Part shown: positions 1 through 64,000 of the stretch, piece by piece
Position numbering within the stretch: the first letter of the stretch is position 1
Layout: each line of letters opens with the position of its first letter
From: Yuukianura sp. NJ FZ-2021
Taxonomy: Eukaryota
Length of the DNA: 64,000 nucleotides
Reading direction: 5' to 3'
Assembly (NCBI GenBank): GCA_046563655.1
Contig: JAJCTO010000011.1
Location: 558,001 to 622,000, forward strand
Position numbers and translations under genes: made by a program
The notes under the pieces: model-generated
The model's database searches: none
Told to the model about the DNA's origin: nothing
The model's input: only the letters and a program-made list of their open reading frames with translations

Positions 1-3000
1 GGTCTGATTGAATCCTGAGGAACGGAATTGTGCCAAGATAGCAATTTTAATTTGACGCTATGGAGACAGACTACAAAAATAGGGACATTTGTCTAGTTTG
101 AGGATCTTCAAGTGGTTTTTTGAAACCAGTGTTGTTGAAAATATTTTTCAACTAAGGTCTGATTGAATCCTGAGGAACGGAATTGTGCCAAGATAGCAAT
201 TTTAATTTGACGCTATGGAGACAGACTACAAAAATATGGGACATTTGTCTAGTTTGAGGATCTTCAAGTGGTTTTTCGAAACCAGTGTTGTTGAAAATAT
301 TTTTCAACTAAGGTCTGATTGAATCCTGAGGAACGGAATTGTGCCAAGATAGCAATTTTAATTTGACGCTATGGAGACAGACTACAAAAATAGGGACATT
401 TGTCTAGTTTGAGGATCTTCAAGTGGTTTTTTGAAACCAGTGTTGTTGAAAATATTTTTCAACTAAGGTCTGATTGAATCCTGAGGAACGGAATTGTGCC
501 AAGATAGCAATTTTAATTTGACGCTATGGAGACAGACTACAAAAATAGGGACATTTGTCTAGTTTGAGGATCTTCAAGTGGTTTTTTGAAACCAGTGTTG
601 TTGAAAATATTTTTCAACTAAGGTCTGATTGAATCCTGAGGAACGGAATTGTGCCAAGATAGCAATTTTAATTTGACGCTATGGAGACAGACTACAAAAA
701 TAGGGACATTTGTCTAGTTTGAGGATCTTCAAGTGGTTTTTTGAAACCAGTGTTGTTGAAAATATTTTTCAACTAAGGTCTGAAATTCAATCATGAGGAA
801 CGGAATTGTGCCAAGATAGCAATTTTAATTTGACGCTATGGAGACAGACTACAAAAATAGGGACATTTGTCTAGTTTGAGGATCTTCAAGTGGTTTTTTG
901 AAACCAGTGTTGTTGAAAATATTTTTCAACTAAGGTCTGATTGAATCCTGAGGAACGGAATTGTGCCAAGATAGCAATTTTAATTTGACGCTATGGAGAC
1001 AGACTACAAAAATAGGGACATTTGTCTAGTTTGAGGATCTTCAAGTGGTTTTTTGAAACCAGTGTTGTTGAAAATATTTTTCAACTAAGGTCTGATTGAA
1101 TCCTGAGGAACGGAATTGTGCCAAGATAGCAATTTTAATTTGACGCTATGGAGACAGACTACAAAAATAGGGACATTTGTCTAGTTTGAGGATCTTCAAG
1201 TGGTTTTTTGAAACCAGTGTTGTTGAAAATATTTTTCAACTAAGGTCTGAAATTCAATCATGAGGAACGGAATTGTACCACGATAGCAATTTTAATTTGA
1301 CGCTATGGAGACAGACTACAAAAATAGGGACATTTGTCTAGTTTGAGGATCTTCAAGTGGTTTTTTGAAACCAGTGTTGAAAATATTTTCAACTAAGGTC
1401 TGATTGAATCCTGAGGAACGGAATTGTGCCAAGATAGCAATTTTAATTTGACGCTATGGAGACAGACTACAAAAATAGGGACATTTGTCTAGTTTGAGGA
1501 TCTTCAAGTGGTTTTTTGAAACCAGTGTTGTTGAAAATATTTTTCAACTAAGGTCTGATTGAATCCTGAGGAACGGAATTGTGCCAAGATAGCAATTTTA
1601 ATTTGACGCTATGGAGACAGACTACAAAAATAGGGACATTTGTCTAGTTTGAGGATCTTCAAGTGGTTTTTTGAAACCAGTGTTGTTGAAAATATTTTTC
1701 AACTAAGGTCTGATTGAATCCTGAGGAACGGAATTGTGCCAAGATAGCAATTTTAATTTGACGCTATGGAGACAGACTACAAAAATAGGGACATTTGTCT
1801 AGTTTGAGGATCTTCAAGTGGTTTTTTGAAACCAGTGTTGTTGAAAATATTTTTCAACTAAGGTCTGATTGAATCCTGAGGAACGGAATTGTGCCAAGAT
1901 AGCAATTTTAATTTGACGCTATGGAGACAGACTACAAAAATAGGGACATTTGTCTAGTTTGAGGATCTTCAAGTGGTTTTTTGAAACCAGTGTTGTTGAA
2001 AATATTTTTCAACTAAGGTCTGATTGAATCCTGAGGAACGGAATTGTGCCAAGATAGCAATTTTAATTTGACGCTATGGAGACAGACTACAAAAATAGGG
2101 ACATTTGTCTAGTTTGAGGATCTTCAAGTGGTTTTTTGAAACCAGTGTTGTTGAAAATATTTTTCAACTAAGGTCTGATTGAATCCTGAGGAACGGAATT
2201 GTGCCAAGATAGCAATTTTAATTTGACGCTATGGAGACAGACTACAAAAATAGGGACATTTGTCTAGTTTGAGGATCTTCAAGTGGTTTTTTGAAACCAG
2301 TGTTGTTGAAAATATTTTTCAACTAAGGTCTGAAATTCAATCATGAGGAACGGAATTGTACCAAGATAGCAATTTTAATTTGACGCTATGGAGACAGACT
2401 ACAAAAATAGGGACATTTGTCTAGTTTGAGGATCTTCAAGTGGTTTTTTGAAACCAGTGTTGTTGAAAATATTTTTCAACTAAGGTCTGATTGAATCCTG
2501 AGGAACGGAATTGTGCCAAGATAGCAATTTTAATTTGACGCTATGGAGACAGACTACAAAAATAGGGACATTTGTCTAGTTTGAGGATCTTCAAGTGGTT
2601 TTTTGAAACCAGTGTTGTTGAAAATATTTTTCAACTAAGGTCTGATTGAATCCTGAGGAACGGAATTGTGCCAAGATAGCAATTTTAATTTGACGCTATG
2701 GAGACAGACTACAAAAATAGGGACATTTGTCTAGTTTGAGGATCTTCAAGTGGTTTTTCGAAACCAGTGTTGTTGAAAATATTTTTCAACTAAGGTCTGA
2801 TTGAATCCTGAGGAACGGAATTGTGCCAAGATAGCAATTTTAATTTGACGCTATGGAGACAGACTACAAAAATAGGGACATTTGTCTAGTTTGAGGATCT
2901 TCAAGTGGTTTTTTGAAACCAGTGTTGTTGAAAATATTTTTCAACTAAGGTCTGAAATTCAATCATGAGGGACGGAATTGTACCAAGATAGCAATTTTAA

Positions 3001-6000
3001 TTTGACGCTATGGAGACAGACTACAAAAATAGGGACATTTGTCTAGTTTGAGGATCTTCAAGTGGTTTTTTAAAACCAGTGTTGTTGAAAATATTTTTCA
3101 ACTAAGGTCTGATTGAATCCTGAGGAACGGAATTGTGCCAAGATAGCAATTTTAATTTGACGCTATGGAGACAGACTACAAAAATAGGGACATTTGTCTA
3201 GTTTGAGGATCTTCAAGTGGTTTTTTGAAACCAGTGTTGAAAATATTTTTCAACTAAGGTCTGATTGAATCCTGAGGAACGGAATTGTGCCAAGATAGCA
3301 ATTTTAATTTGACGCTATGGAGACAGACTACAAAAATAGGGACATTTGTCTAGTTTGAGGATCTTCAAGTGGTTTTTTGAAACCAGTGTTGTTGAAAATA
3401 TTTTTCAACTAAGGTCTGATTGAATCCTGAGGAACGGAATTGTGCCAAGATAGCAATTTTAATTTGACGCTATGGAGACAGACTACAAAAATATGGGACA
3501 TTTGTCTAGTTTGAGGATCTTCAAGTGGTTTTTCGAAACCAGTGTTGTTGAAAATATTTTTCAACTAAGGTCTGATTGAATCCTGAGGAACGGAATTGTG
3601 CCAAGATAGCAATTTTAATTTGACGCTATGGAGACAGACTACAAAAATAGGGACATTTGTCTAGTTTGAGGATCTTCAAGTGGTTTTTTGAAACCAGTGT
3701 TGTTGAAAATATTTTTCAACTAAGGTCTGATTGAATCCTGAGGAACGGAATTGTGCCAAGATAGCAATTTTAATTTGACGCTATGGAGACAGACTACAAA
3801 AATAGGGACATTTGTCTAGTTTGAGGATCTTCAAGTGGTTTTTTGAAACCAGTGTTGTTGAAAATATTTTTCAACTAAGGTCTGATTGAATCCTGAGGAA
3901 CGGAATTGTGCCAAGATAGCAATTTTAATTTGACGCTATGGAGACAGACTACAAAAATAGGGACATTTGTCTAGTTTGAGGATCTTCAAGTGGTTTTTTG
4001 AAACCAGTGTTGTTGAAAATATTTTTCAACTAAGGTCTGAAATTCAATCCTGAGGAACGGAATTGTGCCAAGATAGCAATTTTAATTTGACGCTATGGAG
4101 ACAGACTACAAAAATAGGGACATTTGTCTAGTTTGAGGATCTTCAAGTGGTTTTTTAAAACCAGTGTTGTTGAAAATATTTTTCAACTAAGGTCTGATTG
4201 AATCCTGAGGAACGGAATTGTGCCAAGATAGCAATTTTAATTTGACGCTATGGAGACAGACTACAAAAATAGGGACATTTGTCTAGTTTGAGGATCTTCA
4301 AGTGGTTTTTTGAAACCAGTGTTGTTGAAAATATTTTTCAACTAAGGTCTGATTGAATCCTGAGGAACGGAATTGTGCCAAGATAGCAATTTTAATTTGA
4401 CGCTATGGAGACAGACTACAAAAATAGGGACATTTGTCTAGTTTGAGGATCTTCAAGTGGTTTTTTGAAACCAGTGTTGTTGAAAATATTTTTCAACTAA
4501 GGTCTGATTGAATCCTGAGGAACGGAATTGTGCCAAGATAGCAATTTTAATTTGACGCTATAGAGACAGACTACAAAAATAGGGACATTTGTCTAGTTTG
4601 AGGATCTTCAAGTGGTTTTTTGAAACCAGTGTTGTTGAAAATATTTTTCAACTAAGGTCTGAAATTCAATCATGAGGAACGGAATTGTGCCAAGATAGCA
4701 ATTTTAATTTGACGCTATGGAGACAGACTACAAAAATAGGGACATTTGTCTAGTTTGAGGATCTTCAAGTGGTTTTTTGAAACCAGTGTTGTTGAAAATA
4801 TTTTTCAACTAAGGTCTGATTGAATCCTGAGGAACGGAATTGTGCCAAGATAGCAATTTTAATTTGACGCTATGGAGACAGACTACAAAAATAGGGACAT
4901 TTGTCTGGTTTGAGGATCTTCAGGTGGTTTTTAAAAACCAGTGTTGTTGAAAATATTTTTCAACTAAGGTCTGATTGAATCCTGAGGAACGGAATTGTGC
5001 CAAGATAGCAATTTTAATTTAACGCTATGGAGACAGACTACAAAGATAGGGACATTTGTCTGGTTTGAGGATGTTCAGGTGGTTTTTTAAAACCAGTGTT
5101 GTTGAAAATATTTTTCAACTAAGGTCTGATTGAATCCTGAGGAACGGAATTGTGCCAAGATAGCAATTTTAATTTGACGCTATGGAGACAGACTACAAAA
5201 ATAGGGACATTTGTCTAGTTTGAGGATCTTCAAGTGGTTTTTTGAAACCAGTGTTGTTGAAAATATTTTTCAACTAAGGTCTGATTGAATCCTGAGGAAC
5301 GGAATTGTGCCAAGATAGCAATTTTAATTTGACGCTATGGAGACAGACTACAAAAATAGGGACATTTGTCTAGTTTGAGGATCTTCAAGTGGTTTTTTGA
5401 AACCAGTGTTGTTGAAAATATTTTTCAACTAAGGTCTGAAATTCAACCATGAGGAACGGAATTGTGCCAAGATAGCAATTTTAATTTGACGCTATGGAGA
5501 CAGACTACAAAAATAGGGACATTTGTCTGGTTTGAGGATCTTCAAGTGGTTTTTTGAAACCAGTGTTGTTGAAAATATTTTTCAACTAAGGTCTGATTGA
5601 ATCCTGAGGAACGGAATTGTGCCAAGATAGCAATTTTAATTTGACGCTATGGAGACAGACTACAAAAATAGGGACATTTGTCTAGTTTGAGGATCTTCAA
5701 GTGGTTTTTTGAAACCAGTGTTGTTGAAAATATTTTTCAACTAAGGTCTGAAATTCAATCATGAGGAACGGAATTGTGCCAAGATAGCAATTTTAATTTG
5801 ACGCTATGGAGACAGACTACAAAAATAGGGACATTTGTCTAGTTTGAGGATCTTCAAGTGGTTTTTTAAAACCAGTGTTGTTGAAAATATTTTTCAACTA
5901 AGGTCTGATTGAATCCTGAGGAACGGAATTGTGCCAAGATAGCAATTTTAATTTGACGCTATGGAGACAGACTACAAAAATAGGGACATTTGTCTGGTTT

Positions 6001-9000
6001 GAGGATCTTCAAGGTGGTTTTTAAAAACCAGTGTTGTTGAAAATATTTTTCAACTAAGGTCTGATTGAATCCTGAGGAACGGAATTGTGCCAAGATAGCA
6101 ATTTTAATTTGACGCTATGGAGACAGACTACAAAGATAGGGACATTTGTCTGGTTTGAGGATGTCTTCAAGTGGTTTTTAAAACCAGTGTTGTTGAAAAT
6201 ATTTTTCAACTAAGGTCTGATTGAATCCTGAGGAACGGAATTGTGCCAAGATAGCAATTTTAATTTGACGCTATAGGAGACAGACTACAAAAATAGGGAC
6301 ATTTGTCTAGTTTGAGGATCTTCAAGTGGTTTTTTGAAACCAGTGTTGTTGAAAATATTTTTCAACTAAGGTCTGATTGAATCCTGAGGAACGGAATTGT
6401 GCCAAGATAGCAATTTTAATTTGACGCTATGGAGACAGACTACAAAAATAGGGACATTTGTCTAGTTTGAGGATCTTCAAGTGGTTTTTTGAAACCAGTG
6501 TTGTTGAAAATATTTTTCAACTAAGGTCTGAAATTCAATCATGAGGAACGGAATTGTGCCAAGATAGCAATTTTAATTTGACGCTATGGAGACAGACTAC
6601 AAAAATAGGGACATTTGTCTGGTTTGAGGATCTTCAAGTGGTTTTTTGAAACCAGTGTTGTTGAAAATATTTTTCAACTAAGGTCTGATTGAATCCTGAG
6701 GAACGGAATTGTGCCAAGATAGCAATTTTAATTTGACGCTATGGAGACAGACTACAAAAATAGGGACATTTGTCTGGTTTGAGGATCTTCAAGTGGTTTT
6801 TTAAAACCAGTGTTGTTGAAAATATTTTTCAACTAAGGTCTGATTGAATCCTGAGGAACGGAATTGTGCCAAGATAGCAATTTTAATTTGACGCTATGGA
6901 GACAGACTACAAAAATAGGGACATTTGTCTAGTTTGAGGATCTTCAAGTGGTTTTTTGAAACCAGTGTTGTTGAAAATATTTTTCAACTAAGGTCTGATT
7001 GAATCCTGAGGAACGGAATTGTGCCAAGATAGCAATTTTAATTTGACGCTATGGAGACAGACTACAAAAATAGGGACATTTGTCTAGTTTGAGGATCTTC
7101 AAGTGGTTTTTTGAAACCAGTGTTGTTGAAAATATTTTTCAACTAAGGTCTGAAATTCAACCATGAGGAACGGAATTGTGCCAAGATAGCAATTTTAATT
7201 TGACGCTATGGAGACAGACTACAAAAATAGGGACATTTGTCTGGTTTGAGGATCTTCAAGTGGTTTTTTGAAACCAGTGTTGTTGAAAATATTTTTCAAC
7301 TAAGGTCTGATTGAATCCTGAGGAACGGAATTGTGCCAAGATAGCAATTTTAATTTGACGCTATGGAGACAGACTACAAAAATAGGGACATTTGTCTAGT
7401 TTGAGGATCTTCAAGTGGTTTTTTGAAACCAGTGTTGTTGAAAATATTTTTCAACTAAGGTCTGAAATTCAATCATGAGGAACGGAATTGTGCCAAGATA
7501 GCAATTTTAATTTGACGCTATGGAGACAGACTACAAAAATAGGGACATTTGTCTAGTTTGAGGATCTTCAAGTGGTTTTTTAAAACCAGTGTTGTTGAAA
7601 ATATTTTTCAACTAAGGTCTGATTGAATCCTGAGGAACGGAATTGTGCCAAGATAGCAATTTTAATTTGACGCTATGGAGACAGACTACAAAAATAGGGA
7701 CATTTGTCTAGTTTGAGGATCTTCAAGGTGGTTTTTAAAACCAGTGTTGTTGAAAATATTTTTCAACTAAGGTCTGATTGAATCCTGAGGAACGGAATTG
7801 TGCCAAGATAGCAATTTTAATTTGACGCTATGGAGACAGACTACAAAAATAGGGACATTTGTCTGGTTTGAGGATCTTCAAGGTGGTTTTTTGAAACCAG
7901 TGTTGTTGAAAATATTTTTCAACTAAGGTCTGATTGAATCCTGAGGAACGGAATTGTGCCAAGATAGCAATTTTAATTTGACGCTATGGAGACAGACTAC
8001 AAAAATAGGGACATTTGTCTAGTTTGAGGATCTTCAAGTGGTTTTTTGAAACCAGTGTTGTTGAAAATATTTTTCAACTAAGGTCTGATTGAATCCTGAG
8101 GAACGGAATTGTGCCAAGATAGCAATTTTAATTTGACGCTATGGAGACAGACTACAAAAATAGGGACATTTGTCTAGTTTGAGGATCTTCAAGTGGTTTT
8201 TTGAAACCAGTGTTGTTGAAAATATTTTTCAACTAAGGTCTGAAATTGAATCATGAGGAACGGAATTGTGCCAAGATAGCAATTTTAATTTGACGCTATG
8301 GAGACAGACTACAAAAATAGGGACATTTGTCTGGTTTGAGGATCTTCAAGTGGTTTTTTGAAACCAGTGTTGTTGAAAATATTTTTCAACTAAGGTCTGA
8401 TTGAATCCTGAGGAACGGAATTGTGCCAAGATAGCAATTTTAATTTGACGCTATGGAGACAGACTACAAAAATAGGGACATTTGTCTGGTTTGAGGATCT
8501 TCAAGTGGTTTTTTAAAACCAGTGTTGTTGAAAATATTTTTCAACTAAGGTCTGATTGAATCCTGAGGAACGGAATTGTGCCAAGATAGCAATTTTAATT
8601 TGACGCTATGGAGACAGACTACAAAAATAGGGACATTTGTCTAGTTTGAGGATCTTCAAGTGGTTTTTTGAAACCAGTGTTGTTGAAAATATTTTTCAAC
8701 TAAGGTCTGATTGAATCCTGAGGAACGGAATTGTGCCAAGATAGCAATTTTAATTTGACGCTATGGAGACAGACTACAAAAATAGGGACATTTGTCTAGT
8801 TTGAGGATCTTCAAGTGGTTTTTCGAAACCAGTGTTGTTGAAAATATTTTTCAACTAAGGTCTGATTGAATCCTGAGGAACGGAATTGTGCCAAGATAGC
8901 AATTTTAATTTGACGCTATGGAGACAGACTACAAAAATAGGGACATTTGTCTGGTTTGAGGATCTTCAAGTGGTTTTTTAAAACCAGTGTTGTTGAAAAT

Positions 9001-12000
9001 ATTTTTCAACTAAGGTCTGATTGAATCCTGAGGAACGGAATTGTGCCAAGATAGCAATTTTAATTTGACGCTATGGAGACAGACTACAAAAATAGGGACA
9101 TTTGTCTAGTTTGAGGATCTTCAAGTGGTTTTTTGAAACCAGTGTTGTTGAAAATATTTTTCAACTAAGGTCTGATTGAATCCTGAGGAACGGAATTGTG
9201 CCAAGATAGCAATTTTAATTTGACGCTATGGAGACAGACTACAAAAATAGGGACATTTGTCTAGTTTGAGGATCTTCAAGTGGTTTTTCGAAACCAGTGT
9301 TGTTGAAAATATTTTTCAACTAAGGTCTGATTGAACCCTGAGGAACGGAATTGTGCCAAGATAGCAATTTTAATTTGACGCTATGGAGACAGACTACAAA
9401 AATAGGGACATTTGTCTAGTTTGAGGATCTTCAAGTGGTTTTTTGAAACCAGTGTTGTTGAAAATATTTTTCAACTAAGGTCTGATTGAATCCTGAGGAA
9501 CGGAATTGTGCCAAGATAGCAATTTTAATTTGACGCTATGGAGACAGACTACAAAAATAGGGACATTTGTCTAGTTTGAGGATCTTCAAGTGGTTTTTTG
9601 AAACCAGTGTTGTTGAAAATATTTTTCAACTAAGGTCTGATTGAATCCTGAGGAACGGAATTGTGCCAAGATAGCAATTTTAATTTGACGCTATGGAGAC
9701 AGACTACAAAAATAGGGACATTTGTCTAGTTTGAGGATCTTCAAGTGGTTTTTTGAAACCAGTGTTGTTGAAAATATTTTTCAACTAAGGTCTGATTGAA
9801 TCCTGAGGAACGGAATTGTGCCAAGATAGCAATTTTAATTTGACGCTATGGAGACAGACTACAAAAATAGGGACATTTGTCTAGTTTGAGGATCTTCAAG
9901 TGGTTTTTCGAAACCAGTGTTGTTGAAAATATTTTTCAACTAAGGTCTGATTGAACCCTGAGGAACGGAATTGTGCCAAGATAGCAATTTTAATTTGACG
10001 CTATGGAGACAGACTACAAAAATAGGGACATTTGTCTGGTTTGAGGATGTTCAGGTGGTTTTTTAAAACCAGTGTTGTTGAAAATATTTTTCAACTAAGG
10101 TCTGATTGAATCCTGAGGAACGGAATTGTGCCAAGATAGCAATTTTAATTTGACGCTATGGAGACAGACTACAAAAATAGGGACATTTGTCTAGTTTGAG
10201 GATCTTCAAGTGGTTTTTTGAAACCAGTGTTGTTGAAAATATTTTTCAACTAAGGTCTGATTGAATCCTGAGGAACGGAATTGTGCCAAGATAGCAATTT
10301 TAATTTGACGCTATGGAGACAGACTACAAAAATAGGGACATTTGTCTAGTTTGAGGATCTTCAAGTGGTTTTTTGAAACCAGTGTTGTTGAAAATATTTT
10401 TCAACTAAGGTCTGAAATTCAATCATGAGGAACGGAATTGTACCAAGATAGCAATTTTAATTTGACGCTATGGAGACAGACTACAAAAATAGGGACATTT
10501 GTCTAGTTTGAGGATCTTCAAGTGGTTTTTTGAAACCAGTGTTGTTGAAAATATTTTTCAACTAAGGTCTGATTGAATCCTGAGGAACGGAATTGTGCCA
10601 AGATAGCAATTTTAATTTGACGCTATGGAGACAGACTACAAAAATAGGGACATTTGTCTAGTTTGAGGATCTTCAAGTGGTTTTTTGAAACCAGTGTTGA
10701 AAATATTTTTCAACTAAGGTCTGATTGAATCCTGAGGAACGGAATTGTGCCAAGATAGCAATTTTAATTTGACGCTATGGAGACAGACTACAAAAATAGG
10801 GACATTTGTCTGGTTTGAGGATCTTCAAGTGGTTTTTTAAAACCAGTGTTGTTGAAAATATTTTTCAACTAAGGTCTGATTGAATCCTGAGGAACGGAAT
10901 TGTGCCAAGATAGCAATTTTAATTTGACGCTATGGAGACAGACTACAAAAATAGGGACATTTGTCTAGTTTGAGGATCTTCAAGTGGTTTTTTGAAACCA
11001 GTGTTGTTGAAAATATTTTTCAACTAAGGTCTGATTGAATCCTGAGGAACGGAATTGTGCCAAGATAGCAATTTTAATTTGACGCTATGGAGACAGACTA
11101 CAAAAATAGGGACATTTGTCTAGTTTGAGGATCTTCAAGTGGTTTTTTGAAACCAGTGTTGTTGAAAATATTTTTCAACTAAGGTCTGATTGAATCCTGA
11201 GGAACGGAATTGTGCCAAGATAGCAATTTTAATTTGACGCTATGGAGACAGACTACAAAAATAGGGACATTTGTTTAGTTTGAGGATCTTCAAGTGGTTT
11301 TTTGAAACCAGTGTTGTTGAAAATATTTTTCAACTAAGGTCTGATTGAATCCTGAGGAACGGAATTGTGCCAAGATAGCAATTTTAATTTGACGCTATGG
11401 AGACAGACTACAAAAATAGGGACATTTGTCTAGTTTGAGGATCTTCAAGTGGTTTTTTGAAACCAGTGTTGTTGAAAATATTTTTCAACTAAGGTCTGAT
11501 TGAATCCTGAGGAACGGAATTGTGCCAAGATAGCAATTTTAATTTGACGCTATGGAGACAGACTACAAAAATAGGGACATTTGTCTAGTTTGAGGATCTT
11601 CAAGTGGTTTTTTAAAACCAGTGTTGTTGAAAATATTTTTCAACTAAGGTCTGATTGAATCCTGAGGAACGGAATTGTGCCAAGATAGCAATTTTAATTT
11701 GACGCTATGGAGACAGACTACAAAAATAGGGACATTTGTCTGGTTTGAGGATCTTCAGGTGGTTTTTAAAAACCAGTGTTGTTGAAAATATTTTTCAACT
11801 AAGGTCTGATTGAATCCTGAGGAACGGAATTGTGCCAAGATAGCAATTTTAATTTGACGCTATGGAGACAGACTACAAAGATAGGGACATTTGTCTGGTT
11901 TGAGGATGTCCAGGTGGTTTTTTAAAACCAGTGTTGTTGAAAATATTTTTCAACTAAGGTCTGATTGAATCCTGAGGAACGGAATTGTGCCAAGATAGCA

Positions 12001-15000
12001 ATTTTAATTTGACGCTATAGAGACAGACTACAAAAATAGGGACATTTGTCTAGTTTGAGGATCTTTAAGTGGTTTTTTGAAACCAGTGTTGTTGAAAATA
12101 TTTTTCAACTAAGGTCTGATTGAATCCTGAGGAACGGAATTGTGCCAAGATAGCAATTTTAATTTGACGCTATGGAGACAGACTACAAAAATAGGGACAT
12201 TTGTCTAGTTTGAGGATCTTCAAGTGGTTTTTTGAAACCAGTGTTGTTGAAAATATTTTTCAACTAAGGTCTGAAATTCAATCATGAGGAACGGAATTGT
12301 GCCAAGATAGCAATTTTAATTTGACGCTATGGAGACAGACTACAAAAATAGGGACATTTGTCTGGTTTGAGGATCTTCAAGTGGTTTTTTGAAACCAGTG
12401 TTGTTGAAAATATTTTTCAACTAAGGTCTGATTGAATCCTGAGGAACGGAATTGTGCCAAGATAGCAATTTTAATTTGACGCTATGGAGACAGACTACAA
12501 AAATAGGGACATTTGTCTGGTTTGAGGATCTTCAAGTGGTTTTTTAAAACCAGTGTTGTTGAAAATATTTTTCAACTAAGGTCTGATTGAATCCTGAGGA
12601 ACGGAATTGTGCCAAGATAGCAATTTTAATTTGACGCTATGGAGACAGACTACAAAAATAGGGACATTTGTCTAGTTTGAGGATCTTCAAGTGGTTTTTT
12701 GAAACCAGTGTTGTTGAAAATATTTTTCAACTAAGGTCTGATTGAATCCTGAGGAACGGAATTGTGCCAAGATAGCAATTTTAATTTGACGCTATGGAGA
12801 CAAACTACAAAAATAGGGACATTTGTCTAGTTTGAGGATCTTCAAGTGGTTTTTCGAAACCAGTGTTGTTGAAAATATTTTTCAACTAAGGTCTGATTGA
12901 ATCCTGAGGAACGGAATTGTGCCAAGATAGCAATTTTAATTTGACGCTATGGAGACAGACTACAAAAATAGGGACATTTGTCTGGTTTGAGGATCTTCAA
13001 GTGGTTTTTTAAAACCAGTGTTGTTGAAAATATTTTTCAACTAAGGTCTGATTGAATCCTGAGGAACGGAATTGTGCCAAGATAGCAATTTTAATTTGAC
13101 GCTATGGAGACAGACTACAAAAATAGGGACATTTGTCTAGTTTGAGGATCTTCAAGTGGTTTTTTGAAACCAGTGTTGAAAATATTTTTCAACTAAGGTC
13201 TGATTGAATCCTGAGGAACGGAATTGTGCCAAGATAGCAATTTTAATTTGATGCTATGGAGACAAACTACAAAAATAGGGACATTTGTCTAGTTTGAGGA
13301 TCTTCAAGTGGTTTTTCGAAACCAGTGTTGTTGAAAATATTTTTCAACTAAGGTCTGATTGAACCCTGAGGAACGGAATTGTGCCAAGATAGCAATTTTA
13401 ATTTGACGCTATGGAGACAGACTACAAAAATAGGGACTTTTGTCTGGTTTGAGGATGTTCAGGTGGTTTTTTAAAACCAGTGTTGTTGAAAATATTTTTC
13501 AACTAAGGTCTGATTGAATCCTGAGGAACGGAATTGTGCCAAGATAGCAATTTTAATTTGACGCTATAGAGACAGACTACAAAAATAGGGACATTTGTCT
13601 AGTTTGAGGATCTTTAAGTGGTTTTTTGAAACCAGTGTTGTTGAAAATATTTTTCAACTAAGGTCTGATTGAATCCTGAGGAACGGAATTGTGCCAAGAT
13701 AGCAATTTTAATTTGACGCTATGGAGACAGACTACAAAAATAGGGACATTTGTCTAGTTTGAGGATCTTCAAGTGGTTTTTAGAAACCAGTGTTGTTGAA
13801 AATATTTTTCAACTAAGGTCTGATTGAATCCTGAGGAACGGAATTGTGCCAAGATAGCAATTTTAATTTGATGCTATGGAGACAGACTACAAAAATAGGG
13901 ACATTTGTCTAGTTTGAGGATCTTCAAGTGGTTTTTCGAAACCAGTGTTGTTGAAAATATTTTTCAACTAAGGTCTGATTGAACCCTGAGGAACGGAATT
14001 GTGCCAAGATAGCAATTTTAATTTGACGCTATGGAGACAGACTACAAAAATAGGGACTTTTGTCTGGTTTGAGGATGTTCAAGGTGGTTTTTTAAAACCA
14101 GTGTTGTTGAAAATATTTTTCAACTAAGGTCTGATTGAATCCTGAGGAACGGAATTGTGCCAAGATAGCAATTTTAATTTGACGCTATAGAGACAGACTA
14201 CAAAAATAGGGACATTTGTCTAGTTTGAGGATCTTTAAGTGGTTTTTTGAAACCAGTGTTGTTGAAAATATTTTTCAACTAAGGTCTGATTGAATCCTGA
14301 GGAACGGAATTGTGCCAAGATAGCAATTTTAATTTGACGCTATGGAGACAGACTACAAAAATAGGGACATTTGTCTAGTTTGAGGATCTTCAAGTGGTTT
14401 TTTGAAACCAGTGTTTTTGAAAATATTTTTCAACTAAGGTCTGAAATTAAATCCTGAGGAACGGAATTGTACCAAGATAGCAATTTTAATTTGACGCTAT
14501 GGAGACAGACTACAAAAATAGGGACATTTGTCTAGTTTGAGGATCTTCAAGTGGTTTTTTAAAACCAGTGTTGTTGAAAATATTTTTCAACTAAGGTCTG
14601 ATTGAATCCTGAGGAACGGAATTGTGCCAAGATAGCAATTTTAATTTGACGCTATGGAGACAGACTACAAAAATAGGGACATTTGTCTAGTTTGAGGATC
14701 TTCAAGTGGTTTTTTGAAACCAGTGTTGTTGAAAATATTTTTCAACTAAGGTCTGATTGAATCCTGAGGAACGGAATTGTGCCAAGATAGCAATTTTAAT
14801 TTGACGCTATGGAGACAGACTACAAAAATAGGGACATTTGTCTAGTTTGAGGATCTTCAAGTGGTTTTTCGAAACCAGTGTTGTTGAAAATATTTTTCAA
14901 CTAAGGTCTGATTGAACCCTGAGGAACGGAATTGTGCCAAGATAGCAATTTTAATTTGACGCTATGGAGACAGACTACAAAAATAGGGACTTTTGTCTGG

Positions 15001-18000
15001 TTTGAGGATGTTCAGGTGGTTTTTTAAAACCAGTGTTGTTGAAAATATTTTTCAACTAAGGTCTGATTGAATCCTGAGGAACGGAATTGTGCCAAGATAG
15101 CAATTTTAATTTGACGCTATAGAGACAGACTACAAAAATAGGGACATTTGTCTAGTTTGAGGATCTTTAAGTGGTTTTTTGAAACCAGTGTTGTTGAAAA
15201 TATTTTTCAACTAAGGTCTGATTGAATCCTGAGGAACGGAATTGTGCCAAGATAGCAATTTTAATTTGACGCTATGGAGACAGACTACAAAAATAGGGAC
15301 ATTTGTCTAGTTTGAGGATCTTCAAGTGGTTTTTTGAAACCAGTGTTGTTGAAAATATTTTTCAACTAAGGTCTGAAATTCAATCCTGAGGAACGGAATT
15401 GTACCAAGATAGCAATTTTAATTTGACGCTATGGAGACAGACTACAAAAATAGGGACATTTGTCTAGTTTGAGGATCTTCAAGTGGTTTTTTGAAACCAG
15501 TGTTGTTGAAAATATTTTTCAACTAAGGTCTGATTGAATCCTGAGGAACGGAATTGTGCCAAGATAGCAATTTTAATTTGACGCTATGGAGACAGACTAC
15601 AAAAATAGGGACATTTGTCTAGTTTGAGGATCTTCAAGTGGTTTTTTGAAACCAGTGTTGTTGAAAATATTTTTCAACTAAGGTCTGATTGAATCCTGAG
15701 GAACGGAATTGTGCCAAGATAGCAATTTTAATTTGACGCTATGGAGACAGACTACAAAAATAGGGACATTTGTCTGGTTTGAGGATCTTCAAGTGGTTTT
15801 TTGAAACCAGTGTTGTTGAAAATATTTTTCAACTAAGGTCTGATTGAATCCTGAGGAACGGAATTGTGCCAAGATAGCAATTTTAATTTGACGCTATGGA
15901 GACAGACTACAAAAATAGGGACATTTGTCTAGTTTGAGGATCTTCAAGTGGTTTTTTGAAACCAGTGTTGTTGAAAATATTATTCAACTAAGGTCTGATT
16001 GAATCCTGAGGAACGGAATTCTGCTAAGATAGCAATTTTAATTTGACGCTACGGAGACAGACTACAAAAATATGGACATTTGTCTAGTTTGAGGATCTTC
16101 AAGTGGTTTTTCGAAACCAGTGTTGTTGAAAATATTTTTCAACTAAGGTCTGATTGAATCCTGAGGAACGGAATTGTGCCAAGATAGCAATTTTAATTTG
16201 ACGCTATGGAGACAGACTACAAAAATAGGGACATTTGTCTGGTTTGAGGATCTTCAGGTGGTTTTTTAAAACCAGTGTTGTTGAAAATATTTTTCAACTA
16301 AGGTCTGATTGAATCCTGAGGAACGGAATTGTGCCAAGATAGCAATTTTAATTTGACGCTATGGAGACAGACTACAAAAATAGGGACATTTGTCTGGTTT
16401 GAGGATCTTCAGGTGGTTTTTTAAAACCAGTGTTGTTGAAAATATTTTTCAACTAAGGTCTGATTGAATCCTGAGGAACGGAATTGTGCCAAGATAGCAA
16501 TTTTAATTTGACGCTATGGAGACAGACTACAAAAATATGGACATTTGTCTAGTTTGAGGATCTTCAAGTGGTTTTTTGAAACCAGTGTTGTTGAAAATAT
16601 TTTTCAACTAAGGTCTGATTGAATCCTGAGGAACGGAATTGTGCCAAGATAGCAATTTTAATTTGACGCTATGGAGACAGACTACAAAAATAGGGACATT
16701 TGTCTAGTTTGAGGATCTTCAAGTGGTTTTTTGAAACCAGTGTTGTTGAAAATATTTTTCAACTAAGGTCTGATTGAATCCTGAGGAACGGAATTGTGCC
16801 AAGATAGCAATTTTAATTTGACGCTACGGAGACAGACTACAAAAATATGGACATTTGTCTAGTTTGAGGATCTTCAAGTGGTTTTTCGAAACCAGTGTTG
16901 TTGAAAATATTTTTCAACTAAGGTCTGATTGAATCCTGAGGAACGGAATTGTGCCAAGATAGCAATTTTAATTTGACGCTATGGAGACAGACTACAAAAA
17001 TAGGGACATTTGTCTGGTTTGAGGATCTTCAGGTGGTTTTTTAAAACCAGTGTTGTTGAAAATATTTTTCAACTAAGGTCTGATTGAATCCTGAGGAACG
17101 GAATTGTGCCAAGATAGCAATTTTAATTTGACGCTATGGAGACAGACTACAAAAATAGGGACATTTGTCTGGTTTGAGGATCTTCAGGTGGTTTTTTAAA
17201 ACCAGTGTTGTTGAAAATATTTTTCAACTAAGGTCTGATTGAATCCTGAGGAACGGAATTGTGCCAAGATAGCAATTTTAATTTGACGCTATGGAGACAG
17301 ACTACAAAAATATGGACATTTGTCTAGTTTGAGGATCTTCAAGTGGTTTTTTGAAACCAGTGTTGTTGAAAATATTTTTCAACTAAGGTCTGATTGAATC
17401 CTGAGGAACGGAATTGTGCCAAGATAGCAATTTTAATTTGACGCTATGGAGACAGACTACAAAAATAGGGACATTTGTCTAGTTTGAGGATCTTCAAGTG
17501 GTTTTTTGAAACCAGTGTTGTTGAAAATATTTTTCAACTAAGGTCTGATTGAATCCTGAGGAACGGAATTGTGCCAAGATAGCAATTTTAATTTGACGCT
17601 ATGGAGACAGACTACAAAAATAGGGACATTTGTCTAGTTTGAGGATCTTCAAGTGGTTTTTTAAAACCAGTGTTGTTGAAAATATTTTTCAACTAAGGTC
17701 TGATTGAATCCTGAGGAACGGAATTGTGCTAAGATAGCAATTTTAATTTGACGCTATGGAGACAGACTACAAAAATAGGGACATTTGTCTAGTTTGAGGA
17801 TCTTCAAGTGGTTTTTTGAAACCAGTGTTGTTGAAAATATTTTTCAACTAAGGTCTGAAATTCAATCATGAGGAACGGAATTGTGCCAAGATAGCAATTT
17901 TAATTTGACGCTATGGAGACAGACTACAAAAATATGGACATTTGTCTAGTTTGAGGATCTTCAAGTGGTTTTTTGAAACCAGTGTTGTTGAAAATATTTT

Positions 18001-21000
18001 TCAACTAAGGTCTGATTGAATCCTGAGGAACGGAATTGTGCCAAGATAGCAATTTTAATTTGACGCTATGGAGACAGACTACAAAAATATGGACATTTGT
18101 CTAGTTTGAGGATCTTCAAGTGGTTTTTCGAAACCAGTGTTGTTGAAAATATTTTTCAACTAAGGTCTGATTGAATCCTGAGGAACGGAATTGTGCCAAG
18201 ATAGCAATTTTAATTTGACGCTATGGAGACAGACTACAAAAATAGGGACATTTGTCTGGTTTGAGGATCTTCAGGTGGTTTTTTAAAACCAGTGTTGTTG
18301 AAAATATTTTTCAACTAAGGTCTGATTGAATCCTGAGGAACGGAATTGTGCCAAGATAGCAATTTTAATTTGACGCTATGGAGACAGACTACAAAAATAT
18401 GGACATTTGTCTAGTTTGAAGATCTTCAAGTGGTTTTTTCAAACCAGTGTTGTTGAAAATATTTTTCAACTAAGGTCTGATTGAATCCTGAGGAACGGAA
18501 TTGTGCCAAGATAGCAATTTTAATTTGACGCTATGGAGACAGACTACAAAAATAGGGACATTTGTCTAGTTTGAGGATCTTCAAGTGGTTTTTTGAAACC
18601 AGTGTTGTTGAAAATATTATTCAACTAAGGTCTGATTGAATCCTGAGGAACGGAATTGTGCTAAGATAGCAATTTTAATTTGACGCTATGGAGACAGACT
18701 ACAAAAATAGGGACATTTGTCTAGTTTGAGGATCTTCAAGTGGTTTTTTGAAACCAGTGTTGTTGAAAATATTTTTCAACTAAGGTCTGAAATTCAATCA
18801 TGAGGAACGGAATTGTGCCAAGATAGCAATTTTAATTTGACGCTATGGAGACAGACTACAAAAATATGGACATTTGTCTAGTTTGAGGATCTTCAAGTGG
18901 TTTTTTGAAACCAGTGTTGTTGAAAATATTTTTCAACTAAGGTCTGATTGAATCCTGAGGAACGGAATTGTGCCAAGATAGCAATTTTAATTTGACGCTA
19001 TGGAGACAGACTACAAAAATAGGGACATTTGTCTGGTTTGAGGATCTTCAGGTGGTTTTTTAAAACCAGTGTTGTTGAAAATATTTTTCAACTAAGGTCT
19101 GATTGAATCCTGAGGAACGGAATTGTGCCAAGATAGCAATTTTAATTTGACGCTATGGAGACAGACTACAAAAATATGGACATTTGTCTAGTTTGAGGAT
19201 CTTCAAGTGGTTTTTTGAAACCAGTGTTGTTGAAAATATTTTTCAACTAAGGTCTGATTGAATCCTGAGGAACGGAATTGTGCCAAGATAGCAATTTTAA
19301 TTTGACGCTATGGAGACAGACTACAAAAATATGGACATTTGTCTAGTTTGAGGATCTTCAAGTGGTTTTTCGAAACCAGTGTTGTTGAAAATATTTTTCA
19401 ACTAAGGTCTGATTGAATCCTGAGGAACGGAATTGTGCCAAGATAGCAATTTTAATTTGACGCTATGGAGACAGACTACAAAAATAGGGACATTTGTCTG
19501 GTTTGAGGATCTTCAGGTGGTTTTTTAAAACCAGTGTTGTTGAAAATATTTTTCAACTAAGGTCTGATTGAATCCTGAGGAACGGAATTGTGCCAAGATA
19601 GCAATTTTAATTTGACGCTATGGAGACAGACTACAAAAATATGGACATTTGTCTAGTTTGAGGATCTTCAAGTGGTTTTTTGAAACCAGTGTTGTTGAAA
19701 ATATTTTTCAACTAAGGTCTGATTGAATCCTGAGGAACGGAATTGTGCCAAGATAGCAATTTTAATTTGACGCTATGGAGACAGACTACAAAAATAGGGA
19801 CATTTGTCTAGTTTGAGGATCTTCAAGTGGTTTTTTGAAACCAGTGTTGTTGAAAATATTTTTCAACTAAGGTCTGATTGAATCCTGAGGAACGGAATTG
19901 TGCCAAGATAGCAATTTTAATTTGACGCTATAGAGACAGACTACAAAAATAGGGACATTTGTCTAGTTTGAGGATCTTCAAGTGGTTTTTTGAAACCAGT
20001 GTTGTTGAAAATATTTTTCAACTAAGGTCTGATTGAATCCTGAGGAACGGAATTGTACCAAGATAGCAATTTTAATTTGACACTATGGAGACAGACTACA
20101 AAAATAGGGACATTTGTCTAGTTTGAGGATCTTCAAGTGGTTTTTTAAAACCAGTGTTGTTGAAAATATTTTTCAACTAAGGTCTGATTGAATCCTGAGG
20201 AACGGAATTGTGCCAAGATAGCAATTTTAATTTGACGCTATGGAGACAGACTACAAAAATAGGGACATTTGTCTAGTTTCAGGATCTTCAAGTGGTTTTT
20301 CGAAACCAGTGTTGTTGAAAATATTTTTCAACTAAGGTCTGATTGAATCCTGAGGAACGGAATTGTGCCAAGATAGCAATTTTAATTTGACGCTATGGAG
20401 ACAGACTACAAAAATAGGGACATTTGTCTAGTTTGAGGATCTTCAAGTGGTTTTTTAAAACCAGTGTTGTTGAAAATATTTTTCAACTAAGGTCTGATTG
20501 AATCCTGAGGAACGGAATTGTGCCAAGATAGCAATTTTAATTTGACGCTATGGAGACAGACTACAAAAATATGGACATTTGTCTAGTTTGAGGATCTTCA
20601 AGTGGTTTTTTGAAACCAGTGTTGTTGAAAATATTTTTCAACTAAGGTCTGATTGAATCCTGAGGAACGGAATTGTGCCAAGATAGCAATTTTAATTTGA
20701 CGCTATGGAGACAGACTACAAAAATATGGACATTTGTCTAGTTTGAGGATCTTCAAGTGGTTTTTCGAAACCAGTGTTGTTGAAAATATTTTTCAACTAA
20801 GGTCTGATTGAATCCTGAGGAACGGAATTGTGCCAAGATAGCAATTTTAATTTGACGCTATGGAGACAGACTACAAAAATAGTGACATTTGTCTGGTTTG
20901 AGGATCTTCAGGTGGTTTTTTAAAACCAGTGTTGTTGAAAATATTTTTCAACTAAGGTCTGATTGAATCCTGAGGAACGGAATTGTGCCAAGATAGCAAT

Positions 21001-24000
21001 TTTAATTTGACGCTATGGAGACAGACTACAAAAATATGGACATTTGTCTAGTTTGAGGATCTTCAAGTGGTTTTTTGAAACCAGTGTTGTTGAAAATATT
21101 TTTCAACTAAGGTCTGATTGAATCCTGAGGAACGGAATTGTGCCAAGATAGCAATTTTAATTTGACGCTATGGAGACAGACTACAAAAATAGGGACATTT
21201 GTCTAGTTTGAGGATCTTCAAGTGGTTTTTTGAAACCAGTGTTGTTGAAAATATTTTTCAACTAAGGTCTGATTGAATCCTGAGGAACGGAATTGTGCCA
21301 AGATAGCAATTTTAATTTGACGCTATAGAGACAGACTACAAAAATAGGGACATTTGTCTAGTTTGAGGATCTTCAAGTGGTTTTTTGAAACCAGTGTTGA
21401 AAATATTTTTCAACTAAGGTCTGATTGAATCCTGAGGAACGGAATTGTACCAAGATAGCAATTTTAATTTGACGCTATGGAGACAGACTACAAAAATAGG
21501 GACATTTGTCTAGTTTGAGGATCTTCAAGTGGTTTTTTAAAACCAGTGTTGTTGAAAATATTTTTCAACTAAGGTCTGATTGAATCCTGAGGAACGGAAT
21601 TGTGCCAAGATAGCAATTTTAATTTGACGCTATGGAGACAGACTACAAAAATAGGGACATTTGTATAGTTTGAGGATCTTCAAGTGGTTTTTTGAAACCA
21701 GTGTTGTTGAAAATATTTTTCAACTAAGGTCTGAAATTCAATCATGAGGAACTAAATTGTACCAAGATAGCAATTTTAATTTGACGCTATGGAGACAGAC
21801 TACAAAAATAGGGACATTTGTATAGTTTGAGGATCTTCAAGTGGTTTTTTGAAACCAGTGTTGTTGAAAATATTTTTCAACTAAGGTCTGAAATTCAATC
21901 ATGAGGAACGAAATTGTACCAAGATAGCAATTTTAATTTGACGCTATGGAGACAGACTACAAAAATAGGGATATTTGTCTAGTTTGAGGATCTTCAAGTG
22001 GTTTTTCGAAACCAGTGTTGTTGAAAATATTTTTCAACTAAGGTCTGATTGAATCCTGAGGAACGGAATTGTGCCAAGATAGCAATTTTAATTTGACGCT
22101 ATGGAGACAGACTACAAAAATAGGGACATTTGTCTGGTTTGAGGATCTTCAAGTGGTTTTTTAAAACCAGTGTTGTTGAAAATATTTTTCAACTAAGGTC
22201 TGATTGAATCCTGAGGAACGGAATTGTGCCAAGATAGCAATTTTAATTTGACGCTATGGAGACAGACTACAAAAATAGGGACATTTGTCTAGTTTGAGGA
22301 TCTTCAAGTGGTTTTTTGAAACCAGTGTTGTTGAAAATATTTTTCAACTAAGGTCTGATTGAATCCTGAGGAACGGAATTGTGCCAAGATAGCAATTTTA
22401 ATTTGACGCTATGGAGACAGACTACAAAAATAGGGACATTTGTCTAGTTTGAGGATCTTCAAGTGGTTTTTCGAAACCAGTGTTGTTGAAAATATTTTTC
22501 AACTACGGTCTGATTGAATACTGAGGAACGGAATTGTGCCAAGATAGCAATTTTAATTTGACGCTATGGAGACAGACTACAAAAATAGGGACATTTGTCT
22601 GGTTTGAGGATCTTCAAGTGGTTTTTTGAAACCAGTGTTGTTGAAAATATTTTTCAACTAAGGTCTGATTGAATCCTGAGGAACGGAATTGTGCCAAGAT
22701 AGCAATTTTAATTTGACGCTATAGAGACAGACTACAAAAATAGGGACATTTGTCTAGTTTGAGGATCTTTAAGTGGTTTTTTGAAACCAGTGTTGTTGAA
22801 AATATTTTTCAACTAAGGTCTGATTGAATCCTGAGGAACGGAATTGTGCCAAGATAGCAATTTTAATTTGACGCTATAGAAACAGACTACAAAAATAGGG
22901 ACATTTGTCTAGTTTGAGGATCTTTAAGTGGTTTTTTAAAACCAGTGTTGTTGAAAATATTATTCAACTAAGGTCTGATTGAATCCTGAGGAACGGAATT
23001 GTGCCAAGATAGCAATTTTAATTTGACGCTATGGAGACAGACTACAAAAATAGGGACATTTGTATAGTTTGAGGATCTTCAAGTGGTTTTTTGAAACCAG
23101 TGTTGTTGAAAATATTTTTCAACTAAGGTCTGAAATTCAATCATGAGGAACGAAATTGTACCAAGATAGCAATTTTAATTTGACGCTATGGAGACAGACT
23201 ACAAAAATAGGGATATTTGTCTAGTTTGAGGATCTTCAAGTGGTTTTTCGAAACCAGTGTTGTTGAAAATATTTTTCAACTAAGGTCTGATTGAATCCTG
23301 AGGAACGGAATTGTGCCAAGATAGCAATTTTAATTTGACGCTATGGAGACAGACTACAAAAATAGGGACATTTGTCTGGTTTGAGGATCTTCAAGTGGTT
23401 TTTAAAACCAGTGTTGTTGAAAATATTTTTCAACTAAGGTCTGATTGAATCCTGAGGAACGGAATTGTGCCAAGATAGCAATTTTAATTTGACGCTATGG
23501 AGACAGACTACAAAAATAGGGACATTTGTCTAGTTTGAGGATCTTCAAGTGGTTTTTTGAAACCAGTGTTGTTGAAAATATTTTTCAACTAAGGTCTGAT
23601 TGAATCCTGAGGAACGGAATTGTGCCAAGATAGCAATTTTAATTTGACGCTATGGAGACAGACTACAAAAATAGGGACATTTGTCTAGTTTGAGGATCTT
23701 CAAGTGGTTTTTCGAAACCAGTGTTGTTGAAAATATTTTTCAACTACGGTCTGATTGAATACTGAGGAACGGAATTGTGCCAAGATAGCAATTTTAATTT
23801 GACGCTATGGAGACAGACTACAAAAATAGGGACATTTGTCTGGTTTGAGGATCTTCAAGTGGTTTTTTGAAACCAGTGTTGTTGAAAATATTTTTCAACT
23901 AAGGTCTGATTGAATCCTGAGGAACGGAATTGTGCCAAGATAGCAATTTTAATTTGACGCTATAGAGACAGACTACAAAAATAGGGACATTTGTCTAGTT

Positions 24001-26595
24001 TGAGGATCTTTAAGTGGTTTTTTGAAACCAGTGTTGTTGAAAATATTATTCAACTAAGGTCTGATTGAATCCTGAGGAACGGAATTGTGCCAAGATAGCA
24101 ATTTTAATTTGACGCTATGGAGACAGACTACAAAAATAGGGACATTTGTATAGTTTGAGGATCTTCAAGTGGTTTTTTGAAACCAGTGTTGTTGAAAATA
24201 TTTTTCAACTAAGGTCTGAAATTCAATCATGAGGAACGGAATTGTACCAAGATAGCAATTTTAATTTGACGCTATGGAGACAGACTACAAAAATAGGGAC
24301 ATTTGTCTAGTTTGAGGATCTTCAAGTGGTTTTTCGAAACCAGTGTTGTTGAAAATATTTTTCAACTAAGGTCTGATTGAATCCTGAGGAACGGAATTGT
24401 GCCAAGATAGCAATTTTAATTTGACGCTATGGAGACAGACTACAAAAATAGGGACATTTGTCTGGTTTGAGGATCTTCAAGTGGTTTTTTAAAACCAGTG
24501 TTGTTGAAAATATTTTTCAACTAAGGTCTGATTGAATCCTGAGGAACGGAATTGTGCCAAGATAGCAATTTTAATTTGACGCTATAGAGACAGACTACAA
24601 AAATAGGGACATTTGTCTAGTTTGAGGATCTTTAAGTGGTTTTTTGAAACCAGTGTTGTTGAAAATATTTTTCAACTAAGGTCTGATTGAATCCTGAGGA
24701 ACGGAATTGTGCCAAGATAGCAATTTTAATTTGACGCTATAGAAACAGACTACAAAAATAGGGACATTTGTCTAGTTTGAGGATCTTTAAGTGGTTTTTT
24801 AAAACCAGTGTTGTTGAAAATATTATTCAACTAAGGTCTGATTGAATCCTGAGGAACGGAATTGTGCCAAGATAGCAATTTTAATTTGACGCTATGGAGA
24901 CAGACTACAAAAATAGGGACATTTGTATAGTTTGAGGATCTTCAAGTGGTTTTTTGAAACCAGTGTTGTTGAAAATATTTTTCAACTAAGGTCTGAAATT
25001 CAATCATGAGGAACGAAATTGTACCAAGATAGCAATTTTAATTTGACGCTATGGAGACAGACTACAAAAATAGGGATATTTGTCTAGTTTGAGGATCTTC
25101 AAGTGGTTTTTCGAAACCAGTGTTGTTGAAAATATTTTTCAACTAAGGTCTGATTGAATCCTGAGGAACGGAATTGTGCCAAGATAGCAATTTTAATTTG
25201 ACGCTATGGAGACAGACTACAAAAATAGGGACATTTGTCTGGTTTGAGGATCTTCAAGTGGTTTTTAAAACCAGTGTTGTTGAAAATATTTTTCAACTAA
25301 GGTCTGATTGAATCCTGAGGAACGGAATTGTGCCAAGATAGCAATTTTAATTTGACGCTATGGAGACAGACTACAAAAATAGGGACATTTGTCTAGTTTG
25401 AGGATCTTCAAGTGGTTTTTTGAAACCAGTGTTGTTGAAAATATTTTTCAACTAAGGTCTGATTGAATCCTGAGGAACGGAATTGTGCCAAGATAGCAAT
25501 TTTAATTTGACGCTATGGAGACAGACTACAAAAATAGGGACATTTGTCTAGTTTGAGGATCTTCAAGTGGTTTTTCGAAACCAGTGTTGTTGAAAATATT
25601 TTTCAACTACGGTCTGATTGAATACTGAGGAACGGAATTGTGCCAAGATAGCAATTTTAATTTGACGCTATGGAGACAGACTACAAAAATAGGGACATTT
25701 GTCTGGTTTGAGGATCTTCAAGTGGTTTTTTGAAACCAGTGTTGTTGAAAATATTTTTCAACTAAGGTCTGATTGAATCCTGAGGAACGGAATTGTGCCA
25801 AGATAGCAATTTTAATTTGACGCTATAGAGACAGACTACAAAAATAGGGACATTTGTCTAGTTTGAGGATCTTTAAGTGGTTTTTTGAAACCAGTGTTGT
25901 TGAAAATATTATTCAACTAAGGTCTGATTGAATCCTGAGGAACGGAATTGTGCCAAGATAGCAATTTTAATTTGACGCTATGGAGACAGACTACAAAAAT
26001 AGGGACATTTGTATAGTTTGAGGATCTTCAAGTGGTTTTATGAAACCAGTGTTGTTGAAAATATTTTTCAACTAAGGTCTGAAATTCAATCATGAGGAAC
26101 GGAATTGTACCAAGATAGCAATTTTAATTTGACGCTATGGAGACAGACTACAAAAATAGGGACATTTGTCTAGTTTGAGGATCTTCAAGTGGTTTTTCGA
26201 AACCAGTGTTGTTGAAAATATTTTTCAACTAAGGTCTGATTGAATCCTGAGGAACGGAATTGTGCCAAGATAGCAATTTTAATTTGACGCTATGGAGACA
26301 GACTACAAAAATAGGGACATTTGTCTGGTTTGAGGATCTTCAAGTGGTTTTTTAAAACCAGTGTTGTTGAAAATATTTTTCAACTAAGGTCTGATTGAAT
26401 CCTGAGGAACGGAATTGTGCCAAGATAGCAATTTTAATTTGACGCTATGGAGACAGACTACAAAAATAGGGACTTTTGTCTAGTTTGAGGATCTTCAAGT
26501 GGTTTTTCGAAACCAGTGTTGTTGAAAATATTTTTCAACTAAGGTCTGATTGAATCCTGAGGAACGGAATTGTGCCAAGATAGCAATTTTAATTT
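1..26595. repeat. 155-bp tandem satellite DNA array, about 171 copies, continuing beyond the window start
   Basis: Monomer GGTCTGATTGAATCCTGAGG...TTTTTCAACTAA recurs at 1, 156, 312, 467 and so on. Copies differ by only a few recurrent variants. The last copy is truncated at ...GCAATTTTAATTT (26595). The ORF track shows nothing in the array. Confidence 0.99.
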
Positions 26596-26949
26596 TGGAA
26601 ATTGGAAGAAATTGGAAGAATATGCTTTTTGGAAAGTGGCTTCAGATCTGTCGCAGCCAAAATTTCATCAAAGTTAGCTTTGTCCATTCTGAAAGCCAAG
26701 TTTTACATCACATTGTATGAATACACGGACGCTTTAATTTTATAATTTCATATTTCACATATACCGAAAGTAGCGAAAGTGGTAGTAAGGGTGAGAACGG
26801 AGTTCCTTTGCCAAAACACTTTCGCCATGGATCGATCTATTCAGAAAAATGTTGCGGATGTGCATGGATCGTGGTCGTCGCTTCATCTTTTGTCGTAGAC
26901 GTCGAATCGTCCTTAGCCGAATAGCCAAAGCGGCAACTGATGAATCCAT
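26596..26949 (-). pseudogene. Truncated Harbinger (HARBI1-like) transposase N-terminus, 2 exons (26949-26765; 26688-about 26596)
   Basis: Spliced translation ...RSMHIRNIFLNRSIHGESVLAKELRSHPYYHFRYFR|MDKANFDEILAATDLKPLSKKHILPIS matches the Harbinger pattern (GE..L..ELR...F..YFRM....FDEL). GT-AG intron 26764-26689. No DDE domain present. Confidence 0.8.
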
Positions 26950-27127
26950 CCTTTTCCTAAAATCACGGTTTACATTTTCTCAACAGAATTGAGAGAGGAA
27001 AGAAGAACGGCAGAGGAAAAGATTCCTTTCTGCCAATTTTTAGCAGCAAGTATAAATGAAACAAAGAACATAAAGGTAACGGCATGGTAACGTTCACGGC
27101 ATGGTAACAGAATCTCTAAATTCGGCA
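26596..27127 (-). mobile_element. PIF/Harbinger DNA transposon, 5' portion only (3' part replaced by satellite)
   Basis: Terminus TGCCGAATTTAGAG (minus strand) directly follows a TTA/TAA triplet (27128-27130), the typical Harbinger target. Subterminal repeat ACGGCATGGTAAC occurs twice (27079-27103). Encodes a Harbinger-type N-terminus. No second TIR in the window. Confidence 0.75.
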
Positions 27128-27597
27128 TAAAACTCCAGTTGCAAATAACCCACTCCAAAAGTATGAATCATACGGTTTTGTATAAATTTCAAAGTTTAAC
27201 ATTTCCGCTGTTCCGTCACAGGTCAAGAAACTTAATGTTGTCTGTTCTAGCAGGAACAAAAAACATGCGTTAAAACTTTGTACTGCACCGTAAAAGCCTA
27301 TATCGCTTTGCTCAATGATTTGTGAGAGATTTTCTTCATCTTCTTCCTTCGAAACATAAACTTTCAGCTTGTACAGAAGCAAATAAATGTACATAGAGGC
27401 GCATTTGTTTTGGGAAGGGGGGGAGAGATAATTTTGAATCGAAAACAAAATCGCATGAGTGGTTCGCCGCGCCCCGATCCAATTCACAGGGTGCGCCAAA
27501 TGTCAAATGACATTAAACTTTGAAAACGCGAATTTTTCAACAAGTGATGAATTAAATTTACCATTTATTGGTTAGTATTAAATTTGTAACGAAAAAA

Positions 27598-29545
27598 TCA
27601 CATCAGGTGCTCGAAATGGCCTCCATTTTCTTGGAGACAATGGTGGAGTCGCATATAAAACGATTGTCTTACGTTCTCCATCATTGTCGCTGTTATCTGT
27701 AACCTAAAAAATTTACGAATTGCTCTCTTCACGTCCATTGGAGTCAGAGGTGAGCGCTCGCTAGTATTTTAAATTCCCGCCCGGACCACGCCCGCTCTGA
27801 TTTTCGCCCGACCGCGCCCGCGCCCGATGGGCAAGTGAAAAAAAAATCCCGACCGCCCATCGGGCACCCGAAATTCCCCGATGCCCGAAACATAAAATGA
27901 CGCATTGCCAACTCTTATGGTTTTATTGTAACTTCCGGGGCTTCCCTTTTTACTAAATAAATACTCATATCAATAGCTAGATATTATTTAATGTTGGAGT
28001 GGATAAACGTTAATTCTTTTGATAAACTACTTTAATATAAAAGATAATTTGTCTTCTATGTTTGGAATTCTCAGTTCAACCGGGTTTTAGGGGGCTTTAA
28101 GAGTTCCACGCGTGGAAAGTGGCGATGCAGATCTGGAAAAATTATTTTACCCTTTGATTTTCACGTGTACCTTTGCACTTCGGGACTATTTCGGGCGCCC
28201 GATTCCCGCTCATGCCTGTGGCCGCCCGCGCCCGTCCCGCCCGAAAAACCAAACTGCACCGCCCGCCCGTCCCGAGACCATGGGAATCCCGAAACTTCGG
28301 GAGTATTTCCGGGAATCCCGGTCGGGCGCTCACCTCTAATTGGAGTCTCAGGCCGTTTTGGAACCAAAATTTGCTGTCGCATGTAACCCCAGCCGAAATA
28401 ATCGAGCGGCGCGAAATCCGGACTCCTTGCGGGCCAGAAGATCGGTCCGCCGCGCCCGATCCATCTCCCCGGGAACTCATTGTTGAGCTCATCTCGCACC
28501 AAGCGCGACCAATGAGCTGGAGCCCCGTCTTGCTGGAACCAAATATCGGCGGGGTTAATTCCCTGTCGTTGAGAGGATCTGTAAATTTCCGGAAATGCTT
28601 GATTTTGAAGCATCGCAAGGTAGGAATTGGCGTTTATGTTTCCAGGGAAAAAGAATGGCCCAATACGCTCATCGCCAAAAAATCCAGTCCAAATGTTTAG
28701 CTAAAAATTAGAAAGAAAGAAGTTTTGTCTCATTTTTGTTTTAATTTTTTTTCCAATTTTTCTTGCAACTATTTTTAAATTTTTTGTTTTAATTTTTTTT
28801 TCAATTTTTTTTTCAATTTTTTGTTTAATTTTTTTTTTTCAATTTTTTTTTCAATTTTTTTTTAATTTTAATTACCTTTGGAGCGCCTTGTGCTTTTAAC
28901 CCTTCACACCAGAGTGGGTTTTCTTTAGCCCAATAGCGGAAATTTTGCCGATTGAATTCGTCGTTAAGAAAAATTGTGGCTTCATCACTGAAGACAATTT
29001 TGCGCAAAAAATTTCGGTCTTGATTAATTCGGTCAATCATTGTTTCAGCAAAGTCAACCCGTTTCTGATAATCGTCTTCGTGCAGTTGCTGATGAACTTG
29101 AAGCTTGTAAGATTTGTAGCTATTTTCTTTGAAAATCCGTCCCACAGATCTTTTCGAAATTCCAGAATCAAGAGACAATTGCATGGTAGAAACATGCGGG
29201 TTAAGGTCAATTGCTGCTAATATGGATGCCGACAGGTTCTCATTTGTCGCTGGTTTCTTTTTTTCCTTGGCGATTTTGTTTGCGACGGATCCAGTTTTTT
29301 CAAATATTTCCACGATTCGCTTCACATCTTCAGCTTTGGACATTGGATGATTAAAGGAGATTGGATCTCCATTGTAACGATGCATAATTTCCGTGAAATT
29401 TTCGTTGGAGTACATGTAGCGGAGCTTCACAATAGCAACACGCTGCTCGATGGAGTAGGGTACACGCTTAGTCGCCTGTCAAATTAACGAAACGCTTATT
29501 GGTGTGGGTCGGGCTTAACGTAAATTTGTAATTAAACCTTACCAT
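27598..29545 (-). pseudogene. DD41D transposase (about 367 aa when reconstructed), interrupted by a hAT MITE
   Basis: Exons 29545-29543 (ATG only), 29475-28876, then 28700-28339 plus 27736-27598. Motifs FSDEA, FQQDGAPAH, WPARSPDFAPLD (41 residues between the 2nd and 3rd D) and C-terminal GGHFEHL. Frame is intact once the MITE and one TSD copy are removed. Confidence 0.92.
27745..28338. mobile_element. Non-autonomous hAT-type MITE (594 bp) nested in the DD41D transposase
   Basis: TIRs CAGAGGTGAGCGCTCG / TAGAGGTGAGCGCCCG; perfect 8-bp TSD ATTGGAGT at 27737-27744 and 28339-28346; GC-rich CCCG subterminal repeats around an AT-rich core. Confidence 0.93.
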
Positions 29546-32179
29546 TTGAGAAGAATTGATGGAATGCAGGAATTTACTTTTCAGTTTTGAGTGTACGATC
29601 CACGTTCCAGGTACAATTTTTGAAAAACCCGCTTCGTTCAGTCTTTTAACTTAGTAAAACTTGTCAAATTAAGAATTAATTTAAGCTTGCGGAGGTGGGG
29701 AGCGGAATTGCATGATGGGATCGGCCGTTGGGCTCGTTGTCGGTTGCGCGCCTAACCATTCCCGCGCAAAAAGAGGGGGAGAGGGAAACTTCCTCTCCCC
29801 CCATTCCCAAAACAAATGCGCCTCTATGTAGTCTTGCAGCTCGAAGTGTTTCATTGCTTCATGGCTTTTGAAAGGATTTAAAATTTTATACCCGGGTACT
29901 AACTTTTTACATTTTGAGAATGCGCCAAACCTCTTCAGTCTGTGAAAATTGGGTATCACGTTTCCAAACAGATTTGACTCCTGTGCTGCTGATGTATTCA
30001 TAATGTACCATTTACTATCATGGTAAACTGAAATGTTAAAAATTATAAATTCCACGGTGTTATTATTGTTTGCATTTGGACTGTATAAATTTAGCTTGTG
30101 AAAAAATATAGCCGGTACTCCACTATTGAATACTCGCGGAATATTAACTACGTAACGAGATTTAGGACGATTGATATGGTTGAAAATATGAACATGTATA
30201 CCAAAGTATCTTGGAAACTTACCGCCGTATTCTTCAACACCAGAATTTATCTCATTCCCATAGTGCGATTGAAAGCATGAATTCAATGGCCCTTTGTATT
30301 CCTGATCTCCATATACAGTGGTTGGAAATATGAGAAATATTTCCAAAGTGTTTAGTTTACCAAAAATATGCAAGTTGTTGAAAATTTCTTCACCGGAGAA
30401 AAAACCTTCGCAAATTCCATGTCTGCTCCACATGTAGTACGATTTAATGGGAACAGCAAAACTTGAAGTAATTTCAAAGTGCTCGTTTTCAGCAATTACC
30501 AAGTTGTCAGTGTGTGGAAACTGATCTATCAGTTTATGGAGATTCCGAATACGGAAAGGTTGTTCTGATGTTGCCGATGCAAGAAAAGTTAAAATCAAGT
30601 TTGCAAAAACCAGTAACAGGCACATGGTTTATAGAATGAAGGTGTGAACTTAACCAAGGTTGGTAAACAAGCAGATTGTTGATTTCCAGAACAGGTTATT
30701 CAAGAAGGCAAAGTATTTAATTTTTTAAATAATTCGCAAAACTGGCTTTCCCGTGCCTTTCTTTGTTAATGGTTTGTATGTAATGTAATGGGAATTGTTT
30801 CAAAAAATTGTTTGCACCAAGATTTTTGAAATTCCCAAGGTATTGAACAACCTGTTGTAGGAAGTTCAATTGGTTGCTATAGCAACCTTGATTCTAAGGC
30901 AGAATGCTTCTTATTCTCTGAAATTTACTCGCGGCTTCACGTCCGAGAAAAAATTAACATTGGCTTGAAGACTTCTTGGTGAAACTCGTATTAAAATTAA
31001 TTCTGTAAATGTATTTGTAAATAACGGAACCGTAAAAGCTTTTAGGCCGAATCCACTGCGCATGCAATCACGAAATGATAAAGCCAGTGTTTCTAATACC
31101 TTGTTCTATAAGAAGTTTCAAACTACAAATTAATTTTTAATGTGTAGGTTTAGTTCAAAAATTAAAAGGTTATAGAAATTAAAAACTAATGTTCATACCA
31201 AATCAAAAATAGAAATGGTTGTATAAGTTTAAAACATGTCAAGGCTTTTGTTTTTTGAATTTTTTGTAAGTAAATGCCAACATTTGATGGAAATTAACGG
31301 TATTGAAGTAGATTAAAAGAATACAGAAACTGAATTCGCGTAACTAACAGTAACAACTAACAATTTAACATACTGAAATATAGTTACCTACCTATTTTCT
31401 CTCAGTAAGACACTCACTTATCAGACGCATCCCGATATTCTCGAAACAGCTGCAAAGTACGAAAATTTAAAGTTTCAGGTTTAAATTATACATTTTTAGA
31501 AGTTAATTCATACATATTTAACGTTCAAGTTTTTCAACGAATGTAAAACCAAAAGTCACTCAAAAATCATTCACAGCAGAATTCCGGTGCGAATCCTGTG
31601 GGGTATGGAAGATTTAGTCATTCCAAAATTCTGAGCCAACATCAACGTCGTAGGTTCAAACTTGCGTTTAGGTTCAAACAAATGTTGTCAAACTCGGAAC
31701 ATTTACAATTTTGTTTGCATAACTCCACTTAAAGGTATTAGCAAAAAATTGGCTTGGAATGTCACCCCAAAGAAGTCTCTTAAGTAACAACTTCATCAAA
31801 ACGTCATTTAAATATGCATGAAGACTCGTGCCAATTTGGATTACCATGAATCAGATAAAAACCATTTCAAGAATATAGGTTAGGGAAAATTTCTGGTTTC
31901 GTGTACTTTTTTTTTGAAAAATCTGAAAATTTTTGCACAAACACCACATGGACCCCTCATAACAAAAAACAAAAAAAAAATTGACCGGAAATAAAAAAAA
32001 AATTGAATTTTTTTTTCTTCAAAATTTTGATAAATTTTTTGTTCTTTCGAATTTCTTTAAAATCGGTTTCTAGGCTAATTTAAGTATGCTGAACACGATT
32101 CTTAAAGAATTTTTCAAAACAAGGTAGGGCAATGCTCAAGGGTTGAGCATAGGTCTTCTGCGCTGAAACATTTGCGCTG

Positions 32180-32420
32180 AAACATAAGCCCCATCGCAAT
32201 CGGGTGGTTATCTATGGCTCAAGTGTTTTTAGTAGGTCTACATTGTACTTAAAGTCGTACATTAACAACGTAGAAGTGGGCGGCTACTTTACATACCCGC
32301 AGTATCGTGGCTCCGCAAAACGGTTTTGGAGATGGCAGTGCTTTTGGTTTTGAAAAGCTTAGGTTTTGATACGATACAACCAAAGCCATTACCTTCTCCA
32401 AAAAAAATTGCAACACTTAA
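32180..32420 (+). pseudogene. Internally deleted, frameshifted paralogue of the gene at 32983-33708
   Basis: 32331-32420 aligns closely with 33623-33708 (GATGGCAGTGCTTTTGGTTTT.AAAAGCTTAGG.TTTGATAC...AAAAAATTGCAACA) with a frameshifting GATAC duplication. 32190-32305 aligns with the reverse complement of 34160-34275. Confidence 0.75.
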
Positions 32421-32772
32421 TTACTACCATGACGATGTTCTGAAAGGACATGCCTTTTGGAGGACTTGAAAATATTCAAATTGGATTTCAAGGCTGGAGT
32501 TTTTATTACTAAAATTCAAATTACATCGTTGAATTAATTATTTAGCCATCTTTGGCTTTTACTTCATGAGTAGCTCAGTACGTTGCTACAACTGATAGTA
32601 CTTATGCAGATTCAGTAATTAGTATTCATTAAGCTTGAAATAAAACTTGAAATTAATAAATTACAATATTGGCTTATTAGCATCCAAATTACATTACGAT
32701 CTGTAAGAAAACGCGGAATTAAAATGCATTTTTTTGCCACCAGTACAGACTTTTATTGGAATAATCTGTTAA

Positions 32773-32844
32773 GCGCAGTGTGGCTGAATGGTTAAACGCC
32801 AAGTGACTTAATTCCACTTAACATCCAGGCGTGGATAAAATATC
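32773..32844 (+). pseudogene. Degenerate tRNA-Leu(TAA)-like sequence or tRNA-derived SINE head
   Basis: A-box-like TGGCTGAATGGTTAA; stem AAGTG/CACTT around ACTTAA; decayed B-box region GCGTGGATAAAA. No intact T-arm or acceptor stem. Confidence 0.35.
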
Positions 32845-32982
32845 AAAAAAGTGGACATCCAACAACACTCTTTCTTTTGTCTTGACTTCATCACCTCTTC
32901 TCAGTTCAGCAGGTTTATTTTTGGCGCATTTCATCCCAATTTCTCATTCAGGTCAAATCTGAAACAGTCTCAATTTGAGGTA

Positions 32983-33708
32983 ATGTTTTCGCACAGTTGG
33001 AAATATCTACTTGTCGCCTTAGGTACGCTGTGTACAAGAGGCGTTGAAGGAAGGTCATGGGCGGTAGATGACATTCAGGAGCCCCAATGCGACAATTGTC
33101 GCTGTCTCGGTCAAAGTTTACCAAACAACCACAGTGCACTGCAGAAGGCTCTGAGCAAGGCCAAGTACCATATCATGAATAGTCAACTTGGAGCATTTAT
33201 CGACAGCCTGTACATGCGAGGAGTACCAATTTCCAGTGATGCGGACTTGGACTCGACCTGCTACGGATCCGATAATGGTGTGATGCGCGGTGGAAGGCTG
33301 TCTTACACTTGGATCTATGGAAACGTTAGAGTTGGATGGACATATCAAATAGGACAAACTTCAACCGAGCCAATACGCTGCATCGAAACGGTTTACGTTG
33401 GAAACAAACCTTCCGTTCACAATAACTGTGGCTTTCGACACGTAATTCTGGCAAAGATGAGCAAGAAACATTCTAAAATGTACGACGACTTAGTAGGTGA
33501 TGGATCTACTTTGCGTGCAATTGTCTGGACTGATGGATCAGCTGTACTTAAAACCCTTTGCTACTCTGGAAAAACTGTTTACTACGTCGAATCTCCCAGG
33601 AAGCGGCTCAAGAAGAAAACGAAGATGGCAGTGCTTTTGGTTTTAAAAAGCTTAGGCTTTGATACCACCAAAACCATTACCTACTCCAGAAAAAATTGCA
33701 ACAAATAG
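32983..33708 (+). CDS. Secreted Cys-containing protein (241 aa, single coding exon), possibly a divergent lipocalin/calycin-fold protein
   Basis: ATG 32983 starts a signal peptide (MFSHSWKYLLVALGTLCTRGVEG). C-terminal IVWTDG..LC...YYVESPRKRL....AVLLVLKSLGFD recalls lipocalin SCR2/SCR3 plus helix. AATAAA near 33849. Fold call is inference. Confidence 0.75.
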   Translation: MFSHSWKYLLVALGTLCTRGVEGRSWAVDDIQEPQCDNCRCLGQSLPNNHSALQKALSKAKYHIMNSQLGAFIDSLYMRGVPISSDADLDSTCYGSDNGVMRGGRLSYTWIYGNVRVGWTYQIGQTSTEPIRCIETVYVGNKPSVHNNCGFRHVILAKMSKKHSKMYDDLVGDGSTLRAIVWTDGSAVLKTLCYSGKTVYYVESPRKRLKKKTKMAVLLVLKSLGFDTTKTITYSRKNCNK

Positions 33709-33899
33709 TTTGCTACAAAAGAAAGGATTTGTAAGGACATGCGCTTTGAAGAGTGGTTACCGTTTTTTGCGTCTAGGAATACGCGGTTCTTCGCTTATGT
33801 GTAATATGTTATAAACTTTAGATAATTACACCAATTTATTAGCATTACAATAAAACCTGCCTATTAATGGCGTTTTTTTTTGTTGATGGATACACGACT

Positions 33900-34388
33900 T
33901 CAATCAAGGCAACTAAGTAAAAAGACGCACCGCATTACTAAGGTAGTCTCACGAGCGGTTTTTTCAAGTTTTTTGGTGAGATTTTTTAGTGGGGCGGATT
34001 GTTTGTTTTTAACATTTCTCTCACAACGTTTTCCTTCCCGAAATCGTTGGATACAGTACAATGTAAATCCGTCCATTGTAACCACCGAATGCTGCCAATC
34101 ATCGGACCGGTGGTTTAGATTGGTTTCAGGATTGGAAATGGAATACAATGACGACAAAACTACGGGTGCGTAAAGTGGCTGCCTATTTCTACGTTGTTAA
34201 GATAACACTTTGAGTGCAATGTAGACTTAATGAAAACACTTGAGGCATACATAACCCCCCGAACAGAATGGAGCTATGTTTCATGGCAAAAAATCCTAAA
34301 AAGTGTGACGAACGGACAGAGACAAAGTCGTATCAATAGTCTTCTTCAGCATGTCGTAGACATTCGTCTCCAGCAGACTACTAATACC
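33900..34388 (-). pseudogene. Degenerate inverted paralogue of the secreted lipocalin-like family
   Basis: Translates in pieces as VMYASSVFIKSTLHSKCYLNNVEIG (compare CYGS..GGRLSYTWIYGNVRVG) and VVTMDGFTLYC...PLKNLTKK (compare IVWTDG...PRKRLKKK), with stops and frameshifts. Abuts the transposon at 34391. Confidence 0.55.
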
Positions 34389-34636
34389 TACCCACATAGC
34401 CATGGATCTTTGGGAGTTTTTTGGGCCAAATAAAATTTTAGATGTTTGGGAATGAAAGTGTTTTGTCTGCGATCCCAAGTGCGGCCCAAGTGGGACTTCC
34501 CACACTTCTCCCAACAATGTTTGAAACTGGTCCGAAATAGTTCCACACTTTCCAACTCATATCTGGTCCTTATCCGGATTTGAGATGAGGCCCTAATATT
34601 GAAAAAATATTCGTCCGGACTTAGGTCCCTTTAATA

Positions 34637-36315
34637 CCCAAGCCGCAAGGTTTGGCCTATTTTGTTCGGGCCAAGTTCGGTTTTTGTTTGGCATACATGG
34701 GAAACTCTGGCCAAACGGCATTCGCAAAATAAACTGGATTGGCCCGCACCCGGGCACTGTCAGGTCTGGGAGGGCCCACTTCCAAATTAGTGGGCCAATA
34801 AAGTGTATAGGACGGGGACCATTGAGTATGTGCCCCAGACAAGAGCCAAAGCTGGGCCGCTTCCATTACCCAGCTGCATTTGGCGCAGAATTGGCTAGAG
34901 TCTGGGCCAAGTTTGGAAAGCGTGAGTAGTGACATGCGCGGTGGGCGGCAGGTGGGGGTTTCACTTCTGGCGAGAAATAACTTTTTCCCTCCAAAAGTTT
35001 TACTAACTTTACAAAGGCTGTTTTCTTTTAATTTCTGCTTCTCTTGTTCTCGTTTGTCGGGTAACTAGAGTTTTTAGTTTTCGCTGGACAGAGTTTTCAG
35101 TTAACATGTAACTTTGTCATTACATGTCAGAAACATTATTAGAACCGTTTATTTTGTCAGTGACATGAGCAATGAGCTCAGTTCCTCATAACAGCAAAGC
35201 AGTTGTCCAGTTTGACTCAGACGATGGATCTTCGTTAGCAGTTATAGCATCCACCTGGCTAACGGAAGATCATACAGAGTGTTACTGGCCTCCACCGTCC
35301 ATTAATCCAACCAAAGTAGCACAAAGGAAAACCGATCCATTCGATAACCCAAAAAGGATCTGGTCACTTCAACGCTGTACAGTCTTAAAGTACTTTGGTA
35401 AGTAATTTATGAATTATAGATACTACATGATGCCAGTAATGTTGAAACAATGAATACACTATAAATCCCATCATAAGAATTTGAGGCTAACAATGTATTT
35501 CTTTTTTTATTGTTAGTTGACTTCTGGAAGGCACAGAGATACTGCGAAAGAGCAACGAAAACTACCGATCCGGAAGCAACTGACTGTGAGCTTAGGTCGA
35601 AACGGAAACGTACGTCGAAGAGATTGGATTTCTCTCCGTCTCGATCTCCATCTCCTCAGAAACGACTCGACAGTTCCAGTTCCAGTGAGAACGATCAACC
35701 AAAATACACCACTCCGGTTCAGAATTATGGTAAGCAACAGTATTATTGTAACTATTGTAACTAGCGATGGTTTCATATTCTACTGAACAGATAAAGTTAA
35801 TGTTAAAACATAAAGGGGTCAGTGTTATGTGTTACACAGTTATGGATTGCCTTATTTCTTTTTCTGTTTAGGTGGATTGACGGAAAAGCAATCGTCACAA
35901 ACTACGCCTAAAGCATTGGGTCAAGCCTTGTCTGATCGTCCCACTACTTCTACAACTGCAGAGGCCACAGTTAAATGTTAATGTTAAATGTTAATTTAAT
36001 GTTATAATTTAATTAAATTTTTAATAAAACAAAAGTATTGGTTTTCAACGTGATTTATTTTTGGACCAATTATGGAATAAGAGGAGAATGCTTACTTGGG
36101 CCAGAGTGGGATTTTACCGGAAAAAGTATTTCGCCTAAACAGGGCCATAATTAGACCGGAGTGGCCCGAGTGCGGGCTATTAGAGGCCGCATTCACGGGC
36201 TGAACCTGGGTCAGAATCTTGTCCCCTTCTTGCGCCGCGCGACATTTCCACACTTGGGCCAAACATTTGCCAAGCCTTGGCCCATTACACTTTATTCCAA
36301 ACCTTGCAGCTTGGG
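34637..36315 (+). mobile_element. Non-autonomous CMC/EnSpm-like element B nested in element A
   Basis: 19-bp TIRs CCCAAGC(C/T)GCAAGGTTTGG; 2-bp TSD TA (34635-34636, 36316-36317); GGGCC/GGCCC-rich subterminal regions. Confidence 0.9.
35172..35981 (+). CDS. Transposon accessory protein (182 aa; N-terminal domain of the type found in DUF4806-family proteins), exons 35172-35397, 35517-35729, 35872-35981
   Basis: AVVQF...LAVIASTWL....CYWPP motif, then DFWKAQRYCERATKTTD and a Ser/Arg-rich basic segment. Canonical GT-AG introns keep the frame. AATAAA near 36023. Confidence 0.7.
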
Positions 36316-36662
36316 TATTTGTTGATGTGGCCCATTAAATTTTTATCTTTTGGGCCAATTGTCTTTTCGCATATCAAAATAAATAATTGATACTCGCAGG
36401 AAAATTTTACATGGAAATACTTTTATTTCACAATAATGTACTAAATGGGATACAGGCATAATTAACTCGTGTTCTTGAGTTCTTATGGCTATGCAACATA
36501 ACACATTTTCTCTTTAACATACTTAAAGTACCTGTGCCTAGCTTTTTAAATCCAACGACTTTGAAAATCTCTAACTCAGAACTTTTTACAGGATAATTTT
36601 TTAAATCTTTAGCAATCGCTAACTTATAGTGTATTATATATATAATTGGAATTACTTTAAAC

Positions 36663-37290
36663 CTCGAAATTCTTCCACAAATCCGGTAAACTCAGCCCAT
36701 GTTGCAATGATGCATGCAGAGGTTTCAATGTTTCCAGTGAGGGAAGTACCTGTAAATACAATCGGGTTTAGTTATTAGACAGTTCTTACAGCAAAGGATA
36801 TAATATTTTGCAGTTAGTTGTCATATTAAACAAAAACATTTATGATATTTCCTTCTGTCACCTCGTCACCTTGTTCTGGTTCCTCTGAACTTGTATGTGG
36901 TCCACGATTACGAATATCGTTTTCGATATCACTGCGTTCACTTAAAGGTCATCAGTTACGAGCGCTCGCTTTGCCAAACGGACTGCTTCCTTCCTGGTTC
37001 CTAAAAAAGACGACACAACTGATTAGATATTGCTGATTATTTACATTTAACATTAAATCTAAATAACCCTGTTGAAAAGTAAAAAAATTGTACTTACTGC
37101 CTCCTGTTAGTTCAATACAAGGATGTACTGGCCATGAATCCAATGGAAGAGCGCACTTCTTTATCAATTGCTGAGCAGTTGGACCAGTTGGAAAGCGGCA
37201 AAAGGTTCTGTCGTCTGACAACCAGCTAGAAGGAACTGCTTCCACCACATTTTCTAACGGAAAACTGACAACCGAATATAATCGATCCAT
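36663..37290 (-). pseudogene. Degenerate accessory gene of element A (same family), exons 37290-37098, 37000-about 36851, 36749-36663
   Basis: YSVVSFPLENVVEAVPSSWL....CRFP motif. Exon 2 RTRKEAVRLAKRALVTDDL is followed by a stop/frameshift near 36943, and its donor appears mutated. Confidence 0.65.
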
Positions 37291-38532
37291 GACTGTTAAA
37301 CTAAATAATCTAACCAAAAACACTGAAATGAGCTCCTAACGGAAAAAGTTTGGAGTGTGAGCACGAGGAAGGTGGATGTTGCGTCATCCTTCTCTGCATT
37401 TTCATTTTTTGGTGATTCCCGCACTTGGCCCAAACAAGTGTCATTTCACTCAAAAAATATCGGCATAGTTTAAATGGCCCAAACTTCCCATGCCGTAATA
37501 CACCCAGGAGTACTCACACCAAGCTTGGGCGAAATACTAGTTTTGGAATATAACCCGGAACAGTATTTACCAGACAAATATCGCAAGTGGACCATACTAG
37601 TTCGAAAATTTTCGCCCAGAATAACGAATGATCCCAGACTTATAAATGGCCCGGACATTTTCCGATTAAAAATGTCCTCAAATATCCGTAAAAGTTATTT
37701 CCCCGAACAATACTATATTTCCCAAAACTCTCCCAAATTATGCTGGCTATGTGGGTAACCTGACCTAATCTTAATTAGAATCAAAAAAAAAAAAATTTCA
37801 AAAAAAAATTACAAAACACCTACATCAAAATTATGATTGAGGGTGAGGGAGGGTCTTACGATTTATGGAGTAAAGTGCTGGTCGATTTCATAGGACTAAT
37901 GGCGTGCTTCGTTCCACCACCACCACCACCGAATTTCTTAGGCCTTTCAGATGATTAGTTGGTCTCATGTAGTGTTGTTAGGTTGATTCTCGTTGATGTA
38001 AGGAAGAGGTGCATAGAACATCATTGTAATGCTAGTTACATCAAACAACGTTGTACCAATATGGTCAATTACGTTGTCACTCCAGCCGTAATAACCCTAG
38101 AGGTGTAGACGTTTAATCTAGTACTTGGTGGTACCAGGTTGGTATTGTACTGTGAGCACTGGTACAACAGAATGATGCTAAAACTTATCAACATTGTTGA
38201 GGTTACAATGGAGTCGGATAATTCTGTCGTTCAACCAAGTTTGTTTTGTATGAATTTGCGGTTTTGCGAATAACTTAGGTTACTAACTTCCCTACCTTTC
38301 GCTTTCACTACCGTACTTATACCTACGTATTATTTATTGATTTCAGGGAAGATAAGTGTTTCTAAGCGTTTTCCTGTGTTCTTTCAATTGAGGTCGACTC
38401 CGATAATCGTAGTCCGATTATTTATAAAATATTTAAAGTTTTATTTAGTAAGACCGGACAACCAAACTTTCGTGGTGCCTTTCTGAAACCAGGATAAGGT
38501 TCAATATTTCAATAAGCGTAAGGTTCAATAAA

Positions 38533-39537
38533 ATGAATCTGGCTAGATTGTGGAAACCTCAAGGTCATCTTATTAGGACTCCGATTAGTCCGATTATTGC
38601 CGTGGTAGGATCTACTCTTCTCTCGCACGAAGGCTCAACTTCATGTGTACCCTTGCGGCGTCAAGACGAAATATTCCGAAGATGGAAGGCAGATGATCGG
38701 AAAGAATTGGCAGCCTCGATGCCAAAGAAGGATATGGGGACGCAGGGCGAAACCGGGACAGACATAGGTCTCATTGGCAGGAGGTAATAAGTGCTAGTAA
38801 AGCTCTTTTTGTAATCTAAGCAATTGATTAGTCATACACCACTAATTGCAGTTTGATTTAGCAAGGATGACATGTTCCCTACTGCTGAGACTCCTGACAC
38901 TCTTTTTGACGGGGTACGTTTCGCTGATCTTCCAATTTGTCACATCAAAACCAGTCCAAATAACACAATCATAACTGTTACCAACTACAATGGAAGTGAG
39001 AGGCTGGGCTACCGGTCTTGCGGTATAGAAGGATTCAAAAACACGCGAAAAGGAACGAACATTGCTGCTCAGGCGACGGCCATCACATTAGGCAATGTAA
39101 GACTGGCCAACTGTTGAAAACGTTACGCCAGCAAACTGAAACACAAATCTGCCATATCTCAACAACACTAAAGAACCTCTTACGTGTTGTCCAAACCCCT
39201 CAAACCTGAAACCCCGATTTCAAAATCGGGGTTTAAGGTTTGAGGGGTTTCAAAATGTGTTTCAGTTTGTTTGGAGATTATTAACTACCCAATAATACGG
39301 AGGTCATTTGACTGTGCAGTGTATCTATTTCTACCTACAGCTGATTCCGCTTTTTGACTACAGGATCTTGTGAAGAAGAGTGTGAAAACACTTCGAGTCA
39401 AAATCCAAGGCCTCGGTCCGGGACGTATGAGTTCAGTAAAGGGACTTCAAATGGCCGGTCTCAACATTGTTTCCGTGACGGATAACACACCCATCTCCTC
39501 CAATCCACCACGAGGAAAGAAACAGCGGAGAATCTAA
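38533..39537 (+). CDS. mRpS11: Mitochondrial 28S ribosomal protein S11; exons 38533-38783, 38862-39096, 39364-39537
   Basis: [24 protein letters not shown]...[22 protein letters not shown] and [33 protein letters not shown] are uS11m motifs; N-terminal presequence-like segment; GT-AG introns in frame. Confidence 0.96.
39128..39274. mobile_element. Small palindromic MITE remnant in mRpS11 intron 2
   Basis: Outer inverted repeat CAAACTGAAACACA / TGTGTTTCAGTTTG; inner near-perfect 28-bp hairpin at 39193-39250. TSD not clear. Confidence 0.65.
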
Positions 39538-39659
39538 CATCCAAGTTTTGTACCAAAAATGTTTTGTTTGTTAAGTCCGTTTATTATAGAATCACAGTTG
39601 ATGCGATTGTTTTGTTGAGGAATGTAGAGTACATGTACTTCCGGAAATAGACTTGTAAT

Positions 39660-42220
39660 TTATTGATTGTTGTTGAGACTCACGGATGAGAGGGACAACG
39701 GGTGTGGTTTGGGGCTCACGCGAAGGTTGCGTCCAGACGTGTGGTTCGTTGTTGGCCTCAACTCCAATCGAACGCTTCCGGGAACTCCCGAGTTGTCCAG
39801 GGCGTAGAAAACGTTTGCGTTTGCGGGGAATTTAAGTTCTTTATTAGCGAGAACTTGGACGAGTGAGAAGCGACGAGGTTCCTCTCCTTCGAAACCCAAC
39901 TTTTCCAGCGCTTGGGCTATCACTTGCGGCGTGTGGTCCGAATTACTGACAATCATAGATTTGTACATTACATCTGATTTGGCTGGTGATGAAACTTTCA
40001 CAACGACTGATGTTTCCGGCGAGGGGGAAGTGAGTCCGGGTACGACTGGTGGCGCCTCTGAGTAACCCATGGAACTTTCGTTTGAACTCTGGATTGAACC
40101 CTAAATAGAACATAAATACAATCACATAATAATATAATAATAATTGGATTTCAAATTACAAATTACCTTTCGAGTGGGGGGAATTCCCAAAACGCTCTCC
40201 GTATTTTCCGACGATGAGTTTGAAGCAAAAGAGTCGCTCTTGCGATGTCCTTTTGGTGGAACCCGTTCAGTTTGAATTGCGACAGACAAGTCGTAAGCAG
40301 CCTTGTCATCCAACACTGTTAAAGAGTTGTACCACGACGTGAAGTACGGATCCTCTTCTAGGCGATATCCTTTGGCAGACCCTTGTAGGAGCTTCAGCTG
40401 AGCTAACACTTCAAATTCCTTTTTTCGTTTGTCAAAGTTGATGAGTGTTCCGTGTACGTAGTCTGGGTATGCAGCGTCAATGAAAGTCAAATCAGTGAGG
40501 AATGTACCAAGATAAGGAATCGTCCCATTCGGGGAGTCGAATTCTGCCGTCGTGCCTCTCGTGCCATGACTTGAGCGTAGAACCCTTGATAGGAATCTTC
40601 TGTCCTTTGGACTCTTGGTGGGCGTAGGGAATTTGGCTGTTCCCTCGGCTTCCAGAAGACTCCGTTGTGCCATTCGGTTGTTGTCTTCGGAGAAGATTTG
40701 GGATAATTGTGAGTAAATGGTCAGGCGGTCCTTGGAGACGAGATGCCAGAGCTTGGAGAGGCGAAAGATTGGGTTTGACTCCAGGCCTGCAATGATGGCT
40801 TTCAACGACGAAAAATTCTTGAGCTGCCGTAATTCCTGCAATTAATGCAATTTAACGTCATTCCTGCCCAACAACTACAAGAAAAAAAAGCAGTGTTTTC
40901 CCGAAATCCCACCTGAGCAATTCGAATCCATTTCTCGAGTGTTTTCGCCCTTTGTTGCAGAGGTAACGTCGGATCAACCAGAATCGTGGCCACAACACGT
41001 CCGGAAAGTGCATTGAACTGCTCAACTGTTGCCGCTACAGAAGCACATCCGCACCTTCGCTTCCACAAGCCTCCCAAACATTCCCAAACACGCAAATTAA
41101 GAAATAGTTCCTAAAAACATGGACTTGTGTTAAGACGAATTGTATATATGGTATGTTTTGCTTCAAAATGTGTCACCTTATCATAGTAGGTGAGCTGTTG
41201 TGCAAAATGTGATTCCGGTATGGCCAAGAGTGAGTACGTTCGAATGTTCTGCGGCGAGAAAGTACGTAGAGAGTGCAGACTGCTAGACTTCCTCATCTTG
41301 CGCCGTGATCTCAGTTTATATTGAATTTTTAGTGCCAGAGAAGTGAGTCCTTGATCTTGTGCAAATGGCAGGATGACTTTACGTAAACAGTGGTAACCAT
41401 CCCCTCCGGATTCGAAATCTTCAGAATAAGAGTCGAGCCATGCATTGAGACAGTCCAGCATCACCCTATAATGATGAAATACTCCGAGTAAGGTCAATGC
41501 TACTTTATAACAAAGAACAAACATGGGCTAATTAGGCTCAGCTACCTTGATTTGACTTACTTTCGTAGTGAGTCTTGACTTGAGTGCTTGTAGAGGAAGA
41601 TGATTTCTTGTAGTACTTCAGTCGGAGTTGCAAAGGCACGATACGTAGCTAAGAACACGCTCAGATGCGTCGCCTACTCAAAAACAGTTTATTTTTTTCT
41701 CAGTAGAATAACTTCATGTGACTGTATACACAACTTCAGTTACTTTCCCTCACCTGGACATCGCTGTCCTCGTTCGACATGGCTTCAACTATTCGTCGAA
41801 GCGTTCCGGCTCTGAGCACTCGCACACGAACAGTTTCCCACATCAAATGAGCAATTTCTCCTTGGTCAGAGTCCACTTCATCAATGACGACGTCGCACGA
41901 AGAGGTGGTGCAGGACGTAATTCCGCTTGAGCGTCCTAACGACTGACTGTGGCTTGGCCCGGAAGAAGATGAAGACGGATAGTTGGTAACCACTTGGACT
42001 AAGACAGAAGGCCTCTGGTAGCGAATCTTTTTCAAATACACGCCCCATACGGCATCATCTTCCACCTCCTCGGTCCACTGTGTCGTATCCTTTTGGTTAC
42101 ATAAGTTCATGATTATGTAGTAAATCCAATATTTGTTCAAATAATGATCAGCGGAACCTTTAAACTTACGGAACTTGGTACTTGGAATCCATGACCACCA
42201 GAGCTATCATAGGTTTCCAT
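39660..42220 (-). CDS. Rgl: Ral guanine nucleotide dissociation stimulator-like (RalGDS/RGL); exons 42220-42170, 42089-41754, 41673-41561, 41465-41177, 41110-40913, 40835-40167, 40100-39660
   Basis: N-terminal EEVEDDAVWGVYLKKIRY; REM domain (RVLRAGTL, VFLATYRAF); CDC25 GEF domain (LKNFSSLKAII, GTIPYLGTFLTDLTFID, INFDKRKKEFEVL); C-terminal RA domain (YKSMIVSNSDHT, PANANVFYAL). All splice phases are consistent. Confidence 0.95.
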
Positions 42221-43214
42221 GAAATTTTTGTGCAACTCTCCACCGCCTGTTGCTTTAGTCTTCAGACTTGACGTTTGACAGAGTCTCCTAGTTTCTTATA
42301 ACTCAATACCGCATTGAATCCTTGAAACAAAAAGTAAACCACAGTTATGGAACACTGGGTCTGAATATAATCGACTGAGAGAAGACGGAAGCGGAATACA
42401 TGATTGATGATAACGAATAACGCAACACGGTTACGTGGTGACGGTGAGCCTGCTCGGCTTGTTTAAACTGTGTGTTTACATGTGTTAAACCCTCAAATCA
42501 GGAGGGTATTCCGTTAGTTGCTTGTCCAAGGAATTAACGATCCACTCCACGTTGCAGTAGTATTTCATGGGTCATCTGCATGAAAATCTGAGTAAAAATG
42601 TAATTTGCAATGACACCGAATCCACCGAAGTTGGGGAAGCCTCCAGTGTTCTGCAATACACGAAATAAAAGTACATTAGCGTGATTATTCTGGTGATGTG
42701 ACCCTTATTTATTCAGGGTCCCGTCGCAATCGTTCCTCGTCTCAAAAGTCGTCTAAATTAATTGCTAAGGAAATTCATAATTAGACATAACGTGAAATTG
42801 AGTTAAGTGCCACTCACTTCTTACCAAACAATAATTGAATTCGTTTCTTCCAGCAACAGTAGGTTAAGGATCAAGAATAATCCAGTATCCAGTCCTGATT
42901 CATTTATACATTACACTTTAAACTGTTCCTTGCTTTCCCTTTTAATTAAAAACTGAAAGTGAAATTGAAAACCAAGGATAGTATGATGAGTTGGTTGACG
43001 TAAGCGTAACGACACTTGTTGTTACCACTAAATATCGTGGCACCGCACTCCAATGCCGATTGTAAAGACTGCGCGGTATCAAAAATATGTCAAAGCAGTC
43101 TTAATCAAGATCCAAAAAAATATCCCATCATAAGGAGCGGTCGGTTAAATCAAATCCTTTCATTTTTCCGAACTTTTAAAATACGAAACACTTTATTCAA
43201 CTGCAGTTATTACG

Positions 43215-45295
43215 TTATTTTCTCTGATAGATCTGAATATAGGGTTCGGTGAGGGTTAGCATCTGAGGCAGGATTTCTTTGACATGCAAATCCTGCAGTT
43301 CGTACCAAGTAGAATTGGCATGATGATACATCTGCATGCGCCAAGTCCCTCGCTTGGGCTGCCCCTCATGGACGACATTGGCGATGAGGTCGTAGGGCGC
43401 AGACGGAAGTCCGAAAGCTTCTCCAAAGTCCACGGAGAGCACTGGGAAGTTGACGATGGTGGGATTCTTCTCAATGAAGAACGTATTCTTCGTGAAGCGA
43501 CGGATGTACAGGATGAGGAACGGAGGAAGCGATGTCACTTGGAAACGCTTCAAAAAGTTTTCCTTGTAAGTGTTGTACTCCTTTGCCTCATTTCCGTTGA
43601 ATTTTCCGAGGAGAGTGTACAGGTTTACCTGAAGTCAAACAAAAACGTTTAAAGAAAGTAAGTGCAATTAGATAACTAACGATTAGCTAACCTGTGGGAT
43701 GATGTTCTCCATCATTTCGTTCTTGAAAAGCGGAGTTGGGGGAAGGTCGCATGTTAAATACAGAAAAGACGTTTCTTCCACTTGCTCCTCCTCCTCTGCC
43801 TTGTCCTTTTCAATTCGCCGTGTAAACACTTTCATTTTGCCCAAAAAAGTCTTGTAGATAATGCTGCTCCTTGGGTTTCTAAGAAAGTAGTGTAAACCTT
43901 TGAGTAAACTTTACAATGGAAAGTGCGAGAATGGCTGATGAATTAAACGTACTTGTTCCCATTGAGAGCCTTGTGAAGTGCGTTGAGAAGCCAGCTGAGG
44001 AATGTGATTGGGTCTCCTTGGGCTGTAATTTGGAATTGCTTCTTGGAGCAAAGTACCACAGCTTGCAGCATTTCATGTGGACTCACGTGAACTTTGAAGT
44101 TACGGGGATTCCATAGCTTTCGCATCAACTCACCGAAGCGCTGAACAAGTAGGAAGCTAAGAATATCATACGTTCAATATTAGCCGCAGTACCACAAACG
44201 CAGCACTTCTTCGAATCAATGGATACTTTAAAATCAATGAATAAACTGTAATGTTGTGACCTACCTGTTTTCTCCCGGAGGTCGCTTGACACCAGAGTAA
44301 CTCTCCTCTCTGAGAAAATAGTCCCTAAGTGGTTTCACGTGACACAAGGCCTGGAGAATAACGTTGCAATAATCGTTGGCCTTTATGTTGTTCAGACCGA
44401 CCACACCAGGCAAATACATGGATCCATCAATTGCTCGTGATTCCTAAACTTTCATATTCAATTCAACTGACAAACCAACGGTTAATCAACAACAATCTTA
44501 AGGTAATCAATTCATGCTTACCTTCGCAGTTGAATCCAATGCGCTGATGTAGTTCTTCGTAAAAATAGGGTTAACGACGTATTTAATGTCATCCAACGAG
44601 GAGTCTAAATCGGTGTAAAAATAGCGTAGATTAAAATAAATGAGTTCTGGTAATAGGTTGAGTTAAAGTGTGCCCCAACCCATCTTATACCTATGATCTC
44701 GTAGTTATCTGGTAAACAGTAGAATTTGAGAGTGTGCAAATTAAGATAGACATGATGAAAATCCGCGACACTATGTGTATGGGCATGCGTCGAAATTCCC
44801 CGGCCCTGGAAGTACTTGCCACAGACAAGGCAAGCGTAAACGTTGATCCGAGAAAGGGAGACAGAGCATAGCTTCTCAAAGTCAAAATCCAGTACGCTTC
44901 TGTCAATCGTATCCAAGTAGGGGCATTGACCTGTAAATGTGCATAATCGTCTTATCAATTCCGAATGTATTTTTAAGTCATATGTTCAAATCCAAGACAG
45001 GACGAAAGTATCAAACCGAATTTTCGGTATAATTCGTCGGTAAGGAATCCAACCTTACCTACAACGATACTGCTATATCAAACAATAGAAGCAGTAAAGC
45101 CCATTCCTTTTGGTCTTTCTTGATTCAATGTTTACGTCTAAGTAATTTACAGGACATCAGTTGGGTTTACTTACGTGGTTTGAATCCGAGTTTGGGCTGT
45201 GAATCTTCCAAGTCCAGTGCACCGTCATCGTCGGGTGTATTTGGGTTGTCCAATTTGAGCTTCTTCCTGGGCAAGTTATCGTCACTGTCCGACAT
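43215..45295 (-). CDS. Usp39: U4/U6.U5 tri-snRNP-associated protein 2 (USP39/Sad1); exons 45295-45175, 44930-44691, 44604-44522, 44443-44265, 44156-43953, 43878-43692, 43628-43215
   Basis: CPYLDTIDRSVLDFDFEKLCSVSLS (ZnF-UBP), GLNNIKANDYCNV (inactive Cys box), LWNPRNFKVHVSPHEMLQAV, EKNPTIVNFP. Confidence 0.97.
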
Positions 45296-46588
45296 GGTCA
45301 ACAAATGAACAGCGTATCTAATTAATCTCCGGTTAATTAAAAGTCGACAAACACGACTATGTAATGTAAACTCGCTCTTCCGGTTGGAGTCTGGGCGAAT
45401 TAAACCCATCGTAACCACATAGTGTAATTTCCACTCATTGTACTAAGGTCGCGGCGATTTGATAACCAATAAGACGTCGATATTTACACGTAAAATTTAG
45501 AACGTATTTATTAGGTTACATTCGTTTTAGCCATGCATTGTATCCATATGGTGGTTATAAATATGGCGTCGATGGTTAAACTTTGTGGTTACGACGAGCG
45601 TAATTCGCGTTGTGTCATCCCATGCTATGTTTGGTGTATATCGCTCTCCACTAAAGCTCTGAAAACCAGATATGCATGTGATGGGACTTGCCAATCGTCG
45701 GACGCCGCAAGTGTGAACGAGATGAGTTTTGTGTAGACGCGGACTGCTGTGGACATGACTAAAAATCTCTGTAAGTCGTAGTTGATACTAACAAGGTTAA
45801 GATTACCGTCAATTTGCTGTCATCTTTAGTGAATGGGATAACTGGAATATCGTAATCTTTGTACACTGATAGGATGTAGCGATGTAACTAGGTACGCATT
45901 CAATCATATGCGCATGCAAAGCTTCTAAATATATTGCAAAGCTCCAATTTTGCCCAGTGAAAACTTCAGGCGTGTTTTGGACTCAAAAATTGTTAGACGC
46001 AAAAACTTGGAGGTCATTTCGAACATTTCCCCATTTTTTTTAGGTTACTCTCTGACTTAGGTTAATACAGACCATAACAAAATACTTCCCGCATGAAGGT
46101 GACAAAAACAGGCGTAATTTTTTACAGGTCTGCATTGCTCGGTCACTTCGTTTTCTGGACTTTAGAAGTAAATAATCTGGCAAAAAAAGCAACGCTTTGG
46201 GTATCTTTGGGTAAAAAAAAACTTTTCCCCTGCAGACTTTCCGAAAACGGTTGAATCTCATCCAAACTTGCAATTCACCAATTCAAAGACGTTGTGCCAA
46301 GCAAACCCATGAATATTTTTTTCTTGGTCAGAGACGTTTGTAAGTAACCACCTGTAGAAATTTAACTTAACACTTATTTTCGTTTAAATCAGTTGAACCT
46401 TTGCATGTCATTAGCAGGAGAGCTTATTGAATTTTTGTGCTTTCACTTTGAAAGCGTTCCGTAGTGAAAGTAACATGGAACTAGAAAGTGGAGGTTCTCT
46501 CGTCGTCTCTGCTCAACTCCCTGGCTCTCATGGCTCACCTCAGCAGATGGGTTGAGTCGAGCAGAAGAGAGGAGAGATGACACGGGCG

Positions 46589-46761
46589 GTCAGTCGCAAA
46601 CAACACACCGTCAGATCCACTACGTTTCCGTCGTCTCTTCATTTAGTGAACAACAGTGTTTCCGTTGCCACTCATACTCGCTGCTTCCACGTATTCGCCA
46701 GAGCAACTGCCCTTTGACCTACGCAACACACTTCGTTCCAGCCATATTCTCCAAATGGAAG
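46589..46761 (+). promoter_or_regulatory. Putative initiator and non-coding first exon of FAM20C
   Basis: TCAGTC Inr-like motif near 46590 after a GA-rich tract, and donor AAG|GTAACT at 46761/46762. A splice acceptor TTGCAG at 56111 lies just upstream of the FAM20C ATG. The link between the two is inference. Confidence 0.35.
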
Positions 46762-49700
46762 GTAACTTGCAACTTTCAATCACTAAAACTGTATAATCCG
46801 TAATCTCTTTCTTGGCGTACTAAGTTCATTTCTCCGGAACTCAGAAAACTTGTAATTGGTGTTTAAGTATTGAGTTCAAGTAATTGGTGACTTCCACCGA
46901 AGGTCAACCAGACTACGGCCGGTCAACAATAAGGATACTTTGTGACAGTGAATTATTAGAAGCATAGTATTGGGAATAATAAGGTTAGTCAGCATTAACT
47001 TCAGAAGAGCGGAGCTTGATGTTGGTTATTGGTTGACGAGGTCGGATGAGAATGAGATGAGAGCATTTCTTTTGTAAAAGGAACTGTCATTAGACATCAA
47101 AGTAAAAAGGAAGAGATGACATCGACATCTCCAGAACTCGAGAGTTTCGAGTCCATTACTTCCTTGAAAGAGGGAACACACAAACTAGATCACAGACGGA
47201 CGTCGGTTTCGGTTTTACAAAGGTGGACGTTGGTCAGGAGGCGGATTCAATTCGTTTCAAAAGACGGAGAAAAGCTGTGGAGTTTTCGTCAGCATGAGAA
47301 AGTCTGAAGCGAATTCAATATCATTGCAGTGCCAGTACTGCTGAACTTGCATGATACAGTTGCTGGGTATCATATTTTTGTAAACCTTTACGTTCAGAGG
47401 TGAATGAAGCCCTGATGCGACTGCGCACTGATCAGGTCATTTTGATTAGTTGTAAGTGTCAACTTAAAATGGCGGCATGATTGTAATGCCGTGTGCCAAC
47501 TCAGGGAACTCATTATTTCCCAAGTCGTGTGCTACAGATTAGGTTGTGGTTTGGTTTGACAATGCCGAATGTCAATTAGTGCAATTATCTTCCGAACCGA
47601 CTTCTGTGTTTTAGGGTGGGACTTGTATGTTTTCAGGATGAGAGTTACAGTTTGAGAGTTGTGAAGTCAATTAAAGATTCTTGTAGGCACCCGGACCAAG
47701 CAAATGAAGGGCTTTCATTAACTGGTTTAATGACTAGGAGTCTCTGCTGTCGTGTTCTGAGAGTGACATGGGGAGGCCACAATCGTTATTTATTACGTTT
47801 TCACCGGCGGTTTTGTGGTTGCTTGCTTTTTCCCCACTTGAGATTATGCGGGTCTTTGAATTTGTATGGGACAATGGAACGCGTTTGTCAATTTGTCATG
47901 TGGCGAATTATTGGAAACCTCTCGGTTTCTGACTAGAAATGTTCCAGATTTTTGATTAAAGCGGCATTTGACAAGGACACAATGACACACTACTGCAATG
48001 TCATCCCTTTGTTTGCTTTTGACAACACTCATTTTTACTTGCAGTCGTTTCGTTTGCTCTGTCCTCCTCGTTATCCCTAGTTTGTGTGGAAAGTCGTGCA
48101 CTTCAATCGATTTAACTCAAGTTGAAAATTTCCATCTCATTGTTAAAATTTTTGATTGCATTGTTTAAGCAAAGACAGGTCGAAGGAAGCGGAAGTCGGT
48201 GCGGGATGGCTTAACACTTTCGTTTGCATGACAAAGTAACAATACACTCTTCATCCTTGTCTTTGTGCAGAATACTCGCGGAAAAAAAATCTTTACCAGA
48301 GTGCTAAAATTGACAATGGATTTATCACTTGTTTTCTTGACCTTCACAAGTTGTGAATCTCGCCTCGTTATTTTTTAGAAGTTTGAATGCATTTACAGTA
48401 CCCTATTTAAAATAAGCCACATTATGGTTTTACGCGCAGTGTGTCTGTCTGTCCGTTTCCTTCTTATTCTGTATGCAGTGTTTCGGTTACGCAATGGTGC
48501 TTTAAAGCAAAACCAGAGGTCAAAGTTAAGCGAAAGAAGGAAGGACAGGTTTTCATGGTTGCTGTTTTTGTTTTTTAGTGTTTATTGTTTTAAAAATCAT
48601 CAATTAATTTATTTGTAAAAGTATTTAACGGGAAAGCAGTAGACCTTTGAGCAGAATTTTTGCGAAAACAATCCTCTTTTTTTAAAATCGAAAATCAAAG
48701 GTTAATGGTTTTGAAGTTGAGTGTAGTGTGGGTGTGCTACTTTTGGGAGATTAGGTTTTGGAAAAATTGCAACGCAAGAGAAGACGGGATAATTTTCCTT
48801 TTCGTCGAAAGAATAAGAATGTGTTGTTAGATTGGAAATGTGTATTCCGCACGAGTGACGAGTGGAGTAAAGTGTGTTCTAAGTGATGAACTCTGATTGT
48901 TTGGATTGGATTATTAGGCTCTGGTTCTCGGTCGGATGCGTCGACAGACTGGGATATGTGATGTGAGCAACCACGACGAGAGAGTGATGGCAATTAGCAC
49001 GTGGAGAGCATGGCAGAGTCCGCAATCTCCGGTCGTTGCTTCCTTCTTCTTTTTTGTAGGAATCCCTCATTCTTTTCTGGTTTGAGTCCAGGTCAGTTGG
49101 GGTCAAATCCTCAAATCCTGTTTGAGCCAACTCTTCTCACGACCAATTTTCCAACTTGAAGAAACAGAGAACAACTTAATGTGTTCAGTTGGAGGAATAC
49201 ATAGCATTACTGCGTCTGTACACAATACTTGAGAATCCCCTGTCCCACTGGCCCCATGTTTCACTTGTTTCTGGGACAGATCTAGTACATGGTTTTATGA
49301 CGTGTATTGGATTCGTGGGAACATTCAGTTTTTGCGATTTGTGGTCGGAGTGACCTTGTACGATGGCTTACTACAACTCTTTCTGCTTTCTTCGTCAGAT
49401 TCAGATATGAATTATGGGGATACTTTGTCCATCTTCTCTTGAATCTTCCTTATGACATGGTAGCTACGTTGTCCATTTGATTTCGACGAGGGGATTAAAG
49501 TATCTGCTATAGATTTAGCGTCCATGTGTGAAGTAATTTAACATGGCAAGAGCATGAGCCCAGCCCAAGCAAGCCAGTCTACCTGCTTAAGACTCTCAAG
49601 CAAAAGTCAAATTAGATTTGTTGATTTTGTTGAATGCTGTTAAGGTTCAGAAGTTATTCGGAACATGATGCTTAAAGATTCTTTTTAAAAGGGAAATCAG

Positions 49701-50950
49701 TTGTTTAAGAAAGTGTTAGCAAATTTTTGAGGTTGAGGAAGAATGTTAGCGGTGTTAGTGAACTGTGGGGGTTGAGCTGGTGATGTTATTGTTTGCGTTC
49801 TTCCTGGAAGGGCTCCATTGTTTTGCCAACTTCATTTGAAGGTAGTGCATGCTTGTCAGAATAAGAACAATGGTTTTGCGATGAGGAGGAGGAACAGGAC
49901 GGTGAGGGAGATCAAGAACACTATCTTGTACTAGCGGCACAATTGGCCATTCCACGTCCTCAGTTATGAACTTGGCAGTGAACCATTTTGAGTCGTGTAG
50001 TAAGTGTCGCTCAACTTCATCATTCATTTTCTGTCAATTTGCTACTACAAATAATACTCTGGTTGTAGAAGAGTCTTGACTGGTTTCTGCGCATGTCCAG
50101 TGCAAATTGCAGTTTCAGTGAATTCGATGACAAAGAGATTACCTTGGTAAAGTAATTTTTGGAGGTGAGTAGAAGAATTACAGAGTTTTGTAATCATAAT
50201 CCTACATAATCTGTATGAGTTGCGTTTTGGTCCATTTGATTTGTCACATGTTCTATAGTCAAAACACATTACAATTTCACAGTGTACCAGTTGTGTGATT
50301 TGAAGTAATTTAGCTGTTTTGTGATTGTGAGGACAAAGATTCGAGCCAAGGTCACCTCCTTTCCACTTTCACTGCACTCTGAATGAGTGGGAATCAGCGG
50401 AAGTGAGGCAGTTCTGTCGGATTACTTTGTTCGAGAGGTTGAATTTGCCACGATTAGTTTCTAGTTTAGTCTGCTCCAAACTGTCCACCCTCTGCTTCTA
50501 CAGGAAGTCACTTTTTGGTGTTGCAAATTTTCGATATTTCGGACTTTTGGTATTTCTCAGTTGACTTTTGACATTTGGTGTGAGAGGTCACGAAGCGACT
50601 TGGTGAAAGGAAACCGGAGGCTCCGTCCGGCGTGCCTAGCATCCAATTTATCATTCTCCGATTGTAGTCCTCCGAGGAAACACCTCCAAGTGAAAGTTCA
50701 TTTGCGAAGACGCTCTTGTTGACTCTGAGCAGCATTTGTCAACTGCCACTTTCACGCCTTAAGTCCCTCACTTCATTGTCACAACGCACTCTCCTGCCAC
50801 AAAGTCCGTGTCTTTAAATGAAAAAAATACCATAGAAACAGGTAAAAAGCTTTTTGGTATTTGTCTTCTTGTATGTCAAGGAATCGGACATCCCCGTGTC
50901 TCATTTTTTGCAATAACACCCACGTCCTTAAGTGTACTACTGTACATTGT

Positions 50951-52556
50951 CCCATGTTACCAAGTCGTACGGAATATGTACATACTTAGTGAATATAAGT
51001 GCGTTATGCTCGAGTGAGGTTTTGCCCAAATTTCATATGCATTTTCGGTGCGTAAACTTTTGTACACAAAATGCACGGAGAAAGGAGCGCTGCATAAGAA
51101 TGCCTTACCGAATCGGTACATAAAATTTCTGCATATAAACGGCACTGCTCATGTGAATACAATTCATTTAGCTTTTGTACGCGAAATATCCACTAAAATG
51201 ATAGCAAGATCTACTCGGTTTCTGATCAAATTAATTTTTATTAATCAATATTGTGAAAGATAAAGTATCAACAAAATACTAATTATTACACAGTGGAATA
51301 CAAAACATCTTTCTCTTAAAGGGTAAACAAATACACTTTGTCCTTAAGTAATCTTTACTAACAGTTTCTTGTTTTGTTGACAATGCTTGTCTGACCAGTT
51401 GGAGTAACTCGGCAAATTTCTGCTCAAAGTAGCCTGATTCTCAAGGACAGCTTGTTGGAATTCTAAAAGTAAACAAGAACAGTCATAACTGGGAATACGA
51501 AATTGAGTAGTATGATAAGCGTAATTACATAAGAATTTACCTCGAAACTCGTATTGTTCTTCCTCGATGCTATATTGCAGTTGCTGAATCGTGTGCTCCA
51601 GTTCATCGATAGATACAGTATTGACAGATGTAAGATTCAGTGGAGCTGCTTCATTGACTGCTTCTAAAATAAACAACAACACAACTAAAGTTTTGTTTGT
51701 TTAATGAGGTCAAACTGTTGCATGACACTCACCTTGTGACTCCGTCAAGTTATGGTCAAATGTGTGAAGACCAGATTCAGCTCCACTTTTGAAGTTCGCA
51801 GAGAGTTGGATTTTTTTTAACGCTTTTTCATGTGAAACTGAAAAAAAAATCAACAAGCGTTTATTAATCAAAATCCTAAGGAAGGTTGGTTAATAGAATA
51901 GTTAGTAGTTCAATAACAACTAAAGTACTAATTAGCTTACCAAATGATTTGACGTATTCAATGTCGTACTTTCTGCAGTCCTTCTCTGGCTTGGAGTCAG
52001 CCGATGCAGCCAGTTCGCTTACGTTTTTGGTTAGTTTTGATGGCCAGTGACACCGTATTTGGTCGTCATCAAACGCTACCCATGATGAGGGAACAACTGA
52101 AAACCTATTTTCCGCTTTGAAAAACACAACTGAAAAGTTTTCGTAGTGTGTGGTCCCCATCACGGACGAGTTGAAGACAAAACTAAACCACTTTGTTTAA
52201 AACTTAACGGACAAACGAACTTCTGTTATATACTTTTTCAGCACCTATAATTCACCACTAAATACTCTCAGAAAGAGAAATGAGAATCACTCACATAAAC
52301 CGCACATAAATCTCACACCAATGTGCATGAGTGCAGAAGAAGCGCTGAATATGTACGGATTATTTCCGAAGGTTTTATTTGCGACAATTTAAGTGCATTT
52401 TGTATACTTTTTAAATATCTGAGGTATCAGTATACAAAAAATCCGAACCATTTAAGTGCATAAATGGCAATGCAAAAAGAGTAACGCTATATTCCATACA
52501 GTTTGGTTACGAAATATTCCAGATATTCACAAAATATTCACCAATGGTAAGATGGG
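50951..52556 (-). mobile_element. Non-autonomous CMC/EnSpm-like element C
   Basis: TIRs CCCAT(G/C)TTACCA; 2-bp TSD GT (50949-50950, 52557-52558); 1.6 kb; carries an accessory-type gene only. Confidence 0.8.
51344..52160 (-). CDS. Transposon accessory protein (188 aa, same family); exons 52160-51941, 51837-51733, 51663-51541, 51462-51344
   Basis: FSVVFFKAENRFSVVPSSWV....CHWP motif; three phase-1 GT-AG introns keep an open frame; coiled-coil-like IDELEHTIQQLQYSIEEEQYEFREFQQAVLENQ. Confidence 0.7.
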
Positions 52557-53503
52557 GTGTGCTTTGAAAAGTCACTCATCCTAGGAAATGTCACTTTCAA
52601 ACTGAAAAATCGGGCAGATTTTTTTTTTTTGAAAATTTTTCGGCAGTAGGATGAGATGAGCAATTTTTGATGGTTTTTGAAGTCACTTGGGATTTCAGGG
52701 CACGTTAGAGAAGCTTGCGCCTGAGCATAATGCCCATGTAGAAAAACGAATCGTGCCGTTCTCAATTTCCAGCGGAATCTAATTTCTTTGAATTTGGCGC
52801 CTCTTTGCTCAAGTCGAGGATGGAATTTTTGATTGGGTTTAAGGAGGAAGTTGGTATGGGAAACACAGAGTTCGAATGTGGAAGGAAATTGGAATGATGG
52901 GAATTTTGCGATCAAGGAATTGGCGAATTCCGTTGGTATTTGACATCTTCCTCTCTGCTAAATGATTTTCCCAAACCCATAAATTCGTTGCGCAGTGGCC
53001 TCGCAGGAGCCAACCTTCCTCCTCGTCTTTTTTTTTTGGCAAAATTGAGAAAAGTTCTGCTCAGATGATCTCAAGGAATTTGACACGGCCTTTGCCAATT
53101 TGAAACATTTTTGGAAAGACAAGCTAAGATTGGTTTATGCTCTTGATTTGTATCTTTGGAAAAATCTCTTGACGTGGAACTTTTGAAGGGAGATTCTGCT
53201 GGATGGAGGAGGATGTTTGGATCAATTAGGTCGAGTGTTTTTATCTCTTTTCGTTTTTGTTCTGCTGAACTAGGCAAAGTGTTTGATTTGAATTTTGTAG
53301 AGTTTGACAGAGAGAAGTCCAGGGTTTAAGTTAGAGTCGATTAGTGTTATCCCTTGTGCCAAAGTTTGTGTTGCTGGACCTTGGTTTTTAGCAAAGACTT
53401 TGTTGGCAAAGTGTGAACGACCTCGCCCTGCCTCCCCACCTTCCTTTCTGCAATCGTGCAAAATAATGCGAAAAGAGGAAAAGTGGTTTTAAGGAGATTA
53501 TTA

Positions 53504-54070
53504 CCGTATTTCCTCGCCTATGCTGAGCATATACTCGTAAAATATGCAATCTCCTCCCATCAATATGAAATCACTCCTTAAATGCGAATACTAGCTAAAG
53601 TTTATGTTAAGAATGCAATTTCAACTTTTTCCTTTTTCTTAACGGTTAAATTTTGTAAACTTTCTTTTTAAACTTACGTTCGCTTGTGAAAACATTAGCA
53701 ATTCACTGGATTTAAAATTCTGAACCAATTCCGTAGCACTAGACTGTCAATGTTCGGAATTTTTAGACTCCGCCTAAAAGCACTGACAAATGAATGTGGT
53801 ACTGGTAACCCAATCTCCTGCTAGCAAATGATGGAATTTCATGAAGCGAAATATGTTTTCAATTTGGTTTAGATTTGTGATTTATTTGACGGATTTGATG
53901 AATTGATAATAGATTAAAACAGTTTAGAGAAGTTTATGACGTTTTCAAATAATTCATATACGTATACGTGATTGATTAACAAAATAATTCGGTTTTCAGG
54001 CGAAACATTGTTTTTCTAAAATTGGTAACTCTTCTAGGATACTGTGCACATTATTAGGAAGGAAATACGG
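53504..54070. mobile_element. Non-autonomous Tc1/mariner-superfamily (Tc2/pogo-like) element
   Basis: TIR CCGTATTTCCT at both ends, flanked by TA (53502-53503, 54071-54072); AT-rich interior with no ORF. Confidence 0.7.
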
Positions 54071-56138
54071 TAGTAGTGGAAGGAGAATTGGGATTTGGTT
54101 GGACGGTTAGCTCATCCGCGGGGCTTTGCGGGATTTGGAAACGCAGAGACCATGGCACTCATTCGCCTTTAAACTCATTCATTCCCATCAACATTTTATT
54201 TTTGCAAATCAACCAATTTTTGTGCTGACTGCTCACTTGGAAACTTTCCTCTGCTGTTATCCTTTAACACAGCCTAACCTTCATCCAACGACCCACACGT
54301 CAGCTTCTTTTAAAATCCTTTTAGTTGTCAGCGATCCGTTTGTCGACGCCTTGGATTTTCGTGGACAGTGAAAGATGCGTCGGAGACTTGGCAATTTAGC
54401 TATAACTTCGAGGCACCAAATCTTCTTATGAGTAATTCGTTTTTTTCCTGTCAACTGTTTTCATTTATTCAACTCTTGTCGTTTTTCATCGCTAATTTAT
54501 TAATATTTTACTATTTTTTATTATCTATTTTTTAAAGTCTGAAATATGATGTGTTTGTGGAATGAACAAAGTTGAAATGAGAAACTGGAAATGTGTTTAG
54601 AGTGCTGAATTGGGTTGTGCAGATCGTGTTTGTGGGTGAAGCCATAAATAGCTGCTACTCTCCAGAGACATCTCAATACTTTTGATAGGCTTCTGTGATC
54701 TTTTGGTTCTGTGGGAAACAGATACTGGGATCATCCGTTTCTTGGCTCCGCTGCATTTGGCAAAACTACATTTATATTTCAAATATCTCAGTCGTATTTA
54801 GGCTGTTGAGGCTTCCTCCCACTACTACACTGACACTCCTCAATTCACATCTTATGTTTTCAGTACAAGTAGTTTTTCTGTCAGTTCGTCCAGTGTCTGT
54901 CTCCTCCTAAGAGTCAACAGTTATACTAATTTGTGGTGAATGTTAATTCCGTCTGATTCTGCTCATAAGTGGTGGTGAGAAACACTTGATTTTGCGTAGA
55001 AGAATTCCCTGTAAACCTTGGGTTGTCGGAGAATTTGGACTCGAGGAAAGCAAAGAACTGCTGCGTAACATTGTGCTTTCTCCTCCAGTTCCAGCAACTT
55101 TGTTCACATGAAAGTGAATTTGAAGAGCACTTGGATGAACAGAGTAAATTGAAAAACGTCCTTTGAACAAGAGAGCACGTAATTAAGGGATTAGGCCGCC
55201 CTTTTCTTGTCCTTTGAGAACTCATAGTACAAAAGCCTCAAAGTTTTTTAGTTTTGTTCAAGAAAGAGGATTAAGTGATTTCGGTTTTGGTAGAGTGCAG
55301 ACGCACGCGTTGAATTTCATCACACACGACGCTTGCGCTGAACCTGAATCGGATGTGAGATTTGCTAATCTTAAGCATTGCGCAGTCGCCTGAGTTGATT
55401 TGGATTTAGAATCACGAAATTGAGGGCATTAGAGACTTTAGTGATGAGAAAGAGGTTAAACTTTTGGAGAAAAGGCGACGACCGGAGAAAGCAGGTTGGG
55501 TTGCGTGTGGACTAATTGTGAGTCCATTACTAATTCAGTGCGAATTAGTTGCATGTCTTTTGTGTAACTTCCTAAAAGGACAGTGGGTTCGTGTCACCAC
55601 TCCTCGCCTTCTAAATAATTTGAGCTGTCAGGAACGTCTTTTGGAGGAGTAGAAGAGAAAGCGGGAAAGTTTGAAATGTTGATGGAGATTGGATCCGGGA
55701 GAGTGATCGTGTCATTTGGAGGAGACAGGCACAATGGGTTACATTTTGAGTCGCAGTTTCAATTCCAGTGGATCTGTTGTGCTTCCTGCCAAAGCTCGAT
55801 TTCTAGCGTTCAATCACAATCAGACGCTTGACGTCTTTTCAAAATTGAAATCGCGCGCTTGATAACACACCTTTAAAATTCTAGATTTTTTCTTCTGTCG
55901 TAACGAAAAGTCTTACTGACGTCAAATTAGGGAAAAGTTGCGTTGAGCGAAATAAGCGTCGAAGTAAGAGGAAGGAATGGATAATGCGATTTTGTTAGAA
56001 AGTGATTGGCAGGAATGAATTGAAGGAGAAAGTCTCCAGAGCGATGAAAAAGATGAGAAGTGAAATTAGGGATTAATTGAGTTAGAAGATTGAATTTGTG
56101 ATTGATTGCAGGATGCTGAGTGCTAGTGGCTGTAGGAG

Positions 56139-59100
56139 ATGAAGTGGAAAGAGCGCGTGGGGCTGGCCCTGTCGGGTGCGCTCATTTGCCTCACGCTTCT
56201 TCTCATCTTGGACGTCCACTACCGAATTCGGAATGGACAGCTCAGTCCAGTATCGGATTTTGACACCCTTCCCACAGACAGTACGCCGATTGCCGTGCCG
56301 GATGCTGGTGGGGAGGTGGGGCATGTGGTAGCACACGGACCGGGAGGAGACACAGCAGAGAATCAGTACGCAAACAGTAAACTGACGAATGGAGCTAGAT
56401 TGGGCCTTGAAGGTACGCGCAATGAGCGGGAAACGGATGGAATTGACGTGAAGCAGGACAAAGTCAAGTATGTTGCGCCCAACAACCTCTCTGAAATTTT
56501 CAGTCAACCGTAAGTTCAATTGAAACAAGATTTCAAGAACTTGTAACTCACAAAATTCATTAATCGAACTTAACTTTGAGAAATTATGATCTTTGTTAGA
56601 TTGACATTGAATGAGGTGGAGAAGGTGGATGTGTTTGAAGACTTGGAGGCCATGTTGGATCCGAAAGGGAAAGGCTACGTGATTCTCGATGGGGTTGAGA
56701 GGGACAATCCAAGTGTTGGCGACATGCTCCAGATTGACACCAAGTGAGTGTTTGCTCTACTGTTGCTAGGCAACCGTTTAATTCCCTAATGCGCTCATTA
56801 CAAATACTAATACTCACTATGCCCCACTTTTTTTAAAATTCGGTCAAAACCAATCTCCAAATTGGCACCGTGTTCCTGCACGTTTCTACTTAATCCATGT
56901 TTGATGTTTGACAGAGGAAGCCTTTCAAACCTTACTTCAAGTTGAGCAATCCACTCAACTCGATTGTACAAACTTATGCTTGAAGCAAAAGTTCCATTTA
57001 GGGTGCCACTTTATTTGCCATTTCGGGAGTGGCGCCGATTTGGAAAAACGAATCTCTGTTTTAAGGTGCCTGGAGGAAACATAAATCATCCACCATCTGG
57101 TTTCTGCAGAGTCGTTTTGATTATGAATTGATTTAAAAGTTTCCGCTCCCAGTTGCTGGGAAGAGAGAAAGTGGGAATTTGAAATGCTGGGGAGTCATCT
57201 TGACTTTCTCCAACTTTGGCTTCTTTTTCCATGCAAAGTTTTTCCCGTTTCTACGAGGATTTATGACGCCTCTGCCTTTTTTTTTCTTCAGTGGCTTGAT
57301 TAGAAAAGTTTCGTTTCCCAGTTGTTGGCCAAAAATCAGAAGATGGATTTTTGGTCTGGAGGCGTACAGGCTTGTCTCCCATTTTGGTGGATGGGCACAG
57401 TGAATTCACTTTTAACAAGAATCTTTCTCTGGGAGTAGTGGAGACAGATGAGCTGCGTTTGCGCTAATGAAATTAATTAAAACCGAAAACCGGTTCAGTA
57501 ACTCAGGAGCTCTGGAGCTCCAGGAACAAGGGTTTCAAAACAAAGGGAAGACAACTTCTGGTACAAGTTACACTGTGGGACATTTCTGTAAGGAGTGTTT
57601 CCATTGTTAGAGAGTAATTTTCCCAGTTTCGGTCACTTTTTGGGATTTTCGCTCTGAACGATCTGACCGAAATATTCAAGTATGCGTACCCGTTGTGTAC
57701 GGTATTTGGCCACGCCTCCAAAGTTTTCGAGTCTACCACGCCTAGTTTACGGCTAAATTAAGTTTCGGTCATTTCGGTCGACTGAAATTTGCGGGATTTG
57801 AAATGTCCAACAAACGGTTTCGGTCACTTTTTACGAAATATTATTTATGACCGAAATTTCCAATGTCGGAAATTGTGAAAAACACTTGTCGTTTTTGTCA
57901 TTTTTCAAAGTAGCATTTTTTTTATGAAGAATGGACTTGACTCCAAACCTACGGCGTTTACCTGTCCTTCCGTCTATCGGTATCGTCCGAAATTTTCGTC
58001 AAGTCCGAACAAGAGACTCCAGTCTTTTACACTAACCATTCTGCTAAAAATTCATAGTAAAATTGTTGATGCAGGGTCTTTTACCTGCACGAATTGTGCT
58101 CGAACATGAGTTTGCATTCATTCAACAACGAACTTCATGGAAATGTGGACGCACTTGCCATGAGTGTATTAGTGCCTAGAATTGAAGCAGTTGATTAATG
58201 GATGGCGATGGTATGCATTTTGAGACACACTAAAAATGCTAAAGAGACTTTTCTTTTGACAGCGCCAAGCCGAATCTGACGAGCTTCGAAAAGTTCCAAC
58301 TGCTCATTCGAAAGCAGAGCATGTACCAGGAGAGCGATGGGATTCTAGAGGATTTACTACATGCCATGGCCACTGAGGAAATTGTGCATTTGGAGCAGAA
58401 GGAGGGTGGGACACAGTTGAAGCTGATCATGGACTACGAGTCCAGTGGACAAGCCATGTTCAAACCCATGAGGTCAGAGGTCAAACCTTATAAATGATGA
58501 CTCGAATCAGAAAAATGACTTATGAATCTTCGTCAGACAATGACATTTCGTTTTGGTTTTCAGATTCGGTCGAGAGCAGGAAACCCTCCCAAACCACTTT
58601 TACTTCACCGACTTTGAGCGCCATAATGCCGAAATTGCAGCCTTCCACTTGGACCGAGTCCTTGGTTTCTATCGGTAACTTAAAAAAAACTCTTTATGCT
58701 TAATAAGATTTGCTTCAAGCTAATTAGAATATCGCAGTTATTGCAAAATTTGTGTTGGTTTTTGTACAGTGCGCCCCCTGTTTCTGGTCGTCTGCTGAAT
58801 ATTTCGTCCGAAATTTACCCCTTGGCGGAGGGTCAACTTCTCCATACGTTCTTCGTGTCGCCCGCAGGAAACATTTGCTTCCACGGAAAGTGTTCCTACT
58901 ACTGCGACACCTCACACGCCATTTGTGGGAAGCCGGATATGCTAGAGGGGTCATTGGCTGCTTTCCTTCCTCCAAAAGGTGACTTGAGCAATTTAAGGTC
59001 TACCGAATTCCACTGTATTCATGGTTTGAATTTGAATTTGTTACAGAGGCAGCTTCCAGGAAAGTGTGGAGGCATCCCTGGCGACGATCATATCACAAAC

Positions 59101-59847
59101 GACGAAAGGCTCAGTGGGAAGCGGATGCTGACTACTGTGATATAATTCGCTCCACTCCACCTTACGACAGGGGCAGGAGACTCCTTGACATTGTGGTAAT
59201 TGAAATTCTTACAGGAAGCATAGACTTTAATTGAATATAGACTTTAATGTAACAAGGAATCGAACAACATGATATCCCGAGATGGAAAAAATCCAAAGTG
59301 CTAAAATTGGGCCTTCAATATCTGAATTTCAATTTGCAGGATATGGCTATTCTTGATTTTTTGATGGGAAACATGGACAGACATCATTACGAAACTTTTA
59401 AAATGTATGGAAACGACACTTTTTTAATTCACTTGGATCACGGAAGAGCATTCGGGCGAGCGAAACATGACGAAGTGTCTATTCTTGCCCCACTCTATCA
59501 GTGCTGTATCATCAGGAAGTCCACTTTGGACAAACTGCTAAGGTTTGCGATCAATTTTGTGAAATTCTAGTAACAAGTTAAGTTGGAGTTAAATACTTAA
59601 GTTAAATATTATAATTCATTGTCGCAGGTTTCACAAAGGACCTGTTCACTTAAGTGAGGCGCTGCGAAAATCACTAAACAAGGACCCCTTGGATCCCATC
59701 TTACTGGAACCTCATCTCGTTGCTTTGGACAGGAGGACGCAGACGATTCTGCAGACAGTACGTCACTGTGTTCAGCAACGTAAAGAAGCGGGAACGGGAA
59801 GCGGAGAGCCAGGGTTGGACGAAATTATTATTGACGATGGTTTTTGA
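56139..59847 (+). CDS. Fam20C: Golgi secretory-pathway kinase FAM20C; exons approximately 56139-56509, 56600-56743, 58263-58472, 58564-58674, 58770-58978, 59048-59195, 59340-59542, 59628-59847
   Basis: N-terminal signal anchor; [106 protein letters not shown]. Confidence 0.96.
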
Positions 59848-60775
59848 AATTAGAAGAAATTAGTGAACCTGCAGAGGCGAAATCTCACCGACTTGGGATT
59901 CCAGAAACGAACTTTTTAGCAATGTGATACAATACTCTTACAGACTTGTGTTAATTTTACCTTCAGTTGTGAGACAACTTGTCCCAATGTTGTGATTCAT
60001 CAAATTGTGACTTGTGGGCAGGGACAATCGTAGTGCTTTAAATTGTTTAGATGTCATGCGCAGTCTCATGAGCGCACTTCGAAGTGTCGACGCGTGACTT
60101 CTTAATTACAAATCTAGTCTTATACTAATACTGTTTTGAGAACAGAAGCTTACTAGGGCACTTCCGATAAGGGTATGATCGATAATTTATTCTAAATTAG
60201 CTCAAACGACCTTAGTAAGTGGACTTGTTAATGCTAAACGTCACAAGCTTAAGCAGTAGTTCCCGTTGTTTTCAAATTGGGAATACGGGAAATGTGGCGT
60301 AATTTGTAACAGTCAGTAAGTAATATTAAGTTAGTGGCTTGTTGCTATGAATTGTGGCATATCAGATAATACTTAAGAGGAAATTATGCACAATTTTGAG
60401 TCTCTCTTAAGAGTATTTTTGTGCTATTTTTGTTCAAATTGTGGTAACGGGAAGCGTCTGGTTTTTAATTTTAAGCAGACAGATTTGAAATTGTCAAGAG
60501 ATCTGAGATTTTTATACTAAATTCCATACACGAGATTTTGTGCTCAAGAAGTGTAAACGAAAACAAGGATTTCCGATCCGCAAGGCTAATCTGGATTTAT
60601 TAAATGGATTCAAGAAACGTCAATTGTCTATCGTTCAATACTGCTTCAATTCAAGAACGCGACTTTTCAAAAAAAAATTTTTTTTTTTTTGGCTTTTTCA
60701 AAATTTTTAATACTTAAGGTGTGCGAACACCCTGGAAACGGGGGGTCAAAATGCGGCTGTAACTCATCAAATGGA

Positions 60776-61048
60776 AAATGGTCTGGATCAGCGTAGGAAG
60801 GTCGTACAATGAACCAAAATATATCAAACTTTAGGAAACAACTTGATCTAGTACCCTGTCGGAGAAAAATTACACAATTTTAGTTCTAACCTTGAAAAAA
60901 ATTAACCCAAACATCCCACCTCCATATTTACATAGATAGAACTAAAATTTTGTAGTTTTCTCCGACAGGGTACTAGATCAAGTCTTTTCCTAAAGTTTGA
61001 TATATTGTGGGTCACTGTACGACATTCCTACGCTGACCTAGACCATTT
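60776..61048. repeat. About 110-bp imperfect inverted repeat with about 48-bp spacer (interior of a MITE-like element)
   Basis: 60776-60888 is the reverse complement of 60937-61048 (e.g. ACTTGATCTAGTACCCTGTCGGAGAAAA / TTTTCTCCGACAGGGTACTAGATCAAGT). Confidence 0.85.
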
Positions 61049-61245
61049 CAATGTCACAGTTTCACAAAAGTTTTTTACAATACCCAAACGACGGCAACCG
61101 AACTTGAGTCAGTATTTCGTTTGAAAGTGTCCACTTTTTTTATCTACTTTGCACTGAACGTTTTTCGACACTTTCGAGGGTGTTTCTTTTTGTCGATGTC
61201 TGCCAGCCCCTTGCGTTCAGCCCCCTTAGCAACCAACGCCAGCCT

Positions 61246-61397
61246 TTGTTTGTGACGTCACTCGTTGAAAAATACCGGAATTCGGGGAATAATGATGGTA
61301 TCCTATAGAAACCCATTTACCATTTGATGTTTAAATACGCGCCTCGGATAATAAGCTGACGATTACGGTATATTTCAACGAGTGACGTCATAAAAAA
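61246..61397. repeat. About 35-bp inverted repeat (small MITE-like)
   Basis: TGACGTCACTCGTTGAAAAATACCG ... CGGTATATTTCAACGAGTGACGTCA. Confidence 0.75.
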
Positions 61398-61740
61398 ATG
61401 CCGTGGTAACCTAACAAAGTTTCTGTTCGCACTACTTGTAGTATTCTATTTACCTTGGATGTCTGCAACTTTTACTAACTGCACAAGTTCGGTTATCGTG
61501 GTTACTAAATTTAACGACAATTGTTTATTAGACGCATAACACACGTCCTTAAGTCGACATTTCGGCTGATTAGAAAACTTTATGTAACTCCGTAACACCG
61601 CTTTCCTCCTTCCACTTTTTATTCCTTACTTTAACCAATTCAATTTCAAAGTTTCTTCGATTTTTGAAAATAAAATGCTAGTAGCGGTATTTTGTTCAGG
61701 TATTTTGTTTTTAAAAAATGCACCAACTTTATTTGGTTGT

Positions 61741-62500
61741 CATCTGCGCCTAACCAAAGTGCGCCTCTCCAATATGCGCCTCTCAATGTGCGCCTAAAAA
61801 TGTGCGCCTCCATCCAAAGTGCCCCTCCAGCCAAAATGCGCCTCCATCAATATGCGCTTTAAAAATGTGCGCCTCCATCCAAAGTGCGCCTTCAGCGAAA
61901 ATGCGCCTCCAATCAAACAGTGCCTTCAGATCCAATTAAAAACCAATAATAACACTAACGAAACCTCAGCAGAAACCCTCCAGAAGTAATCAGTATTTCG
62001 AACTTTAAACAAACGTAACTTACCCAATCTAAACCCTGGAGACGTAATCAGTATTGCGAATTTAAAAACCTAACACCGCGCCTTCGGCGCGGAAACTCCT
62101 GGATTGTGGATAACTACCCTTGTTGGACAACTCCAACTTGTAATTGAATTAAACCAAATATACGCTGAATCTATACTTTTCCGTTCCCGTGCCAGTCTAC
62201 GCAAAAACTTTTGTGGTAGGCCACCATAACAACGTCGCGAATTAGCGAAAGCGCTAAATAAAAAATAGAACAGGAAGGCCTACGACAAAGCTTTTGCATG
62301 GAATGGCACGGGAACGGAAAAGTATAGATTCAGCGATACCTGGTATTTAATTGGAGCTGGAGGCGCATTTTGGCTTGGGGCGCATCTTGGATGGAGGAGC
62401 ATATTTTTAAAGCGCATATTGATGGAGGCGCATTTTGGCTGGAGGCGCACTTTGGATGGAGGCGCATATTGGAGAGGCGCACTTTGGTTAGGCGCTGATG
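61741..62500. mobile_element. Foldback-like non-autonomous element with long modular TIRs
   Basis: CATCTGCGCCTAACCAAAGTGCGCCTCTCCAATATGCGCC matches the reverse complement of the 62461-62500 end; arms of about 160-200 bp built from TGCGCCTCC repeats; flanks GGTTGT / GGTTGC suggest a TSD of uncertain length. Confidence 0.85.
62163..62335. mobile_element. 173-bp MITE nested in the foldback-like element
   Basis: About 60-bp TIRs starting CGCTGAATCTATACTTTTCCGTTCCCGTGCCA; 3-bp TSD ATA (62160-62162, 62336-62338), compatible with the PIF/Harbinger superfamily. Confidence 0.88.
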
Positions 62501-64000
62501 GGTTGCTTGCTGTTGCTACTTGCTACGCTTTATTTTGTGCTTTTGAACATCTTAAGGTGAATGCTACTTTTTAACAATAGAAAAAGTTCTCCGAGTCGAG
62601 CTATGCTCAGGTTTGAACAAATCAGCGATCTGAAGTTGGAAAGTGAATATAAATAAAACAAAAATTAATTTCTGGAGATTTTCTCCAGAAATTTCTGGAG
62701 AGTGGATTCGATTCGATTGTACTTTGACTCCATTTCGTCAGTGGAGCTGGGATCTGTTGTGGTATACGTTGAGGCTGTGGAACAGTCGCTAAACTTCCGA
62801 CTTAGGTCGAATGTTCCAGAGGTGACTGTGATTGTGCTGGAGCGAACTCTTCTATTGTCCATCGAAGATCTCTTTCTGTGACCACAAATGTGGAAGAGCA
62901 TTCACAACTGGAAGCAGAAGAGCACATGCGCAAAGCGTCAACCGATTTCCAAACGACGGACAAAACTTGCTTCTCTGACTTCCTATCTCCAGCGCATCTT
63001 GTTCTGAAACAGGTGAAAATGCTAATAATGATTTTTTTTTAAATAAAAATTTACTATCATCTACGTAAGGAGAGATGTCTGTCCGGGGCTGGCTAAAGGT
63101 CGGATTTGTCTGACTCCTCTGATTTCTTTGAGTGGGTGCACGCAGACTGAGACTGAGTTGCTATTTCTGTCCTATTAGTTCAAGCGCCGCCGGTAGGCGG
63201 CGCCACGGATTGCCTAGTTTGATATAATGAGATGGATTTACCGCGCTGGCGCTCTAGGAGCAACGATAGCTTTTTGAATTTCCCCTTTAGCTGCCTGCAT
63301 GTGTTTGGCTTGCAAGTGAAAATGATGAAGATCCAGAGACCTGGCAAGGCATTTATGATGTCAAACGGAATGAAGGTGTCTTATAGCGGTTTATTTGAAC
63401 TGTAAACTTCCACAATCCAGCTGATGATCTCGAAAATTCATAATACGCCCGTTACAATGAAAATCTTCATGAAGAGCACAAACCTAAAAAAATCAAATCA
63501 GAATTGGTATCGAACTAATTACAAGTGCAGAATGTTGCTTGATACTGCAATTCCTGGTAGTATTTTGGTTGAAATTTTTCAAGTGTAGCGCGCGCTAGTA
63601 GGTCTGTTGAGCCTACTTCTAGTCGCCTCTCTGTGCAACAACCCCGCAGTCCCTGTGACCGAAACTGAGATTTCCTCTACAGGGGAATCTGCAGTTCAGG
63701 TCAACTCTTCTCTTCAGGAAGATTTGACCTGAGGTCAACAATGCTAGGTTCTCCTGTTGAGCCAACATCAACTGAGAAATGAAATGGTCGTGACAACAAC
63801 AGTGAACTAATGGAATAGACTTTTATTTAGGTGTTCACTTGTTGAAGGTTGGGAAGAGACTCCCGTACAGAAAATATGAAAAGAATAATTTTTGTGTAAC
63901 CTGTGCTAGAACATAAACTCCTACTCCTCTACCTATCCCTACCTACTCGGTTTAGGCCGGAGTTCCGAATCCGTCCGTCGTCGGTCCCTCTCAGCTTCAT

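Follow-up and report, generated by a model that had tools for sequence, protein, structure and literature searches.

The window analyzed here (a 64-kb stretch of DNA) contains three elements, A, B, and C, each bounded by TIRs and each carrying one spliced, multi-exon gene, which we term the mini-gene. In all three, exon 1 of this gene encodes a domain of about 65 aa, the N-domain, and is followed by a phase-1 intron (Table 1).

Table 1. Elements A, B, and C, the parts of their mini-genes, and their end repeats (positions count from the first letter of the window)
Feature	Position	Strand	Details
Element A	34391-37755	gene on - strand	decayed gene; 3365 bp; TIR CCCACATAGCCA, 12/12; TA/TA flanks
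Element B	34637-36315	+	1679 bp; nested in the left arm of A; 19-bp TIR, 18/19; TA TSD
Element C	50951-52556	-	1606 bp; TIR CCCAT[G/C]TTACCA, 11/12; GT TSD
Subterminal TGGGCC/GGCCCA (TTGGGCCAA-like) repeats, sample	34391-34900	.	end regions of A and B
B exon 1, N-domain (predicted Tudor-like)	35172-35397	+	75 codons + 1 nt; phase-1 donor gtaagt; profile E 2e-15
B exon 2, basic/Ser-rich linker with KRKR-type cluster	35517-35729	+	acceptor ttttttattgttag; donor gtaagc
B exon 3 with stop codon	35872-35981	+	AATAAA at 36023
A exon 1, N-domain	37098-37290	-	64 codons + 1 nt; donor gtaagt; profile E 7.6e-19
A downstream exon remnants	36664-37000	-	bounds approximate; linker exon with stops; helix exon ending in EFR/gt
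C exon 1, N-domain	51941-52160	-	73 codons + 1 nt; profile E 3.5e-13
C exon 2, linker with A8 run	51733-51837	-	gene model
C exon 3, heptad-like helix, ending in EFR/gt	51541-51663	-	gene model
C exon 4 with stop codon	51344-51462	-	no detectable DUF4806 similarity; AATAAA at 51242-51237, ~100 nt downstream

Termini and empty sites of three elements without a transposase

All six ends of A, B, and C are CCC/GGG, and the 2-bp TSDs are TA, TA, and GT, respectively. Because A measures 1684 bp when B and one TA are subtracted, all three elements are 1.6 to 1.7 kb long. Similarity between the TIR arms of A extends over 49 nt at 73% (43 nt at 81% in a second comparison). Each TIR pattern was found in the 64-kb window solely at the two ends of its own element. 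In shuffled-sequence controls, at least two TIR matches were reached in 0/100 shuffles for A, 0/100 for B, and 7/100 for C, so that the TIR of C is weak when taken alone.

We tested the element boundaries on contigs of public DNA runs (five runs from two studies) and read joints in runs X1, X2, X3, and X5. The empty site of B was recovered in 4/4 of these runs as a joint from 34634 to 36316, which skips 1681 nt (B plus 2, with 2 letters fitting both sides), and the contigs joining across B represent other, diverged copies of A lacking B. The empty site of C, a joint from 50948 to 52557 that skips 1608 nt (C plus 2), was present in 3/4 runs (X1, X2, and X3). Since contigs without the C insertion occur in the same sample, C either moved recently or is still polymorphic. 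An X5 contig stops exactly at 37755, the right end of A, and no empty-site joint for A was among the 15 listed of 35 contig joints. Contig depth summed over the elements was approximately 1.5 to 5 times that of the flanks, a depth sum being distinct from a copy number.

We found no DNA similarity between families A, B, and C and no transposase in any of the three elements. The mini-gene is the sole long ORF in each, and a Pfam search with the three first exons returned 0 families at E<=10. The sole transposase-like ORF in the window belongs to a decayed Tc1/mariner-type remnant at 28.1 to 29.5 kb. These findings confirm that A, B, and C are real non-autonomous TIR (class II) elements without a transposase, as claimed in a preliminary description of this DNA, which had also recognized their CCC termini, 2-bp TSDs, and mutual divergence. 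We also counted TGGGCC/GGCCCA 6 times in A and 7 times in B, always no more than about 330 bp from an element end, and 3 times in the other 33,029 non-satellite bases. We predict that these subterminal repeats are likely protein-binding sites.

A mini-gene related to the N-terminus of DUF4806 proteins

The mini-gene of B comprises 3 exons encoding 182 aa and that of C comprises 4 exons encoding 188 aa, both in open frames and with all introns GT..AG. In each element, the start codon lies 400 to 535 bp from one element end. Six-frame translation of the window gave three occurrences of the motif W.{4,9}C.[WF]P, all of them inside A, B, and C. A and C keep a coiled-coil exon, which ends in EFR/gt in both. 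Because B lacks this exon, its truncation point differs from that of A and C. In a model of a full-length homolog, C exon 3 would be placed at a long helix (residues 170 to 204). The earlier account of the first-exon motif and phase-1 intron in all three genes, the open spliced frames of B and C, and the EFR/gt boundary in A and C held throughout; the poly(A) signal that it assigned to B is accompanied by one in C.

The N-domain corresponds to the N-terminus of arthropod proteins of about 300 to 480 aa that end in DUF4806. At E<=1e-3, 747 library proteins match the N-domain, and 10 of the 28 listed matches of at least 166 aa contain PF16064 at E<=0.01, with 4 exceeding the cut-off set by Pfam. 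A profile built from the N-terminus of 12 full-length homologs detected the first exons of A (7.6e-19), B (2e-15), and C (3.5e-13), bearing out the proposal that their N-terminal motif is shared with DUF4806-type proteins. The association of this motif with CMC/EnSpm elements, proposed alongside, is not confirmed. The N-domains of A, B, and C are mutually 22 to 30% identical, and the closest full-length relatives contain the BEN part (for example P0033, 49% identical to A exon 1). A profile of the coiled-coil and DUF4806 part of the 12 homologs found nothing in the six-frame window translation (best E 3.8, with none in the elements). At the end of exon 1, 5/10 aligned homologs have G-K, the residues expected from reading through a GGTAAG donor.

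Arthropod hypothetical/DUF4806 clusters accounted for 29/30 named matches in the ESM Atlas, and no transposase family co-occurred with the N-domain in these matches. Searches for homologs of C exon 1 in longer proteins or in proteins of near length, and, with the N-domain alignment, for transposase fusions among longer proteins, found none, each a weak negative. A metagenome scan with the N-domain profile yielded two loci: L001, a eukaryote-like contig of 1486 nt that has exon 1 only and offers no usable context, and L002, which we rejected as a spurious match on a GC-rich bacterial contig. A scan of viral sequences with the N-domain pattern gave 25 pattern matches, 0 of which were confirmed. 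Short N-domain proteins of 175 to 207 aa without a DUF4806 match occur in other genomes (P0050, P0100, and P0114) and may represent the same mini-gene type or partial gene models.

Structure models suggested possible identities for both ends of the full-length proteins. The AF2 model of the N-domain (B exon 1) had a pLDDT of 80 and matched 9 chains of solved structures at Z>=2, the top 3 of which are Tudor domains. The best matches were ARID4B (Z 5.3, rmsd 1.9, 47 aligned), RBBP1 (4.4), and JMJD2C (4.3), followed by a chain at 2.5, although Z<8 may reflect a common arrangement. Foldseek found no match for this model in the PDB at E<=0.001, and its resemblance to Tudor domains is weak. For the DUF4806 model of P0122, the top 9/9 Foldseek rows were BEN-DNA structures, none at E<=0.001, with the best being Insv (4ix7_A; prob 0.99, TM 0.62 by target). 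The top PDB sequence match was BEND6 (E 0.037). We therefore predict DUF4806 to be a BEN-like DNA-binding domain; the accessible text of 10.1101/2023.12.06.570431 and PMC10789644, citing Pan et al. 2023, likewise calls it a BEN subtype. The same text presents the DUF4806 genes of flies and fish as ordinary genes, and a table in PMC7642931 has the family expanding in Hydra along with transposase domains. The accessible parts of the literature on DUF4806 contain no description of a transposon link, and titles and abstracts retrieved for the BEN domain together with DNA transposons contain nothing on topic.

Decay among copies and the origin of the mini-genes

Comparison of copies revealed decay of the mini-gene in several forms. 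The A gene is broken, with the phase-consistent frame of exon 2 meeting a stop after 19 codons. The C family contains a 1-bp deletion in the A8 run of exon 2 (51811) that ends the frame at 103 aa; in contig depth units, this deletion accounts for 607/1217 in X1, 206/433 in X2, 186/186 in X3, and 19/29 in X5. Codon 62 of C exon 1 (51975) is Cys in the window copy, and most other contig depth has Trp, which is near-invariant in the family. Internal deletions in other copies (51814 to 52298 and 35176 to 35539) each remove exon 1, and a further internal deletion spans 51367 to 51550. Among the 10 best-supported base differences listed for B, a tiny sample pre-selected for best support, 1 falls in the 549 exon bases and is synonymous and 3 fall in the 261 intron bases.

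We consider it reasonably probable that A, B, and C are non-autonomous derivatives of three families within one CCC...GGG group and that their mini-proteins are neutral leftovers. The group would consist of cut-and-paste DNA transposons with CCC...GGG termini, a 2-bp TSD, and subterminal repeats, and its cargo gene would encode a protein in three parts, with a Tudor-like beta-barrel at the N-terminus, a DNA-binding domain of the BEN type (DUF4806) at the C-terminus, and a long helix between them. Internal deletion would have removed the BEN part in A, B, and C, and the helix as well in B, leaving a promoter, exon 1, the conserved phase-1 intron behind it, and a varying length of linker. A transposase encoded elsewhere would move the elements in trans. 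Because the gene starts so close to an element end, by the terminal region required in cis, deletions sparing both ends would tend to keep exon 1. The similar lengths may stem from a narrow size optimum for trans-mobilization; such an optimum is suggested in the accessible text of 10.64898/2026.08.26.747230 for Transib, in which deletion derivatives of about 1.4 kb were enriched independently in two lineages. The shared design would then need no selection on the protein. Lacking a DNA-binding domain and consisting of the Tudor-like domain and a linker, to which some add the helix, the short proteins would most likely be neutral and decay copy by copy. We infer this origin by deletion from the protein homologs and not from a parent element.

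Several observations run against neutral leftovers. The frames of B and C are fully open with clean GT..AG introns and poly(A) signals, tidier than random breakpoints require; the last conserved exon of A and that of C share the EFR/gt boundary; the lone exon difference listed for B is a synonymous change; and the short N-domain-only proteins P0050, P0100, and P0114 exist in other genomes. These same features, together with the keeping of one N-domain exon and intron by three unrelated families, favor selection on the mini-gene, with a BEN-less protein that would, in trans, either titrate a full-length Tudor-BEN factor or join it as a poison subunit, or else be a chromatin or anti-silencing factor aiding the spread of mini-elements. 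We regard this as rather unlikely, considering that A is broken, that about half of the C-family contig depth carries the frameshift, that the window copy of C has lost the near-invariant Trp, that exon 1 is absent from some copies, that B and C retain different parts, and that summed depth is low. Furthermore, the open frame of C needs no selection, since C is a young, polymorphic insertion. Among the outcomes that the preliminary description named as speaking against selection, frame loss and differing breakpoints were found, whereas the window frames of B and C are open; its proposal that the mini-genes form a class whose protein is selected for is not supported.

A broader form of this idea, to which we assign a small chance, would be an undescribed arthropod DNA transposon group with CCC ends and 2-bp TSDs that uses a Tudor-BEN protein as an end-binding or chromatin accessory, with mini-elements repeatedly keeping a BEN-less, Tudor-only form because of its effect in trans, either as a poison subunit or as an anti-silencing decoy. 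A precedent is KP, a deletion derivative of the Drosophila P element that keeps the THAP DNA-binding domain and represses by site competition. A, B, and C likewise encode an N-terminal fragment, which in KP is able to act in trans. Unlike KP with its THAP domain, they have lost the DNA-binding BEN domain, and repression by them would be a prediction. If true, this arrangement would amount to a KP-like regulatory layer with the opposite domain logic.

It is also very doubtful that the mini-gene arose without deletion, as a naturally short N-domain-only paralog whose 1.6-kb gene-only layout is native to long-lived non-autonomous lineages. The low N-domain identity among A, B, and C would make these lineages old, other 175- to 207-aa proteins have the domain and no DUF4806 match, and no longer parent was seen. 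However, the closest full-length relatives, such as P0033, have the BEN part, the short database proteins are maybe partial gene models, and A and C retain an exon where the pre-BEN helix would be and then end. Moreover, non-autonomous lineages, each with its own TIRs, could survive for long only with a function, yet the copies show decay. Pack-type capture of 5' sequence from a host DUF4806 gene is highly improbable even though the DUF4806 genes of flies and fish are annotated as ordinary ones (parts of PMC10789644 and 10.1101/2023.12.06.570431), in that it needs three independent captures by different transposons, each with an intron and a start codon 400 to 535 bp from an end, while 3/3 window occurrences of the domain lie in TIR elements and the Hydra expansion accompanies transposase domains (table in PMC7642931).

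Relation to known transposon systems

We compared the elements with transposons that have similar termini or TSDs. Tc1/mariner was rejected because the TSD is TA in A and B but GT in C, and a link to the neighboring Tc1/mariner-type remnant was rejected because that remnant has no CCC ends or TIRs. The CMC (Chapaev-Mirage-CACTA) superfamily has a DDE transposase with C(2)C and H(3-4)H motifs, and one of its members, Mirage, ends in CCC; piggyBac combines CCC...GGG termini with a TTAA TSD. The TSDs of A, B, and C are 2 bp and not TTAA, and the joints of B and C skip the element plus 2, which excludes piggyBac. The 2-bp TSDs fall within the CMC range, given as 2 to 4 or 2 to 5 bp in the accessible text of 10.64898/2026.08.26.747230 and PMC12730594, and A and B have subterminal repeats as well. 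In contrast, the elements end in CCC...GGG and not in the 5'-CAC...GTG-3' that passages of PMC4079192 and PMC6004678 describe as invariable in Chapaev and CACTA.

With internally deleted non-autonomous transposons of the Ds/dSpm type and with Kodama (derived from Nozomi), as described in the accessible text of 10.64898/2026.08.26.747230, A, B, and C share TIRs, TSDs, empty sites, and the lack of a transposase, as well as retained terminal regions with a gene stump and lengths that converge across unrelated lineages. They differ in that no parent element was seen and their stump derives from an accessory-type gene and not from a transposase gene, and their termini and TSDs match no verified superfamily. 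Exon 1 is homologous to the N-terminus of DUF4806 proteins of about 300 to 480 aa, which belong with the DUF4806/BEN-solo proteins (Insensitive, Bsg25A, BANP, and BEND6). The window genes differ in having no BEN/DUF4806 part, and the literature on such proteins, in its accessible parts, treats them as host factors and not as cargo. En/Spm is a two-gene transposon in which TnpA serves as an accessory DNA-binding protein. For PIF/Harbinger, the accessible text of PMC12730594 describes a Myb-like accessory DNA-binding protein in Nuwa. Each is a non-catalytic, sequence-specific DNA-binding protein beside subterminal repeats in cis, a role that would be plausible for a full-length Tudor-BEN protein; neither has a sequence relation to Tudor-BEN, and binding of TGGGCC by the BEN domain is a prediction.

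Arthropods, Hydra, and fish have many DUF4806 proteins, which have been treated as products of host genes. In the window, members of the DUF4806 family are carried by mobile TIR elements, and the empty sites of B and C are proven. Mobile DUF4806 genes would help explain copy-number expansions of the family and urge caution in reading such expansions as host adaptation, and proteins that combine a BEN DNA-binding domain with a Tudor-like one may act as accessory factors of transposons.

Element ends and genomic surroundings

The preliminary description had delimited three transposase-less elements with CCC...GGG ends, and both inspection of their TIRs and TSDs and contig alignments bore out these ends. 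Within the window, each TIR pattern was confined to the two ends of its own element. Shuffled sequences gave at least two TIR matches in 0/100 cases for A, 0/100 for B, and 7/100 for C, and the TIR of C is therefore weak if taken alone. For the boundary check, contigs from four public DNA runs (X1, X2, X3, and X5; three runs from one sample and the fourth under a second organism label) were aligned to 34000-53000. In 4/4 runs, a contig joint from 34634 to 36316 skipped 1681 nt, equal to B + 2, with two letters shared, and the 5-10% divergence of these pieces indicates other copies of A without B. A joint from 50948 to 52557 in X1, X2, and X3 skipped 1608 nt, equal to C + 2, at roughly half of the flank depth, so that C seems to be polymorphic in this sample. 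An X5 contig terminated precisely at 37755, the right end of A. Together, the joints and this contig end establish the termini and 2-bp TSD of B and C and support those of A well.

Features of the window: elements, mini-gene exons, and neighboring host gene exons
Feature	Coordinates	Length	Details
Element A	34391-37755	3365 bp	TIR CCCACATAGCCA 12/12; flanks TA/TA
Element B	34637-36315	1679 bp	TIR 18/19 over 19 bp; flanks TA/TA; inside left arm of A
Element C	50951-52556	1606 bp	TIR 11/12; flanks GT/GT
A exon 1	37290-37098		Intact
B gene	35172-35397, 35517-35729, 35872-35981	182 aa	Three exons
C gene	52160-51941, 51837-51733, 51663-51541, 51462-51344	188 aa	Four exons
Host gene exons between or beside elements	39660-44985 (-), 58684-59145 (+)		RalGDS-like (RasGEF + RA), USP39-like (zf-UBP + UCH), Fam20C-like

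A without B measures 1684 bp. We found no DNA similarity among the A, B, and C families at E<=0.01 except one 18-bp match. The subterminal motif TGGGCC/GGCCCA (TTGGGCCAA-type) is common to A (6 copies) and B (7 copies), where it lies near the element ends, against 3 occurrences in the remaining 33 kb of window sequence outside the satellite.

The eukaryotic window is arthropod-like in its spliced RasGEF/RA, UCH/zf-UBP, and Fam20C exons and in its nearest ESM Atlas clusters. Its first 26.6 kb (1-26595) are filled by a 155-bp satellite of 171 tandem copies (97% matches), uniform in composition with a GC skew of about +0.27. A Tc1/mariner-type transposase (HTH_Tnp_Tc3_2, E 1.5e-6) survives as a decayed remnant at 28161-29478 (-), and no TIRs are recognizable there. 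At 34000-34380 lies a very high-copy repeat, with summed contig depth about 200 times that of its flanks, whose copies end at 34380, 10 bp ahead of element A, and continue into A/T-rich sequence that varies between copies; this resembles the 3' terminus of a retroposon of SINE/LINE type.

Mini-genes and the N-domain family

Each element contains a mini-gene, a short spliced gene whose first exon encodes an N-domain of about 65 aa. Our gene models agreed with the spliced open frames proposed earlier for B and C and with the EFR|gt exon end in A and C, which falls in a later exon of A and in exon 3 of C. Introns of B and C have canonical GT..AG sites with pyrimidine tracts, all C introns and the first introns of A and B are in phase 1, and in both B and C AATAAA lies downstream of the stop. 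In A, translation of the exon after exon 1 in the phase-consistent frame breaks off at a stop once 19 codons have been read, and two stops interrupt the alternative plausible frame. Six-frame translation of the window yields 3 instances of the motif W.{4,9}C.[WF]P, one per element and always in exon 1. Other C-family copies (X1, X2, and X3) carry a 34-nt insertion at 51662, the start of C exon 3, which resembles a local duplication of neighboring sequence.

A Pfam search of the three first exons found no family, and a search among proteins of near length found no close relatives of C exon 1. Among 1.84 billion proteins, a profile built from the three first exons matched 747 at E<=1e-3. Among the 150 of these matches that were listed, 111 were <=125 aa, with frames ending a median of 3 residues beyond the column of the B exon 1 end, and 5/10 homologs in a closer alignment (A4) had G-K at the exon 1 end, the residues of a GGTAAG donor read through. 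Both the frame ends and these residues are consistent with a conserved exon boundary. A domain scan of all 28 listed matches of >=166 aa found DUF4806 (PF16064) near the C terminus in 10 at E<=0.01 (4 exceeding the Pfam cut-off), all among the 14 listed matches of 284-483 aa, and a dynamin-type GTPase in place of DUF4806 in 2/28. An N-terminal profile of 12 full-length homologs matched the window exons of A (E 7.6e-19), B (E 2e-15), and C (E 3.5e-13), with the next-best window match at E 0.8, whereas a profile of the helix and DUF4806 columns of the same homologs gave no window match (best E 3.8). The DUF4806 link given in the preliminary description is thus right, and the DUF4806 part is absent from all three genes, supporting the proposal that these transposase-less elements carry a truncated DUF4806-family gene. 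Among homologs P0002, P0042, P0003, P0006, P0010, and P0007, some non-arthropod-looking ones have the N-domain doubled in tandem and two have it ahead of a dynamin-family GTPase rather than DUF4806, suggesting that the N-domain is a mobile module.

An AF2 model of B exon 1 (114-row alignment; pLDDT 80) formed a small beta-barrel. Foldseek returned no match to it at E<=0.001. Structure alignment against 48,161 representative chains ranked three Tudor domains first (ARID4B, Z 5.3; RBBP1, 4.4; JMJD2C, 4.3), with the fourth-ranked chain at Z 2.5 and only 9 chains at Z>=2; the modeled fold is suggestive, although not proof, of a Tudor-like domain. The model of P0122, a full-length homolog (pLDDT 70.6), showed the same barrel leading through a disordered linker into a long helix at residues 170-204, with a helical C-domain after it. 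Its best 9 Foldseek rows were all DNA-bound BEN domains, with E-values all near 0.2 (Insv 4ix7_A: prob 0.99, TM 0.62 by target), and in a sequence search BEND6 was the best PDB match (E 0.037). Two papers (10.1101/2023.12.06.570431, PMC10789644) describe DUF4806 as a BEN subtype and cite Pan et al. 2023 for this.

Possible selection on the mini-genes

The preliminary description took the repeated retention of this gene to suggest selection for its protein. The B and C models are clean and open, the EFR|gt boundary is common to A and C, and short N-domain proteins of 175-207 aa exist elsewhere (P0050, P0100, and P0114). In a tiny sample pre-selected by support, the 10 best-supported differences listed over B (1546 others follow), the sole exonic one (35602) is synonymous, and three fall in the much shorter intron 1. 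The open frame of C counts for little, given the youth of the insertion. The contig evidence is mostly against selection, and the gene of A has already become a pseudogene. Across the C family, the A8 run of exon 2 (51811) is one A short in 607/1217 (X1), 206/433 (X2), 186/186 (X3), and 19/29 (X5) contig-depth units, a deletion that stops the frame at 103 aa. At 51975, the window copy of C encodes Cys in a column that is a near-invariant Trp across the protein family, whereas Trp prevails in the contig depth of other copies (582/752, 140/161, 235/235, and 25/25 depth units). Internal deletions vary among other copies, removing C exon 1 (51814 to 52298), B exon 1 (35176 to 35539), or most of C exon 4 (51367 to 51550). 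A helix exon is kept in A and C but absent from B, and the cut points thus differ. A selected mini-protein is not supported by these findings.

Proposed mobilization and classification

We consider it fairly probable instead that A, B, and C are deletion derivatives that would be mobilized in trans, with the stump of the gene kept by its end-proximal start and the common length of 1.6-1.7 kb reflecting a size window for mobilization. Within the elements, the gene begins 396-535 bp from one end, beside the terminal region needed in cis, which would explain why the stump survives. The size window is argued by analogy: in 10.64898/2026.08.26.747230, two Transib lineages converge on about 1.4 kb and such a window is proposed. 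The full-length protein could attach to subterminal repeats through its BEN domain and contact chromatin or a partner through its Tudor-like domain. This role would resemble that of TnpA of En/Spm. It would also resemble that of the Myb-like protein of Harbinger elements, as described in PMC12730594. A product lacking BEN could act by protein contacts only.

The elements carry no transposase and are therefore left unassigned to a superfamily, and their comparison with superfamilies draws on ends and TSD: the CMC TSD of 2-4 or 2-5 bp spans the 2-bp TSD found here (10.64898/2026.08.26.747230, PMC12730594), and some PIF/ISL2EU-type lineages with 0, 2, or 3 bp are also compatible with it (PMC12730594), whereas the CAC ends of Chapaev and CACTA, called invariable (PMC4079192, PMC6004678), differ from CCC. 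The link to CMC/EnSpm made earlier is not supported. piggyBac, which has CCC ends, was ruled out by the TSD, and Tc1/mariner by the GT duplication of C. Our literature searches turned up no paper in which TIR transposons are connected with DUF4806 or BEN proteins. Our analysis places an unstudied gene family, with a putative Tudor-BEN architecture, inside mobile DNA.
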